From assembly GCA_963674675.2 (NCBI GenBank), contig CAXXNM010000003.1, forward strand, positions 2,044,133 to 2,108,132: a stretch of 64,000 nt of DNA, written 5' to 3'. This document shows positions 1-64,000 of this stretch, in pieces. Both the position numbers and the translations under genes were made by a program. Position 1 is the stretch's first letter, and every line of letters starts with the position of its first letter. The DNA comes from Desulfobacteraceae bacterium (GTDB lineage Bacteria > Desulfobacterota > Desulfobacteria > Desulfobacterales > Desulfobacteraceae). The notes under the pieces are model-generated. The model saw nothing but the letters and a program-made list of their open reading frames with translations, was not told the DNA's origin and did no database searches.

Positions 1-578
1 CAACAAGAATGAATGAATTAGGCAAGGCAGCACTGGCCATAGGAAAGGTCACCGAGGCCATAAATGAAATTTCAGAACAGACAAACCTGCTTTCCCTTAA
101 CGCGACAATTGAGGCTGCAAGGGCAGGAGAGGCAGGCAAAGGATTTGCCGTTGTTGCCAATGAAATAAAGGAACTATCGCTTCAAACGGCAAAGGCAACT
201 CTTGATATAAAAAACCGCATCGATGAAATGCAGAACACCACTACCTTGAGCATAAAGGAAATCGATGAAATATCAGGAGTCATCAACAACGTCAATGAAA
301 TAGTATCCACCATTGCCGCGGCTGTGGAAGAGCAATCCGCGGCAACCAATGAAATTGCGGAAAACATAAATCAGGCATCCCAGGGTATCCAGGAGGTCAA
401 TGAAAATATCAACCAGAATGCATCTACCGCCCAGGAGATAACTCAAAATATCACCCAGGTTCATGGAGATATAACCGAAATATCCAATGGCAGTTCCCAG
501 ATTAAAATCAATGCGGAAACCCTGAAGGAAATGGCCCAGCAACTCAATGCCATTGTAGGTAAATTCAAGGTGGATTAA
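1..578 (+). CDS. methyl-accepting chemotaxis protein, C-terminal signalling domain (5' partial, continues upstream of window)
   Basis: MCP hairpin-tip motif '[35 protein letters not shown]'. Q/E/A-rich heptad helices. Frame is open to the window edge. Confidence 0.9.
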
Positions 579-605
579 GTCAAATTTCTAAAACAATGAG
601 ATGCC

Positions 606-832
606 GGTATCCTTTATTTTTTAACTTTACACTTTTTCTATGAACTTCGGCACTGGGCTCGCACTATTCCAGCATACAACCCATTGTATTTCGAGAGTGT
701 TAAAAATCACAATATATTGTGGTTTTTTGACACGTTGGAACGGTGTGAGCCCAGTACCATGTGAACTTCCTATTGTTTCGGAATTATCATCCATAAACTA
801 CTTTTGAAGCAAATAAAGAATAGTGAGATGCC
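606..832. repeat. MITE-C family copy carrying a nested MITE-B insertion
   Basis: Left half 'ggtatcctttat..tttacacttttt' at 606-640. Right half 'aaactacttttgaag..gagatgcc' at 795-832. Both match the halves of the other MITE-C copies. MITE-B (649-758) lies between them. Confidence 0.6.
649..758. repeat. MITE-B family copy (IS1-related termini)
   Basis: 'ggcactgggctcgcactattccagcatacaaccc ... caatatattg ... ggtgtgagcccagtacc'. About 110 bp, nearly identical to 2988-3097 and 56736-56845. Confidence 0.85.
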
Positions 833-849
833 TTGGAAACAAGGCATCT
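826..849 (-). terminator. 10-bp stem / GAAA-loop hairpin downstream of the 872..1087 gene
   Basis: 'agatgccttg gaaa caaggcatct'. On the minus strand it is followed by the T-rich 'cactattctttattt'. Built from abutting MITE-C end sequences. Confidence 0.5.
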
Positions 850-871
850 TACGGCAAACTTATCTTGGAGG

Positions 872-1087
872 CTAATCCACAACAAATGGCTCTTCCCTTA
901 AAATAAGTTTGAATATAACAGGAGAAAATCTGCCATTTTCCTTTATTTTCTCCAGGTGATTTTTCACATCTTCAAGTTTTTCAATGGGAAACACAGATGC
1001 CTTGTCAAGGCCGCACAGAATATATCCCCCCTCTTTAATCCGTATATATTTTGAATCACTTTTAATAATTAAAAGCTCAGTTTCCAT
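872..1087 (-). CDS. small hypothetical protein (71 aa)
   Basis: Clean ORF followed by a terminator-like hairpin. No motif recognised. Confidence 0.45.
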   Translation of the reverse strand: METELLIIKSDSKYIRIKEGGYILCGLDKASVFPIEKLEDVKNHLEKIKENGRFSPVIFKLILREEPFVVD

Positions 1088-1246
1088 CTAAAATAATCTT
1101 CCCTTAATTGATAAACCAATGAGTCTCAACTTCTTATTTTCCAGACAGCATGATATGTAGCGGTAATTCAGAGAACTTTATGACAAGATAGTTATAAAGG
1201 GGATAAATTTTAAAACTATCCTCCTTCATCAAGCCTAATACAATAC

Positions 1247-2341
1247 CTACACCAGCCTTTCAAGCTTTTTAAGCCCCTTTTCAGGGCTCCTGTTCTGGGA
1301 TTCAACCCAGTTTTTCAGAGCATCAAGGGGGGCGCTGCTGCTTACTATGGCCGCGGCCTTTAAAATACCGTCTTTTATACTCTTGGATTTTTCTGCAACA
1401 TAAAAGATAATTCCAGCGTTCAAAATCACCGCGTCCAGTCTGGCCCCGTTTTCTTTTCCCTGGATAAGCGACACAAACCTTTCCGGCTCCCTTTCAATAT
1501 TTTCATCGGGAGAAAGCTCCACGGGATCATGGACGTCCATTCCAAACTCCCGGGGTGAAAACCGGTATTGTTCAATATCACCATTATCGCATAATTCCGC
1601 ACACCAGGTGGTGCCGCAGACAGATGCCTCATCCATTCCTTTATCTGAACCTTCAATGCCGCCGTGGAGAACCAGGGCCCTCTTAAAGCCTATGGCCTTC
1701 ATGACGTTTACCACAGGAAAAATCATATCCTTAGAGTAAACACCCCGAACCGCGTGCCTGGGCATGGCCGGGTTAGCAAGGGAGGCGGCAATGTTCAAAG
1801 TCGATCCAAAATTAATCTGGGAAAGTATCCTTCCCAGAGCACGGGGATGTATCTCAGGACTCATTCCATTGAAAAGCCCGATACCCGATGTCTCAATACT
1901 GGCAGCAACAAGCTCGGCGCTGCATTCGACATCCACCCCCAGGGCCTCTGCCATGTCAACTGTGCCGCACCGGGAGGTGATTGCCCTTGCTCCATGTCTT
2001 GCCATCTTGATACCGGCAGATGATGATAGAAGGGAAGCTGCAGTGCTGATGTTAAATGTCTTAAATGTGTCCATTCCTGTTCCACAGTTCTCGACAACAG
2101 GGGCAGCTCCCTTAAGCCTGACCTTTGTGGTATCCAGCTCATAAATGGCTTCCCATGCGCCTGCCACCTCATCTGCTGTCTCACCCTTTGATGTAAGGGC
2201 GGCAAGGAATGCTCCCTGCTGCATATCCGTAACCTCATTGTTTAAAATTTTTATAAATGAATCACGGGATTCCTCCCGTGTCAGTTGGTTTTTCTGAATA
2301 AGGCGGGTGATAACAGCCCCGAATTCCCTGTTTTTTTCCAT
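1247..2341 (-). CDS. anthranilate phosphoribosyltransferase-family (glycosyl transferase family 3) protein, divergent paralogue
   Basis: 'QQGAFLAALTSKGETADEVAG' and 'GTGMDTFKTFNISTAA' (canonical TrpD has GTGGD..TFNISTA). RBS 'aaggagag' lies upstream of the ATG at 2341. Confidence 0.75.
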   Translation of the reverse strand: MEKNREFGAVITRLIQKNQLTREESRDSFIKILNNEVTDMQQGAFLAALTSKGETADEVAGAWEAIYELDTTKVRLKGAAPVVENCGTGMDTFKTFNISTAASLLSSSAGIKMARHGARAITSRCGTVDMAEALGVDVECSAELVAASIETSGIGLFNGMSPEIHPRALGRILSQINFGSTLNIAASLANPAMPRHAVRGVYSKDMIFPVVNVMKAIGFKRALVLHGGIEGSDKGMDEASVCGTTWCAELCDNGDIEQYRFSPREFGMDVHDPVELSPDENIEREPERFVSLIQGKENGARLDAVILNAGIIFYVAEKSKSIKDGILKAAAIVSSSAPLDALKNWVESQNRSPEKGLKKLERLV

Positions 2342-2396
2342 CCTGCTACAACTCTCCTTTTAAATTTGTGAGCCTACTCTATATTTAAATCCTGGG

Positions 2397-2924
2397 TTAA
2401 ACTCTTGATCGATTTGAGTAAAAAATAGTTAACAATGTTTTTGATACCTCTGCAGGGGACAGGCCTGTGGTATCTAATTGATAAAATTGGTCATACCCAT
2501 CTTTCCTTTCCTTGAGGAGTTCAAGTACCCGCTTCTTTGGATTTTCCGTTTTTAAAAGCGGCCGGTCAATCTCATGATCACGGCTAACCCGGTGCATGAT
2601 TTCATCAGGATCTGCCACCAGGCAGAATATCCGACCATTTTTCTCCAAAGCATCTTTATTGGCTGCATCCAGCATCATCCGGCCTCCGGTGGAGATGACA
2701 AGCCCATCTTTTTGCCCCAGTTCCAAAGCAAGCTCCCTTTCCATTGCCCGAAAAGCATCCTCACCTTCTGTCTCAAAAATTTCTGTAACACTCATATTAC
2801 ATTGAGACATAATCCAGTCATCAGTATCGACAAATTTATAACCAAGTTTTTCGGCAAGAATCTTGCCTATTGTGGTTTTACCTGTGCCCATGAATCCAGT
2901 AAGAACAATATTACAATTATGCAT
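2397..2924 (-). CDS. aroK: shikimate kinase
   Basis: P-loop 'LTGFMGTGKTTIGKILA' followed by 'FVDTDDWI' and 'ISTGGR'. The internal ATG at 2924, just before the P-loop, is preferred over the ORF-track start at 2966. Confidence 0.9.
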   Translation of the reverse strand: MHNCNIVLTGFMGTGKTTIGKILAEKLGYKFVDTDDWIMSQCNMSVTEIFETEGEDAFRAMERELALELGQKDGLVISTGGRMMLDAANKDALEKNGRIFCLVADPDEIMHRVSRDHEIDRPLLKTENPKKRVLELLKERKDGYDQFYQLDTTGLSPAEVSKTLLTIFYSNRSRV

Positions 2925-2987
2925 TTTCAAACCTTTTTTATATAAAACTGTAGGATCAGAATCCATTTCTGCTCATTGATATATGCA

Positions 2988-3097
2988 GGTAATGGGCTCA
3001 CACCGTTCCAAAGTATCAAAAAGCCACAATATATTGTAGTTTTTAATTTTCTTAAAACACAACGGGTTGTATGCTGGAATAGTGCGAGCCCGGTGCC
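2988..3097. repeat. MITE-B family copy (inverted relative to 649-758)
   Basis: 'ggtaatgggctcacaccgttccaa ... caatatattg ... gggttgtatgctggaatagtgcgagcccggtgcc'. Confidence 0.85.
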
Positions 3098-3116
3098 GGG
3101 ATGGCCAAGGCCTGGG

Positions 3117-3833
3117 TTATTTTACATTGAATCGTTCCGATTCGATATACATGATATCTTCAACATCAAGCGCGTGCAGGATGTCCTTGTACATCCGATG
3201 ACGCATCTCTTTGATGTATACTCTTTTCTTATTCAGGTTTTTGGCAAACAGCAGGACGTTTTCCAGCAATTGGTCATTGTGCCAGGCTTCCTTGACAATG
3301 TGATGCTCAACACACTGCTCCGCGGTCAGGCGTATGCCGGTGTAAACCATTTCTTCCATCACATGATTCGGAATGGCTTTTCTAAGCAACTTGATCATTC
3401 CAGGTAAAAATGGAATACCCAGATCAGCTTCCGGGAGGCAGAAAAAGCCCCGATCCGATCGCATGAACCGGAAATCAAACGCACAAGACCAAATCGCCCC
3501 GCCAGCAAAGGCATGACCGTTCATAGCCGCAATCGTGACCAAAGGATAAGTCAGGGTTTTGCGAAACAGTTTGTTTAGCAGATAGAAAAACGATTTGGAA
3601 ACGTCCACATCCTTGTTCTGGATAAAAGGCAAGAGCCAATCCAGGTCGATTCCGTTTGAAAAAATTTTTTCATGGCCTGATGTCACCACCAGGGTCAATG
3701 CATCGGTCTTGTTTTCGATCCGGTTCAATACATCCATATACTCATTAATAAAATCCGGATTGAAGCGATTTTCACCGTTGTTTAAGGTAACCACCGCAAC
3801 ACGGCCTTCCAGTCGATATTCCACTTTTGACAT
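3117..3833 (-). CDS. enoyl-CoA hydratase/isomerase (crotonase) family protein
   Basis: 'GENRFNP', 'MNGHAFAGGAIWSCAFDFRFM' and 'FFCLPEADLGIPF'. 'ggaggag' RBS upstream of the ATG at 3833. Confidence 0.8.
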   Translation of the reverse strand: MSKVEYRLEGRVAVVTLNNGENRFNPDFINEYMDVLNRIENKTDALTLVVTSGHEKIFSNGIDLDWLLPFIQNKDVDVSKSFFYLLNKLFRKTLTYPLVTIAAMNGHAFAGGAIWSCAFDFRFMRSDRGFFCLPEADLGIPFLPGMIKLLRKAIPNHVMEEMVYTGIRLTAEQCVEHHIVKEAWHNDQLLENVLLFAKNLNKKRVYIKEMRHRMYKDILHALDVEDIMYIESERFNVK

Positions 3834-3974
3834 AATCTCCTCCATATTTCAATAATTATTACAACCATCAAGGTGATAGGTGGTGATAAGAATTCGCTTT
3901 TCAGGCTATCCTAAAAAATGGGCCTTTCAGATCCAACAGCCATGTTTATTATATTAAAATATCCATAATTATAT

Positions 3975-4100
3975 CCAACGGTTCGATCATTTTTGCATAA
4001 ATTATTGAATTTATTCATAGAAAAAGACTGACATCTAAAAAGTCAGGGTTATATTTCACTTAGATTACAGCACCTTATGAGATCAATCGAACCGAGGGTT
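3975..4100. repeat. MITE-A family copy
   Basis: Terminal inverted repeats 'ccaacggttcgatcat' and 'atgagatcaatcgaaccgagggtt'. About 125 bp. Same as 38772-38897 and inverted at 36819-36943. Confidence 0.85.
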
Positions 4101-4312
4101 ATCTTGCATAGTTTTTCAAATTACAAAACAAACATCTTGATTTAACACTGATGATAGTTAATTCACAGGAACAGTCAAGCTTTTTAGGTTGGAGCATATA
4201 CTTGTTTCAAAATGGATTTAAAAATTTACTTCACATTATTTTATATTCATGGAAATATATTCTTAAACCTGTTAAAGTTTAACCATAGATCAAACAGCCT
4301 GCCGGAGGAAAA

Positions 4313-4750
4313 ATGAAAAAAATATTAGTACTCCACGGAATTAACCTGAACATGTTTGGAAAACGGGACCCTGCCCAGTACGGGCACCTTACCTTAAAAG
4401 AAATTGACAAAAAAATAATCGAACTTGCAAAGGAACTGGATGTATCCGTGGAATGCTTTCAAACCAACCATGAAGGCGAAATGGTTGAAAAAATTCACCA
4501 GGCCCACACGGACGGCATTGATGCAGTGGTGATAAATGCAGGAGCCTGGACCCACTACAGCTACGGCATCATGGACGCACTGGCTGTCCTGAATGCCCCC
4601 ATTGTGGAAGTTCACATGTCCCATGTCCACGCGCGGGAAAAATTCAGACATTTTTCAGTAATAGCTCCCCTCGCAAAGGGACAGATCACAGGCTTTGGTG
4701 TCAACAGCTATCTTCTGGGCTTAAGAGCTGCCCGGGAACTAATTCTTTGA
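4313..4750 (+). CDS. aroQ: type II 3-dehydroquinate dehydratase
   Basis: 'ILVLHGINLNMFGKRDPAQYG', 'FQTNHEGEMVEKIH', 'INAGAWTHYS' and 'VEVHMSHVHAREKFR'. Confidence 0.92.
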   Translation: MKKILVLHGINLNMFGKRDPAQYGHLTLKEIDKKIIELAKELDVSVECFQTNHEGEMVEKIHQAHTDGIDAVVINAGAWTHYSYGIMDALAVLNAPIVEVHMSHVHAREKFRHFSVIAPLAKGQITGFGVNSYLLGLRAARELIL

Positions 4751-5003
4751 TCCTAATAATTAATTTTTTTTAAATTAAACCTCTTATTACTGCTTTAGGT
4801 TCCATATTTCATCCTGAATTTCATTAATATTCATAATGAAAATCTGGAAACATGGAACGACTTACTCTTATTTTTAGAATATAATGGCCCAATTAATAAA
4901 GTAGAATTATGCTCAACCTGAGCATAATACAATTACGAGTATAAATCTGTAAATGCAAAACGCCAGTAATTGAATTAATATTTTTTAAATGGGAGGTTAT
5001 TGA

Positions 5004-7772
5004 ATGAAAAAAATGAGTTTAGCCGCAAAACTGATTATCGTATTTCTCTTAGTGGGTCTAATTCCATTTGGTATCATTGGTACCATATCCTTCATGAAGT
5101 CAAGCACAGCTCTTTCTAAATCTGCATATGGGCAGCTAAGAAGCATGCGGGCTGTGAAAAAAATTCAGATGACCCAGTTTTTTGATGAGCGTAAAGGTGA
5201 CATAGGAGTCTTGGTGGAAACCGTAGGTACCTTGAGAAAGGAAGCATTTAACAAACTTGACGCTATCCAGCAGTTAAAAATAACCGCTATCGAATCCTAT
5301 TTCCATGACATGTTCATGAAGATGGGGATTTTTGCGGGAAGTAAGGATGTAAGGGAAATCTATGACAGGCTTGTGATCTACCACGATGACATGAACACCT
5401 CGCCTACCGGAAACTATGATGTAACAACCCAGGAATACCAGCAGATATGGAATACCATGGGGGCGTCCATAAAGGATTTTCATGAAAAAAGCGGAGTTTA
5501 TGATGTATTCCTTATATGCGCGAAACATGGCCATGTTATGTACACCGCTGCAAGGGAAAAGGATCTTGGGGAAAACGTCGGCTATGGAAAATATAAAGAT
5601 TCAGGTCTTGGAAAGATATGGTCCAAGGTGGTAAATTCCGGTGAACCATCCATAGTTGACATGGCTCCCTATGCTCCAAGCAACGGTGATCCTGCTCTTT
5701 TTGCAGGTTATCCCATAAAGGATGAATCAGGAACCATCATCGGTGTTATTGCGTTTCAAATGCCCCTTGACCAGATCAACCAGGTCATGACCACACGCCA
5801 CGGCATGGGTGAAACAGGGGAGTCCTACCTCGTTGGGCAGGATAAGCTGATGCGCTCGGACTCATTTTTAGATCCCAAAAACCATACTGTAAAGGCAAGC
5901 TTTGCAAACCCGGATAAGGGAAGTGTGGACACGGCGTCATCTCGAAGTGCCCTGGCAGGCAAAGAAGGTAATCATGTAGCAAGAGACTATAATGGAAACT
6001 ATGTGCTTTCATGCTATAATCCCATAAAGATAATGGATATGAACTGGGCGGTTATAACGGAAATGGATGTTGCAGAGGCCTTCTGCCCAAAAGATGACAA
6101 CGGAGAATATTTCTTTAAAAAATATACCGAACTCTACGGATATCATGATCTCTTTCTTATAAATCCCGATGGGTATTGTTTTTATACGGTGGCCAAAGAG
6201 GCTGATTATCAGACCAATCTCGTGAACGGGAAATATTCAGATTCCGGGCTCGGCAAACTCGTCAAGAAGGTAATAAGCACAAAAAGCTATGATATTGCGG
6301 ATTTTTCACCCTATGCCCCAAGCAATGGTGAACCCTGCGGATTTATTGCCCAGCCTGTTACCCATGAAGGAAAGACCGAGATTGTGGTTGGTCTTCAGCT
6401 CTCCCTTAATTCCATTAACAAGATCATGCAGCAGCGGGAAGGTATGGGGAAAAGCGGTGAAACCTACCTTGTGGGTTCCGACAAGCTCATGAGATCCGAT
6501 TCTTTTCTTGATCCGAAAAATCATTCCGTTAAAGCATCCTTTGCCAATCCATCCACAGGAAAGGTTGATACCGAAGCTTCAAGGCTTGCACTTTCCGGCA
6601 GAGAAGAAGAAAAAATAATAATGGACTATAACGGCAACCCGGTCTTGTCTGCTTTCACCCCTTTAAAGGTGGGAGATACCACATGGGCATTAATAGCTGA
6701 AATTGATGAATCAGAAGCTTTTGCGGCAGTAAACGCAATAAAATGGCTTATAGCAATAATTTCCATTGTCAGCGTCGTGGCAATCATTGTGGTTGCATGG
6801 CTTATCACACGCTCCATAACCAAACCCATTAATACAATTACCCACGGCATGAGTGATGGCGCAAATCAGGTGGCAGCAGCCTCAGCCCAGGTTTCTTCCT
6901 CAAGCCAGTCTCTGGCTGAAGGTGCCTCTGAACAGGCTGCATCCATAGAGGAGACCTCATCATCAATGGAAGAGATGTCTTCCATGACCAAGAAAAATGC
7001 TGAAAATGCCGGACATGCCGACAGCTTGATGAAAGAGGCTAACAGGGTGGTAAAAAATGCCAATGAATCAATGGAGAGGCTTATCCTTTCCATGAAAGAT
7101 ATTTCAAAGGCCAGTGAAGAAACATCTAAAATCATAAAAACCATTGATGAAATTGCCTTTCAGACAAATCTTCTGGCACTGAATGCCGCTGTTGAGGCAG
7201 CAAGGGCAGGAGAGGCTGGAGCCGGCTTTGCAGTGGTGGCGGACGAGGTTAGAAACCTTGCCATGAGAGCGGCAGATGCTGCAAAAAATACAGCTGAACT
7301 GATTGAAGGCACTGTAAAAAAAGTTAATGATGGATCAGAGCTTGTCTCAACCACCAATGAAGCCTTTGCCAAAGTAGCTGAAAGCGCGGGTAAGGTTGGA
7401 GAGCTTGTTGCTGAAATATCAGAAGCATCCAATGATCAGTCCAATGGGATTGAGCAGGTAAACATTGCGGTGGCTGAGATGGACAAGGTTGTACAGCAAA
7501 ATGCTGCCAATGCTGAAGAATCTGCTTCAGCATCGGAAGAGATGAATGCCCAGGCTGAACAGCTCAAGGAATATGTCCGGGAGCTTGTGGGCCTTGTTAC
7601 CGGAAACAGGCAAGGAGACGCAAGAGCACGGGGAGCCGCACCAAAAAAGATGAAAACCCATCGCAAACAGCTTTCATCACCAAAAAAGAAAAAGATAATG
7701 CCTCAAACAAAAGAAATCAGGCCGGAACAGGTTATACCCCTTGATGATGACGGCGATTTTCAGGACTTTTAA
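5004..7772 (+). CDS. methyl-accepting chemotaxis protein with two tandem Cache-like periplasmic modules
   Basis: N-terminal TM segment. Two homologous about 210-aa modules. Second TM, HAMP-like region, and tip motif '[35 protein letters not shown]'. RBS 'gggagg'. Confidence 0.92.
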
Positions 7773-7858
7773 TTTAAAAAAACATATTTATGAAACATAA
7801 TTGAATCACTTTTGTTCGACCGGGGTGATACACATTCATCCCGGCATTGCCTTTTCTT

Positions 7859-7950
7859 GGTACTGGGCTTACACCGTTCTAAAGAGTCAAAAAATAACAA
7901 TATGTTGTGTTTTTTAATACTTTTGAACCACAATGGGTTGTATGTTGAAA
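7859..7950. repeat. MITE-B family copy, degenerate at one end
   Basis: 'ggtactgggcttacaccgttctaaag ... caatatgttg ... gggttgtatgttgaaaa'. The terminal 'gtgcgagccc' is missing. Confidence 0.7.
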
Positions 7951-8076
7951 AACTGTTTATCATTCCTTTAAAAAAAACGGCACAGCTTTTGCTTCTAAAA
8001 CAGGATGAAACACTTTAGAACCGGATCAATCCAAAAAACAAAAAAGTATCATCAATTACAACCAAAAGGGGATAAA

Positions 8077-8520
8077 ATGAAAAAAGTATTAATTGCCTAT
8101 GTAAGTAGAACCGGAACCACTGAAAAAATGGCTAATTATATTGCTGAAGGTATTCGTATGGGAGGCCATGAAGTTGAGTTAATGAAAACCTCCTCTATTA
8201 AAAATGAAAAAGCTTTATCTGGTTTTGATGGATTTGTTTTTGGATGTCCCACCTATCATAAGGACATGACCTCAGGCATGAAACAATTTCTCTTTCTGGC
8301 GGAAAGGGCCAATCTCACAGGAAAAATAGGTGGCGCTTTTGGTTCCCATACTCACAGCGGTGAGTCTGCTCCCATGATATTTGATACCATGCAGTATGTA
8401 TTTAAAATGGATACACTGGATTTAGGCCCCCTGAACCTGACTGAAGGAATTATGAAAACCGATGAAGGTACTTTGGCTTGCCAGCAGTATGGAAAGGCCA
8501 TGGCTGAAAAATTAAAATAA
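8077..8520 (+). CDS. flavodoxin-like protein
   Basis: 'MKKVLIAYVSRTGTTEKMA' (FMN phosphate loop S/T-x-T-G-x-T) and 'FVFGCPTY'. RBS 'aaagggga' upstream of the ATG at 8077. The ORF-track start at 8005 is unlikely. Confidence 0.8.
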   Translation: MKKVLIAYVSRTGTTEKMANYIAEGIRMGGHEVELMKTSSIKNEKALSGFDGFVFGCPTYHKDMTSGMKQFLFLAERANLTGKIGGAFGSHTHSGESAPMIFDTMQYVFKMDTLDLGPLNLTEGIMKTDEGTLACQQYGKAMAEKLK

Positions 8521-8587
8521 CATTCATATGATGCGCTGTGGGCTGGTGCCATGCCTTCCCATGATAGTTATAAAGACTGCGTAAAAG

Positions 8588-8619
8588 CCCCTATCCCTTA
8601 AAGATAGGGGTATTTTATT
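8588..8619 (+). terminator. rho-independent terminator after the flavodoxin gene
   Basis: 'cccctatc ccttaaa gatagggg' followed by 'tattttatt'. Confidence 0.75.
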
Positions 8620-8715
8620 GGAAAGTCCGCCTTATTTCAGGACTTTCATAAAGATAAGAAAATAATGAATCACATTATTGTTGACACTAAATTTTTTATG
8701 AAAAAGCACTAATAT

Positions 8716-11631
8716 ATGAGAGACGGCATACCAGTATCATCGACATTTCAAAAAAAATCAACAGAATCCATTGAAAAAACAGAAGAACTAAACTGCATCA
8801 TAGTTAAGGGCGCCAGGGAACACAACCTTAAAAATATTGATGTTGATATCCCCAAGAAAAAACTTGTGGTGTTTACGGGAGTTTCCGGGTCAGGAAAGTC
8901 AAGCCTTGCCTTTGATACAATATTTGCCGAAGGCCAGAGACGCTATGTGGAATCCCTGTCAGCCTATGCCCGGCAGTTCATCGGCCAGATGGTCAAGCCC
9001 CGATACGACACCATAAGGGGCCTATCCCCCACCATTTCCATCGAACAAAAGGCCGCAAGCAAGAATCCCCGCTCAACCGTGGGAACCATCACCGAGATAT
9101 ACGATTACCTGAGGGTCCTGTTTGCCAGGGCAGGAGAACAGTTCTGCGTCCATTGCGGCAAAAAAGTCGGCAGGGGCAATGCTGAAAGCATGGTATCCCA
9201 GATCATGTCTCTTCCCCAGTCCTCGAAAATCCTTCTCCTTGCCCCGATAATTGAAAACCGAAAAGGTGAGCACAGGGATATCCTGGACAATCTTAAAAAG
9301 GAAGGATTCGCCAGGGTGCGCATCGACGGAGTTGTCCGGGAAATTACCGATATCCAGTCCCTTGCAAGAAACAAGAAGCACCACATTGAAGTGGTGGTTG
9401 ATCGCCTGGTCATCAAGGATGAATCTGTCTTCCGAAAACGCCTCACCGACTCGGTGGAAACGGCCTTAAAGCTCGGCAACAGCCAGCTCATCGTGCATAT
9501 CATCGGAAGGGAAGACATCCGGATGAGCGAGGCCCGATCATGCTGCGGCAGGGCCTATCCCGAGCTTGAACCGACCCTTTTCTCATTCAATTCACCCATT
9601 GGTATGTGCCCTGAATGTAACGGCATAGGGACAATTCTCTCCATTGATCCTGATAAGATAGTCCCGGACAAAAACCTGAGCATTCGGCAGGGGGCTGTAC
9701 TGCCCTGGAAAAATTATTTTTTAAAACAAAATCCCCCACACCATAACTCCTGGGGGCTGGCTCAACTCCTTGCCATGGAAGCCCAATGGGGGATTGATTT
9801 TAATACCCCGTGGAACAAGCTTAAGTCTACACAAAGAGAGCTGATTCTCCATGGATCCAAAGACAAAAAGCTCATTGTAAACTGGCGGTCTGAAACGGGC
9901 AAGGGAGAGATGGAACGGGCCCATGAAGGAGTGGTCAATACCCTTATGCGGCGCTACCGCATGACCCATTCCGAGGGTTCTAAAAAATACTATTCAGGAT
10001 TCATGAGCGAGAAGACCTGCTCTGCCTGCTCAGGTAAAAGGCTTAAACCAGAAGTCTTAAACGTCCTTATTGCCGGAAAATCTATAATAGATATCACCGA
10101 AATGAGTATCAAGCAGTCCCATGCTTTTATAAACGGCCTTGCCCTTCATGGCAGTAAAAAACTTATTGCAGCCGAACTCTTAAAGGAAATATCAAACCGC
10201 CTGGGTTTTCTTGTTAATGTGGGTCTTGATTATCTATCCCTCAACAGAAAAGGCCCCAGCCTTTCCGGAGGAGAATCCCAGCGAATAAGGTTAGCATCCC
10301 AGATAGGTTCTGAGCTTACCGGGGTATTGTACATACTGGATGAGCCCTCCATCGGACTGCACCAGCGGGATAATGAAAAACTGCTTAAAACTCTTTGCCA
10401 TCTCAGGGACATAGGCAATACCCTCATAGTTGTGGAACATGATGAAGAAACAATGCAGCGGGCTGACTGGATTTTAGATATCGGCCCCGGGGCAGGGCAC
10501 CTGGGCGGCCAAATCATAGCCCAGGGCACCCCCTATGACATAAAATCCAATCCAGCATCCATAACCGGTAAATTTCTAAGCGGATCTGAAAAAATTCACA
10601 TTCCAGAACTGAGAAAAACACCAGAAACTGCTGGAAACAATTGGCTCACCATAAAAAAAGCTGCGGAAAACAACCTGAAAAACATAAATGTAAAAATTCC
10701 CCTGGGGTTGATTGTGGGCATCACCGGCGTATCTGGTGCAGGAAAATCCACACTCATCAATCAAATTCTCTACCCGGCCCTTGCTGCCAGGCTTCACAAT
10801 TCAAATATGGAAATTGGGAAACACAAAGCTATCACAGGTCTGTCAAGGCTGAACAAGGTCATCAACATCGACCAGAAACCCATCGGAAGAACACCAAGAA
10901 GTAATCCAGCCACCTACACAAAGGTGCTTGATCCCATAAGGGATCTTTTTGCCGCGCTTCCCGAATCCCGTGCCAGGGGTTACAAAAAGGGCAGGTACTC
11001 GTTCAATGTCAAGGGAGGCAGGTGCGAAGCATGCAATGGAGACGGATACATCAAGGTTGAGATGCACTTTCTTGCAGACGTATTTGTTCCCTGTGATGTC
11101 TGCCGGGGCAGGCGGTTCAACAGCGCCACCCTTGAGATTAAGTACAAGGATCATTCCATTGCAGATGTTCTTGATCTCTCGGTCATGCAGGCCCGTGAGC
11201 TTTTCAAAAGCCATCCTAAAATCATAAAAATCCTGGACACCCTGATGGATGTGGGGCTATCTTATATAAAATTGGGACAGGCTGCAACCACCCTTTCCGG
11301 AGGTGAGGCCCAGCGCATAAAACTTGCCAGAGAACTTGCCAAGAGTGCCACAGGAGATACTCTGTACATTTTAGACGAACCCACCACAGGCCTTCATTTC
11401 CAGGATATAAGACTTCTTTTAAATGTACTTAAAAGACTCTCAGATGCGGGTAATACAGTGATCGTCATCGAACATAATCTGGATGTAATCAAAACCGTGG
11501 ACTGGATCATCGATCTTGGGCCGGAGGGTGGAGATGCCGGAGGTTATGTTGTGGTCCAGGGTTCCCCTGAAAAAATTGCAAAAGCTGGTGATAGCTATAC
11601 AGGATACTATCTCAATAACACCCTTATTTAA
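8716..11631 (+). CDS. uvrA: excinuclease ABC subunit A
   Basis: 'GAREHNLKNIDVDIPKKKLVVFTGVSGSGKSSLAFDTIFAEGQRRYVESLS'. Two ABC modules ('LSGGESQRIRLA', 'LSGGEAQRIKLA') and zinc-finger cysteines 'CEACNGDGY..CDVCRGRRF'. Confidence 0.97.
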   Translation: MRDGIPVSSTFQKKSTESIEKTEELNCIIVKGAREHNLKNIDVDIPKKKLVVFTGVSGSGKSSLAFDTIFAEGQRRYVESLSAYARQFIGQMVKPRYDTIRGLSPTISIEQKAASKNPRSTVGTITEIYDYLRVLFARAGEQFCVHCGKKVGRGNAESMVSQIMSLPQSSKILLLAPIIENRKGEHRDILDNLKKEGFARVRIDGVVREITDIQSLARNKKHHIEVVVDRLVIKDESVFRKRLTDSVETALKLGNSQLIVHIIGREDIRMSEARSCCGRAYPELEPTLFSFNSPIGMCPECNGIGTILSIDPDKIVPDKNLSIRQGAVLPWKNYFLKQNPPHHNSWGLAQLLAMEAQWGIDFNTPWNKLKSTQRELILHGSKDKKLIVNWRSETGKGEMERAHEGVVNTLMRRYRMTHSEGSKKYYSGFMSEKTCSACSGKRLKPEVLNVLIAGKSIIDITEMSIKQSHAFINGLALHGSKKLIAAELLKEISNRLGFLVNVGLDYLSLNRKGPSLSGGESQRIRLASQIGSELTGVLYILDEPSIGLHQRDNEKLLKTLCHLRDIGNTLIVVEHDEETMQRADWILDIGPGAGHLGGQIIAQGTPYDIKSNPASITGKFLSGSEKIHIPELRKTPETAGNNWLTIKKAAENNLKNINVKIPLGLIVGITGVSGAGKSTLINQILYPALAARLHNSNMEIGKHKAITGLSRLNKVINIDQKPIGRTPRSNPATYTKVLDPIRDLFAALPESRARGYKKGRYSFNVKGGRCEACNGDGYIKVEMHFLADVFVPCDVCRGRRFNSATLEIKYKDHSIADVLDLSVMQARELFKSHPKIIKILDTLMDVGLSYIKLGQAATTLSGGEAQRIKLARELAKSATGDTLYILDEPTTGLHFQDIRLLLNVLKRLSDAGNTVIVIEHNLDVIKTVDWIIDLGPEGGDAGGYVVVQGSPEKIAKAGDSYTGYYLNNTLI

Positions 11632-11756
11632 TTGAATAAAAATATTTATTGAAGAGCATATTTCAAGTGATTTAAGCAGGTTGACTTTAGTAAATATAAT
11701 ATATATACTGCTCTAATTTTATTTTTTTAAAAATTTTAACAAATACTCAAAAAATC

Positions 11757-11861
11757 GGCGTGTTTTATTCCTCAGTTGACACTTTTTCAAAACATTCTCT
11801 GAATTCTATGAAATTCTTTGAAAAAACTGTCAACTACTTTTGAGACAATATGAAACATGCC
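11757..11861. repeat. MITE-C family copy (full length)
   Basis: '..attcctcagttgacactttttc ... gaaaaaactgtcaactacttttgagacaatatgaaacatgcc'. About 85% identical to the reverse complement of 37585-37690. Confidence 0.8.
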
Positions 11862-12027
11862 AAAAAATCTTATTGTTTCCATATAAGGCAAATTTTTTTC
11901 CAGAAAAAATCCAAATTGGATTTGAGGGAGAGGCATCCAACTCAACAAAAAGTATAATGGGCCACTCGCTATGCTTGAGAGATTAGATAGATAATGTAAT
12001 TCTTCAAACCTCAAAGGAGAGAAACTT

Positions 12028-14280
12028 ATGGGCCTTCAACTATGTTATATAATTGTCGGCATGCTGATCTTATTTGCTATTTTTGATCTGATTGTCGGCG
12101 TGACCAATGATGCAGTAAACTTTTTAAACTCATCCATCGGGTCCAAAGCTGCCCCTTTTGTTATGATAATGACCATTGCCGGTCTGGGCATCCTGGCAGG
12201 TGTTACCTTTTCCGGCGGCATGATGGAAGTGGCAAGAAAAGGGATTTTTCATCCCGAATTTTTTACCATGCCTGAACTTTTAACTATTTTTCTGGCTGTT
12301 ATGATTACGGATGTTCTGCTGCTTGACCTTTTTAATACTCATGGCCTGCCTACTTCAACAACTGTATCCATTGTGTTTGAGCTGCTGGGGGGTGCAGTGG
12401 CGTTGTCTCTGATCAAAATCATGGCATCAACAGACAGCACCATGGCATTATGGGACTATATCAACACGGCCAAGGCCATGGCAATTGTGGGTGGAATCCT
12501 TCTCTCCATTGTAATTGCCTTTTTTTCCGGTGCCGTGATGCAGTTTATATCGCGGATTATTTTCACATTCAGTTATGAGAACCGGCTGAAAAAATATGGG
12601 GCACTCTGGGGGGGAGTGGCCATGACCGCCATTACCTTTTTTATTCTTGTCAAAGGATCCAAAGGCGCAACCTTCATGGATGCCGCCACTGTAACCTGGA
12701 TAAAGACCCATTCATCGACAATCATGGCCGGAATATTCCTGATTTCCGCCGGGATATTCCAGATACTGATCATATTTTTTCGAGTTAATATATTAAAACC
12801 GATTGTCCTTATCGGGACCTTTGCTCTTGCCATGGCTTTTGCCGCCAACGATCTGGTCAATTTCATCGGTGTCCCCCTCGCAGGCCTTACCGCCTTTCAA
12901 AACGCCATTGTATCCAGCGATCCCTTAAATATAACCATGGCTGCCCTTAGCAAAAAAGTCCAATCCCAGACCTATATCATGCTGCTGGCAGGACTTATCA
13001 TGGTGGTGACCCTGTGGCTATCTAAAAAAGCAAGAACGGTTACGGAAACTGAAATCCGCCTGGGGCAGCAGGATGAAGGAACAGAAAAATTCGAATCCAT
13101 CTGGCTGTCCAGAAAAATTGTCAACCTGTTTGCTTTCCTGTTCGACACGATTAAAAACCTTACCCCGGCGGGCATGAGAAAAACCATCTCCCGGCGCCTG
13201 GCTCCGGCGGCCGAACAAAAAGGGCTCTCCCAGATAGAAAAACCGTCCTTTGACCTGCTTCGTGCATCTGTCAACCTGATGGTGGCAAGTGGAGTTGTCT
13301 CTTTTGCCACGTCTTTGAAACTGCCGCTGTCCACCACCTATGTAACCTTTATGGTGGCCATGGGTACGAGTTTTTCAGATCAGGCTTGGGGCAGAGAAAG
13401 CGCGGTATACCGGGTAACCGGGGTATTAACCGTAATTGGCGGCTGGTTTATGACAGCGTTCATAGCCTTTGTAGCCTCCTTTGTTTTTGCCAATATTTTA
13501 TTCTATTTTAAAATCCCGGGATTTTTTATTGTAATTGCCGTTGCGGGATACATGATCCTGAAGAATCACCAGAAGCATAAGGGCAAAGAAAAAGACAAGG
13601 ATGAAATGATCATTTATAACCTGCACAAGGTTGAAAATTTCCAGGAATCCGTATCCCAGACATTTGATCATTTGGCCTTTCTTCTCAAGGGAATCAGAGA
13701 ATCCTTTGAGATTTCCTTTGATGCGCTTTTCCAGGAGGACCTGAATAAGCTAAGACAGGAACGCATGCGGGTCAAACACTTCCAGGACAGCACTAATATC
13801 ATCATTGCCAATATTTTTAAAGTATTGCGGCTGCTTTCAAAGGAAGATGAGCAGATTTCCTATAATTACTACCAGATCATCAGGCGGCTGCAAAAACTCA
13901 CTTACGGCCACAGGGATACGATAATCCGTTCCAGCATGCATGTCAGCAATCATCATAAGGGTCTTTTAGATGTCCAGATTAAGGAACTAAAAGAGATTCA
14001 AAAGGTTTTCCTGAATATCTTTTCACTTGTTGAGACAGCTTTTCGGGATAAGGAAATAGCTGACTGTCAGAAGGCTGTGGAACAGTTTTATTATTTAAGG
14101 GAACTGGTGGATGATTTTAATGAAAACCAGATTCAACGAATCAGGGATGATTCATCTAAAACACGTTTGAGTATCCTTTTTTATGCCATCAGCGGTAACT
14201 GTGTTATGATGTCAAAACAAAATGTAAAGCTTTTAGATATTTTTAATGAATCCTTTAAACTGAACCAGAAATGTTCATGA
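12028..14280 (+). CDS. PiT/PHO4-family inorganic phosphate transporter with a long C-terminal soluble extension
   Basis: Two PiT signature regions, 'GVTNDAVNFLNSSIGSKAA' and 'FAANDLVNFIGVPLAG'. Multiple TM segments. About 220-aa helical C-terminal tail. RBS 'aaaggagag'. Confidence 0.75.
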   Translation: MGLQLCYIIVGMLILFAIFDLIVGVTNDAVNFLNSSIGSKAAPFVMIMTIAGLGILAGVTFSGGMMEVARKGIFHPEFFTMPELLTIFLAVMITDVLLLDLFNTHGLPTSTTVSIVFELLGGAVALSLIKIMASTDSTMALWDYINTAKAMAIVGGILLSIVIAFFSGAVMQFISRIIFTFSYENRLKKYGALWGGVAMTAITFFILVKGSKGATFMDAATVTWIKTHSSTIMAGIFLISAGIFQILIIFFRVNILKPIVLIGTFALAMAFAANDLVNFIGVPLAGLTAFQNAIVSSDPLNITMAALSKKVQSQTYIMLLAGLIMVVTLWLSKKARTVTETEIRLGQQDEGTEKFESIWLSRKIVNLFAFLFDTIKNLTPAGMRKTISRRLAPAAEQKGLSQIEKPSFDLLRASVNLMVASGVVSFATSLKLPLSTTYVTFMVAMGTSFSDQAWGRESAVYRVTGVLTVIGGWFMTAFIAFVASFVFANILFYFKIPGFFIVIAVAGYMILKNHQKHKGKEKDKDEMIIYNLHKVENFQESVSQTFDHLAFLLKGIRESFEISFDALFQEDLNKLRQERMRVKHFQDSTNIIIANIFKVLRLLSKEDEQISYNYYQIIRRLQKLTYGHRDTIIRSSMHVSNHHKGLLDVQIKELKEIQKVFLNIFSLVETAFRDKEIADCQKAVEQFYYLRELVDDFNENQIQRIRDDSSKTRLSILFYAISGNCVMMSKQNVKLLDIFNESFKLNQKCS

Positions 14281-14364
14281 AATTCAACTAAAATTGAGGA
14301 CACTTCATTTGCCAATTTATACTTTTTACATAAAAATATACCTATTTTTTTAGGATTTTATTGC

Positions 14365-14404
14365 AAAAAGAGTAAACTACTTTTGAGGTGATATGGAAGA
14401 TGCC
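14365..14404. repeat. MITE-C right-half fragment
   Basis: 'aaaaagagtaaactacttttgaggtgatatggaagatgcc'. Confidence 0.6.
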
Positions 14405-14613
14405 TAAAAGCATTTTGATTTTTTTTGATTATAAAATATTTTCTGGTTATGATCACTTTAGGTGATTTCCGCAAAATAACATACCGGTTTTCTCGAATCA
14501 TGTATATGATAGAGAGGCTTTAGAAATATAGTCCTGGTAAAATATTTGCCGGAAATCGCCTTTATCGTTTAGAATAGACAATCAAATTGAATCCGAAGCC
14601 CCAAGGAGATGAA

Positions 14614-16167
14614 ATGCAAGCAACCAGAATTGTAGTAACAGATCAGAACATGAATGAGTTTGACGGTGATATGCTTGTTTTTTGTGCATCTGAAAAAAAA
14701 GATGCTATGCCCCGATGTGACCAGCTAATATATAAAACAGTACAGAATGCCTATGATCTAAAGGATTTTTCCGGAAAAGAAGGTGAGCAGCTTATGTCCT
14801 ATCCAGGCCAGGCCCTGGAAAAAATGAATCTGTCTGTTAGACGCCTTCTGATAATTGGATTAGGAAAAACCGGGGAAGATGAAAACCCTGATGATATTCG
14901 TGAAAATCTTCGAAAGGCCGGCGGAGAAATCAGCAGGGCAGCAGAAAAAATCAAAGCCGGCAAAATAATGGTGAATCTGCCGGATATAGAGGAAATTTCC
15001 ACAGAAGAGGTATCTCAATGCCTGACGGAAGGTATTTTGCTTGGGGATTACCGGTTCATGAAATATAAAAACAAGGAGAAAGAAGAGAACCAATATGAAG
15101 GGCTCAAAGAGCTTGTATTTTTTACTGCAACTTCCATGGAAAAAGTAAATAAAGGCACCCGTCTGGGGATGAATGGAGCCAGGGCTGCCCTTGAGGCAAG
15201 GGATATGGCCAATGAACCTGGAAACGGCTGGCTTCCCTCTGATTTTGCCGAATTTGCCATGGGACTTGCCGAAAAATATTCATTCCAATGCAGTGTGCTT
15301 GAAAAAAGTGACATGAAAAACCTTGGCATGGGCGGTCTTTTGGCTGTAAACAGGGGATCTGCCGAGGCTCCCAAACTGGTAATCCTGAAATACCTGCCGG
15401 AAAACAAATCTGAAACTATTCTCTTAGTGGGCAAAGGCATCACCTTTGATTCCGGCGGCATCAGCTTAAAACAGGCCCTGGGAATGGAAGCCATGAAATA
15501 TGACATGTGCGGAGGAGCTGCCGTTCTTTCAGCCATGCAGGCTGTAGGTGAGGAAAAGCCTGAAGTGGGGGTTATCGCCATGGTGCCATCCACTGACAAT
15601 ATGGCGGGTAGCGCCGCCATAAAACCGGGGGATATAATCCGCCATTATAATGGGATAACATCTGAAATTATCAACACGGATGCCGAGGGCCGCCTGATAC
15701 TTGCCGATGCACTGGCCTATGGCATTGAAAAATACCAGCCGGACTGCGTTATTGACCTTGCAACTTTGACAGGGGCTGTCATTATGGGACTGGGACACCA
15801 CTATTCAGGACTTTTAAGCAACAACGATAACCTGGTTAAACTGCTTGAAACAGCCGCAAAAAGAGCAGGAGAACCCCTGTGGCGCCTGCCCCTTGGCAAG
15901 CTATACTCCAAGCAGATTGAATCAAAAGTGGCTGATATAAAAAACACAGGGGGAAAATCTGCAGGAACTATCACGGCGGCGGCATACCTTGAAAATTTTG
16001 TAAACAATACTCCCTGGGCCCACATAGATATTGCAGGAACTGCCTGGGACTATACCGAAAAATCCTATATTCCCAAGGGACCTTCCGGCATATGTGTCCG
16101 ATCTATTGTGGAACTTATACGCAGTTGGGAAAATGGCAAATTCAAAAACCAGAATAGTTCCCGGTAA
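14614..16167 (+). CDS. pepA: leucyl aminopeptidase (M17 family)
   Basis: 'VGKGITFDSGGISLK', 'MKYDMCGGAAV' and 'NTDAEGRLILADAL'. 'aaggag' RBS before the ATG at 14614. Confidence 0.93.
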   Translation: MQATRIVVTDQNMNEFDGDMLVFCASEKKDAMPRCDQLIYKTVQNAYDLKDFSGKEGEQLMSYPGQALEKMNLSVRRLLIIGLGKTGEDENPDDIRENLRKAGGEISRAAEKIKAGKIMVNLPDIEEISTEEVSQCLTEGILLGDYRFMKYKNKEKEENQYEGLKELVFFTATSMEKVNKGTRLGMNGARAALEARDMANEPGNGWLPSDFAEFAMGLAEKYSFQCSVLEKSDMKNLGMGGLLAVNRGSAEAPKLVILKYLPENKSETILLVGKGITFDSGGISLKQALGMEAMKYDMCGGAAVLSAMQAVGEEKPEVGVIAMVPSTDNMAGSAAIKPGDIIRHYNGITSEIINTDAEGRLILADALAYGIEKYQPDCVIDLATLTGAVIMGLGHHYSGLLSNNDNLVKLLETAAKRAGEPLWRLPLGKLYSKQIESKVADIKNTGGKSAGTITAAAYLENFVNNTPWAHIDIAGTAWDYTEKSYIPKGPSGICVRSIVELIRSWENGKFKNQNSSR

Positions 16168-16215
16168 AGGGAATAATCTGGTTAATTAATAAATTCCCTT
16201 GATGCAAACAAGCAT

Positions 16216-19200
16216 TTATTCAATGGTGGTAAAATTGACTTCATCGAACATAAAGACATCTGAAATACTACCATATGCCTCCAATGTCCATTCCCCCTTA
16301 AATTCGGGAAAATCTTTAAAATCCAATGGAAGAATATCGTTAAGACCCCATGAAGGCAAAAGGACATCAAAGGATTTATGTTGAAAATTAAGGTCAATCG
16401 TTTCATCCTTGCAAAAACAGCGTGAAATAACGGATATATTTAAAAATTCATAACCCATATCAGGTTCCATATCAGGTTCAAGTATAATAGATAATTTTTC
16501 ATCTTCCTGATCAAAAACAGCAATATCAAAAGGGTTATCTATACTTAGTGTTTCTGAAAAACTGGAAGGAATAATCTTTCCGTATGATGTTAAAAAATAA
16601 AGAAAATTGCTTCCTGAATCAATTATATCAAGAACGATTTCACCGGATTCCAGACTTATTTCATTTAACTGTTGAAACGATTCATCATCCAGAGAATACT
16701 TGAACAATAGTTCAATTCCAGGTAGCACCTGGGAAGAGTCCTGAATGGCAGGGTAAAATGCAATAAGAATGGTTTTATCAGAATATGCCACAGAGGAGTG
16801 CCACCAGGAAACTGAACCAGGCAGGTCAAAGCTTTTAATGGGAGCTATCTCACTTTGTTGATACCCTCCCATCTTGAATTTGAAAAGATCTCCTTTCCCA
16901 GTGACCATATAACCATATGACACTCCATTGTATTCAATTATAAACGGCGAATGGTCCAAGGGCTGATGAAAATTAAGTTGAACAATTTTTGGAAGATATT
17001 CAGGTTCTGAAGACGCCGGGCTCCAGCCTAATACATAGAGATAACCATCCCAGGACGGCATAAGTATCTGGCCGCATCCGCCAAGTACCGGTTGTGCCAT
17101 TAATGCTCCACCTGCCTGAAATTTATACAAAAATTTATCATCTTTCCAAACAGTCAATTTACCGTCTCTACCTGGAACATAAAGGCGTCTTTCAAATCCT
17201 TGTTCCACCATAATAGGTTCTACAAATACACCCCTTGCTGGTTCTGGGTCATCCAGCTCTTTGTCTTTTATTTTTTCGATTTCTTCATAAATATCATCAA
17301 TATGAACTATATTCTTATCATCTTCCCTAACCAAATAAACAGACTGGTCAGAATCAACAAACATGTGGAGATTATCTTTGCTAAGATTACTAAAATCCCT
17401 AACCAGTTCAAGGCTCTCTGCATTAAATATCGCAAAATTTTGACCCATGGTTAAATACAGCAAGTTTCCCTTAATGGTAAGAAATGGACGTTCCGTATAA
17501 AAAATCAGTTCATCCATATACTCTGAGATATCATCTGCAGAAAAGGGCAGCATTACCGATGCAGTGGTACTAAGGGTGGCTTGATTTACCCTGTAAAGGG
17601 TTTGCCCGGACACACAATACAGAATTCCGTTGCTGAAGATACACTTTGATGCGTAGCCTGCAAAAGGATCCAAATCAAACACACTTGGAATCACATTAAC
17701 TTGAATATTATAAGTTCGAGTAACAGGGGTGAGATAGGTGCCTGGGAAACTGCAATCAACGGCCAGATCAAAATTTCCGGCATCAACAAACGGTGAGCTA
17801 CACTGGATTGCAAAGCGTTTTTCTTCATTAGCGTCAAGGGTAGAATGCAATACCTTTGATGGCATGGTTTCATTAGACATTGAATCCTTAAACGCCGAAT
17901 AATCCACCGCGCTACCACTTAACTCAAAAGAATAGGGCAGGCCATCTTTACCGGTATTTTTCAAAACGATTTCTATATCAGAAAAACGATTTGAATCATT
18001 CAACTCATCTGATTCATATAATAAAAAAGATGCCGTAAAGTTATCTGGATTGAATATCAGTGTATAATCATACCATTCACCGCTGACATATCCAGAATTC
18101 TTTCCTGCCATGGGCCATGGATCAATAGGATTAAGGCTCCAAGAAGTCCCATAGCGCCAAATTTGGCCCATACCATTTTCCGACAGAGCACTGACATATA
18201 AGTTGCCTGACAGATCGCATGATATATCCGAAGAGATTGAATATACATCCAGGGCTGAAGTTACAACAGAATCAGAAGGTGGCATAAAGGCATTCATACA
18301 AAAATCATCGGTAAAAAGGCAGATACGATCACCCATTAAAACTGGAGAATGTGATACAGGGGTACCTGGTGTTTTAAATTCATCAAAGGTATCATGGTTA
18401 TAAATAACAAAACCGCTTTCCGTTAAAATCCAAAGTCTATTCTCTAAATCAACCAGTGGAGTAACATCAGTTAGAGGAACATAAGGAATCATATTCCTCA
18501 CCCGATCGCCTAATTGCTCCTCATCAAGGGACAAAGCATCCAAATAATAATTTCGGGAGGTACGTGTAATGAAATAGACACTGTCATGGGACAACGAAGG
18601 CCTGGTAACGGGTTCAGCACCAAGGTAAAGGATTTTCTTCGTCTTTCCTGCTTTGTCTACAAAATAAATCTTTCCTGATTCATCGCTGACAATTATGTAT
18701 TTTGATGATAGCATAGCTGAAATCATACCGGTTGTTCTTAATGCCAAGTTCCATGTTTCAATGCCATTTTCAAAGCCAAAGAGTCGTCCTTCATTAGTTA
18801 CAACAAAAACAGAACTTCCGGATCCCGTTAATGGAGCATGAATACATCTTTCATCTTCTTGAAGTGAAAGTTGAACCTCCCACTTTAACATTCCCTGGGA
18901 ATCAAAACAGTGAAGGCTGCCAAAGTAAGTCAAAACGCATAAAAAATCTTGATTATTAAGTACAGGCTGTGCCTTAACCCTTTGTCCAAGGGTGTCTTTC
19001 CAAAGAACATTATATTGATCCCGCACCACAATATTCCCGCAGGTATCGACAACATAATTAATTCCGTTACCATCGGTGAGTGTTGATATATTTTCCAGAG
19101 GACACTCGGTTTCAATCCAAAGAACTGCGCGGGAGATTTCCGCCCATGCGCTAGTGGATATTAGGAGAAAAAATAAAACTACCGCAAAAAATTTATTCAA

Positions 19201-19233
19201 TGGATTCAATGGATTGAATTTCAAAACATGCAT
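16216..19233 (-). CDS. large secreted protein with N-terminal PQQ-like beta-propeller repeats (function unknown)
   Basis: Signal peptide 'MHVLKFNPLNPLNKFFAVVLFFLLISTSAWA'. Repeats such as 'GNIVVRDQYNVLWKDTLG' and 'GSLHCFDSQGMLKWEV'. 'gggaggga' RBS. Start overlaps the upstream gene by 41 nt. Confidence 0.6.
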   Translation of the reverse strand: MHVLKFNPLNPLNKFFAVVLFFLLISTSAWAEISRAVLWIETECPLENISTLTDGNGINYVVDTCGNIVVRDQYNVLWKDTLGQRVKAQPVLNNQDFLCVLTYFGSLHCFDSQGMLKWEVQLSLQEDERCIHAPLTGSGSSVFVVTNEGRLFGFENGIETWNLALRTTGMISAMLSSKYIIVSDESGKIYFVDKAGKTKKILYLGAEPVTRPSLSHDSVYFITRTSRNYYLDALSLDEEQLGDRVRNMIPYVPLTDVTPLVDLENRLWILTESGFVIYNHDTFDEFKTPGTPVSHSPVLMGDRICLFTDDFCMNAFMPPSDSVVTSALDVYSISSDISCDLSGNLYVSALSENGMGQIWRYGTSWSLNPIDPWPMAGKNSGYVSGEWYDYTLIFNPDNFTASFLLYESDELNDSNRFSDIEIVLKNTGKDGLPYSFELSGSAVDYSAFKDSMSNETMPSKVLHSTLDANEEKRFAIQCSSPFVDAGNFDLAVDCSFPGTYLTPVTRTYNIQVNVIPSVFDLDPFAGYASKCIFSNGILYCVSGQTLYRVNQATLSTTASVMLPFSADDISEYMDELIFYTERPFLTIKGNLLYLTMGQNFAIFNAESLELVRDFSNLSKDNLHMFVDSDQSVYLVREDDKNIVHIDDIYEEIEKIKDKELDDPEPARGVFVEPIMVEQGFERRLYVPGRDGKLTVWKDDKFLYKFQAGGALMAQPVLGGCGQILMPSWDGYLYVLGWSPASSEPEYLPKIVQLNFHQPLDHSPFIIEYNGVSYGYMVTGKGDLFKFKMGGYQQSEIAPIKSFDLPGSVSWWHSSVAYSDKTILIAFYPAIQDSSQVLPGIELLFKYSLDDESFQQLNEISLESGEIVLDIIDSGSNFLYFLTSYGKIIPSSFSETLSIDNPFDIAVFDQEDEKLSIILEPDMEPDMGYEFLNISVISRCFCKDETIDLNFQHKSFDVLLPSWGLNDILPLDFKDFPEFKGEWTLEAYGSISDVFMFDEVNFTTIE

Positions 19234-22200
19234 TGCTCTCCCTCCCTTCAATATCAACCGCTCTGAATGTGTTACCAGATGATAAAATATCTGTCTGCCC
19301 GCTGTCTGCATCAATCTCCAAGGAATAGATCAAATCACCGTTGGGCAGGTTTCCAATATACTCCGCCACCAGTTCAAAAGCAGAGGAAGTATCCTGCCAG
19401 ATAACATAATCTAACAGATTATCTCCTTTGCGTACAACTGCAATCAATTCCACCTTCCCACTTCCGTTTTCCAAAAATGCTGGAACACAGCCACAGCCTG
19501 TCAACTGGGGTGCTGATGCAGTTGTATTGCCAAGGGAAAACTTAGGTGCAATCCCGCTATATTGAAAATCTTCTGAAAAATGAAGTTCCCCAAAATCCGA
19601 AGTCCCTAATTTAGGAAATTCAGGTGAGGTTAAACCACTTGAATCCGTGGCTAAAATAGTATAATTGTCCAAAGCTAACAAGGGTTCTTCATTGCCAAGT
19701 AGGTCTTGATTTGCCTTGAAAGTAATCGTCCACAACTCATCACCATTAAGAAGAATACCGTTTTTCTTTAGTGGCCGCCTTGAGTTTCCGTCTTTGAGCT
19801 CCACCTCTGACAGTCCGGCTCTTCCCGGGCGGACAAGAGCCCATAAGGTGATAATATCACCGGATTCAGCAAGAGATGGTGTAAAGCCAGCAACCAGAAC
19901 CTGGGGTTCTTCAAATTTCCTGTCATTATATTCAGGTTTCCAATCATTCCCGTATAAAGTTACATTCAAGCTCTTTTCTTCAATACCTGAAGATGTGAAG
20001 AGTAAGGTTTTATTATAATCAACATAATCGGAATGCTGGACACTCAAGTCATATTCTCCGGGAAACAGGGTAAACATATATTTTCCTCTTGAATATACTG
20101 TATCAACTACCTTATTATTAATAAGTATGGAAGCACCTGAAACAGAATTAGCTTCCTCATCAACCAGAGTAAGAATGATGTTAACCTTATCGTCACTATA
20201 ATAAGGATAAATTTCAATGTAGGCTGGAATGAAAAGTTCAGCATCAAAGTAAATATCTGAGCTTAGAGCAACAACATCCTGCCAACCACCCGGTTGCATG
20301 TAGTTTACCCCATCGACTGAAGAGGATATTATCTGAACGACAGTATTGTTAATCAAAAATTTATTTTCTTCTGATTGAGTAGCTGCTCCAGCAGGTTCTT
20401 TTTCAATCTCACTCCTGAGATAGGTAATTACAGTTTCCTCATCAATTGTGCGGCTGATTGCGCCATCATGCTGTCTAATATCCACCGCAATGGTATTTGA
20501 AAATCGATTTAATGAGGTGGGATCAATCAGCACTTCCTGCCAATCTGAAGGGCCTTCCCCAAGTTTCGCTCTGCTACCCAAAGTGATATCTGAGGCATCC
20601 TTATCCTCATCAATATTAAGTCGATCTATTTCCTTTCCATTAAGGTAAGCAAATAACCCATCACCTGAATCTGTTCTGAACCTGAACTTGATAAAGGGAA
20701 AGTCATCGGTATCACCATAATCAAAAACAAAATCCTTATAAAGTCTTAAAATATTTCCCACCATATTGGGAAATGCCGATGGCAACGGAATATTTTCTTT
20801 ATCATAAAACTTAAACTGGTACCGGGGAATATCAAGTTCCGTCAAAGGAGTTTCAACTGAAAACCATCCCGTAACGGAAAATATGTCTGAATACCATTCA
20901 GAATTATTTAGTTCTTCTACCTGTGAACTTGACAGCAAAGGAATTGAAGGCCAATACTGCCATGTATCACCCGACAAAATCATATTTTGTTCTTCATGGA
21001 GCAATATTCCTAATGATACTGATTCCCCTTCTTCTAAGGATAATGCATTGTAAGTAGAGGTTGGATACCCGTCAGCATGAATGACAATATCATAGGTTCC
21101 AGGAATGAGAGACATGGTTGCCCCATACTCCATGAAAATATAATTCTGGGTTATGTCGTTTTGCCTGGCTTCAACATACATTTTTGACAAAGAATAATCA
21201 TCTATTGAATCAGTAATAAACTCAATGGTGGCAGGCCCATAAGCTAATCTGCTCAATTCGAGGTCAAAAGCAATATCAGAGCTACCTGGTTCAGCTTGGT
21301 GAACCTCCACGGCAATCAGATTCTCGCCTGATTGGAGATACTGATTGGAAATAAAAAAAGTCTTCCATTCAGCATCCACAGGGCGGGTGGCGAGCGTAAA
21401 ATGATTGACATCTCCTTGAGGCATATTCCATCTTAGAACTTCATGACCGTTAAAATATAAAATAAACCCGTCATCAACCCAAATATTAACCGCCACAGCT
21501 TCATCAGAGTTGAATTCTGGAGCCGAGATCGTCTTACTGAAATAATATGTTATAAATTTACCATTAAGTACTGGTTCGTCTTTAGTTAGAGAAAATTTAT
21601 CTTCAATATATTCATACATTCTCTCTAACTCATCAGCATAAGAAGATTCTAAAGATAATGCTTCGTGTAACGGTGTCGAATAGAACTCACCATTGTCTGA
21701 AAGCAGCCCAAAAGGAGAAAATCCAGAATATCCATAGGGGGCAAAAAGAGTCCATGCTTTATTGTTTGAATCAAAGGATGGTTGTTTCCATGTACCGTCA
21801 TTAATACCGGCCGATGAGGTATAGATTTCGGAAAAGTTATATTTTCCAATGCTGTTGTATTGCCAGAAAGAACCCCGCCATAGAATAACATCATCGTCTG
21901 GAGTTAAATTTTGTCTTATTTTTAAAAGAGTTCCTGCATCAACCCCAACTACATTCCTTAGATAGGGCTCAATCCCCCCTGCCCCATCAACCGCATTAAA
22001 TAAGGGTTCTAACCATTCAGGATACACAACATTTGGATAATTCCAAGATGCCATATAATCAGAGACAATAGACTCATTTGAAACGCCAAGCAACTTTAAA
22101 GTCAGAGCCGCGGCCACCCCTGTACGATCCTTTCCCTGGGAGCAATGAAACAGCAGAGGTAAATTATAGGGATCTGCAATAAGCAAAAAATATTGCCTGT

Positions 22201-22747
22201 ATTTATCTGAAAATTGGATAACCATATCTGGATACCAGGTTCCAACTATCTGGGCCACATCTTCTAATTCGCCTGCAGTTATATCTCCGGACATATAACT
22301 TATATATTGTTCAACAATTTTTGCACAATCAGGGCATACCTTTTCAGAATCAATTGCCAAAGGATAATGTATGACATTATTGGTAAGCTCAGTTTCTTCT
22401 GGAGCCTCGATAGTTTCCGCCGTGGACCTGAAATCAACAACGGTTTTAAGCCCCATCTCCCCTACCAGTGTATTGAGTTCCTCGCCCGTTAAATCGTTTA
22501 AACCAGCGGAACGAAAGAGAAGTTTTGGCATGACTGTTCGATTTTTCGCACCTGTAAAGCCCCCGACACATCGAAGATTCCTTTCCTGGATCACCCAGCA
22601 GGGCTGCTCATCGCAATCCTGCCAGCCTTCAGTCCCATTACCCAGGATAGCTTCTCTCTGAATTCCGGCAAGACATAAATTCTGTGTTATCATCTCGCTT
22701 AGAAAAAAAGACATAACGATGAATATCATCATTTTACTAATTCTCAT
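19193..22747 (-). CDS. secreted multidomain protein: N-terminal CX5R tyrosine-phosphatase domain plus duplicated beta-sandwich and carboxypeptidase-regulatory-like domains
   Basis: Signal peptide 'MRISKMMIFIVMSFFLS'. 'LLFRSAGL', 'VVDFRS' and P-loop 'HCSQGKDRTG' (nt 22118-22147). Two 'W-x-Y ... DDG ... NG-E ... AVE-HQ' type modules. 'gaggggg' RBS before the ATG at 22747. Confidence 0.7.
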   Translation of the reverse strand: MRISKMMIFIVMSFFLSEMITQNLCLAGIQREAILGNGTEGWQDCDEQPCWVIQERNLRCVGGFTGAKNRTVMPKLLFRSAGLNDLTGEELNTLVGEMGLKTVVDFRSTAETIEAPEETELTNNVIHYPLAIDSEKVCPDCAKIVEQYISYMSGDITAGELEDVAQIVGTWYPDMVIQFSDKYRQYFLLIADPYNLPLLFHCSQGKDRTGVAAALTLKLLGVSNESIVSDYMASWNYPNVVYPEWLEPLFNAVDGAGGIEPYLRNVVGVDAGTLLKIRQNLTPDDDVILWRGSFWQYNSIGKYNFSEIYTSSAGINDGTWKQPSFDSNNKAWTLFAPYGYSGFSPFGLLSDNGEFYSTPLHEALSLESSYADELERMYEYIEDKFSLTKDEPVLNGKFITYYFSKTISAPEFNSDEAVAVNIWVDDGFILYFNGHEVLRWNMPQGDVNHFTLATRPVDAEWKTFFISNQYLQSGENLIAVEVHQAEPGSSDIAFDLELSRLAYGPATIEFITDSIDDYSLSKMYVEARQNDITQNYIFMEYGATMSLIPGTYDIVIHADGYPTSTYNALSLEEGESVSLGILLHEEQNMILSGDTWQYWPSIPLLSSSQVEELNNSEWYSDIFSVTGWFSVETPLTELDIPRYQFKFYDKENIPLPSAFPNMVGNILRLYKDFVFDYGDTDDFPFIKFRFRTDSGDGLFAYLNGKEIDRLNIDEDKDASDITLGSRAKLGEGPSDWQEVLIDPTSLNRFSNTIAVDIRQHDGAISRTIDEETVITYLRSEIEKEPAGAATQSEENKFLINNTVVQIISSSVDGVNYMQPGGWQDVVALSSDIYFDAELFIPAYIEIYPYYSDDKVNIILTLVDEEANSVSGASILINNKVVDTVYSRGKYMFTLFPGEYDLSVQHSDYVDYNKTLLFTSSGIEEKSLNVTLYGNDWKPEYNDRKFEEPQVLVAGFTPSLAESGDIITLWALVRPGRAGLSEVELKDGNSRRPLKKNGILLNGDELWTITFKANQDLLGNEEPLLALDNYTILATDSSGLTSPEFPKLGTSDFGELHFSEDFQYSGIAPKFSLGNTTASAPQLTGCGCVPAFLENGSGKVELIAVVRKGDNLLDYVIWQDTSSAFELVAEYIGNLPNGDLIYSLEIDADSGQTDILSSGNTFRAVDIEGRESNACFEIQSIESIE

Positions 22748-24647
22748 TTTGCACCCCCTCGATGGAATTCCTATAATTGAAATCTCCAGCTTTATTGAAA
22801 AGTTCATTCATATAATCACCTAAAATTTCAGCTCTTTGTATTAAAAAATTCTCTATACGCTTCAATTCATTATCATGATCAACGAATTGAACAGCACACA
22901 TATCGCTCAGATTGACATAATCCAAGCTGTCACCAGGCCATCGATCAAAGTTACGATCCAGGGCGGTTTTAGTAAGCCTTGTACCATTTATGGCAATAAG
23001 TTCATTATCTGATGGAACCATAGTAGCTATCATTTTCTTAATCTCGAATTCGCTCATAGGATTACCGTTTTCCCGCAAATAGTTAATACGCCTTGTTAAT
23101 GAATCCTTGAATATTGTGTTGTGGAGCATCTCCCAGAACATCTGGGTGCGGGGAATCACCACTTCCATATCCTCTGCTAAATCCCAATTATCTGAAAGGC
23201 AGGAAGAAATAAAATCGATACCACCAAGTTCTTTAAACCTATCCAAAAGATAGGTTTCTGTGGTTCCATAGTTGTCAATGTTGTACATTGTCGCCAAGAG
23301 ATAAAGCCAGTAAGTATTCCGGTCATTGCCAAGAGCTCTATCATAATCCCATACGGTGAAATACATATCACCGTCGGACTGATTACGATACAGATAAAAA
23401 TTCCCGATATAACTGTCAAAACACAGAAACAATTCCTGTAAAATCATATAATCCACAGAATTGCTCAAGGAGAGATAATCAAATATTGAGCCTGAGCCTG
23501 TATAGTCAAAACCCAGCACTGCATCCTCAAAAGAGAGAAAATAATCAATCAAATTTCTCTCTTGTAACAAGTCCAACTTAGAAGTATCTGATGGATATTT
23601 TAATTCGTAAAATAACGTGGAGAGAAATTCGGAAAGCCCGTCAGCCACATCATTCGATTCTGCCGCAAAAAATGGCATAAATCGATCTTCATAATTTAAC
23701 TCTGGATCACCACTGTCAATGGAAACAATAAATTTTTCACCAGTCTTGTCTTTTGAAAAACCATCGTTAAAAAAACGATCAATATATTCACGCTTGATGC
23801 TTTGACTTAACAGATATAGCCCCATATATTCATGATTGACAAAAAGTTCCACATAACGTGATTGAACACTGAAGTTTAAAGGAGAAAAGGAACGAAATAA
23901 CTCAAAGGCCAGCTTATTGGCAATAAAAGATCTGTCAAACCAAGAGCCATTCAAGACCCAGTCCTCACCCTGACCCATATCCAGTATATGAAAAGCATCT
24001 GTCCCTTCTTCTTCCCCTTCCTCATCGTTCCATATCCTCATTTCCATAGAATATTGTTTTTTGGGAAATGAGCGGGAGGTGTTACCGCGCACTTCAATAC
24101 CGCATCTTTCATTATGAAGCAGTTTAAGAGAGGCATCGTATATCGAAATATCAGCAGGCAGTTTTTCATAGCAGCCCTCACCTGTAAATCCATTGGAGCA
24201 CACAGAAACAAGGTCATCCGTTACAACGGAAATAACCGGCAAGGATGGTTCTATTTTTTGAACAATACCCTCTCCATGGGCAACAATGCTACCTTGAGCA
24301 TCAGTTACTGTGATTTCAAGAGAACAGTGAGCTTCATCACAATTGCAATTAGAATTTATTGGCTCGAAAAAAAGAGTTTCAAAATCGATTGATACTGTTT
24401 CAGGTTCAGAGGCACCCGTTTTTTTCAAGGTTGCCTTGATTGAATAACCATCCATTTTTAAAGGCAATTCAGAATATGACCATGAAAAAACCGGACCCAT
24501 GCCGGGAAGCCCCAGGCAAAAAGCTGAAATGGGAATCTGGGCAGGTATATTTTCCTGGGCAGAGGCTTCCATAGGCAAAAAGCTTAACAAAAGGCTGCAT
24601 AATAGTGCCCCCCATAATATCGATTTCTTCTTTTCGAATAAAAACAT
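22737..24647 (-). CDS. secreted CotH-family (atypical protein kinase fold) protein
   Basis: Signal peptide '..LLLSFLPMEASA'. CotH-like blocks 'FPKKQYSMEMR', 'RYVELFVNHEYMGLYLLSQSIKREYI' and 'NFYLYRNQSDGDMYFTVWDYDRALG'. 'ggagga' RBS 6 nt before the ATG at 24647. Confidence 0.7.
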   Translation of the reverse strand: MFLFEKKKSILWGALLCSLLLSFLPMEASAQENIPAQIPISAFCLGLPGMGPVFSWSYSELPLKMDGYSIKATLKKTGASEPETVSIDFETLFFEPINSNCNCDEAHCSLEITVTDAQGSIVAHGEGIVQKIEPSLPVISVVTDDLVSVCSNGFTGEGCYEKLPADISIYDASLKLLHNERCGIEVRGNTSRSFPKKQYSMEMRIWNDEEGEEEGTDAFHILDMGQGEDWVLNGSWFDRSFIANKLAFELFRSFSPLNFSVQSRYVELFVNHEYMGLYLLSQSIKREYIDRFFNDGFSKDKTGEKFIVSIDSGDPELNYEDRFMPFFAAESNDVADGLSEFLSTLFYELKYPSDTSKLDLLQERNLIDYFLSFEDAVLGFDYTGSGSIFDYLSLSNSVDYMILQELFLCFDSYIGNFYLYRNQSDGDMYFTVWDYDRALGNDRNTYWLYLLATMYNIDNYGTTETYLLDRFKELGGIDFISSCLSDNWDLAEDMEVVIPRTQMFWEMLHNTIFKDSLTRRINYLRENGNPMSEFEIKKMIATMVPSDNELIAINGTRLTKTALDRNFDRWPGDSLDYVNLSDMCAVQFVDHDNELKRIENFLIQRAEILGDYMNELFNKAGDFNYRNSIEGVQNEN

Positions 24648-24764
24648 AACAATTCCTCCAGAGAGACGCTCATAATTCAAATTTATCTAAAAAAAACTTG
24701 ATGTGGCAAATATGCCCCAAAAAGGATTCAAAAGGCTGTTGAAAGGATTTACAGGTATTTATGA

Positions 24765-25778
24765 TCAGGGAATTTTAAATGTAAACCATGCGGGAAGGTC
24801 CTTTCCCTGATCAGAAACCAGGGTAACCATACCTTTTTGTCCCGGCGTCAGGCACAACCCTTCCGGATTATACCCTTTTAATTTTTTAATAATTTTAGGA
24901 TCAAGTATACCGGTTTTGGGTTCAGAAACATGCCATGCGAAGCCACCGTCTTTTCTGCCAGAAAGTATAACAAGGCCACCTGTGCCTGTAAAAACCATAT
25001 CAGAAATGCCGCTAAAGACTCCTTTCTGACCATAGGACATCAAAGGGACCTTAGCCCATAATGAAAATAATCCCACAATGGCATCAACATCATCGGGTGT
25101 TTCAAAAATCTGATAATAATGTTCAAGGCACCATATTAATGCATATTTATCGTTATATAGAGGGGCATTCAATCCAAGATAGAGCTTTCCATCATGATAG
25201 GCCATTCCTTCAATATCAAGTTTTGTTAAATCCGGAACCGCTAAATCCTCTAAAAAATGTTCATGATTTTTGCTAATATTTTCAAGCATTTTAAATAAGG
25301 ATACATAGGAAACCACCATAAGATTTTTACCGACAATCTTTGTTTTTAAAAAAAGCTCTCTTACAGCAGTTCTCTTTCCTTTAGATGTTACTGACTGAGA
25401 ACCAAGTAGATAGATGAAACCATCATCATCCCTGCATATGGATTCAAGATCAGCGATTTGTCTTATTCCGTTTAGTTTGATCATATCAGGCTGAATATTT
25501 CCACGATAATCCATTAAAAAAAGATAGGGAATATTTTTAACTTTCCCTCTGCCCGTATCGTCACTTACAATAAGGTAGCCACCAAACTCCTCAACCCATA
25601 ATATGGCAGAGGGCTCAAAGTGAAAATTCTTTTTAAGAGTCTCTGGTAGAAAGATTTCACTCACTTTCCCTTGAGGCTGAGATACATTGTTGACCTGATC
25701 AATAAATATAAGCAATAAAAAAGCAACAAGCGCAACAATAGTCAGAATAGCAATCAATTGACGGGATGAGATATTCAT
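24765..25778 (-). CDS. membrane-anchored hypothetical protein, probable beta-propeller (phytase-like/DUF3616-like)
   Basis: N-terminal TM anchor 'LIAILTIVALVAFLLLIF'. 'IEGMAYHDGKLYLGLNAPL' and 'NPEGLCL'. 'aggag' RBS. Confidence 0.45.
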   Translation of the reverse strand: MNISSRQLIAILTIVALVAFLLLIFIDQVNNVSQPQGKVSEIFLPETLKKNFHFEPSAILWVEEFGGYLIVSDDTGRGKVKNIPYLFLMDYRGNIQPDMIKLNGIRQIADLESICRDDDGFIYLLGSQSVTSKGKRTAVRELFLKTKIVGKNLMVVSYVSLFKMLENISKNHEHFLEDLAVPDLTKLDIEGMAYHDGKLYLGLNAPLYNDKYALIWCLEHYYQIFETPDDVDAIVGLFSLWAKVPLMSYGQKGVFSGISDMVFTGTGGLVILSGRKDGGFAWHVSEPKTGILDPKIIKKLKGYNPEGLCLTPGQKGMVTLVSDQGKDLPAWFTFKIP

Positions 25779-25913
25779 CTTAGCACTCCTGACGGCATTT
25801 ATTTTTTCTGTAATTCTATTATTGGTTTTGATTGTATATTATAATTCATTAGTTTTATCCAAATGTATTAAAATCGACCTTGATTTTTGAAAATAGTCAC
25901 AAAAATAGAGCAT

Positions 25914-26588
25914 CTATTCGGAAATAGCATCATTGGCTGGGAAAAGCAGTTTTGATTGCCCCCCCCATGTTGTTTGTATTGTTGATAGCAATTTTTGCTC
26001 CCTGCCAGGGAGCAGATTAACCGCTACAATTAATTCACAATTATCATTATCAAATATTTTACTTTTTAAAGTTAACTGTTTTGACAATAAAGCAATCTCA
26101 TCGAGGAAAGCATCACAATTGAATTTCTTAAAGGCATTGCCTCTAAATGAAACAATAAGGAGATAATCATTTATGTTTCTTGAATAAAATCGGCTGGCAA
26201 AAATTTTCCGAACAACGAGAAATATTCCTATCATGGAAGAAACAAATAAAGAAATCAATGCATAACCGGCACCTGAGGCAATACCAGCTGACAATGACCA
26301 AAAAATAAAAAAAAGATCCAAAGGCTCTTTAATAGGCGTACGATATCTAACTATGGAAAGCGCACCTATCATGCCAAGAGAAAGGGCAAGATCATTGCTA
26401 ATAGTTATAATAATTAAAGAGACAATAACGGGCAATAAAAGTATAGATGTACAAAAGCCATTGGAAAAAAATACTCCCTCATAGGTTTTTTTATACACAT
26501 GATAAACAATAGATCCATTAAGAAAAGCAATAAAAAATATAAACATCGCATTTTTAAAAATATGCGCCTCGTTAGACAAATAGCTCAT
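25914..26588 (-). CDS. DUF4956-like polytopic membrane protein
   Basis: Several TM helices and the block 'GALSIVRYRTPIKEPLDLFFIFWSLSAGIASGAG'. Start is ambiguous (ATG 26588 or GTG 26600). Confidence 0.6.
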   Translation of the reverse strand: MSYLSNEAHIFKNAMFIFFIAFLNGSIVYHVYKKTYEGVFFSNGFCTSILLLPVIVSLIIITISNDLALSLGMIGALSIVRYRTPIKEPLDLFFIFWSLSAGIASGAGYALISLFVSSMIGIFLVVRKIFASRFYSRNINDYLLIVSFRGNAFKKFNCDAFLDEIALLSKQLTLKSKIFDNDNCELIVAVNLLPGREQKLLSTIQTTWGGQSKLLFPANDAISE

Positions 26589-26788
26589 TATGAAATACAC
26601 ACTCCTTTCAAAAACTTATCATTATCTTTATAAAAGATCAGAAAATTTTGCAACCAGCAATTCCAGATCACCATAGAGCCTTTTTAATTTGATCTGTTTG
26701 CTTGATTTTCGTATTTTTTTATAACGATCCCAGTAAAGATAAGGCTCTCATACGTTTTTCATCGAGAACCGCTGGGCATTAATAACAA

Positions 26789-27598
26789 TCAAGTATGAAA
26801 ATTATTCTTGCTACAATAATGTTGTGACAATGCTTTTTTAAATACACTGCATTTATCCAAATTAATACCTGAACCAACCAAACCCATTACATACTTGCTT
26901 ACGGCACTTCTGACAGATATCAAACCATCAAAAAGGAATTTGTACTGATTAGGAAATGACTTGTTAAATTTAATTTCCAGTATACAGTATTGGCTTAAAA
27001 TTAAGCTTGATTGCCTCTGGACACCAGGATGCAAAAAGTGTTTAAAGTCATTTGAGGCAGCCAAATCATAATCCAAAGTAATTCTTAAATTATTAGGATA
27101 AGCGTAGAAAGCCTTACGAAAATAGTCAATAATCACCAATGGTTTGTAAAAGCCTGACCTAAATTTCAAGTAGGAAAGAATAGAATGTTTTGAAATTTTT
27201 TGATAAAAAGGGGAGGTATCTCCATTAATGAGTGCTCTGGCTTCTTGGATATCAAATTGAAATGCCTGTTTTTCAACCAGATCCCCATCTTTACGCTTTA
27301 TCTCAAATTTTATAGTATCTCCGGAAGTCCAGGGAGGATTATATATCCTTATTCTGAATTTTTCCCTTTTTTTAAACCCCCCCAATTTTTCCCAGGAAGA
27401 TGCGCAGTTAACACTGTCAAAATAAAGGCTGCTGATGCAATAACCACCTTTATCCAAACATGCATTATGATCAATATTTAAAAAAGTAGCCAGCCTTTTT
27501 CCTATGAATGCAGCTTCCCTAAGTGTCAAATAAAATTTAAGTTCATATCTTTTCAAATAGAATCTCCAAAAAATCACTTTTTTTAAAAAACAGTCCAC
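26789..27598 (-). CDS. VTC-domain (polyphosphate polymerase-like / triphosphate-tunnel) protein
   Basis: 'KRYELKFYL', 'YCISSLYFDS', 'REKFRIRIYN', 'IKFEIKRKDGDLVEKQ' and 'YCILEIKF' (alternating charged beta-strands). Start is uncertain: GTG 27598, or TTG 27556 preceded by 'ggag'. Confidence 0.6.
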   Translation of the reverse strand: MDCFLKKVIFWRFYLKRYELKFYLTLREAAFIGKRLATFLNIDHNACLDKGGYCISSLYFDSVNCASSWEKLGGFKKREKFRIRIYNPPWTSGDTIKFEIKRKDGDLVEKQAFQFDIQEARALINGDTSPFYQKISKHSILSYLKFRSGFYKPLVIIDYFRKAFYAYPNNLRITLDYDLAASNDFKHFLHPGVQRQSSLILSQYCILEIKFNKSFPNQYKFLFDGLISVRSAVSKYVMGLVGSGINLDKCSVFKKALSQHYCSKNNFHT

Positions 27599-28160
27599 AT
27601 AGACAGAAACAAGGTGTAAAATTATGGATTTGGGAAAGCTTGAGATTAAACGAAATATATTTTCCGTAAAATAAATGAGGTTCCATGCTATACTGGTAAC
27701 CTAAGAAATCAAACAAAATGTACGAATTATGTACACAAGGTTTTAATCTGTCAAGAATTTTAGGCAAATTTGTTCATATTGTTTATATTACAAACAAAGT
27801 ATGATACGATATTTCTTTTTGATAAAAAAATTTAATATAATTAAATACTATTATTTTATACATCTTTTACTATTCAATATTTATATTTTCAAGCTTTATC
27901 TAAATTTTAAAAAATTTACTGAGAAACCACCATTTTGGATGCTGGATATACTAAACCTCAGACCCGTCTTTGTTCTTTCGTTTTATTCTACGTACATACA
28001 TGCCCATGTAACAAGCATGTATTTTCAAATATATCAAGTATAAAATTTAAATTCGTGTGCCCACTAATTTTGGGAGCCAAAACCACATTTTTGCTGAATT
28101 TATTGGATATTTTAACAAAAATCTGGCAAAAGAAACCTATAGCTGTCGAACACAGGCTAA

Positions 28161-28790
28161 TATATCTTCCGCAAAAAAAACATCGGTTTTGCCGCCGGAG
28201 TCAATACAGAAATCACCAAAGCGCTTGAGTTTGAGTTTGATAATAAGGCAATGATCCTGCTCAACAATGATACCGAAATAACTCATAACGCTATTGAGAT
28301 GAGCGTAGATACCATTATAAAAAACGATGCAGTAGTAGGAACCGTTGAGTACCATCTTTCAAAAAAAGGAAAAAGAACTTACAGGGCTCTATTTTCAGGC
28401 GGAAAACTTGCCTGGAGGGAGGTTGCAATAAAGATTACCCCAACACCAAGTAATAAGCAAGAGCCCTTTGTTAGTAATTTTATCAGGGGCTCGTTCATGG
28501 CTCTACACCGAAATATTATCACCAAAGTGGGAAACATGGATGAATTCTTTATTTCGTATCTGGAAGATGTTGACTTCAGTATTAGAAGCTCCAAAGCAGG
28601 TTATCAGCTTTTAATTGACCCAAGGGTTAGAATCTGGCACAGGGTATCTTATTCCGCCTCAACATATCAGCATAACTACCTTATGGCATTCAATTATCTG
28701 AAGTTGCTGAAAAAAGCATGCTTCAGGATGCCCTTTTTACAGGGGTTTTCTGATGGGGGAAATATCTGCATTTTGTTCAATTATCAATAA
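28161..28790 (+). pseudogene. family 2 glycosyltransferase remnant (5'-truncated, probably also frameshifted)
   Basis: The reading frame upstream of the ORF-track ATG continues as 'YIFRKKNIGFAAGVNTEITKALEFEFDNKAMILLNNDTEI' and is cut by stops at 28140 and 28158. The N-terminal nucleotide-binding part is absent. The 'YLEDVDFSIR' motif is present. A GT2-like C-terminus continues in the +1 frame after an A6 run near 28714. Confidence 0.65.
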
Positions 28791-29128
28791 AAAACGTAAC
28801 GGTAAATTCCATGGCTTTATTCACGGGTTGATGGCAATACTTATGAAATTTACTTAAAATAAAAATTTAAAGAAATTAAATCTTTGAATCAGAATAATCA
28901 GGCGTGCCTATTCCGAGTTCTTCCATATCCAAAACGAATATTGACCTTATATTAATATGATGGTAGGTTGCCATTCTATATTATGAGTGTTGACGAAGAA
29001 TATCCCTGAAGCAGTTCCAATACTTGACATATTTTAAAATTAACGATTTAGATTACAAGTCCAAGAAAGCTTTGCTGGTGAATATTCATTTTCAAAGATT
29101 ATTGAGGGGCTGGAGGAAATTTTGCCTC

Positions 29129-30085
29129 ATGTATGATAACCACCTTAGTTATCCCAAGGAAATTATTCTTGAAGTAACCAATATATGCAACCTTCAATGT
29201 AGATTCTGCCATTTCCATGGAGAAGATGCGCAGATAAGAAGAAAACTTGGTTGCATGGCACCGGAGGTGTGGGAAAAACTCCTTAGGGAGATAAGGCAGT
29301 GGGACAGGCCATGTACCATTCTTACCCATGGAGCAGGAGAACCGCTTTTATATCCACACCTTGAAGCTCTATTGACGGCCCTGAAAGATATTCCCAAGGT
29401 ACATACTGGTTTCATGAGCAATGGAATGCTCTTGACCCCTGAAATTTCAAAGATGCTTGTGGCTCTTCAGATCAACAGCCTTGCTTTGAGCATTGATGGG
29501 GTTTTGCCTGAAACCCACGACTATTTTCGTAAAAATGCCAACCTCAAACTAATTGAGGAAAATGTAAACCATCTGATAGCCGAAAAGAAACGGACAGGCT
29601 CGCCCCTTCCTTCCCTCACATTTAATATGGTGGGATATCCGGATATTTTTGAGCAGGAAGACGCTTATGTAAAAAAATGGCTGCCCCATGCCGATTCTGT
29701 AATGATTTCAAAATTCAGGCCCGTGGGATCAAGAAAGCTGTGGGATGATGCTGATGCTCCTCCTTTTATGCCCTGCCCTCTTCTATACTCCCAGGCTGTT
29801 ATCTCCATAGAAGGGGATGTCGGCCTTTGCTGTGAGGATATCAATCTGGATGTACCTGTGGGAAACCTGTTAAAAGACGACTTATTTAGTCTGTATAACA
29901 CCAGTTCTGTGCTGAATCGCTACCGGAATGCCCATGGGAAAAAAGATATTGCTCGCTTGAAACTCTGTTCAGACTGTCATGTCTGGGGATCCCATATCAT
30001 CCTTAAAAAATATAAGAAAACAATGGGAGAAATAAAAGCTCTCTGTCATGTCTCACCATCTGGGAAAGTGTATAAAAAAAATTAA
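29129..30085 (+). CDS. radical SAM protein with C-terminal SPASM/twitch-like cysteine cluster
   Basis: 'EVTNICNLQCRFCHF' (CX3CX2C). Later 'GDVGLCCED' and 'CSDCHVWG'. 'ggagga' RBS before the ATG at 29129. Confidence 0.8.
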   Translation: MYDNHLSYPKEIILEVTNICNLQCRFCHFHGEDAQIRRKLGCMAPEVWEKLLREIRQWDRPCTILTHGAGEPLLYPHLEALLTALKDIPKVHTGFMSNGMLLTPEISKMLVALQINSLALSIDGVLPETHDYFRKNANLKLIEENVNHLIAEKKRTGSPLPSLTFNMVGYPDIFEQEDAYVKKWLPHADSVMISKFRPVGSRKLWDDADAPPFMPCPLLYSQAVISIEGDVGLCCEDINLDVPVGNLLKDDLFSLYNTSSVLNRYRNAHGKKDIARLKLCSDCHVWGSHIILKKYKKTMGEIKALCHVSPSGKVYKKN

Positions 30086-30221
30086 TACAACTGCCGTGGA
30101 CAGCCCAGGCTTTTGATCCAGCTCTGCCCATAACGAGGCATTAAAGTTATCCGCCATTTACCGAGACTTTTTAATAAATTGACAATCATTATGAAATGAA
30201 AAATCCCATGATGGAATATAT

Positions 30222-31319
30222 ATGAGTGTAACCGCCGTCATTGTAAATTACTACACCTCAGCCTATCTGCCGGATATGTTAAGGGATCTGGCCGACTTCG
30301 ATGATATGGATAAGGTGTTTGTGGTGGATAACAGCGGAGAAGTGGATTTTTTTTCACTTCAAAACCTACTGCCTGGAAACTCGCTTCATGGAGTTGAGAT
30401 TCTCAAGCCCGGAAAAAATATAGGGTTCGGAGCTGCCGTCAACCTTGCCGCGGCCAAAGCCTCTTCTGAATATCTCCTGGTTATAAATCCCGATGTAAAA
30501 CTCTTTCCAGGATGCCTGGAGCATCTTCTTGATGCTGCCGGGAGATATGGATCGGTTTTGACCGGGCCGAGATTCTTCTGGGATGAGGCAAAAAGATACA
30601 GGCTTCCGCCAAGCCAGGGGGCATCTTCCTGGCTCGATTATGCCTTTGAAGCAGCAACCGTCAACCGCCTTGAGTTTGAACACATCTCATTTTACTGGCA
30701 GATGCGCCATGAAAGGTTCTGGGCAAAAACCATTCCGTTTACGGAAATTTTTCTTTCAGGAGCCTGTGTTCTGATTAAACGCGAATGGGCAGTGAGAAAA
30801 AATTCAACTGTTTTTGATGAAAGATTTTTTCTCTATTTTGAGGATAATGATATATCCTTGAGGGCTCATTTTGATGGTATACCACCTCTATGCGTACCGG
30901 CAGCAGAGGCCCTTCACCATTATGACCAGTCTCCTTCACCGGAAAGGGACAAAGTTGATCTTATGGGCATATCCCATGGAAAATTTTCCAAAAAGCATTA
31001 TGGAAACCTGAAATTTCTTTTGAAAAAAAAGGGACTATACATGCCGGATATAGATGATATAGGTCAGATTACCGATCCTTTTTCATTAAATCCAAAGACC
31101 TTTAAACCTGTGGGCGCCCTTTATTTTGAGATAGGAGTAAATCCCACTTTTATACCCTTTGCCCAGACAGAGCTTTCAATGATGGATCATGGAAAAAACA
31201 CTGAAGAATTTACACTGAATGAAGCCATCTGGAAGAGACTTGCAAAAGGAGTTTATTACGTAAGAATAAGGGACACGATAAAAGGGGTGCTGAAAATATG
31301 GAGATGGCAAAAAGTGTAG
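30222..31319 (+). CDS. family 2 glycosyltransferase
   Basis: 'VTAVIVNYYTSAYL', 'VVDNSG', 'NIGFGAAVNLAAAKASSEYLLVINPDV' and 'YFEDNDISLR'. Confidence 0.85.
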   Translation: MSVTAVIVNYYTSAYLPDMLRDLADFDDMDKVFVVDNSGEVDFFSLQNLLPGNSLHGVEILKPGKNIGFGAAVNLAAAKASSEYLLVINPDVKLFPGCLEHLLDAAGRYGSVLTGPRFFWDEAKRYRLPPSQGASSWLDYAFEAATVNRLEFEHISFYWQMRHERFWAKTIPFTEIFLSGACVLIKREWAVRKNSTVFDERFFLYFEDNDISLRAHFDGIPPLCVPAAEALHHYDQSPSPERDKVDLMGISHGKFSKKHYGNLKFLLKKKGLYMPDIDDIGQITDPFSLNPKTFKPVGALYFEIGVNPTFIPFAQTELSMMDHGKNTEEFTLNEAIWKRLAKGVYYVRIRDTIKGVLKIWRWQKV

Positions 31320-31379
31320 TTTCTTAGAAAAATGAGCCATCCAAAGTCAATGCCCCCTGAGCTAAAGATTGGATAGATA

Positions 31380-31649
31380 TTATTGGCCGATATTTTTTTT
31401 CGCTTTTTCAATCAGATCAAACAAAGTGCTAACTTTGTTTTCAGGCCTGGTAAAAATAATCTTTTTCTCCTCATCAGTATAATTATCATTAATAAATTTT
31501 TCCACCGGAAATCTTTCAAACCAGCAGTCTAAAACTTTAAAACAGGGCAAACCATCCTTGGCGATCCTGCAATAGGAAAAATCAACCTCATGGCCAAGCA
31601 TTCTGCAATAACCCCTTGTTGAATCAAATCTATTTTTTTCCATGCCCAA
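31380..31649 (-). CDS. small cysteine-containing hypothetical protein (89 aa)
   Basis: Clean ORF with four Cys in 'YCRMLGHEVDFSYCRIAKDGLPCFKVLDCW'. No family recognised. Confidence 0.45.
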   Translation of the reverse strand: MGMEKNRFDSTRGYCRMLGHEVDFSYCRIAKDGLPCFKVLDCWFERFPVEKFINDNYTDEEKKIIFTRPENKVSTLFDLIEKAKKNIGQ

Positions 31650-31678
31650 TATTATTCCATGGTTTTTTATATGAACGC

Positions 31679-31771
31679 GTAGGGGCAGGCCACCGTGCCT
31701 GCCCTTTAACAGGGCACCCAGGGGCGCCCCTGCTATATTTCATTCTTCGTTGTGCCTGACAGGGCATGACC
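31679..31771. repeat. GC-rich REP-like hairpin cluster
   Basis: 'gtaggggcaggccaccgtgcctgccc', 'aggggcgcccct' and 'tttcattcttcgttgtgcctgacagggcatgacc'. The last is the reverse complement of the motif at 46876-46940. Confidence 0.7.
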
Positions 31772-31772
31772 A

Positions 31773-33173
31773 TTATAAAGAAGGAACAGGATTTCCTTTG
31801 ATGCTTCGATCAAGGGTCTCTTGAAGCTCCTTTTCAGACAGCTCACAGTTTTTCAGTTCACCTGCCATATACTTGCTGTAACCGTTAAGATCCATGAGAC
31901 CATGACCACTGAGGTTAAAAAGGATGGTTCTTTCCTTGCCCTCTTCCTTTGCCTCAAGAGCCTTTCTAATGGTTGCCGCAATTGCATGGCTTGTTTCAGG
32001 TGCCACGATCATCCCTTCGGTTCTGGCAAATATCATTGCAGCCTCATAGCATTCGAGTTGCTTCAATGACATGGGAGTCATAAGTCCCTGGGCCGTTGCC
32101 TGGGAAACAAGGGGTGCCATACCGTGGTATCTCAAGCCTCCTGCATGGATGGGTGCGGGAATAAAATCATGTCCCAGGGAATACATGGGCAACATAGGAG
32201 TCATTTTTGCCACATCTCCGTGATCATAGGCATAGGGGCCCCGGGTCAAGGTCGGGCAGGATGCAGGCTCGACAGGTATGATTTCAATGTCTGTCCCGTT
32301 GATCTTATCTAAAGCAAAGGGGAATGCAAGACCTGCAAAGTTACTGCCTCCACCGGCACAGCCGATGACGGTATCCACCTTTTTAATGCCGGCTTTTTCA
32401 AGCTGTTTTTTAGCCTCAAGGCCGATGATGGTCTGGTGCAGCATCACATGGTTGAGCACGCTGCCCAGGGAATAACGGGTTTCCCCGGAAGTATCCGCGA
32501 CAGCCGCTTCCACGGCTTCACTGATGGCAATGCCAAGGCTTCCCGGGGTATCTGGGATTTTGGCAAGTATTGCCCGCCCGGCCGCTGTTTCAGATGAAGG
32601 ACTGGCAATACACTGTCCACCCCAGGTCTCCATCATGATTTTTCTAAAAGGCTTTTGGTCAAAACTGATTCTGACCATAAAAACCTTGCACTCAAGTCCG
32701 ATAAGGTTACAGGCGTAGGAGAGCGCACTACCCCATTGGCCGGCCCCGGTTTCCGTTGTCAGTTTCTTTATGCCGAACTCCTTATTGTACCATGCCTGGG
32801 CCACTGCTGTATTGGGTTTGTGGCTGCCGGCAGGTGATACGCTTTCATCCTTGAAAAAAATTTTAGCCGGGGTTTGAAGATATTTTTCAAGATAAACAGC
32901 CCTTCTCAAAGGAGAGGGTCTCCAGCGGTAAAGCAGATCAAGAATTCCCTCTGGAATATCGATCCATCTTTTCTGGCTGACCTCCTGCTCAATTATATTC
33001 ATGGGAAAAACCGGAGCCAGCATTTCAGGGGAAACGGGATTTCCGTCCGGTCCCAGGGGCGGGTTCATTGTACCTGGAAGATCAGCAGCAATATTATACC
33101 ATTGACGTGGAATTTCATCTTCATTTAAAAATATTTTTACCGCCACTTTGTTCTCCTTTTCATTACAATTCAT
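31773..33173 (-). CDS. TrpB-like PLP-dependent enzyme (TrpB2-type tryptophan synthase beta)
   Basis: '[26 protein letters not shown]', 'GAGQWGSAL' and '[13 protein letters not shown]'. Confidence 0.85.
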
Positions 33174-33453
33174 AACATAGTGTTAAATTGATTAATTAAA
33201 AATAAAACTATACTTTTATTGTTTCTTTTGATAGAAACAAAATCTCAGTTTTTAATTTTTTTGTCAATGATTTTATTTTTCACATATATTTTTGACAGGC
33301 TTTTATCAAGGCTGCTATGGGACTATCCCGCCATCATTAACGAAGATTGATGTTCCAGAATTGTACCTGAAATCCCAAGTTAATTGTAGAGAGTTTTGCA
33401 GTTTACAATGAGGCCTGCCTTGTTTTTATTTTGAACCTGAAAGGAGATTAAAG

Positions 33454-34425
33454 ATGAAAAAATGTGTTATGGTGTTTTTGGCGCTTATTGGGGCCTTCAC
33501 GATTTTGACAGAAAACCCGGCTTCAGCCTATGATCTGCCATCGGTAAACCTGGGATTTACAACATTCCTGGACGGAGGCCCTCCTGCGGGCCCTGGACTT
33601 TATTTTACCCAGTACCTTCAATATTGGACCTCGGACGATTTCACCGATGTCGACGGCGACGGGGCGCTGCCTCCAGATGCGGGCGAGGATTTAGACGCAT
33701 GGATCAGCCTGTCACAATTTATATATCAATCTGATAAGGAACTGTTATTAGGTGGCAAATGGGGCATTGACGTTATTATCCCCACGGTCTCCCTGGATCT
33801 GGGCTACGACAATGATTACAACGGCGGGCTTCCCCAGGACAATGGTTCCGGTGTGGGAGATATTCTTATAGGCCCCTATCTTCAATGGGATCCCATCATG
33901 GGCAAAAACGGCCCGATTTTCATGCACAGAATAGAACTGCAGATGATTTTTCCCACCGGTGAATACGATGAAGATAAGGAACTCAATCCAGGAAGCAACT
34001 TTTTTTCATTCAACCCCTATTGGACGGGTACGCTGTTTATAACTCCTCAGCTTACAGCCAGCACACGTATTCATTATCTTTGGAACGACAAGAATGATGA
34101 TCCAGGCAGAGCCTACCAGGCTCAGGGAGCTGATGATGTCCAGGCAGGCCAGGCCTTTCACGCAAACTTTGCCATGGCCTATGAAATCATTCCCAAAAGT
34201 CTCAGGATAGGAATAAATGGCTATTACCTAAAGCAGATCACTGAAACGGAAATGGACGGAGATGAACTGTCCGGAACCAAGGAACAGGTTTTTGCCATAG
34301 GCCCAGGTTTAGTGTATCACATTTCCAGAGACAACCACCTCTTTTTTAACGCGTATTTTGAATCCAATGCTGAAAACAGACCCGAAGGAGAGCGTTTTAA
34401 CATCCGCTGGGTGCATCATTTCTGA
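33454..34425 (+). CDS. outer-membrane beta-barrel protein (MetA-pathway/phenol-degradation-like transporter family)
   Basis: Signal peptide ending 'NPASA'. '[24 protein letters not shown]'. Alternating beta-strand pattern. C-terminal 'RWVHHF'. Confidence 0.55.
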
Positions 34426-34449
34426 TAATTTGATACCTTCCCACCCCTT

Positions 34450-34512
34450 ATAACTTCCATGGGCAGACCAGGGTTTGACCCTGCTCTGCCCCAAATAAAC
34501 CATGAAAGTCAT
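34450..34512. repeat. REP-like hairpin element
   Basis: 'ataacttccatgggcagaccagggtttgaccctgctctgcccc..catgaaagtcat'. Same family as 46876-46940. Confidence 0.7.
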
Positions 34513-34723
34513 ATAGGGTTTTCGGAAGAGTTTCATGTAAAAAATTTCATCATTTCATTAAAACCACTCCACACATCAATATCATCTTGTGAAGCCAGCA
34601 TGCTCAAAAATAATCAGGAGATGATATTGACTGAGCCAAGTAATCTTATAGACTTTAATCCTTTGCTGTGATAAATCTTTATTATTTGATAACCTGGAAT
34701 ATTTACATAAGGAGTTGTCAATA

Positions 34724-35587
34724 ATGGGCATTAGAATTATATTTTTTAGAGTTTTTATGGTCTTTTTTTCGATGCTCATATTCTGTGCATCATCCTATGC
34801 AGATAACCTGAAACTGGCTGTGTATCCCTCCAACGCTCCTGAAAAGCTCATAATTCCCATGAAAATCATGGCAGAATATCTAAGCAGTAAGAGCAATGAT
34901 GACATTACCGCCGTAGTAACAAGGGATTACGAAGAATTATCCCAGCGTCTTAAAAACAAGTCCGTTCAGATCGCATGGATAAATCCGATAAATTACATCA
35001 AGATGAGGGCTGAAAATCCATTATTAAAATACATTGCCACCTATATGGAAAAAAATGAAGAAACAGGGAAGATCATACCATATTATCAATCCTTCATCAT
35101 TACATTGAAAACATCCGGGATCAATAGTGTTAATGAGGCCGAGGGTTTACGGTTCGCCTTTACCGACCCTGGTTCAACATCGGGGTATGCCTTTCCAAAT
35201 ATGATGCTGCACAGACAGGGAATTATTCCAGAATCTTTTTTTCTGAAAGTTTTTTTCCTGAAAAAACATGACAGGGTTATCGAGGCACTGATTCATGGAT
35301 CCATCGATGTGGGGGCTGTTTCAGATGGAACCTACTATAGCGCCCAAAGAAAGTATGGCAACGTATTTTCCATACTTGAAAAATCAGACCCCATACCCCT
35401 TGATCCCATAGTTGCCTGTGAAGATGTGAGTGATGAAAAAATTTTGTTATACCGTGAGATATTAATATCAATGGGCGAAGACCACGAGTTCAACAAATCC
35501 ATGAGAGAAAACCTTGGTTGGAATGCTGCTGGTTTTGCGGTTAAAAATGATCAGTTCTACAACTCAATGCGGGAGGCTTTGAAATAA
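34724..35587 (+). CDS. PhnD-like (phosphonate-type) periplasmic substrate-binding protein
   Basis: Signal peptide, 'LKLAVYPSNAPEKL', 'DYEELSQRLKNKSVQIAWINP' and 'FAFTDPGSTSGYAFP'. 'aaggag' RBS before the ATG at 34724. Confidence 0.65.
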   Translation: MGIRIIFFRVFMVFFSMLIFCASSYADNLKLAVYPSNAPEKLIIPMKIMAEYLSSKSNDDITAVVTRDYEELSQRLKNKSVQIAWINPINYIKMRAENPLLKYIATYMEKNEETGKIIPYYQSFIITLKTSGINSVNEAEGLRFAFTDPGSTSGYAFPNMMLHRQGIIPESFFLKVFFLKKHDRVIEALIHGSIDVGAVSDGTYYSAQRKYGNVFSILEKSDPIPLDPIVACEDVSDEKILLYREILISMGEDHEFNKSMRENLGWNAAGFAVKNDQFYNSMREALK

Positions 35588-35592
35588 GACCC

Positions 35593-36816
35593 ATGTCCCT
35601 GTATGCCAAAATATTCATGGCAACTATGCTCCCCTTGATGATGTTTTTTTTAGTGGGAGTAATTCAAATTCAAAATGTCATACAAAAATACGAATCAGCC
35701 CTGAAGCACAACTATGAACTCAAGGCCCAAGGAGTTCAGGAAAATATAAGCCAGGTACTTGCCCAAATGAAAACCGCGGCATCGGTCTTATCAGAGTCAA
35801 AAGAGATATCAAAGGCCCTTCAAAAAGCAGACAACAATGTTCTTTTTGATATAAGCAAAAGATTCATCAACCCCATAAACTCGATTATTTTTGCAGATAC
35901 ATTGGGAACGGTTATTTCCAGAGCACCTGATGAATACCGATTTGGAGATAATGTCTCGGCTGAATGCTATTTCAAATATACAATGGAAGAACAATTTTTT
36001 CTTGGTTTGGCCGCCTTGGATAAAATCAAAAGCATTGTTATGGCAAAGCCCATTAAAAAATATGATGATATAGCCGTTGGCCTGGTTTGTGTCAGCATTT
36101 CTATTACAAGGGACTTATTAAAATCTTTTTCTGATGATAAGAATATTGTTGTTGAATTCATTATAAACGGCCAGAATTATTTGAGCAGTTCCAGCCAAAA
36201 CAGAAAAATTATACATACTGAGCCATTAGAAAACATAATTGAAAATACCCATGATACAGTGAAAATCCATGTTCATTTTGGGGAAGATCAGTATTTTTCA
36301 GGTTTATTGAACATAAGAAAATCACTATATTTAACAAGTATTCCCTCCCTTTTAATTTTGCTGATCATGTTGACTCTTATTTTAAACCGCCAGCTTAAAC
36401 CATATTCCATGATAGTCGGCCTGATATTAAACTACTCCAATCATAAAATAAAAACAGATGAACTGAAAAACCGCCTCATGGATGTTAGAAAAATGTCCGC
36501 CAATGGAGCTTTTAGAATCAGTAATGCCCTGATTCAAATGCTTGATGTTATTGAAAATCATTTCAAAAAAACAGAAGAATACAACCTTAGGCTCAGCCAA
36601 GCCAATCAAAAGCTCGAAAAAAGCCTTAATGAGGTAAAAAAACTGAGCGGTCTTCTTCCGATATGCTCCCATTGCAAGAAGATTCGTGATGATAAAGGAT
36701 ACTGGAATCAGATTGAAGAATATATCCAAAAACATTCCGAAGCTCAATTCAGCCACGGCATATGTAAGGAATGTGCAAAAAAACATTACCCGGATTTAGA
36801 CCTTTACAAAGATTGA
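35593..36816 (+). CDS. membrane sensor protein with periplasmic Cache-like region, coiled coil and a Cys-rich C-terminal module
   Basis: Two TM segments flank a periplasmic domain of about 210 aa. C-terminal 'LPICSHCKKIRDDKGYWNQIEEYIQKHSEAQFSHGICKECAKKHYP'. No kinase, GGDEF or HD domain seen. Confidence 0.6.
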   Translation: MSLYAKIFMATMLPLMMFFLVGVIQIQNVIQKYESALKHNYELKAQGVQENISQVLAQMKTAASVLSESKEISKALQKADNNVLFDISKRFINPINSIIFADTLGTVISRAPDEYRFGDNVSAECYFKYTMEEQFFLGLAALDKIKSIVMAKPIKKYDDIAVGLVCVSISITRDLLKSFSDDKNIVVEFIINGQNYLSSSSQNRKIIHTEPLENIIENTHDTVKIHVHFGEDQYFSGLLNIRKSLYLTSIPSLLILLIMLTLILNRQLKPYSMIVGLILNYSNHKIKTDELKNRLMDVRKMSANGAFRISNALIQMLDVIENHFKKTEEYNLRLSQANQKLEKSLNEVKKLSGLLPICSHCKKIRDDKGYWNQIEEYIQKHSEAQFSHGICKECAKKHYPDLDLYKD

Positions 36817-36818
36817 AT

Positions 36819-36943
36819 ACCCTCGGTTCGATTGATCACATAACATGCTGTAATATAATCAAAATCAAGCCATAATTTTTTAGAGATCAGTTTTTTCATG
36901 TGAATAAATTCAATAAGTTATGCAGAAATAATCGAACCCTTGG
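36819..36943. repeat. MITE-A family copy (inverted)
   Basis: 'accctcggttcgattgatcac ... ataatcgaacccttgg', starting 3 nt after the sensor gene stop. Confidence 0.85.
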
Positions 36944-37018
36944 TGAATAATTTATGTTTTTAAACATCCATAAAACAACCATAACGGCCTGATGGACAGA
37001 ACCAATAACTAAAAGATA

Positions 37019-37516
37019 TTGGATAACAATGACATGTGGAAATTGACAGATATTAACGACCAGACAGAAAACGGAAATTCATGTATAAAACAGGTACAAA
37101 ATTATATAGAGACAAAAAATCTCAACTTTATTGTCGCCCAGGGAAAACTCAAAAACATCAGGCATGATAAGCTAAATGCCGGTGAAGCTACAGATATTCT
37201 TAAGGGCTATGCTGCATGTGATTTTGCAAAGATCAGTTTTTTTAATAAAAAGCCGTCGCCTCCTTTTATTGCGGCAAATTTTAAACAAGATATTAAGACG
37301 GCAAGGGTTGAATACCTCATCGACTTCAATGAAGAGGCAAAAAACGGAGAGGCAAGCAAATTTTACAGCAAGATTCTTGGTGCCTTTGCAACACATTTAT
37401 TTTCTGAATGCCCTGAAATTGACAGGCTGTGGTTTCCATTTATAATAGAGGATATTGTGGGCAGTAAAATGGGTGTTGAATTAGATGCCAAAGGCACATC
37501 AATAATTCGCAGTTAA
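37019..37516 (+). CDS. hypothetical protein (165 aa)
   Basis: ORF only. Flanked by MITE-A and MITE-C copies. Start is uncertain (TTG 37019 or ATG 37034). Confidence 0.35.
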   Translation: MDNNDMWKLTDINDQTENGNSCIKQVQNYIETKNLNFIVAQGKLKNIRHDKLNAGEATDILKGYAACDFAKISFFNKKPSPPFIAANFKQDIKTARVEYLIDFNEEAKNGEASKFYSKILGAFATHLFSECPEIDRLWFPFIIEDIVGSKMGVELDAKGTSIIRS

Positions 37517-37584
37517 GGCTATTTTCAGAAATTTTAAAAGATGATAAAAAATCATAGCAATTTAAAATTGAAGAAAAAAATCTG

Positions 37585-37690
37585 GGCATGTTTAATATTG
37601 CCTCAAAAGTCGTTGACAGTTTTTTCAGAGAATTTCCTAAAATTCAAAGAATGTTTTTAAAAAGTGTCAACCGAGGAATGAATCATATCA
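37585..37690. repeat. MITE-C family copy (full length, inverted relative to 11757-11861)
   Basis: 'ggcatgtttaatattgcctcaaaagtcgttgacagtttttt ... aaaaagtgtcaaccgaggaatgaatcat'. Confidence 0.8.
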
Positions 37691-37732
37691 AAATCTGCAA
37701 TCTTAAATCATTGTAAGGTTAAACTCCACATA

Positions 37733-38062
37733 TCAGGCACTGGCTAATAAAAAGAAATATGTCACAGCAACAGAACCCAGCACAGGAATAATAATACCGC
37801 CCCTGTACAGGCCGTATAATATGGTAAAGCCCATGCCTGCAACCGCTGCAAAGGGAACCTCCGGCGTTGCCTGGAATACCCCTGGTACTATAAGAGAGCC
37901 CAGGGCTGCCACAGGAATGGCTTTTAAAAAGGCATCCAGGCGGGGAGAAATGGTTTTGCTGCTTAAAAATAAAAAAGGCATCAGTCTCGGCCCGTAGGTG
38001 ACCGCGGCCATCCCTAATATGATAAGTACAAGATTATTCATAGTTCTGCTCATCAGGTTCAT
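37733..38062 (-). CDS. azlD: branched-chain amino acid exporter small subunit
   Basis: 109-aa protein with 4 TM helices. Overlaps and follows an AzlC-like gene. Confidence 0.75.
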   Translation of the reverse strand: MNLMSRTMNNLVLIILGMAAVTYGPRLMPFLFLSSKTISPRLDAFLKAIPVAALGSLIVPGVFQATPEVPFAAVAGMGFTILYGLYRGGIIIPVLGSVAVTYFFLLASA

Positions 38063-38753
38063 CTGGGTTTATCATGTCATCTGCAACAAAGAATGTTGCG
38101 GTAAATGAAATTATCACAATACAGACAATTATTGTCCACCCCTTTGGAAGGATATTAAGGTATATCAAAAAAGTATTTAAAATTCCGGAAGCTACTGCCA
38201 TCACCAATGCCCTGTAAGATGTTTTAACTTCGGGCAAAAGTATGGCCAGAAGAAGAGCGTAAAGGGCAACTCCCATGCTTTTTGTCAATATATCAGACAA
38301 AAATCCGCCCAGTATATATCCTGCCAGACTGCCGCTCACCCAGGCAGAATATGCACACATCTCAAGTGAAAATATAAATGTTTTTGAAAGCTCACCCCTT
38401 GTAAAGGATAAAACTGAAAAAACCTCATCTGTGATGCCAAAAGCAATGGGAAAAATATATTTTTTCGGCAGGCTTCCTAAACGGTTTGAAAGGCTGGCGC
38501 TCATAAGAAAATGTCTGAAATTTACAAGAAGAGTGGTCAGAATAATCCCGCCGGGCCCCATTCCCGTTGCAAAGAGATTGAGGGCAATGAACTGGCTTGC
38601 TCCGGCAAAGACAAGGGCTGAAAACAAGAAACACTCCAGCAGGGTGACACCGCATCCCTTGGCTAAAATTCCAAATGCCACCGCGGCTGGAACATATCCT
38701 ATAAATATGGGGATTCCAGCTTTTACGGCTTTTTGTATCTCTTTTTTTACCAC
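38034..38753 (-). CDS. azlC: AzlC-family branched-chain amino acid exporter permease
   Basis: 'GIPIFIGYVPAAVAFGILA', 'FAGASQFIALNL' and 'LLVNFRHFLMSASL'. Confidence 0.8.
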   Translation of the reverse strand: MVKKEIQKAVKAGIPIFIGYVPAAVAFGILAKGCGVTLLECFLFSALVFAGASQFIALNLFATGMGPGGIILTTLLVNFRHFLMSASLSNRLGSLPKKYIFPIAFGITDEVFSVLSFTRGELSKTFIFSLEMCAYSAWVSGSLAGYILGGFLSDILTKSMGVALYALLLAILLPEVKTSYRALVMAVASGILNTFLIYLNILPKGWTIIVCIVIISFTATFFVADDMINPDEPDEQNYE

Positions 38754-38771
38754 TCCATATTCTCCTTTAAA

Positions 38772-38897
38772 CCAATGGTTCGATCATTTTTGCATAAATT
38801 ATTGAATTTATTGAGATGAAAAAAATGACCTCTAAAAAATTAGAGTCATATTTAACTTAGATTACAGCATGTTATGAGATCAATCGAACCGAGGGTT
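38772..38897. repeat. MITE-A family copy
   Basis: 'ccaatggttcgatcatttttgcataaattattgaatttatt ... atgagatcaatcgaaccgagggtt'. Confidence 0.85.
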
Positions 38898-39245
38898 TAA
38901 AGGCTCGATCTTTCGAATTCGTATGGGACGTTTTTTAAATTTCGTGTTTTGTGCTTTAAAAAAAAGTTTCAGCTCGGATTTTGCAGTTTTTGCAGATTCA
39001 AAATCCGTATAAAAAGCTTTAAAGCCGGTTTCCGGATATACCTCTTTAATGGATTCCCAATGATTAGGGGCAAGCTTTGCCTCAAGAATAAAAAGCTGGG
39101 GTCTTTTGATGGCAAGCAGGCAGATATCAGGGTCTATCTCATTTTCAAGATCCCGGATACGGGTTAAATGATTTTCATGGAGTTTGGCAAGTTTTATTTT
39201 CTGCTTTACATTTTTTAAGGTTTCTGTCACTGTTTTCTCTCTCAT
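38880..39245 (-). CDS. hypothetical protein (121 aa), C-terminus encoded by the MITE-A terminus
   Basis: ATGA start/stop overlap with the upstream lyase gene suggests translational coupling. The last codons '..NPRFD*' lie inside the MITE-A terminal repeat. Confidence 0.5.
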   Translation of the reverse strand: MREKTVTETLKNVKQKIKLAKLHENHLTRIRDLENEIDPDICLLAIKRPQLFILEAKLAPNHWESIKEVYPETGFKAFYTDFESAKTAKSELKLFFKAQNTKFKKRPIRIRKIEPLNPRFD

Positions 39246-40402
39246 TGATAAGTATGATTGCCGATTTCGGAAACAGCAGCGTCCATTCTATCCAGCCCTT
39301 TTTTTAAAAGCTCTCTTGGGCATCCAAAATTCAGCCGGATAAAGCCATCTGCTCCAAAATCATGTCCATCGGAGAGTCCGATGCCATGGGATTCAAAAAA
39401 TTGTGCGGGATTATCAACATTCAAGGCCCTTGCATCTATCCATGCAAGATAGGTGGAAGATACCGGATACATGCTCAACCCTTCCATGGCATTGATACGC
39501 TGATATACGTAATCGCTGTTTTTTCTCAAATAGATCAAAAGCTCTTTTAGCCATTCATCGCCAAATTCAAATGCAGCCTCAGCAGCAACAAGGCCCATGC
39601 AGTTGATATCCGGAAGAATACCGCGATTGCTCCTCTTAAAACGCTTACGTATGGCTTCATCGGAAATAACGGCAAAGGAGCAGCTTAACCCCGGTATATT
39701 AAAGGTTTTGCTGGGAGCCATAAGTGTTATGATTTTATTCTCATAATTTGAACTACAGAGCCATGCAGGTATGTGTCTTTTATTTTCATCAAGGATAAAA
39801 TCAGCATGTATTTCATCGGAAATCAGCAGCATGTCATGTTTGGCGCAAATGGAGATCAGTTGAGATAACTCCTGTTTTGAAAAAACAGTACCACAGGGAT
39901 TATAAGGGCTGCACAGGATAAATATCCTTGACCTTGGCGTGATAAACCCTTTAATGGCTTCAAAATCAATAGAGAAACGATTTCCATAGTCTTTCATGGG
40001 TATCTTGATGCAGGTCTGAGCGCTGTTTTTAGGAGCTGTTAAAAAAGGCGGATAGGATGGAACCATGGTCAGAATTTCATCTCCTGGTTCAGCCAATGCT
40101 TTGCAAAGGGCGTTGACACCGCTTACAAGCCCAGGCAGCCAGACGATCCAATCTTTTTCAATTTCCCAGTCATAGCATCGTTTCAGGCGCTGCACCAGAA
40201 CATCTTCAAGACGTTTTCCAGGAGATGAATAGCCAAATATTCCATGATCCACCATTTTAGCAAGTGCATCTATTACAACGGACGGGGCTTTAAAATCCAT
40301 GTCCGCCACCCACATGGGCAAAATATCTTTTCCCTCATATTTTTCCCATTTAATGGAACCTGTTCCATTTCTGTTAACAATCTTATCAAAATCAAAATTC
40401 AT
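39242..40402 (-). CDS. class I/II aminotransferase-fold C-S lyase (MalY/PatB-type cystathionine beta-lyase)
   Basis: 'NRNGTGSIKWEKY', 'ILPMWVADMDFKAP', 'LCSPYNPCGTVF', 'LISDEIHADF' and 'APSKTFNIPGL'. Confidence 0.85.
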   Translation of the reverse strand: MNFDFDKIVNRNGTGSIKWEKYEGKDILPMWVADMDFKAPSVVIDALAKMVDHGIFGYSSPGKRLEDVLVQRLKRCYDWEIEKDWIVWLPGLVSGVNALCKALAEPGDEILTMVPSYPPFLTAPKNSAQTCIKIPMKDYGNRFSIDFEAIKGFITPRSRIFILCSPYNPCGTVFSKQELSQLISICAKHDMLLISDEIHADFILDENKRHIPAWLCSSNYENKIITLMAPSKTFNIPGLSCSFAVISDEAIRKRFKRSNRGILPDINCMGLVAAEAAFEFGDEWLKELLIYLRKNSDYVYQRINAMEGLSMYPVSSTYLAWIDARALNVDNPAQFFESHGIGLSDGHDFGADGFIRLNFGCPRELLKKGLDRMDAAVSEIGNHTYQ

Positions 40403-40563
40403 CTATTATCCTTATCCTTATTTTTGTATTTGAACACTTAAAATTTCTTCTTTATGCCATACAAGTTTTAAAAATCAAAGGGATAATTTTTCATTTCATT
40501 TCCTGGAAAAACTGATATGATAAGAATTTCTTAACCTATTGATTATTAGATGGGAGAGGGGTT

Positions 40564-40761
40564 ATGATTCTTGTGGATGAAAAGAAAATGGAATGGTTCC
40601 ATGATATGAGTGTCAAGGATGTACTTGACCGCATGGAACATACCGAATTCTGCGCAGTCATAAGGCTCAACGGCAGCCTTGTATCAAGTCCTTTTTTCCA
40701 GACTACTCGTGTGCCGGACAATGCTGTGATCTATCTTCTGCCCCTTGTTGCTGGAGGCTAA
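40564..40761 (+). CDS. ThiS/MoaD-family sulfur-carrier-like protein
   Basis: 65 aa ending '...YLLPLVAGG' (C-terminal Gly-Gly). RBS 'gggagagggg'. Confidence 0.65.
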   Translation: MILVDEKKMEWFHDMSVKDVLDRMEHTEFCAVIRLNGSLVSSPFFQTTRVPDNAVIYLLPLVAGG

Positions 40762-40957
40762 CCGGCTTATTTTTAAAGAAAACACCTATAATCCTTATTT
40801 AATAGTTCCATGAAGGATACAAGGAATAAGTCATGAAAACATTACAGTTAAAAATTGATACACATTTATATGATATTTTGTTGGCTATGCTTAAAGGTTT
40901 ACCCCAGGATAAAATAAAAATCATGGAAGATGTGAAGGATAATAAAGTAATTAAACA

Positions 40958-41905
40958 TTGAAATCAAAGATTGAAATCATCCAAACCCCGGCCTTTAACA
41001 ATAATGATCTGCCCCTGAAAGCATCTCTTTACACGGCATTCTTGTGTATAATATTTGGCGGCAATGCAGTGGCAATAAAAATAAGCCTCTCTGGAATGGG
41101 CATTTTTACCACCGCCGGGATACGGTTTTCCCTGGCCTCCATAACGCTTTTTTTATGGGCAAGAACAACTGGAAAATCACTACACTTCAACAGAAAACAG
41201 GGATTAAAACTTTTGATTCTGTCGCTGCTCTTTACTGTGCAGCTTTCCTTGTTTTACAATGGACTGAGCAGGACAACAGCATCCCATGGAGTCTTAATTG
41301 CCAATCTTTTGCCCTTTATTGTTCTTATTCTTGCACATTTTTTTATTCCAGGAGACCGCATTACTCTAAAAAAAATTACGGGTATTGCCCTTGGATTTAC
41401 CGGGGTTTTAGTGCTCTTATTAGACAACAGCACAATTGAAGGAAACATCCATACCGGAGATTTGATGATCTGCTGCGCCGTGTTTTTGTGGGGATGCAGC
41501 GCCACCTATATAAAAAGGATACTCTCGGAAATAAGTGCTCTTCAGATCACCATCTATCCCATGATGTTCGGGGCTCCCCTGTTTCTTACGGCAGGTTTTT
41601 TATGGGATCAAGAAATGATCAGGTTCATGGACACCGCCGTCATCCAGGCACTGATATATCAAAGCTTTGTAACGGCATCCTACGGGTTTGTAGCCTGGAA
41701 TGGATTGCTGCAAAAATTCGGGGCCACAGCAGTGCACTCTTTTGTCTTTATAATGCCGGTATCAGGAGTTTTTTTCAGCGTGGTGATATTGGGAGATCCC
41801 TTTACCTTAAATATCTTGCTGTCCATCCTTCTTATTGTTACAGGAACAATTGTAATGAATAGAAATTCCGCCAGGGACTTAAGGAAAGCAGTCAAAAAAC
41901 CCTGA
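40958..41905 (+). CDS. EamA/DMT-family transporter
   Basis: Ten predicted TM helices in two halves. 'FGGNAVAIKISL' and 'FVAWNGLLQKFGA'. Confidence 0.75.
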   Translation: MKSKIEIIQTPAFNNNDLPLKASLYTAFLCIIFGGNAVAIKISLSGMGIFTTAGIRFSLASITLFLWARTTGKSLHFNRKQGLKLLILSLLFTVQLSLFYNGLSRTTASHGVLIANLLPFIVLILAHFFIPGDRITLKKITGIALGFTGVLVLLLDNSTIEGNIHTGDLMICCAVFLWGCSATYIKRILSEISALQITIYPMMFGAPLFLTAGFLWDQEMIRFMDTAVIQALIYQSFVTASYGFVAWNGLLQKFGATAVHSFVFIMPVSGVFFSVVILGDPFTLNILLSILLIVTGTIVMNRNSARDLRKAVKKP

Positions 41906-41938
41906 TCTGAAAGAATCAAGTGTTTTCCTGCCGGTTTT

Positions 41939-41986
41939 GGCGTCCTTCATATTGCTTAAAAAGTAGTTTACAGTTTACACTTTTCT
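41939..41986. repeat. MITE-C collapsed copy
   Basis: 'ggcgtccttcatattgcttaaaaagtagtttacagtttacacttttc'. Confidence 0.55.
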
Positions 41987-42057
41987 GGATGATAATCCCT
42001 AAACAAAAGGATGTTCATAAAAAAGTGTACCCCGGCAAATTAAGGATACCCATATCT

Positions 42058-42537
42058 TCATAGAAATTTTTTCATTTTTATGTCAAGCCCTTTTCCGGGA
42101 AGGGTCATCAGGCTCGAGGTGCCATGGGCGACAAGTTCCCTGTTTCTGTCATAAACGCCGGCCTCGGCGTAGCTGATGGTCTTACCGGACCTAATCGCAC
42201 ATCCCTCGGCTGTCAAGGTCCCTTTTTGAACAGCCTTCAGATAATTTAGTTTTAAATCAATATTAACAAGACCTGCATCCTGGGGAATTCTCATGAAGAC
42301 TGCCCAGAATGTGGCGGTGTCAATCAAGGTTGCCAAAACGCCTCCGTGGACAATGCCAAAGGGCTGAAGATGGCATCTGCCTGTTTCAAGCTCTATAATG
42401 GCTGTATCCATATCTATGGATGCCAGTTTCATGGCCATATGATGGGGAAAGGGGCTTTCTGCTACTATCTCGATCAGTTTTTTCGTATACTCGGGGTTTA
42501 GCTTGGACATCATGATTCCTCCATACTCGTCGTTCAT
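42058..42537 (-). CDS. PaaI-type hotdog-fold thioesterase
   Basis: 'QPFGIVHGGVLATLIDTA' and a C-terminal 'VAHGTSSLM'. Confidence 0.75.
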   Translation of the reverse strand: MNDEYGGIMMSKLNPEYTKKLIEIVAESPFPHHMAMKLASIDMDTAIIELETGRCHLQPFGIVHGGVLATLIDTATFWAVFMRIPQDAGLVNIDLKLNYLKAVQKGTLTAEGCAIRSGKTISYAEAGVYDRNRELVAHGTSSLMTLPGKGLDIKMKKFL

Positions 42538-42697
42538 AAATTCTTTGGCTTACCACCACATATGATTTTTAACTGAAATATGATACAATACATAAATCCG
42601 TTATAATCAGGAAAAATTTTAATTGTGTGAGTCCAGTGCCGAAAAACATGAGCCTGTGAATACCATCAGGAGAACTCTGGATGAACAAAAAAAATGA

Positions 42698-43546
42698 TCA
42701 GCCAATTATTTCCTTGAGTTTTCCCAAGAGAATCACGGCAATATAAGAACCACCGGCAATTAAAATAATGGTAGGACCCGAGGAAAGGCTATGTATAAAA
42801 CTTACGGTAAGGCCAAGGCAATTGAACACCATGCAAAGGAGAATGGAGAGCATCATCATGGGCAGCATCCGCTGGGTCAATTTTCCTGCCACCGCAGCAG
42901 GCAGTGTAAGCAAAGCGATGACCATGACTATACCTACTATCCTGACCATGAGCACAATGGTCAATGCGGTAAGGCACAAAAGAAAAATATAATATCCATG
43001 GGCGTTTATACCCCTTAAAATTGCATATTCATCATCGAAACATACGGCAAGCAGCCTGTTATATAAGAGAAAGACACCAGACATTATCACCACGTCCAAT
43101 ATCAATACCATGAAAATGTCCCGGGATGATATAAGCAGAATATCCCCGAACAGAAAACTGGACATCTCAAAATACCCCGGTGTCATATCAATGAAAATAA
43201 GCCCCAAAGCCATCCCCACTGCCCAGATAGCCCCGATCACCGTATCTTCCCGCTCCTTTGAGTATATGGAAACAAGTCCTGTTAGTATTGCCGCAGCCAG
43301 TGCCGATACAACAGCGCCATGAATGGGATCCAGCCATGACAGGTTAAATACGCGGTTAAGGTAAAGGGCAATGCCGATGCCCCCGAATGCGGAATGGGAA
43401 ATCGCTCCTGCAAGATAGGAAATCCGCCGGGTCACCACATAGGTTCCGATTATTCCAAAGGATATGCTTGCAAAAATTCCCATTACAAAGGCGTTTCTTA
43501 AAAAAAGCATATCATGATCCATGAAACTGCGGACAAGATCAATCAT
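42698..43546 (-). CDS. metal (Zn/Mn-type, ABC-3 family) ABC transporter permease
   Basis: 'ISYLAGAISHSAFGGIGIAL', 'EDTVIGAIWAVGMALG' and about 8 TM helices. Overlaps the upstream ATPase gene. Confidence 0.8.
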   Translation of the reverse strand: MIDLVRSFMDHDMLFLRNAFVMGIFASISFGIIGTYVVTRRISYLAGAISHSAFGGIGIALYLNRVFNLSWLDPIHGAVVSALAAAILTGLVSIYSKEREDTVIGAIWAVGMALGLIFIDMTPGYFEMSSFLFGDILLISSRDIFMVLILDVVIMSGVFLLYNRLLAVCFDDEYAILRGINAHGYYIFLLCLTALTIVLMVRIVGIVMVIALLTLPAAVAGKLTQRMLPMMMLSILLCMVFNCLGLTVSFIHSLSSGPTIILIAGGSYIAVILLGKLKEIIG

Positions 43547-44303
43547 AAAAATGTCCTTTATCGCAGCATCGATGGTCGTGGCGGATCATCCTGAAGTCTC
43601 CCCCGTAGATGTCCTTTATAAGGGTTCCATCCATCTTTGTAGTAGGATGAATTACCACCTTCTGATTAACGCATATAACACTTTTCACCACCTGGGAGGT
43701 GAAGCCTATATCATGGGACACTAAAAGTATGGTCATTCTGTTGTTAAGGTCATCAAGTATTTGAAAAAAATTTTCTTCTGATTCCTGATCGATATTCGAG
43801 GTCGGTTCATCAAGGAGAAGAAGTTCAGGATCACTGCAAAGTGCCCTTGCAATCAATACCCTCTGTTTCTGCCCCCCTGACAGAGCATTGAAATGGGTGG
43901 AACGCTCATCTATTAATCTGACCTCTTCAAGGGCCCTTGCGGCAGCATCACGGTCATCCCTGGAATAACCTCCTAAAAAGCGCCTTCCCAGCCGGCCCAT
44001 GAGCACTACATCCATGACGGTGACTGGAAACTGCACATCAAGATGGGAATACTGGGGCATGTACCCCATCTTTAGGCGGCTCTTTTCCGGGGATCGCCCA
44101 AATATTTTAATCCTCCCCTTGCAGGGCTTTAAAAGACCCAGAAGCAGCTTTAAAAGGGTGGTTTTCCCCCCCCCATTAGGGCCCACTATTGTGGCAAACT
44201 CTCCCTTGGGTATGGTTAAATTTACATCTTTTAGCACATCCCTTTGCCCATAGGAAAACGAAACATCCTCAAGCACCGCGACCTCTTCAGAATTCAAAAA
44301 CAT
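43539..44303 (-). CDS. metal ABC transporter ATP-binding protein
   Basis: Walker A 'GPNGGGKTTLLK', signature 'LSGGQKQRVLIARAL' and Walker B 'LLLLDEP'. Confidence 0.88.
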   Translation of the reverse strand: MFLNSEEVAVLEDVSFSYGQRDVLKDVNLTIPKGEFATIVGPNGGGKTTLLKLLLGLLKPCKGRIKIFGRSPEKSRLKMGYMPQYSHLDVQFPVTVMDVVLMGRLGRRFLGGYSRDDRDAAARALEEVRLIDERSTHFNALSGGQKQRVLIARALCSDPELLLLDEPTSNIDQESEENFFQILDDLNNRMTILLVSHDIGFTSQVVKSVICVNQKVVIHPTTKMDGTLIKDIYGGDFRMIRHDHRCCDKGHFYD

Positions 44304-44375
44304 TCCTCCATTTTCAACTTTTTAAAGATTGATGAAGCCAGCCGGGGCAAACTGCCCCGGTAATGATCAGCCGGC

Positions 44376-44567
44376 TCAGGAAAAACCTTTGGGAGAGCTT
44401 GCCGCACAGGTGCCGATACTGGCTCCCATGAAGCTGCATGCGCTCATCATCTTTTTTACCTCGGTGCTCTTGCAGGCAGGGCAGTCGACTGCCTCCTTAT
44501 CCCCTGAAAAGACAAGCTTTTCAAAAATATGGCCGCACTGTTCACATTGATATTCATAGATCGGCAT
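44376..44567 (-). CDS. FmdB-family zinc-ribbon protein
   Basis: 'MPIYEYQCEQCGHIFE ... DCPACKS'. Confidence 0.8.
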   Translation of the reverse strand: MPIYEYQCEQCGHIFEKLVFSGDKEAVDCPACKSTEVKKMMSACSFMGASIGTCAASSPKGFS

Positions 44568-44692
44568 AGTATTACTCCTTTTTCTTTAAGACATATCCGG
44601 CAATGGCTCAAATCTTTTGATAATTTAAGGGCATCCTTCATTTCCCGCTTTGCACTTTCTGAATCAATCTCCCCATTTTTGGGGAGTCACTT

Positions 44693-44737
44693 CAAAAAAA
44701 GTGTCAACTACTTTTGAGGTATTTTGAAAGAAGGCAC
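44693..44737. repeat. MITE-C right-half fragment
   Basis: 'aaaaaaagtgtcaactacttttgaggtattttgaaagaaggcac'. Confidence 0.6.
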
Positions 44738-44755
44738 GGATTTAACCCAATCTAC

Positions 44756-45208
44756 CTATAGGCTGTCTTCAAAATCCCGAAAACTCATTTTATCATAGCT
44801 TTCGGTATTAATATATTTTAGAATCAACAAAAGCCTTGCAGAATCAACATATCCAGGCATGTTGCTCAGTTTCTCACTGTTTGATTTAAGAAACCATGAG
44901 GTGGGAAGTCCCCTTACTCCGTATAAATCACTCATCTTTTTTTCCGTTTCGGTATCCACCATTATGGAGATGAAATTATCATTTAGATAGGCAATAATGC
45001 CAAGGTCTTTAAATGTAGAGTGCTCCATTTTTCTGCAATAGGTACACCAGTCCGCATGAAAATAAAGGAACACCTTTTTTCCCTCTTCCTTTGCCATGGT
45101 AACTCCCTTTTCATAGGCTTTCCACTCAATACCACCGGATACTGCAAAGGCCTGAGATACCCACAAAAAACAGAGCATTACAGCGATAACAAAAAAACTC
45201 TTTTTCAT
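44756..45208 (-). CDS. periplasmic thioredoxin-fold protein
   Basis: Signal peptide 'MKKSFFVIAVMLCFLWVSQAFA'. 'VFLYFHADWCTYCRKM' (CXXC) and 'GVRGLPTSWF'. Confidence 0.8.
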   Translation of the reverse strand: MKKSFFVIAVMLCFLWVSQAFAVSGGIEWKAYEKGVTMAKEEGKKVFLYFHADWCTYCRKMEHSTFKDLGIIAYLNDNFISIMVDTETEKKMSDLYGVRGLPTSWFLKSNSEKLSNMPGYVDSARLLLILKYINTESYDKMSFRDFEDSL

Positions 45209-45299
45209 AAAAAATCCTTTATGTATTCTTCTATTTAAAAGGCCATGGCAAAAATTTTTGCCATACAATAAAACATTTTAACAGATAAACAGGCTCATT

Positions 45300-45425
45300 T
45301 TATTTGAATGCATAGGGGGCGGAATCTATTTCTGCCCTGTTTCCATATTTACCATGACCGGATAGGGTGGATATAGAATCCGCCTCTACATTCATTGTTA
45401 GTTGTGACCCGTGGTTCATGTGTGT
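45300..45425. repeat. composite REP-like element (direct repeat of 46440-46565)
   Basis: 'tatttgaatgcatagggggcggaatctatttctgccc ... gggtggatatagaatccgcctctacattcattg'. Confidence 0.75.
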
Positions 45426-45447
45426 CTATATGATGGAAAATAGGAAA

Positions 45448-46146
45448 TCAAATACCCGCAAGTATTCTGAACTTATCTGTTATCAGCAAAATTCCCAGCA
45501 CCACAAGCAGAGCGCCTGAAATTTTATTAACATACATAAGAACCCTGGTGGCCCGTTTCATAATTTCAAGCAGCCTGTTTATAAAAAACGACATGATGAT
45601 AAAGGGCAAAGCCAGTCCGGCAGAGTAAAGGCTCAGGAGCCAGATTCCCTGCATAACCGTATCCTGGCTGCCTGCAATGATTAGAATGGAACCCAAGAGG
45701 GGGCCGATGCAGGGACTCCAGCCCGCCCCAAAGGCCATGCCAATTATAAAGGTTCCCAAAAGGTGCATGGGTTTTTCACTCATGTGAATCCGCTTTTCAA
45801 AATTAAGGCCTTTGATATTTATAATACCAAGCAGATGCAGCCCAAAAACAAGAATAATGCCTCCTCCTGCGTACTGGATAAGCCAGGTATATTTTGATAT
45901 AATGCCACCCATGAAAGAGGCGGATGCTCCAAGAAGAATAAATATAAATGAAAATCCAGACACATAGGCAAGGGTTGCCAGGATAACTTTTCTTTTTATA
46001 GCTGCCGTATCTTCGGCCATCTCATCCAGAGACAGCCCTGTTATAAAGGTGAAATAAGCCGGAATAAGCGGCAGAATACAGGGAGAAAAAAAAGATAATA
46101 GGCCGGCGGCAAATGCGGCCTGGAAGGATACGGTTTCAGTAAACAT
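45448..46146 (-). CDS. ccdA: cytochrome c biogenesis / thiol-disulfide electron transfer membrane protein (CcdA/DsbD-core family)
   Basis: 'LSFFSPCILPLIPAY' and 'GAGWSPCIGPLLGSIL' (the two conserved Cys-Pro motifs). Six TM helices. Confidence 0.88.
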   Translation of the reverse strand: MFTETVSFQAAFAAGLLSFFSPCILPLIPAYFTFITGLSLDEMAEDTAAIKRKVILATLAYVSGFSFIFILLGASASFMGGIISKYTWLIQYAGGGIILVFGLHLLGIINIKGLNFEKRIHMSEKPMHLLGTFIIGMAFGAGWSPCIGPLLGSILIIAGSQDTVMQGIWLLSLYSAGLALPFIIMSFFINRLLEIMKRATRVLMYVNKISGALLVVLGILLITDKFRILAGI

Positions 46147-46439
46147 TTTTTTGCCTCCATTGATGATAAAAATTCATAATACCATGAAAATTCAAATTCT
46201 GAACCCATATCATAAGTATTTTAACTTGATTTGCAAGCTAATCGTAAAGGGAACAGCCCCACCGGATGTGAACCTGGCTGCGTTCGGCGTTGATATCACT
46301 GCTTGATTTGCAAGCTGCCCGTATAAGGAACAGCCTTAGCTTAATTGTCTTTAGATTATCATCTCAAAAGGATTACCGCAACCAGATGGTTGACTTAAAA
46401 TTTGATTATTATAAAATAGACAACTTGTCAGACAACAGG

Positions 46440-46565
46440 TTTTGTCTTTATTTGAATGTGCGGGCGGTAGAATTCTATTTCTGCCCCCGTTGATATACAA
46501 ACAACCCATCTGGGGCGGATATGGAATCCGCCCCTACATTTATTGCCAGTAGTGGGCATGAGATT
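46440..46565. repeat. composite REP-like element (direct repeat of 45300-45425)
   Basis: 'tatttgaatgtgcgggcggtagaattctatttctgcccc ... ggggcggatatggaatccgcccctacatttattg'. Confidence 0.75.
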
Positions 46566-46571
46566 ATTATA

Positions 46572-46835
46572 ATGCACTATCTTGAAAAGTATGAAAAAAA
46601 ACTGCTTGAAATCATCAGAATGGATCTTCAGCTTCATTTTTTCTGGAGCTTTTCCCTTACCATTCTTGCCGTTTTCTGGAAACCCTTTATTGCGTCCGGG
46701 CTGATCATTACTATATTAAAAGAAATTTTAGATGTTGCGGCAAAAAAGGGATGGAGCTGGGGTGATGTAATCTGGGGCATATGCGGCTTTATTGCAGGTC
46801 TGTATTTTTTATATGCCGCAGGTTATTGGAAATAG
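46572..46835 (+). CDS. small membrane protein, hypothetical
   Basis: Two or three hydrophobic helices. The ORF-track start at 46521 lies inside the REP element, so an internal ATG is preferred. Confidence 0.35.
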   Translation: MHYLEKYEKKLLEIIRMDLQLHFFWSFSLTILAVFWKPFIASGLIITILKEILDVAAKKGWSWGDVIWGICGFIAGLYFLYAAGYWK

Positions 46836-46875
46836 AAACAATTATTCGATTGTGGCGGTGATCCACCATGTTGGT

Positions 46876-46940
46876 TATAACTGCCATGGGCAGACCAGGA
46901 TTTTGACCAGGTTCTGCCCACAACGAAGAATGAAAGTCAT
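46876..46940. repeat. REP-like hairpin element
   Basis: 'ataactgccatgggcagaccaggattttgaccaggttctgcccacaacgaagaatgaaagtcat'. Confidence 0.7.
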
Positions 46941-46993
46941 CCGTCGTTTGCAGATAATTTCACATAAAAAAACAGAGGACTGGAGATTAATGA

Positions 46994-47764
46994 ATGGACA
47001 ATAACGATTATTATAAAATCTTAGGTATTAAAAATGATGCTGATACACCAACCATAAAAAAAGCATATAAAAAACTTGCCATTCACTATCACCCAGATAG
47101 AAACCAGCATGATAAAAATGCAGCAGGCAAGATGGCAAAGCTTAATGAAGCCTATGCTGTATTATCAAACCCTTCCAAAAGAAGAGATTACGATCTTTTA
47201 AGGCAGCAATTTGGAAACGGAGCAGCAAACAGGTTCAGGCAGAACCATACCTATGAAGATATTCTCAAAAATTCCGATATTGAAAAAATATTCCAGGAAA
47301 TTGCCGATAGTTTCGGCATACGGGGATTAAATGACCTGTTTAAAACAGGAGGAATACAGGGCGGTGGATTCTTTTTTTTCGGCACCTTTGGAGGCAGCGG
47401 GCAAAACCCTTCTGTTTCCGGCCGGGATTTTCCCAAAAAACTATTCCATGAGGCAGGCGGAAATCTTTTAAAAAACATTTTTACAAATTTCCTGGGAAGC
47501 CCCGATGAAACCATGGATGTCTATGAATCACTTGAAATATCTGAAGCCAAGGCCAGGGAAGGAGGTCCCTATGCCTATTATTATAAAAAAAAGAACAAAA
47601 AACTAATCGTGAAAATTCCCCCTAAAATCCATGACGGCCATAAAATAAGGTTAAAGGGGCTTGGAATTCAGAACCCCCGGACAGGAGAGACAGGGGATCT
47701 TTATTTAAATATAAAAACCAAAGCGCCCCTTTTATCCAGAATTAAAAATTTTTTACTGAAATAA
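46994..47764 (+). CDS. J-domain protein (DnaJ/CbpA-like, no zinc-finger domain)
   Basis: 'DYYKILGIKNDADTPTIKKAYKKLAIHYHPDRN'. Gly-rich linker. C-terminal 'KIRLKGLGIQNPRTGETGDLYLNIK'. Confidence 0.85.
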   Translation: MDNNDYYKILGIKNDADTPTIKKAYKKLAIHYHPDRNQHDKNAAGKMAKLNEAYAVLSNPSKRRDYDLLRQQFGNGAANRFRQNHTYEDILKNSDIEKIFQEIADSFGIRGLNDLFKTGGIQGGGFFFFGTFGGSGQNPSVSGRDFPKKLFHEAGGNLLKNIFTNFLGSPDETMDVYESLEISEAKAREGGPYAYYYKKKNKKLIVKIPPKIHDGHKIRLKGLGIQNPRTGETGDLYLNIKTKAPLLSRIKNFLLK

Positions 47765-48986
47765 TGGGATCCATCTGATAAAGATTTATCTTCTTTTCCT
47801 TGCCCCTGACTTTTACGGCATCTAACTTCCGGATACCCCTGAAATTAGTAAGGCTGTTTAGATCATTGGATATCTCTTTGTAAACTGACTCGGATAATAG
47901 AATCTGATTGCTCCCGGCAAGGGACTGAACCCGCTGGGCAACATTTACCGTATCCCCTATTACTGTATAATTTAAGTGCTCTTCAGAACCCATGAAGCCG
48001 GACACAAGCTCCCCATAATTGATTCCAACAGTCATTTCAAGACATTTTCCCTCTCCTTCAAGTGTTGCGTTCAAATTGTCAAGGGTAACAAACATGTCAA
48101 GGGCAGTTTTGACGGCATTCAGGCAGCTATCTCTGTCCTCTATGGGTGTTCCGAAAACTGCCAGTATCCCATCCCCCAAGAGTTTATCCAGAGTGCCTTT
48201 GTGCTTAAAAATAATGGGAATCATACGTGAAAAAAAACGATTTAAAAGAATCACTACATCTTCCGGGGCCATATCCTCGGACATGGCGGTAAAGCCTTTA
48301 AGATCAACGAACATGACTGCCACATCTTTTTTCTCTCCACCCAGTCTGATTCTTCCCTTTTTGAAAATCTCGCTAACAACGCTTTTTGAAAAAAAACGAC
48401 TAAGTTGAATCATCTGTTTTTCTTCATCAAGTTTTCCATAATAGAGTCTTAAAAAACCCATGCTGTTACACAGATAATCACAGACAATTCTATAAAAAAA
48501 AATATTGCCAGGCTCAAAGGCATCTTTTCTCCTTGAAAAAAGCATCAAGGATGCAACAACCCTTTCCTTGATAATAATGGGGTTGCCATAACAAAACACC
48601 TGCATGTTCTTAAAAAAATCATCGTCAGAAGCATTACAGAAGCTCTCTTTTCGGCCTATAAGAATGCTTTTAAAAAAATTTGTTTTTTTTAAAATCTTGC
48701 AGTTAAAGTCCTCATCAAATTCAGAATAGAGAAAATAGTCCTGCTTTATTTCATTGTCTTGGGAAAAATACAATACCGCCCCAAAAAGGCCCTTATATTT
48801 TTTTAAACATTCAAGGTAGCGCAGCCATATGAGATCCTGATCGATCAGATCCACCTGCTGCATGGTATTGGTCATCTCTTTTATTATGGAAAGTTCAAGC
48901 AGCTTATCTTCATATTTTTTCTGAAGCATCAGATAATTTTTCTTAAAGGTTTCAACTTGAAGTTCAATATTTTTCTTTTCAGCCAT
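47742..48986 (-). CDS. class III adenylate/guanylate cyclase with N-terminal GAF-like region
   Basis: 'VAVMFVDLKGFTAMSE', 'GTLDKLLGDGILAVFGTP', 'VGINYGELVSGFMGS' and 'YTVIGDTVNVAQRVQS'. Confidence 0.88.
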   Translation of the reverse strand: MAEKKNIELQVETFKKNYLMLQKKYEDKLLELSIIKEMTNTMQQVDLIDQDLIWLRYLECLKKYKGLFGAVLYFSQDNEIKQDYFLYSEFDEDFNCKILKKTNFFKSILIGRKESFCNASDDDFFKNMQVFCYGNPIIIKERVVASLMLFSRRKDAFEPGNIFFYRIVCDYLCNSMGFLRLYYGKLDEEKQMIQLSRFFSKSVVSEIFKKGRIRLGGEKKDVAVMFVDLKGFTAMSEDMAPEDVVILLNRFFSRMIPIIFKHKGTLDKLLGDGILAVFGTPIEDRDSCLNAVKTALDMFVTLDNLNATLEGEGKCLEMTVGINYGELVSGFMGSEEHLNYTVIGDTVNVAQRVQSLAGSNQILLSESVYKEISNDLNSLTNFRGIRKLDAVKVRGKEKKINLYQMDPIISVKNF

Positions 48987-49005
48987 AGGATTTCTTAAAC
49001 GCTCC

Positions 49006-50910
49006 TTATTCTGCTATTGAAAAAATATCCTGGTTTTCTTCAAGAATAGTCAATGCATCCTGCAATGAATTCTCAATAAAATGGTCATCAAAATCTTTAA
49101 ATATCTTTTTCAGAACAATTGTGTGATCCAATTTAAACAATTGCGTCAATTCTATTTTTTTATCCTCTTCCAGAGCCATGTGTGAAAGATAATCTGCAAA
49201 TCCAACAATGGCGGCCATCTTGGAATGGTCTGCTGAAGAAGACGGGCGGTGATGAAATGCCACGGCCTGCACAAGAGCATCGGGCAGATTCCAGTTTTCA
49301 GCAATGCGCCTGCCAATGGCCGCATGATCAAAACCTGTGAGTTCTTCTTCCATGGAAATTTCCAAAAGGTTGTTCCGGCGGGCCTCTTCAATCACCTTAA
49401 TGTAAAGCTCAGGAAAATTTTCTATCAAGAATATTTTACCAAGATCATGAATCAGGGCGGCTGTAAAAACGGTGATGTGATCGAAAATTTCAACTTTCCC
49501 GCACAGGTATTTGCTGATAATGGCAGTTCCCAGGGAATGACGCCACAACCATCGGGGCTCGATTATCCCCTTAAGATCAGAATCCAGAAATGACTTTGAC
49601 AAAGATAGACCAAAGGCCATGTTCACAACCTCTTCACGTCCTAACATTAGCACAGCCTCCTTGATGGAACCAACCTTTTCAGGCAGACCGTAAAATGGAG
49701 AGTTGACAATCTTTAAAAGTTTAATGGAAAGGGATGGATCAAGCAGAACAATATCCACGATATCCTCAATATTTGATTCTGGATCCGATGCAACATTGTA
49801 AACCTGAAGGGCAATGGAAGGCATGGCAAAAATGGATTCTAAGCGATTGAGTCCAACACTGATCTCTTTGAAATTCTCATTGCGGTCCTTTAGATTCCCA
49901 AGCAGTTCCATTTTTGAGACAAGCTTGATAACCTTGATCCTGGCAGTTTCATAGTCGTTAGAAGAAGATTGATTCTTGATTTTTTCGGCAAGGAATGGAA
50001 TCAATGGGGAATTAAAGGGAAGCCGTAAAACAAATTTTTTCTGACCTGAAATGGAAATTTTACTTAAGGCACACCAAAGCACATCAGGAGACAGACGGAT
50101 AAGTTCATTGAAAAATTTGCCCCGGGCCTTGTTAAAGCAAAGATTGAATATCTGCAAATCCGATGCTGCTCCCTCTTTTTTTATGGACATTGGTGCATGG
50201 GGCTTATCTTCTTTTATCTTTGATGGGGAAAATTTATCATTCTCAAAGGTCATTATCTTTTTACGGGCTACCTGGATTAATTCATAAAAAGATTTGCCGT
50301 CTTCAGGAATAATTGAAAACCCGATACGGGTAACTACCTTATTATCAATTTTTAATTTCATACACTTGATAATCTTATCAATTACAATACCTGCACCGGC
50401 TCTGTCACTGGCAAAACCAAGCAGGATAAAGGAGGTATCATCGATCACAAAAAATGAATCACTATCCCTGAAGGTTTCATCTATTTCGTCCTCTTTAACC
50501 AACAGTGACGGCAAAAGTTCAGTATTCCCAGTGGAAGATATAGTAACGTAAAACACAATGGTCTCAACACAGGCCCTAAGGGTTTTACTGAATTCCTTTG
50601 AGATCAGTTTGAGCTGTTTTTTATCTATTAAAAAGGGAAGTCTCTTGTCCTTAACGATTTTCTGAACCATGCATTCCGCATTAAACCCACGCAGGTGTTC
50701 CATAATAGAGTCCCTGCTGGAACGGGCCTTGACATGACCTAATATGGCAGGGGAATATTTAAGAACAAAAGCCGCTTTTTCAGCCGAAAAATTGAACTCA
50801 TTAATTAAAAAACGGACAAGCGCTTTCTCCTTAGCCTTATTAGTTAAACGCCATTCTTTCAGTATAAGTCGGTAAAATATCTCTGCCATAATGATTTGTT
50901 CCAATGCCAT
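49006..50910 (-). CDS. HDOD-domain signalling protein with uncharacterised N-terminal half
   Basis: C-terminal 'FAMPSIALQVYNV', 'LLKIVNSPFYGL', 'AALIHDLGKIFL' and 'FDHAAIGRRIAENWNLPDALVQAVAFHH'. Confidence 0.8.
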   Translation of the reverse strand: MALEQIIMAEIFYRLILKEWRLTNKAKEKALVRFLINEFNFSAEKAAFVLKYSPAILGHVKARSSRDSIMEHLRGFNAECMVQKIVKDKRLPFLIDKKQLKLISKEFSKTLRACVETIVFYVTISSTGNTELLPSLLVKEDEIDETFRDSDSFFVIDDTSFILLGFASDRAGAGIVIDKIIKCMKLKIDNKVVTRIGFSIIPEDGKSFYELIQVARKKIMTFENDKFSPSKIKEDKPHAPMSIKKEGAASDLQIFNLCFNKARGKFFNELIRLSPDVLWCALSKISISGQKKFVLRLPFNSPLIPFLAEKIKNQSSSNDYETARIKVIKLVSKMELLGNLKDRNENFKEISVGLNRLESIFAMPSIALQVYNVASDPESNIEDIVDIVLLDPSLSIKLLKIVNSPFYGLPEKVGSIKEAVLMLGREEVVNMAFGLSLSKSFLDSDLKGIIEPRWLWRHSLGTAIISKYLCGKVEIFDHITVFTAALIHDLGKIFLIENFPELYIKVIEEARRNNLLEISMEEELTGFDHAAIGRRIAENWNLPDALVQAVAFHHRPSSSADHSKMAAIVGFADYLSHMALEEDKKIELTQLFKLDHTIVLKKIFKDFDDHFIENSLQDALTILEENQDIFSIAE

Positions 50911-51168
50911 GGTTCACAATTTAAGTAATAAATTCTGGTATAGCACCCGAACTACTTTAGATCAAACAATAAAATTCATAATACAAACCCATATAAAGGG
51001 TGTTGAAACCACATCTTGTTTTTTTTAACGAAATTATATTAGTAAATTTTTTTAAACAGGTTCAACACACCATGAAATCACAGAGCAATACAATAACACT
51101 CTTGACTGGATAAACCCAATACCATAAAGTGTTTCTTAATCTGAAATACAAATTCACCTGCTTATTTT

Positions 51169-51274
51169 GGCATCTTTCATATCACTTTAAAAATAATTTG
51201 CACTTTCTGGAATGAAATTCCCAAAAAACAAGAATTCTGATATGGAAAGTGTAAACCGGCAAAGGAAGGATGCC
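51169..51274. repeat. MITE-C family copy
   Basis: 'ggcatctttcatatcac..aatttgcactttctgg ... ggaaagtgtaaaccggcaaaggaaggatgcc'. Confidence 0.75.
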
Positions 51275-51305
51275 CTTATTTCAATCATTTTCAAAGGAGA
51301 GTATC

Positions 51306-52913
51306 GTGGAGAGTAAAGGCAAAAACAAAAAATATAAAGCAGCAGGATTAATCTTAATAGGTTTTTTTTATATCCTTTTTTGTCTTGATTTTGCAAAAGC
51401 AGACTGTTCCGGCATTGTCAATACCGATGATGCTGACTTAACAGGCTATTTTGACGATGGCATAGACGGCCCATATATTAACAATGGAGATGGAACCATC
51501 ACCGATTCAGGCACAGGGCTTATGTGGCAGCGCTCGGACAATAACAGAAAATATGAGTGGGAAGATGCATGTAATTACTGTGATGATCTGATCCTGGGGG
51601 GATATGGAGACTGGAAGATGCCGGATATTTATCAGTTGAGAACTCTTATTGATGATGCTTTTTCCCCTGAAATCAACACAGACTATTTCTCTAACTGCAA
51701 ATCATATCCCTTTTACTGGTCCGGCAGCACAGTTACCCATTACCCGGAAAATGCCTGGTATGCAGGTTTTGACCACGGGGTGGTGAACCACAATTTCAAG
51801 ACCAGCGGCTATTATGTCAGATGTGTCCGCACAGGGATTGAAATCCCTCCTGCTCCCTATTTAGAGTTAAATACCTCTGGAACCATTGTCAATATCTCCT
51901 GGAATCCTGTGAATGATTCTGCAAAATACATGTTTTTCTATGCACCCTACCCCTATATGGATTATGTGGCTTCCATGGATATGGGGAACCTCACCTATCT
52001 TTCCCTTGATCTACCTGAGGGCTCGGCATTTTACATAGCTGTCCAGGCATACAATGATAAAGGTAAAAGTGATTTTTCCAATGCCCTCTACTTCATCATA
52101 GAGAGCCCTGATAACACCTTTACCAACAGCATTGATCAGAGGTTCACGCTTATCACCGCCGGCACCTTTAAGATGGGATCTCCCATGGACGAACCCGGCA
52201 GGAGATCAGATGAAATTGAACATGAGGTGACACTCACTGAAGATTTCTACATGCAGACGACAGAGGTAACCCAGGCTCAATGGGAAGAGGTAATGGGCTA
52301 TAACCCCTCGCCATTTTTAGACTGTGGAGAAAATTGTCCTGTAACCCAGGTCTCATGGAAAGATATACAGATATTCATATCCAGATTAAACATACTGGAA
52401 CAGGACGGGCCCTATGTCTACAGCCTGCCAACGGAGGCCCAGTGGGAATATGCAGCCCGGGCCGGTTCCATGGTTGCATTTACAAGTGGCGGCATTACAG
52501 CATCCCAATGCGATGAAGACCCGGCCCTTGATAAGACTGGATGGTATTGCGGTAATTCAAACGGCGAGCTTCACCCGGCTGCCATGAAAAATCCCAATGC
52601 CTGGGGCCTGTTTGACATGCACGGCAATGTATGGGAGTGGTGTCAGGATGTTTATGGAGCTTATCAGCGTGAAGCTGTAACAGACCCTGTGAATTTACCT
52701 GTAACAGAAACATCTGAGGATGAAGCCTTAGATCCTCCGGAAGATTCCATCCTTGACACGGAACGGGTGGTCAGGGGAGGCGGATGGGAGAGCCATGCCG
52801 AATACTGCAGGTCAGCCTTTCGTTACTATTACGGCTCAACCGGAAAATACCGGAATATCGGCTTTCGCCTTAAAGCTGTGATCCCGCCTCAGGATGTGAT
52901 GGACAAAAAATAA
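51306..52913 (+). CDS. secreted DUF1566 (Lcl C-terminal-like) + FN3-like + formylglycine-generating-enzyme (C-type-lectin-fold) domain protein
   Basis: 'TGLMWQRSD..WEDACNYC..GYGDWKMPDIYQL'. 'FTLITAGTFKMGSP..EHEVTLTEDFYMQTTEVTQAQWEEVMG', 'LPTEAQWEYAARAG', 'GNVWEWCQD' and 'RVVRGGGWES..NIGFRL'. GTG at 51306 follows an 'aaggag' RBS. The ORF-track ATG at 51270 lies inside the MITE-C terminus. Confidence 0.8.
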   Translation: MESKGKNKKYKAAGLILIGFFYILFCLDFAKADCSGIVNTDDADLTGYFDDGIDGPYINNGDGTITDSGTGLMWQRSDNNRKYEWEDACNYCDDLILGGYGDWKMPDIYQLRTLIDDAFSPEINTDYFSNCKSYPFYWSGSTVTHYPENAWYAGFDHGVVNHNFKTSGYYVRCVRTGIEIPPAPYLELNTSGTIVNISWNPVNDSAKYMFFYAPYPYMDYVASMDMGNLTYLSLDLPEGSAFYIAVQAYNDKGKSDFSNALYFIIESPDNTFTNSIDQRFTLITAGTFKMGSPMDEPGRRSDEIEHEVTLTEDFYMQTTEVTQAQWEEVMGYNPSPFLDCGENCPVTQVSWKDIQIFISRLNILEQDGPYVYSLPTEAQWEYAARAGSMVAFTSGGITASQCDEDPALDKTGWYCGNSNGELHPAAMKNPNAWGLFDMHGNVWEWCQDVYGAYQREAVTDPVNLPVTETSEDEALDPPEDSILDTERVVRGGGWESHAEYCRSAFRYYYGSTGKYRNIGFRLKAVIPPQDVMDKK

Positions 52914-53815
52914 AGTGCAGCATACAACACTCCCAGGGAAACAAGCGTGGAAAACACAATGGAAGCAGACGCAAGCTCTGTGTCACTGTTAAGCTGGGAG
53001 GAAAGCACATAGATGGCCGTGGAGGTGGGCAGGCAGAAAAAAATCAAGCCGGCTTTGAAGGCTGTCCCCTCCACGCCAAACAGATTCATGAATAAAACCC
53101 CGAACAAGGGGAGCACCATCATTTTAAAAACAGATGCAGCAATGGAAAGGCTGAGGTATCCATTGAGCTTTTTAAGGGAAAAAGCGCTTCCAATGGAAAT
53201 CAAGGCAAGGGGCAGGGTAACCATGGATATGAGTTTCAGGGTATTGTCGATGAAAACCGGAAAATCCAGACCCGAACTGGAAAAGAGAAGTCCTGCAAAA
53301 CAGGCAATGATCAATGGATTTGAAACAGCCTCTTTGAGCATCCTGCCGATTCTCTGTCCCGTTGTATAATTTTTACCGGAAAACCATATCAGAATTGATA
53401 CTGATAAGATGTTGATTATGGGAATAAGGAAGCCGATAAGCAGCCCAAAATGAACAATTCCCTCTTCCCCCAGGGCATTCAGTATAATTGCCATTCCAAT
53501 GTAGGTATTAAATCTATAGCAGCTCTGGGAAAAAGTTCCAGCCTCAAAATCAGTGACTTTTCCGTAAACAATATAGGCTGTGCTCAGGCCGAAGACCACA
53601 AAAACAGCGCACAGGGCGGCAATGGGAAGGCCGGGATCAAGCTCCTTCATGGAAGAATTCCCTCCGATTTTCCAGAAAAGCATACAGGGAAAGAATATAA
53701 AATAGACCAGCCTGTCAGATGTCTGCAGAAAATCCTGTTTAACAAAGTTGGTCATCTTAAGCATCCTGCCTAATAATACCATAGCAAATACAGGAAAAAG
53801 GCTGTTTAAAATCAT
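52889..53815 (-). CDS. AEC (auxin efflux carrier) family transporter
   Basis: 308 aa with about 10 TM helices. 'NPLIIACFAGLLFS' and 'ALISIGSAFSLKKL'. Confidence 0.7.
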   Translation of the reverse strand: MILNSLFPVFAMVLLGRMLKMTNFVKQDFLQTSDRLVYFIFFPCMLFWKIGGNSSMKELDPGLPIAALCAVFVVFGLSTAYIVYGKVTDFEAGTFSQSCYRFNTYIGMAIILNALGEEGIVHFGLLIGFLIPIINILSVSILIWFSGKNYTTGQRIGRMLKEAVSNPLIIACFAGLLFSSSGLDFPVFIDNTLKLISMVTLPLALISIGSAFSLKKLNGYLSLSIAASVFKMMVLPLFGVLFMNLFGVEGTAFKAGLIFFCLPTSTAIYVLSSQLNSDTELASASIVFSTLVSLGVLYAALYFLSITS

Positions 53816-53930
53816 TAAAACACCTCAAATGTTTACTTATGCCGCCATTCATAAGGGCGCAGGCACTATAAAAAGGGCAAATCCCGCGTAGATTTCCCAT
53901 AAAAAGCTTTAATAATCAAGAAATAATTAG

Positions 53931-54033
53931 ACATCTTTCATGTTGCCTCAAAAGTAGTTTGCAGCTTTTCTAAGTAAGCCCCCAGAAATGAAAAAATGAT
54001 TCAGAAAGTGTAAACTTGGAAATGAAGGATGCC
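53931..54033. repeat. MITE-C family copy
   Basis: 'acatctttcatgttgcctcaaaagtagtttgcagcttttc ... cagaaagtgtaaacttggaaatgaaggatgcc'. Confidence 0.75.
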
Positions 54034-54170
54034 AATAATTAAATAGAAAAAGTTGACAGCTAAATATCCTTGACTCAACCTCATTTATTGAGCATGATGC
54101 GCAAGAACACAATAATTAACTAATCTTCACTGCCTGGAATATGCATTGTTCAGGCAAGAAAGGAGAAACC

Positions 54171-55517
54171 ATGAAATTTGTCATTATAGGCGGTGATGCA
54201 GCAGGAATGAGCGCCGCCAGCAGAGCTAAACGTAAAAATCCAAATATTGAGGTTATAGTGCTGGAACAGACCAGGGATGTTTCCTACAGTGCCTGCGGCA
54301 TGCCATACAACATAGCAGATCCGGAAAGGGAGATGGAAGATCTTGTCGTTAGAAGGGCTGAGGTTTTCATAGAAAAAAATAAAATCAATCTCTTGACCGG
54401 CCACCGGGTGGAAAAAATTAATCGTAAGAAAAGAGCTGTATCGGGAATTACGGCTGACAAACAACCATTTTCCTTTGAGTATGATAAACTTTTGATTGCA
54501 ACAGGAGCATCTCCCATTATACCTAATTTACCCGGATTTGACCTGCCGGGAGTCATGCCGCTGAAGAGTTTGGAGCATGGGAAAAAGATCAAATCTTTTA
54601 TCAGGTCAGCAGCCATTCAAAGGGCTGTAATCATAGGTATGGGCTACATTGGCCTTGAGATGTGTGAGGCCTTAAGAGCCCGCTCACTTGATGTGGAAAT
54701 GGTTAAACCAGGGCCGGTTTTTCTACCCTGGATGACACCTGAACTATCTGATGTAATAAAAAAAGAGCTTCTTACAAATGACGTGAATATCCATCCAGGC
54801 TATTCCATTCTAAGAATTGAACCCGGCACCCAAAAGGGGCTGAGTGTTGTGTGTGAAGGACTACGAATTAATACAGATATTGTGATAGCTGCATCAGGGG
54901 TAAAACCATGCAGTGAGATGGCGGTTGAAGCAGGGCTTGAGACGAGCGTGTCAGGTGCCATTGCCGTGGACAGACAGCTTCAGACCAGTGATGAAAATAT
55001 TTATGCGGCAGGAGATTGCGCAGATGCCTTTCATGTTGTAACAGAAAATAAATGCTGGATTCCCCTGGCACTCAGGGCAAACAGGGCGGGATGGGCAGTG
55101 GCTGACAATGTCTGCGGAACCCCGGTAACCCTCCAGGGTGTCGCAGGTACAGCAGTCTTCAAGGTATTTGACCTGGAGGTTGCCCGCACCGGCCTGTCTA
55201 TAGAGGAGGCAAAAGAGGCTGGATTCGAGCCAAGGGAGGTTGTAATCCAATCCAGATCAAAGGCCCACGGTCACCCAGGTTCCGGCACCATCCATGTCTC
55301 CATGGTGGGTGACAAAGGTACAGGTCGCCTTTTAGGAGTTCAGATGGTAGGAAAAGACGGCGTGGCCCGCCGCATCAACGCTCCGGCAGTTGCCCTTCAC
55401 AATAAAATGACCGTGGAGGATTTCTTCCAGACAGACCTGGCATATGCCCCGCCCTTTGGCCCTGTATGGGATCCAATGCTGACGGCTGCCAATCAACTGT
55501 TGAAAAAAATTCGGTAG
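54171..55517 (+). CDS. FAD-dependent pyridine nucleotide-disulfide oxidoreductase (CoA-disulfide reductase / NADH oxidase type)
   Basis: 'MKFVIIGGDAAGMSAASRAKR', the redox Cys context 'VSYSACGMPY', 'VIIGMGYIGLEMCEAL' and 'IYAAGDCA'. 'aaaggag' RBS before the ATG at 54171. Confidence 0.88.
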   Translation: MKFVIIGGDAAGMSAASRAKRKNPNIEVIVLEQTRDVSYSACGMPYNIADPEREMEDLVVRRAEVFIEKNKINLLTGHRVEKINRKKRAVSGITADKQPFSFEYDKLLIATGASPIIPNLPGFDLPGVMPLKSLEHGKKIKSFIRSAAIQRAVIIGMGYIGLEMCEALRARSLDVEMVKPGPVFLPWMTPELSDVIKKELLTNDVNIHPGYSILRIEPGTQKGLSVVCEGLRINTDIVIAASGVKPCSEMAVEAGLETSVSGAIAVDRQLQTSDENIYAAGDCADAFHVVTENKCWIPLALRANRAGWAVADNVCGTPVTLQGVAGTAVFKVFDLEVARTGLSIEEAKEAGFEPREVVIQSRSKAHGHPGSGTIHVSMVGDKGTGRLLGVQMVGKDGVARRINAPAVALHNKMTVEDFFQTDLAYAPPFGPVWDPMLTAANQLLKKIR

Positions 55518-55565
55518 ATTAATTAATCTCGTGAGTCGTAACTTCTCATTTCCCATACCAAATGT

Positions 55566-55724
55566 GGCATCTTTCATTTATTGGTTTACACTTTTTTTGA
55601 ACCATGATTTTCTTGATTATTGGATTAGCTTGATTTTTAATCATGTTCACCCTTAAATCCTTTAATCATGGTTCAAAATTTTTAGAAAAGTGTCCACTAC
55701 TTTTGAGGTGATATGAAGGACACC
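55566..55724. repeat. MITE-C family copy with an enlarged core
   Basis: 'ggcatctttcatttattggtttacacttttttt ... aaaagtgtccactacttttgaggtgatatgaaggacacc'. The core has its own inverted repeat 'gaaccatgatt / aatcatggttc'. Confidence 0.75.
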
Positions 55725-55766
55725 ACACATATAGTATTAAATTTTAACTCAATACTATATGTGGTG
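55723..55766. terminator. long perfect hairpin between convergent genes (possible bidirectional terminator)
   Basis: 'ccacacatatagtatt aaattttaactc aatactatatgtggtg'. Confidence 0.5.
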
Positions 55767-55824
55767 TTAATTATGAGGACTTATGACTGATGAGATTAAT
55801 GCAGATCGCCTTAAAACATGGACA

Positions 55825-56508
55825 TTATTCTTCATCAACGGCCTCCTGGGCAAAGTCTCCCTGCAAGGGTTTTCCCTGCCCTTTGAACAAATCGGGATAT
55901 GCTTTTTTCATATCCTTTAATATTCTTTCAAAGGGCAGGTCTGCAAAGGTACCGTGATCAAAGACGTATTCCATGTGTTTATTGCCCTTTGTATCAAACT
56001 CATGGAAAACAGAATCACCTGTTCCGTCAAATTCCAGGGGTTTTACTTTAAAACGGGTACACAGGGAAAGATTAAAGGCCGGAGTGGCCTTGACCCATAT
56101 ACCGTTTAAGAGCATCTCGGTATAGCCGTGATAAATAAATAGATCCGATCCGCCCATAAGTTCCCGTAAGCGTTTCGTGGTGAGATGATTTCTGACATCG
56201 GCAAACCCAAGGCGGGCGGGGATCCCCTGGTGCCTTGCCAGAGCAGTTAAAAGCACAGCCTTGCCCACGCAGTAACCTGATTTCTTTTTCAATACCGAGC
56301 TTGCTTTAAATGTGGATTTAGAATTATCAAAATCGTATGGATTGTAGCGAATGCCGTCTCGAACCGCATAATAGAGCTTAACGGCCTTGTTAGTTTTTTC
56401 CTCTATGCCTCTGCATGTATCCTCAGCAAATTTCGCTACTTCAGGGTTATCATAATCCATATAATATGTAGGAACCAAATAGGGTTTTAAATTTTCAGAA
56501 ATGTTCAT
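55825..56508 (-). CDS. transglutaminase-like cysteine protease-fold protein
   Basis: 'KKKSGYCVGKAVLLTALARHQGIPARLGFADV' (catalytic Cys context) and 'YHGYTEM'. Confidence 0.75.
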   Translation of the reverse strand: MNISENLKPYLVPTYYMDYDNPEVAKFAEDTCRGIEEKTNKAVKLYYAVRDGIRYNPYDFDNSKSTFKASSVLKKKSGYCVGKAVLLTALARHQGIPARLGFADVRNHLTTKRLRELMGGSDLFIYHGYTEMLLNGIWVKATPAFNLSLCTRFKVKPLEFDGTGDSVFHEFDTKGNKHMEYVFDHGTFADLPFERILKDMKKAYPDLFKGQGKPLQGDFAQEAVDEE

Positions 56509-56661
56509 CTTTTTTATACCTCTTTTCCGTACAAAAATATTTTAAAAGCATTATAGTTATCAAAGCTTCATCTTTTACAATGACATGCTTATGGTTGATT
56601 TTTTAGCACCTTATTCCAGGCTGTGTTGTTAAATTTTGTTATTTAGTCTTGAGCATACCAA

Positions 56662-56735
56662 GGCACTGGGCTCGAATAATAGAAAAGTCCTTTTCAAATC
56701 CCCTCTGCCATGTTTTAATGGAGAGCATGAAAACT
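56662..56735 (+). mobile_element. solo left end of the IS1-like element (first 74 bp including the transposase start codon)
   Basis: 'ggcactgggctcgaataatagaaaagtccttttcaaatc.cct.tgccatgttttaatggagagcatgaaaact' matches 57614-57687 with 2 mismatches. Homology stops exactly where MITE-B begins. Confidence 0.8.
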
Positions 56736-56845
56736 GGTACTGGGCTCACACCGTTCCAACGTGTCAAAAAACCACAATATATTGTGATTTTTAACACTCT
56801 CGAAATACAATGGGTTGTATGCTGGAATAGTGCGAGCCCAATGCC
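56736..56845. repeat. MITE-B family copy
   Basis: 'ggtactgggctcacaccgttccaacgtgtcaaaaaaccacaatatattgtg...gggttgtatgctggaatagtgcgagcccaatgcc'. Confidence 0.85.
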
Positions 56846-56893
56846 CCTGATTTATCTTGAATGGATATCCATGGATTATCGTGATTGCTCTCA

Positions 56894-56987
56894 TGTGGGG
56901 AGGGCGCCGGGTAACCGGTGCTTCTACCCGGAACCTGACCGCGTGAACGGGAGTCGTTGACCGCGAAGGCTATTGGCGCGGCAGGTT
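56894..56987 (+). repeat. solo copy of the group II intron 3'-region segment (inverted relative to 59134-59227)
   Basis: 'tgtggggagggcgccgggtaaccggtgcttctacccggaacctgaccgcgtgaacgggag...ttggcgcggcaggt' matches the reverse complement of 59134-59227. Confidence 0.7.
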
Positions 56988-57016
56988 ACCTCAACGTTGG
57001 GGCTGAAAGATATCTG

Positions 57017-57271
57017 TCAATAGTGGTATCTTAGTTGCGCAATCTCTATGGCATATTCTGAAACTTTATATATAAATCTATGCTCATCAGTTATTCGTCT
57101 CGACCAGTAACCAGAAAGAACATGCTTTAAGGGCTCAGGTTTTCCAATACCTTCAAATGGATTTTTATTAGTATCTTTTATAAGCGTATTTATGCGGCGT
57201 ATTATTTTTTTATCAGTTTTTTGCCAGTAGATATAATCGTTCCATGCATTGTCTGAGAAGATGAGCTTCAA
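57017..57271 (-). CDS. yoeB: YoeB/Txe-family toxin
   Basis: 'MKLIFSDNAWNDYIYWQKTDKKIIRRINTLIKD..PFEGIGKPEPLKHVLSGYWSRRITDEHRFIYKV'. Confidence 0.92.
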   Translation of the reverse strand: MKLIFSDNAWNDYIYWQKTDKKIIRRINTLIKDTNKNPFEGIGKPEPLKHVLSGYWSRRITDEHRFIYKVSEYAIEIAQLRYHY

Positions 57272-57519
57272 TCTATAAGCTCCTTTTCATGCCCTTTGCC
57301 ATCTTCAAGTTGGGCTATTGACTCTAACAAGCGTTTTGCATTCTTCGGTGATCGCAATAAGTAGGCTGTTTCTTCAAGCGCTTCATAGTCTTCAAGTGAC
57401 ATAATGACCACTGAATTTGAAGACTTACGCGTCACAATAATTGGAGAGCGGTCATTACAAACCTTTTCCATTGTTTTTGCAAGGTTTTGTCTTGCAGCTG
57501 TGTAGGTAATTGCTTCCAT
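57268..57519 (-). CDS. yefM: YefM/Phd-family antitoxin
   Basis: 'MEAITYTAARQNLAKTMEKVCNDRSPIIVTRKSSNSVVIMSLEDYEALEETAYLLRSPKNAKRLLESI'. 'ggaggtg' RBS. 4-nt overlap with yoeB. Confidence 0.92.
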   Translation of the reverse strand: MEAITYTAARQNLAKTMEKVCNDRSPIIVTRKSSNSVVIMSLEDYEALEETAYLLRSPKNAKRLLESIAQLEDGKGHEKELID

Positions 57520-57613
57520 CTTAGCACCTCCTGTACAATATACAGTACATATATAAATTGATTTGTCAAGAGAAGACAGAGGCCCCAACAATTTTTTTGC
57601 AGTGGGACCGGGC

Positions 57614-58515
57614 GGCACTGGGCTCGAATAATAGAAAAGTCCTTTTCAAATCTCCTGTGCCATGTTTTAATGGAGAGCATGAAAACTCAAATTGCCATAA
57701 AATGCCCCCAATGTTCTTCATCTGATACATCGCCTTATAAAACTTATCAAACAGTTCATAATGGCTCTCGTCAATTACTACTTTGTCAAAGTTGCAACAC
57801 CTGTTTTTCGGAAACCAGCAACACGCCTATGGAATATTTGAAATCACCACTCAGTAAGGTTGCCTTGGCCTTGAAGCTTCGAAGTGAAGGAATGGGCCTT
57901 TGAGCCACTGGACGGGTGTTACAATCCCAAAAGAACACAATATCCGGGTGGGAAAAACTGTTTGTAGAACAAAAAGACACATTGATGCTATATGCCTTTT
58001 GCCATGAATTCATTTCCCTCACGTTCGAGGGGGATGAGCTGTACACCATAGTGAACCAACGCAGTGAGCCTGCTGATTCCCATGGATGGACAGCGGTTAT
58101 TATGGACCGAACCAGCCGATTTATTGTAGACCAAAGATGTGGCAGGAAAGACGCATCCTTATTTAAGTCAGTTATGGAGAACGTCTGCAAATTCATTGGC
58201 TGCACGAATGATTTGTCATTCCTGTCCGATGGTGAAAGACGGTATGGCAACATTTTATTTGAGTTGTGTTCAGAAGTCTTGCGAACCGGCAAACGTGGAC
58301 GTCCAGCCCATGCCCTTCCAAAAGGTGTACGGGTTCGTGTCAAAAACAAGGGGAGCCAAAAACACAAAAGAAGACGCAAACGCCCTAAATATCAGTCTCC
58401 TCAAAAGGAACACCCTGAAACGAATCAGGACTTACCACAGCCGGAAATACATGCAAATTATGTTGAAGCCCAGTGCCGAAGTGTTTTGTTGTGGACAATA
58501 CTGTATGTTAATTGA
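57614..58515 (+). mobile_element. IS1-family insertion sequence, 3'-truncated (no right inverted repeat)
   Basis: The left terminus 'ggcactgggctcg' is shared with MITE-B. Carries a zinc-finger/HTH/DDE transposase frame. Homology ends abruptly about 20 nt before hicA. Confidence 0.7.
57670..58515 (+). pseudogene. IS1-family transposase interrupted by an in-frame TGA and truncated at the C-terminus
   Basis: 'CPQCSSSD..LLLCQSCNTCF' then 'RSEGMGL*ATGRVLQSQKNTISGWEK', with the TGA at 57901-57903 in the same frame as the 57916 ORF. 'GDELYTIVNQ', 'WTAVIMDRTSRFIV' and 'SDGERRYGN' follow. Confidence 0.75.
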
Positions 58516-58533
58516 TCTATAAATTCAAAGACT

Positions 58534-58755
58534 TCAAGTTGTGATAAGCTCTTCCGCAGTAAGTCCAATGTCTTTAGCAATTTGCCTGAGCAAAATCGGG
58601 GAAATATCCCTTCCAGAGTGGAATGGAATCGTTGTGCCACGTCCATCTGGATGCCGAAATTGCTTGTGGGAACCGCGCTGACGAATTTCCTGAAAACCAA
58701 GCTGTATCAAAATAGAAACAACTTCTTTCGGTTTGAGAACTGGAAGATTGCCCAT
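58534..58755 (-). CDS. hicA: HicA-family mRNA interferase toxin
   Basis: 'LKPKEVVSILIQLGFQEIRQRGSHKQFRHPDGRGTTIPFHSGRDISPILLRQIAKDIGL'. Confidence 0.9.
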   Translation of the reverse strand: MGNLPVLKPKEVVSILIQLGFQEIRQRGSHKQFRHPDGRGTTIPFHSGRDISPILLRQIAKDIGLTAEELITT

Positions 58756-58756
58756 C

Positions 58757-58966
58757 TTATGCCACCATGACAGTCTGTGTGCCTACGAATTCGGCTTCAA
58801 GTTTGGGGATGCCATCTTCAAGGAGCATCTCAATAACTTCTTTCAAATTTATGTTCAGTTCATCCAAAGTTTCTCCCTGAGTATGAGCACCTGGGAACCC
58901 TGGAACAAAGCCCACATAAAGACCAGTATCAGAACATCTTTCTACGATTGCTGTAAATATTTTCAT
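58757..58966 (-). CDS. hicB: HicB-family antitoxin (short form)
   Basis: 'MKIFTAIVERCSDTGLYVGFVPGFPGAHTQGETLDELNINLKEVIEMLLEDG'. Lies 1 nt upstream of hicA. Confidence 0.85.
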   Translation of the reverse strand: MKIFTAIVERCSDTGLYVGFVPGFPGAHTQGETLDELNINLKEVIEMLLEDGIPKLEAEFVGTQTVMVA

Positions 58967-59069
58967 GGTATGCTTCCTTGTTTATTCCATCTATTGCCAT
59001 AAAGCGGGACACCCAATAAAATAAGGGGTATCAGGAATATCTTTGATAAATAAACAAATCACTTTTCAC

Positions 59070-61049
59070 TGGAGGTTTAATTTCCAGTAATATCCGAAAG
59101 GATCATCAGGATAAGTAAACCTGTCGCTGAACTCACCTGCCGCGCCAACAGCTTTCGGACAAACCGCTCCCGTTCTCGCGGTCAGGTTCCGGGTAGAAGC
59201 ACCGGTTACCCGGCGCTCCCCCCCACAGACCCGTACGATTGAGTAGAAGTGCCAGTCACCTGACACAACCCTCGTTAGAACCCATCGTGCCCTATTAAGG
59301 CAATAGGCTCATGATCTATCCTTATAAGTATCATAATTTCATCAGAAAAATTTGTTGCAAATCCGAACCCTTGGCGGGGGATATATCCGCATGTACTTTG
59401 CAAATTGTTCATACGTCATTGAACGCTTCTTGACTGCGCCTGTTTAGCCATTTCAAAAATATGCGTATTGATTTCCCTATAAATCGGCGTACCGATTTGG
59501 TGTTAAAGGATACTCCATAGTATTGAATATGACCACGCAATTTAGAACAAAATTGCGCCCATAGTTACCGCTGCCTGAATTTATTTCGATTTTCCCTACA
59601 CCATTGATTGACACATTTGAGTTTGATACGAATTTTTTTGCCGCTGCTTTTCACTTTGGCAATCGTACGACCTCGCTTACTCAATCCAAGATAGAATGTG
59701 AATCCAAGAAAGTCAAAGACACCACTCTTCCAGTGATTGTTCCGGTTAAACCCGACAGTATGGGTCTTTTCTTCGTTGAGTTTAAGTTTGTACTTTTCCA
59801 TTCGCTTCCCGATTACTCTCAAAATTCGCTTGGTGTCATAGCTATTCTCACAGCAAATGACCGCCTCATCGGCGTATCTAAATATTGACACTTTGCCTCT
59901 ACAGTGGAGTTTGACTATCTTTGTAAACCAATCATCCAGGGCAATGTGGGCAAAAATATTGGCAAGTACCGGACTACAAACTGATCCTTGTGGAACACCT
60001 TCGTCACTGACAATAAACTTGTCATTATCCAGTATACCTGCCTTTAATAATCGTTTAACGTAACGCAAAAATCTTTAATCTTGGATCTTCTCCGACAGTA
60101 TCTCCATAAGCAACTCATGGTCAATCGTACCAAAAAAATTTGATAGATCCAAATCAATGATCTTATCAACCTGGTTATTGTAAAAATATTTGTGCGGTGC
60201 TCTAATTGCATAATGGCATCCTCTACGATCCCGAAAAGGTCATGGAACGCTGCCCATCTATCGCGTTACATGATGTTGTTTTCTGATTCTTCAATATCAT
60301 CAGCCCTCCCAAATTATGAGAATAACGGGACTCAATCACTTCAACCATGCGGCTTCCGGTCTACAGACTCTCTGCCTACGCTTAACGAGTTCAGTTACCC
60401 GAAAACTCGCTCAAGGCTCGATATTCAATGTGCTGGGTCAGCACTTTTGAGACTGGACTTTCACCAGTAAGATGTAATTACGCTTCGTGGCGAACTCAAG
60501 ATTTCCCTCATACGGTTCTTCGGCTCAGATTCTTTTACCGAATCTTCGACCGGACAGGCGACACCCCCCCGTCCGGCGCACAACTTTGCTTCCCATAGTG
60601 CAAATTTGCTGAATGTCTGGTTATATGGTTTGTGATCTCAGAGTATCTTCCATAATTCTTTCCAGCAAAACGTTATACCCTGATTCTCCTTTCCTACAGT
60701 GGGTCGCTTTGGGTTCCACTTCCCCACCTTCTCATTCTATAGATTAATAGAACATCGGTAGTATGATCCGCTAAGACTTCCAGAAGTCCATCCCAGGTTC
60801 GTTCGCTATTAACTATCCTCACCTGATACCTTATGTATGCGCTTGAACTGTCTTAATCAGTGGCTGGCTCAAGCATCTGTGCCACTGCAGAAGATCCCCT
60901 TTCGGAACTAATCTCCTGACTTTTGCATAAGGAAACATCTGGATATCCCAAGTTCCCGAGCTACCCCCTTGAAAACATGCCCTGGTCTAAGACACCGATG
61001 GTTTCCTGATCATTTGCCATATCACAATCAGGATTGCTGCCTTCCGCAC
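59070..61049 (-). mobile_element. degenerate group II intron (5' boundary uncertain, could extend to about 61440)
   Basis: Stop-rich, helix-rich RNA region. An RT/maturase frame with group II motifs lies inside it. A candidate 5' GUGCG is at 61049-61045 (minus strand). The 3' region contains a 'ccgg-guaa-ccgg' GNRA hairpin. Confidence 0.7.
59340..60300 (-). pseudogene. group II intron reverse transcriptase/maturase, inactivated
   Basis: 'FRDRRGCHYAI', 'IIDLDLSNFFGTIDHELL', 'GVPQGSVCSPVLANIF', 'FRYADEAVI' and 'LGFTF'. Maturase 'LRGHIQYYGVS..FLKWLNRRSQ'. In-frame stops: a TGA about 5 codons before 'FRDRRG' (near 60245), TAA 60075-60077, a TAA after 'FRQR' (59565-59567) and a TGA after 'AFNDV'. 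RT domains upstream of 'FRDRRG' are missing. Confidence 0.8.
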
Positions 61050-61487
61050 ACTCCATTACGTCGGCTTTCACATCATATACAGATGTATATGAGACTATCC
61101 TAAATCGACCATAACCATACATTTTTCGGTATTCAATACAGAGCCTACTTCCTTGATCCATCCAGCTTCAGACTCCCGTTTCCAGGTTTACCTGTGGATT
61201 TTACTACTGACCTGTTGGCTAAACTTTGGTCAGGTGGGACTTCCGCAGTCTGTATGGCTCAACGTCAGAGCAAGCTCTACAAGGAGACTTACTATACAGA
61301 CCATTCTCCCAAACGCTAAGGCAAGCCTTGCAGATGGGCAGATGATTTCTCACGTACGGTCACCCACTGGATAACGATATCAAATTTCAAAGATCATAAT
61401 TGACCTCATTCCAATGATTCGGATTTAGCTTGGCACGAGGAACGTAATGTTGTACAAATTTTTATCGATAACCTTCCATAAACCTGC

Positions 61488-63155
61488 TTAATTTGTGCCA
61501 AGATCTTTGAGTTCAAGAGTTACCGGCTCAGAGCCTGTAAGCTCCAGATCAAGCCAATACATCGTTGACCCTCCATTAAAACAGGGAACATGCAGGGTGT
61601 TAGAAAAGACATCAAATGTAGAACAATTATCTGTATTTTCAGATGAGGTATCGTCAACCGATCCGCACATATTTGAAGGCTCTTCATAAACAATTTCCCA
61701 GCCTTTCGGCACATCACAAGGTGTAGAAAACATTACCCAGCAGCCGGTTTCAGGGGGTTGCGCATATGTAACCACTTGCGTACATTCCGTTTCTCCTTCA
61801 CATTCTGTCTGACCATGATGTTCCATAGTAAAATTGGCATCCCCACCTGCAATTCCATCTGTATCACCATCTATAGACCTATTTCCACCTACGCTTAACA
61901 CAGTATCTTTGATTGTTATATAATATTTGTCATTAAGTAAAATTTTCCCAAAAACAATAAGCATAAATTGAGTATTACTACCTACTAAACTAAATGCTAT
62001 CTCTTCTCCAATTTCATTTTTGATTTCGATATCCTCATTTGAGAATGTGACACGCTCATTCCAAAGAATCCTTACCGTGTCTACTCCTTCATCCCCTGAA
62101 TGCACATCATCATTCTCAACTTTAGGTTCTCTCATTACGATTGATGGCCCTACAGTGACAGTGTTTTGTCTTATCCTATAAATACCATTTTCGTCTGATA
62201 CAAACATATGTTCCCCATCAGCACTCACTGATATTGACTCAATATTAGTAAATCCATAAGCGAATTCTTTGTGTATGCCATCAGGCGTTACTGTCATTAT
62301 TGCTTCAGAAATCCTATCTGTAACATAAAGCATTTCGCCAAACGATCCACCATTACTAAATGCCATATCACGATAAGCACGTACTGATGTACTCACAGGT
62401 GTACTTAATTCAATCCAAGCTAAATCTGATGATAGCTGATAAATTACTGTTTTATCATCATGATTAGGATCTGTATCAATCATTGTTAAATATGAACCAT
62501 ACAAACTTGTTGGATCAAAATCCATACTCTTTATATCCAAATCGGTTCTACCAGCAGGAAGTAAATTTTGGGATAATTTTGTAAAATCAAATTCGCTATC
62601 CATATAATAAAAGCTTGTACCATCAGAGACATGTGCATCCTCAAGAGATATACCGCTATTATAATTATTGGAGGCATTTGAGAATGCGAACCTAAAAACT
62701 AATTTATCTGAATTGTTACCAATAAAAGCTTTTATATCCACCTCTCCATTTGGCAACACTTCAACAATATTAGTTTTTTCTAAATCATCATCATTATCAA
62801 TAGTTTCATTTACGCTCAAATATAAATTGTTTGAATATAAGCCTGTATTATCAAATTTTACACTATACACTTCAGCTCCGGCTCCACGTGTTGCAAAACC
62901 AGACTTAGTTCCCAAAATATCTATAGATGATTGAGATAAACGTCGAACTATAAGAATTCCGTTTTCAATAGAGGCAGCAATAACACCAAAGCCATATTCA
63001 TAATTGGTAATAGCTGTTAAAATAGGTATTTGTCCATCAGTTTGGTTCATCAACTTATCAATCATAAAATCTTCTGGAACAATAACGTCAGCCTGCGTAT
63101 TTGAAATAGATAGAAATACAATCAACATTAACTATAGAATAATTAATTTTTTCAT
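61488..63155 (-). CDS. secreted hypothetical protein with Ig-like/'DGDTDG' region; signal peptide interrupted by an in-frame TAG
   Basis: ORF 61488..63128. The upstream in-frame 'ATG AAA AAA TTA ATT ATT CTA TAG TTA ATG' has a good 'aaggga' RBS. The body contains 'SIDGDTDGIAGGDANF'. Confidence 0.5.
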
Positions 63156-63675
63156 TCTTTTCCCTTTTATGCGAAACGTTTTATACCATAAGCCACAGCA
63201 AAAATTCCCATTTCACTTTCGGAATTGATATTTTAGGCTAGCAACTCATCATTAAAATTCATTTAAAATCAGTTTGGTTTCAACAAATCCTCATAAAAAC
63301 ACGACAGCCAAGGGCTCACAACGGTGTATCTTTTAATATGTACCTCCAATAAATTTTTGTACAACGTCAAAATCATCGGCGCGGCTTTTTGCGTCCGCTG
63401 GATTTTTTTTGTTATGTGGTATTTTCAATGTTTGGTTTCTATTGACAATAATTCCATTGACTATTATTTTCAATAACTTCAACATTGATCCGGTATCGTC
63501 AACTTTTTTTAACCTTTGAAACTTATTACTACAGCGACACTTTTACTGGAAACACTTATTTGAATACATTTCAATGGAACAAATGTTGAATATTCTAGTA
63601 GGGGAATACATGATTTTTCATGTTAAAACACGAAGTATCGCTGTAGTGTTATGCATAGGATAATTATGTACAACT

Positions 63676-64000
63676 CTATAGATTATCCTCATCCAGCACC
63701 TCGCGAAGCTTGATTGCCAAATCCTTTTTTGAAAACGGTTTCTGAATAAATTGAACGCCTTCATCCAATACACCTTGGTGGGCGATCACATTTGTTGTAT
63801 ACCCGGACATAAACAATAGTTTGAGGTTCGAATAAACTGACAATATGTTTCTAGCCAAATCCCGGCCGTTCATCTCGGGCATCACCACGTCGGTCATGAG
63901 CAGATGAATCTCACCGGCGTGTTCATGGGCAAGAGCGATGGCTGCCCCCGGGGTGCCAGCAGCAATAACTTTGTATCCCATCCGTTCAAGCATCATCCGA
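63676..64000 (-). CDS. response-regulator receiver domain (C-terminal end of a gene whose start lies beyond the window)
   Basis: 'HLLMTDVVMPEMNGRDLA', 'LLFMSGYT' and 'FIQKPFSKKDL'. Frame is open to the window edge. Confidence 0.85.
   Translation of the reverse strand, partial: RMMLERMGYKVIAAGTPGAAIALAHEHAGEIHLLMTDVVMPEMNGRDLARNILSVYSNLKLLFMSGYTTNVIAHQGVLDEGVQFIQKPFSKKDLAIKLREVLDEDNL

Follow-up and report, generated by a model that had tools for sequence, protein, structure and literature searches.

A rare six-gene version of the bacterial VTC-DUF4956-CotH cassette, extended by an anchored propeller, a Cys-phosphatase giant and a PQQ-type giant

Six genes (g1-g6), all on the minus strand, span positions 16216-27556 of the window, the 64,000-nucleotide stretch of Desulfobacteraceae DNA that we analysed. 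The cluster is a rare extended version of the VTC-DUF4956-CotH core, which is an already known and widespread bacterial cassette. New in this cluster are a propeller, a phosphatase giant and a PQQ giant, for each of which about 5.8 billion protein clusters yielded only 1-4 relatives. The explanation that we find best for the cluster, held tentatively and with less than even confidence, is a self-supplied writer/eraser system for extracytoplasmic phosphorylation. The g1 protein is predicted to be cytoplasmic, g2 polytopic, g3 anchored outside and g4-g6 exported (Table 1). These compartments and the family assignments had been put forward in a first-pass annotation of the sequence, and they stand by hydropathy and Pfam, with the VTC, DUF4956, CotH and Y_phosphatase3 families all matched. 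None of the VTC protein, CotH and the phosphatase has lost its catalytic residues.

Table 1 Features of the cluster and its flanks.
Feature	Length (aa)	Position	Strand	Evidence
g1, soluble VTC-domain (triphosphate-tunnel) protein	255	26789..27556	-	Pfam VTC PF09359, E 5.4e-29
g2, DUF4956 inner-membrane protein	224	25914..26588	-	Pfam PF16316, 34.7-35.1 bits (cut-off 30.6), E about 1.5e-8
g3, membrane-anchored six-bladed β-propeller	337	24765..25778	-	AF2 model; without named family
g4, secreted CotH-family kinase	636	22737..24647	-	Pfam CotH PF08757, E 1.6e-32
g5, secreted Cys-phosphatase giant	1184	19193..22747	-	Pfam Y_phosphatase3 PF13350, E 1.8e-41
g6, secreted protein with two PQQ/BamB-type propeller regions	1005	16216..19233	-	Pfam PQQ_2 PF13360, E 1.1e-10
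Sigma-70-like promoter, best match upstream of g1		27726..27754	-	TTGACA-17-CATAAT, 11/12 consensus positions; consensus only, such sites not enriched versus shuffles
Terminator-like hairpin and T-run		16148..16165	-	~50 nt past g6 stop codon; consensus match only
Family-2 glycosyltransferase (GT2) remnant, 5'-truncated		28170..28790 (approx.)	+	Open frame with NIGFAAGVN...LLNNDTEI...EDVDFSIR; divergent from cluster
Radical-SAM/SPASM gene		29024-30085		Beyond GT2 remnant
Intact GT2		30222-31319		Beyond GT2 remnant

The six open reading frames lie where the first-pass annotation had placed them, and all the motifs it quoted are found in their translations. Its starts for g2-g6 hold, each being preceded by a ribosome-binding site of GGAG type. 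However, g1 most likely starts at the TTG at 27556 rather than at the GTG at 27598, since GGAGA lies 6 nt upstream of the TTG and the homologues begin MKRYELKF. The overlaps of 11 nt (g4/g5) and 41 nt (g5/g6) are correct and the proposed coupling of the last three genes holds, while gaps of 117-200 nt, which could hold internal promoters, separate g1, g2, g3 and g4. Judged by orientation, overlaps and consensus sites, the block is probably one operon. It is also richer in A+T than its flanks, as had been judged by eye, with a GC content of 0.333 in g1 and g2 and 0.374-0.400 in g3-g6 against a mean of 0.433 (sd 0.037) across 24 flanking genes, and a GC3 of 0.28-0.37 against 0.33-0.53. The case for an acquired island is weak, since it comes down to this lower GC; no integrase, tRNA or flanking repeat was found around the block. 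The decayed GT2 gene next to it is a true remnant from which the first ~70 residues are absent, and the GT2 genes in the window are divergent from the cluster.

No signal peptide or transmembrane (TM) segment was found in g1 by hydropathy, and the protein is predicted to be a cytoplasmic polyphosphate (polyP) polymerase. It retains all 22 positions that are invariant among 50 family members, including R3, E5, K7, R64, K66, R68, R70, E85, K87 and K96, and further Y145, R147, R158, D162, E194, K196 and K221. The family profile matches yeast Vtc4 (3G3Q, E 2.3e-14) with K7 aligned to K200, a residue that is lost in the inactive paralogues Vtc2/3, and the tunnel residues, the K200 equivalent included, are all invariant in the bacterial VTC family. 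The g1 family shares with the yeast VTC complex (Vtc4/Vtc3/Vtc1), a polyphosphate polymerase-translocase, the tunnel domain, with an invariant lysine at the K200 position and invariant Arg, Lys and Glu tunnel residues, and the pairing of the enzyme with a membrane protein. In contrast to the yeast enzyme, g1 is a free-standing soluble domain of predicted activity, without SPX or a fused Vtc-type TM domain, and its membrane partner, DUF4956, belongs to another family. PolyP synthesis by Vtc4 is coupled to membrane transit. Several other activities are known among tunnel enzymes, whose superfamily includes triphosphatases and cyclases, and we know of no bacterial VTC-domain protein for which polyP synthesis has been demonstrated.

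The g2 protein has about four TM helices by hydropathy (residues 10-132), a region that bears the conserved loop ALSIVRYRTPIKEPLD, and its R81, R83, K87 and D91 are invariant across six homologues. The C-terminal domain (residues 140-215) is predicted to be cytoplasmic, with an ACT-like β-α-β-β-α-β arrangement. The single-sequence AF2 model has a pLDDT of 81-86 in this domain and 41-55 in the TM part, and Foldseek matched ACT, NikR-C and PII domains (E 0.005-0.03). DUF4956 showed no detectable relationship to the TM domain of Vtc proteins and no significant link to MgtC (hhalign probability 3%). To our knowledge, no channel has been demonstrated for DUF4956.

The Sec signal of g4 ends at ASA/QE. 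Its D411 and D434 (FDSY...WDYD, spacing 23) match the catalytic D228/D251 of B. subtilis CotH, and this pair is kept in seven of the eight aligned partners. Despite sharing a Pfam family with the Bacillus spore-coat kinase, g4 shows very low similarity to B. cereus CotH (5JD9, E 4e-4), and has a signal peptide, long insertions and an extra N-terminal region of ~190 residues. ATP is available at the site of the Bacillus protein, whereas g4 is exported. Characterised CotH kinases use ATP as substrate, and we know of no kinase of this fold that uses polyP. A functional analogy is offered by the Fam20 family of secretory-pathway kinases, in which a kinase fold acts on proteins or glycans outside the cytoplasm.

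The g5 giant carries an N-terminal signal or anchor sequence (by hydropathy) and a phosphatase domain at residues ~56-290, the PF13350 match covering residues 76-302 of the long ORF. The CX5R motif is intact (HCSQGKDRT, at C202) and a DFRS motif is also present. Matches in the PDB are 8DHI (E 2.5e-17) and M. tuberculosis PtpB (1YWF, E 2.9e-6), with which the P-loop HCxxGKDRTG and the upstream D-x-R-S align. Unlike these proteins, g5 is a giant, is exported and bears jelly-roll and Ig-like modules common to CotH giants. A jelly-roll-type module lies at residues ~395-500, with a weaker second copy at ~590-760, alongside Ig-like and CarboxypepD_reg domains (the latter by Pfam) and an unassigned C-terminal region. 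The module at 395-500 is common to at least 11 CotH giants (CotH plus LTD) and three metallophosphatases, which fits a common substrate-targeting unit on phosphate-adding and phosphate-removing enzymes. In the glucan phosphatases laforin and SEX4, a Cys-phosphatase is joined to carbohydrate-binding-type modules, an analogy to g5 in function only. The phosphatase weakly resembles two enzymes that hydrolyse phosphoanhydrides, Siw14 and plant PFA-DSP; enzymes of its fold also have lipids, proteins, inositol pyrophosphates or glycans as substrates.

The two propeller proteins are less readily assigned. No Pfam family scored above the cut-off for g3 and Foldseek returned only generic six-bladed propellers (TM ~0.45), but the AF2 model (pLDDT 82, pTM 0.81) contains an N-terminal TM helix (residues 5-25) and six blades, in keeping with its initial description as membrane-anchored and propeller-like. 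The signal peptide of g6 ends at AWA/E, and Pfam and PDB place its propeller regions at residues ~75-230 and ~670-736 (74-230 and 671-736 for the PDB matches), its middle and C-terminal parts being unassigned. Its designation as a PQQ propeller refers only to repeats of the BamB-like propeller type and is not the signature of a quinoprotein.

We compared the cluster to related loci. All ten VTC-bearing loci that were fetched, representing three lineages or more, have DUF4956 directly after VTC, and in L015 a DUF4956-like N-terminus comes next. CotH is the following gene in L008 and L011, which, together with published loci, bears out the earlier statement that the three families co-occur (PMC7112168, PMC2879425, PMC12345266). 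The CotH partners in these two loci have a hydrophobic C-terminal tail, and all partner proteins examined are extracytoplasmic, with N-terminal signals or anchors. In L015 a single ORF (P0155), found on a single metagenomic scaffold, joins a CotH domain to a VTC domain through one TM helix and the basic residues after it, and would tie the two domains to opposite membrane faces; the first catalytic Asp of CotH is replaced by Glu in this fusion. Elsewhere, the core neighbours a GT2+PilZ synthase, MBOAT, YfhO and c-di-GMP enzymes (GGDEF/HD). A carbohydrate-binding Cthe_2159 protein can take the place of CotH in one lineage, Erysipelotrichaceae, which indicates that VTC and DUF4956 form the conserved core and that the exported partner is variable.

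The few relatives that we found keep the gene order of the cluster. Four homologues of g3 are in the database, and those with a recoverable contig, as well as a partial homologue in L007, all lie directly after VTC-DUF4956. The g5 protein has one full-length homologue (P0001, 58% identity). Only one other contig, L001, has the phosphatase and PQQ giants with CotH, as overlapping genes at 55% (CotH), 58% (phosphatase) and 57% (PQQ giant, in the same position) identity, and three contigs (L007, L009 and L010) hold VTC, DUF4956 and a g3 homologue. None of the four carries all six genes, having either the first three or the last three, and they are 2-9 kb long and end at a break, the L001 CotH starting 148 nt from the contig end. 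We found no paper on the phosphatase giant or propeller giants with the VTC-DUF4956-CotH core, in line with the earlier remark that they are unreported together.

The core adjoins pel in Gram-positive genomes (PMC7112168), and C. perfringens NELoc-2 and Gram-positive pel loci carry CotH, a 'polyphosphate polymerase' (VTC) and DUF4956 (PMC7112168, PMC12345266, PMC2879425). Mutants of the S. intermedius DUF4956 and CotH homologues have less Pel and less aggregation (PMC12345266), and the authors suggested regulation by phosphorylation (PMC7112168, PMC12345266). This cassette, for example S. intermedius SIR_1594/1593/1592, resembles our cluster in its contiguous three families, a CotH that is predicted to be secreted, a DUF4956 with about four TM helices and a C-terminal ACT-like domain, and a linkage to polysaccharide genes. 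The cluster differs in that no pel genes lie within its scanned flanks, the anchored propeller is placed between DUF4956 and CotH, the exported Cys-phosphatase and PQQ-type giants are translationally coupled to CotH, and a DUF4832 or FN3 partner is absent. The host also differs, being probably Gram-negative since the window encodes an outer-membrane MetA-family porin and a DsbD-type protein.

We propose that polyP, or a phosphoryl donor, could plausibly be moved across the membrane by VTC and DUF4956 and so reach the secreted kinase and phosphatase. The g1 enzyme would polymerise phosphate from a nucleoside triphosphate at the cytoplasmic face, like yeast Vtc4, and g2, as its obligate membrane partner, would carry the chain as it grows, or some other phosphoanhydride, through the inner membrane to the outer side, with the ACT-like domain of g2 gating passage. 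In a periplasm or at a cell surface without an ATP pool, g4 would use or attach the exported phosphoryl polymer to phosphorylate a target in the envelope or matrix, an exopolysaccharide or a matrix protein being the likeliest candidate. The jelly-roll and Ig-like modules of g5 would keep this phosphatase on the substrate that g4 modifies, where it would remove or trim the modification, and g3 and g6 may provide scaffolding or bind the substrate. The target is no less likely to be a glycan or matrix component than a protein, since the core lies beside exopolysaccharide or wall-polymer genes elsewhere and CotH can be swapped for Cthe_2159. Support for donor supply comes from the constant VTC-DUF4956 order, the invariant tunnel residues, the extracytoplasmic partners and the CotH-TM-VTC fusion. 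The lower Pel and aggregation of the S. intermedius mutants also speak for the proposal (PMC12345266).

PolyP may instead be the exported product, a matrix or cation-binding polymer made and exported by VTC and DUF4956. CotH would then be a polyP-transferase or binder rather than a classical kinase and the Cys-phosphatase a polyphosphatase, with CotH, phosphatase and propellers binding, anchoring, capping or trimming polyP or a decorated polysaccharide. The Erysipelotrichaceae swap and the weak resemblance of the phosphatase to Siw14 and PFA-DSP favour such a product, which we nevertheless regard as somewhat unlikely: the conservation of the CotH Asp pair argues for phosphotransfer chemistry, and in the PDB the phosphatase is closer to 8DHI and PtpB than to Siw14. 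The B. cereus group does have an extracellular polyP that is PPK-independent, exopolyphosphatase-resistant and without known source, although according to the authors of that study a VTC4 homologue is absent there (PMC13484657).

An unlikely explanation is that the genes form a regulatory module for exopolysaccharide synthesis and no polymer crosses the membrane. The tunnel enzyme would make or hydrolyse a small phosphate compound that the DUF4956 ACT-like domain senses and signals to neighbouring glycosyltransferases, and CotH and the phosphatase would serve as on/off switches for synthase or matrix proteins, with ATP from elsewhere. Such a module would suit the ligand-binding fold in g2, the range of the tunnel superfamily and the proximity of the core to c-di-GMP enzymes and PilZ-gated synthases, but it leaves the exported kinases without an ATP source. 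Moreover, the bacterial family retains all basic tunnel residues of Vtc4, and all six genes are intact in the window, yet the adjoining GT2 is truncated. The lower Pel in the S. intermedius mutants, and the regulation suggested by those authors, are on the side of this module (PMC7112168, PMC12345266). It is very unlikely that the block consists of two or three unrelated units that just happen to be neighbours, VTC-DUF4956 with or without the propeller and a separate operon for secreted CotH, phosphatase and PQQ proteins that serve in adhesion or in scavenging nutrients. The gaps upstream of g2, g3 and g4, the division of the gene set between short contigs, and two Bacteroidota-like loci (L012 and L013) that have CotH without VTC would fit separate units. 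However, those short contigs are broken ones, VTC-DUF4956-CotH is contiguous again in distant lineages, and the CotH and VTC domains have been found fused.

Six minus-strand ORFs fill positions 16216-27598 of the window, in agreement with the six co-directional genes claimed by the first-pass annotation (here g1 to g6, counted from the VTC gene), and every motif quoted there was found in the translations. The four Pfam families expected were all matched, accounting for four of the six proteins: VTC (PF09359) in g1, DUF4956 (PF16316) in g2, CotH (PF08757) in g4 and Y_phosphatase3 (PF13350) in g5. The start codons proposed earlier reproduce the overlaps of 11 nt between g4 and g5 and 41 nt between g5 and g6, and those of g2–g6 have GGAG-type ribosome-binding sites upstream. 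For g1 a different start, a TTG at 27556, is more likely, with GGAGA 6 nt upstream, and the two closest homologues begin MKRYELKF. Hydropathy analysis indicated no membrane segments in g1, about four TM helices in g2 with a soluble tail of about 90 residues after them, a single N-terminal anchor in g3, and Sec-type signal peptides in g4, g5 and g6, the three proteins predicted to be secreted. BLAST searches of g3–g6 revealed neither internal repeats nor mutual similarity, and NCBIfam gave no match for any of g1–g5. Orientation, overlaps, a promoter-like site and a terminator-like hairpin (Table) suggest that the six genes probably form one operon. We rejected a reading as anti-phage defence, since the six proteins matched no PADLOC family at E ≤ 0.001. 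The earlier observation is thus confirmed, and its interpretation as a trans-envelope polyphosphate/phosphorylation system is partly supported.

The CotH, VTC and DUF4956 genes are contiguous and co-directional here, with g3 inserted before g4, and two related database loci (L008 and L011) have the order VTC-DUF4956-CotH without g3. The co-occurrence of these families, noted earlier, is documented by both loci and by three papers. The set 'CotH, polyphosphate polymerase, DUF4956' lies contiguously by pel operons in streptococci, clostridia and bifidobacteria (PMC7112168), the C. perfringens NELoc-2 carries the cassette with its membrane protein mislabelled tubulin/FtsZ (PMC2879425), and S. intermedius mutants in the DUF4956 and CotH homologues show lowered Pel and aggregation (PMC12345266). 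None of the three gives a mechanism, and our literature search found no functional studies of the cassette beyond the pel and NELoc-2 papers. Whereas the pel accessory cassette adjoins pelDEA(DA)FG, the ten ORFs flanking the window cluster contain no Pel families by Pfam. The locus is a rare extended variant of a known cassette, adding a phosphatase and propeller proteins, and not a new kind of system.

We searched about 5.8 billion protein clusters for homologues of the accessory proteins, which are rare. A single full-length homologue was found for g5 (58% identity) and four for g3. One protein is closely related to g4, sharing 55% identity with it, and identity drops to 33% in the next. Where contigs could be recovered, the genes are conserved together in the order of the window: L001 carries the CotH, phosphatase giant and PQQ giant genes (55, 58 and 57% identity), L007, L009 and L010 carry VTC, DUF4956 and a g3 homologue, and L006 carries VTC and DUF4956, all on contigs of 2-9 kb that are too short to show all six genes. 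When one genome of each GTDB species was scanned with a 3-sequence VTC alignment, no close relative of g1 emerged, only four loci of about 30% identity in Erysipelotrichaceae/Bacilli.

Comparison of the wider neighborhoods shows that DUF4956 is the next gene after VTC in all ten VTC-bearing loci sampled. One of these, L003, has a Cthe_2159 carbohydrate-binding protein in place of CotH (Table), so the exported partner appears interchangeable, and the sampled loci point to VTC and DUF4956 as an invariant pair with a variable exported partner. N-terminal signals or anchors occur in all partner proteins examined. L008 has the order GGDEF/HD, VTC, DUF4956, CotH, small ORF, MBOAT, and L011, from a Clostridium MAG, has an HD-GYP regulator, GH1, VTC, DUF4956, CotH and a GT2+PilZ synthase; in L009, YfhO lies upstream. 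The usual company of VTC and DUF4956 is cell-surface polysaccharide machinery.

The g1 protein matches nearly the whole VTC profile (positions 1-231 of 235; 101.8 bits against a cut-off of 23, E 5.4e-29). This domain family comprises 3366 representative clusters at E ≤ 0.001 in an exhaustive search, and an alignment of 50 members has 22 invariant positions, among them R3, E5, K7, R64, K66, R68, R70, E85, K87, K96, Y145, R147, R158, D162, E194, K196 and K221. All 22 are present in g1, and a loss of catalytic residues, raised earlier as a way to refute the assignment, was not seen. A profile built from the 50 members hits yeast Vtc4 in its catalytic domain (3G3Q, E 2.3e-14). K7 of g1 aligns with K200 (8I6V numbering), a residue that in Vtc4 is required, together with the paired arginines, for polyphosphate (polyP) synthesis. 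With its charged tunnel residues all kept, g1 is predicted to be a Vtc4-type triphosphate-tunnel polymerase. The eukaryotic VTC complex has SPX and a fused Vtc-type transmembrane domain, whereas g1 has neither, being 255 aa with the VTC domain alone and no hydrophobic segment. The searchable literature yielded no biochemical study of any bacterial VTC protein. Other VTC-domain proteins (P0033, P0039, P0040 and about 20 more) have N-terminal extensions of 140-360 residues, with no Pfam match in the nine scanned and no TM segment in the 20 checked; the P0033 extension, the sole one read, is a Lys/Ala/Pro-rich low-complexity region.

The match of g2 to DUF4956 is modest (34.7-35.1 bits, cut-off 30.6), extending over just positions 20-109 of the 169 in the profile. 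The protein is polytopic, its hydrophobic segments lying at aa 10-32, 38-77 and 105-132. Six homologues share the loop ALSIVRYRTPIKEPLD, with R81, R83, K87 and D91 invariant. In a single-sequence AlphaFold model the membrane part is unreliable (pLDDT 41-55) and aa 140-215 form a confident beta-alpha-beta-beta-alpha-beta domain (pLDDT 81-86) that weakly resembles ACT, NikR-C and PII domains (Foldseek E 0.005-0.03). The C-terminal domain reported for the S. intermedius homologue agrees with this model, and a relationship to MgtC is claimed in the same paper (PMC12345266). Alignment of six DUF4956 sequences to the MgtC-family protein YhiD of E. coli by hhalign was not significant (probability 3.3%, E 0.013) and was limited to the G-x-I-G-A...G-I-x-x-G-x-G region.

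The kinase candidate, g4, is a very divergent CotH that spans profile positions 1-321 of 322 (113.7 bits, cut-off 23.8, E 1.6e-32) and is matched by B. cereus CotH (5JD9) at E 4e-4. Both catalytic aspartates of B. subtilis CotH, D228 and D251, have counterparts in its D411 and D434, which stand 23 residues apart in FDSY...WDYD with the spacing of 5JD9. Among aligned CotH partners the first Asp is kept in seven of eight and the second in all eight. A relaxed Pfam scan of the g4 N-terminus added no family.

The best argument that CotH and VTC act together comes from P0155, a single ORF on a metagenomic scaffold in which a CotH domain leads into one TM helix, then basic residues, and finally a VTC domain. 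Upstream of this ORF, beyond an assembly N-gap, is the signal-anchored N-terminal end of its CotH domain, and downstream comes an N-terminus resembling that of DUF4956 proteins. The predicted topology of the fusion has CotH on the outer face of a single membrane and VTC on its inner face, which argues directly for trans-membrane coupling. The fusion is known from this one scaffold, and its residue equivalent to D228 is Glu.

The phosphatase giant, g5, matches Y_phosphatase3 with 143.1 bits (cut-off 22.2, E 1.8e-41) and has an intact P-loop, HCSQGKDRT (C202-SQGKD-R208-T), which bears out the CX5R assignment. Its upstream acidic motif VVDFRS aligns with VADLRS of M. tuberculosis PtpB; the phosphatase domain matches PDB 8DHI at E 2.5e-17 and PtpB at E 2.9e-6, and more weakly Siw14 and plant PFA-DSP. 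We found no relevant study of 8DHI in the literature. The remaining 890 or so residues contain CarboxypepD_reg/Ig-like domains and a module seen at aa ~395-500 and again, more weakly, at ~590-760. This module is shared with no fewer than 11 CotH+LTD giants, three metallophosphatases and other large secreted proteins. Among L001-L010 phmmer detected a g5 homologue in L001 only, PF13350 is absent from the Pfam gene tables of L011-L013 and L015, and metagenome scans with g5, alone or as a 2-sequence alignment, gave no match.

The last gene product, g6, is a propeller protein as proposed, with PQQ_2/BamB-type repeats (E 1.1e-10) at aa ~75-230 and ~670-736; the rest matches no family. We rejected a PQQ-dependent quinoprotein, because g6 has BamB-like repeats over ~125-165 residues and no full eight-bladed dehydrogenase domain; the ACSF4 propeller scored 48 bits against a cut-off of 133. 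Relaxed Pfam scans of g5 and g6 segments revealed no further families. An AlphaFold model of g3 with its four homologues has a TM helix and a six-bladed propeller (pLDDT 82, pTM 0.81) that resembles generic six-bladed propellers in the PDB (TM about 0.45). No Pfam family exceeds the cut-off for g3 and no specific family can be named: the DUF3616 match fell below the cut-off, and no significant link to YjiK-type propellers (E. coli YjiK, PF06977) emerged.

We tentatively favor a model, plausible rather than probable, in which g1 makes polyP in the cytoplasm and g2 is the gated conduit that takes it outwards. The exported CotH would use or attach the polymer, phosphorylating a matrix glycan or protein, the phosphatase giant, with its module of targeting type common to many CotH giants, would reverse or trim the modification, and the two propeller proteins may bind substrate or scaffold a complex. 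Gene identity, integrity, topology and conserved order are observed, and the chemistry of each step is inferred. Against this model, known CotH kinases use ATP, and we know of no assay of a bacterial VTC enzyme and of no pore demonstrated for DUF4956. A further point against it is that the operon is deduced from gene orientation, the overlaps and the two sites in the Table.

A somewhat unlikely alternative is that polyP itself is the exported product and is handled by the secreted proteins. The cassette could instead be a module that senses a small molecule and regulates exopolysaccharide synthesis without exporting any polymer, which we consider unlikely. That the six genes are unrelated neighbors is very improbable. 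Returning to polyP export with phosphorylation, we regard as doubtful its form as a self-supplied extracytoplasmic cycle, in which VTC/DUF4956 would thread polyP through the inner membrane, CotH would take polyP and not ATP as donor and transfer a phosphoryl (or polyphosphoryl) group to exopolysaccharide or an envelope protein, and the secreted Cys-phosphatase would erase it.

ATP is absent outside the cytoplasm, and such a cycle, if true, would account for exported kinases working without it and would make bacterial VTC/DUF4956 a third, PPK-independent route to polyP. The locus thereby bears on two open questions, how kinase-fold enzymes function outside the cytoplasm without ATP, and how bacteria synthesize polyP outside the PPK pathway and export it. 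A 2026 preprint describes PPK-independent extracellular polyP whose origin is not known (PMC13484657). As a further instance of an already flagged cassette, the cluster offers a lead on PPK-independent polyP export and extracytoplasmic phosphorylation. By bringing a matching phosphatase and proteins of substrate-binding type into one probable operon, it extends the list of parts available for reconstitution.

Features located in the window and in related loci
Feature	Sequence	Position	Strand	Remarks
Promoter-like site upstream of g1	window	27754-27726	-	11/12 consensus positions
Terminator-like hairpin after g6	window	16165-16148	-	
Spacer	window	27557-28250		29% GC
Ten flanking ORFs	window			UvrA, PHO4, M17 peptidase, GT2 remnant, radical SAM, GT2, PLP enzyme, porin (Pfam)
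PHO4-family phosphate transporter	window	12028-14280	+	750 aa, unusually long
MetA-family outer-membrane porin	window	33454-34425		just upstream of phosphonate-type binding protein gene
Phosphonate-type periplasmic binding protein, then directly dCache sensor protein	window	34715-36816	+	
Lcl C-terminal domain + FGE-sulfatase (formylglycine-generating-enzyme-like) domain	window	51270-52913	+	one protein
Group II intron D1-D4 matches	window	60219-60461; 60983-61243	-	126, 80 bits; ~0.5 kb apart
ORF adjoining intron matches	window	61488-63128	-	546 aa; no Pfam match at 1e-5
VTC, DUF4956, then Cthe_2159 protein	L003 (Erysipelotrichaceae MAG SVBB01000008.1)	8164-15165		Big_2 upstream, two-component system downstream
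CotH partner	L008	6495-8102		N-terminal anchor, C-terminal hydrophobic tail
CotH partner	L011	10001-11548		N-terminal anchor, C-terminal hydrophobic tail
P0155 CotH-TM-VTC fusion	L015 (ENA ERZ23498930 metagenomic scaffold)	2438-5145		

Finally, we compared the block with its surroundings. The divergent neighbors are a truncated GT2, in line with the decayed gene noted earlier, a radical-SAM/SPASM enzyme and an intact GT2. The block is indeed more A+T-rich than its flanks (GC 0.33-0.40, compared with 0.433 on average, sd 0.037, in 24 flank genes; GC3 0.28-0.37, compared with 0.33-0.53). The suggested acquisition as an island found no support beyond lower GC: no tRNA was detected, no recombinase or integrase occurs among the neighboring genes, and no flanking repeat is longer than chance. 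Acquisition of the block is possible. The window encodes a MetA-type outer-membrane porin, chemoreceptors and DsbD, which suggest a Gram-negative host. Between the cluster and the PHO4 transporter gene, 2 kb away, is the M17 aminopeptidase gene.
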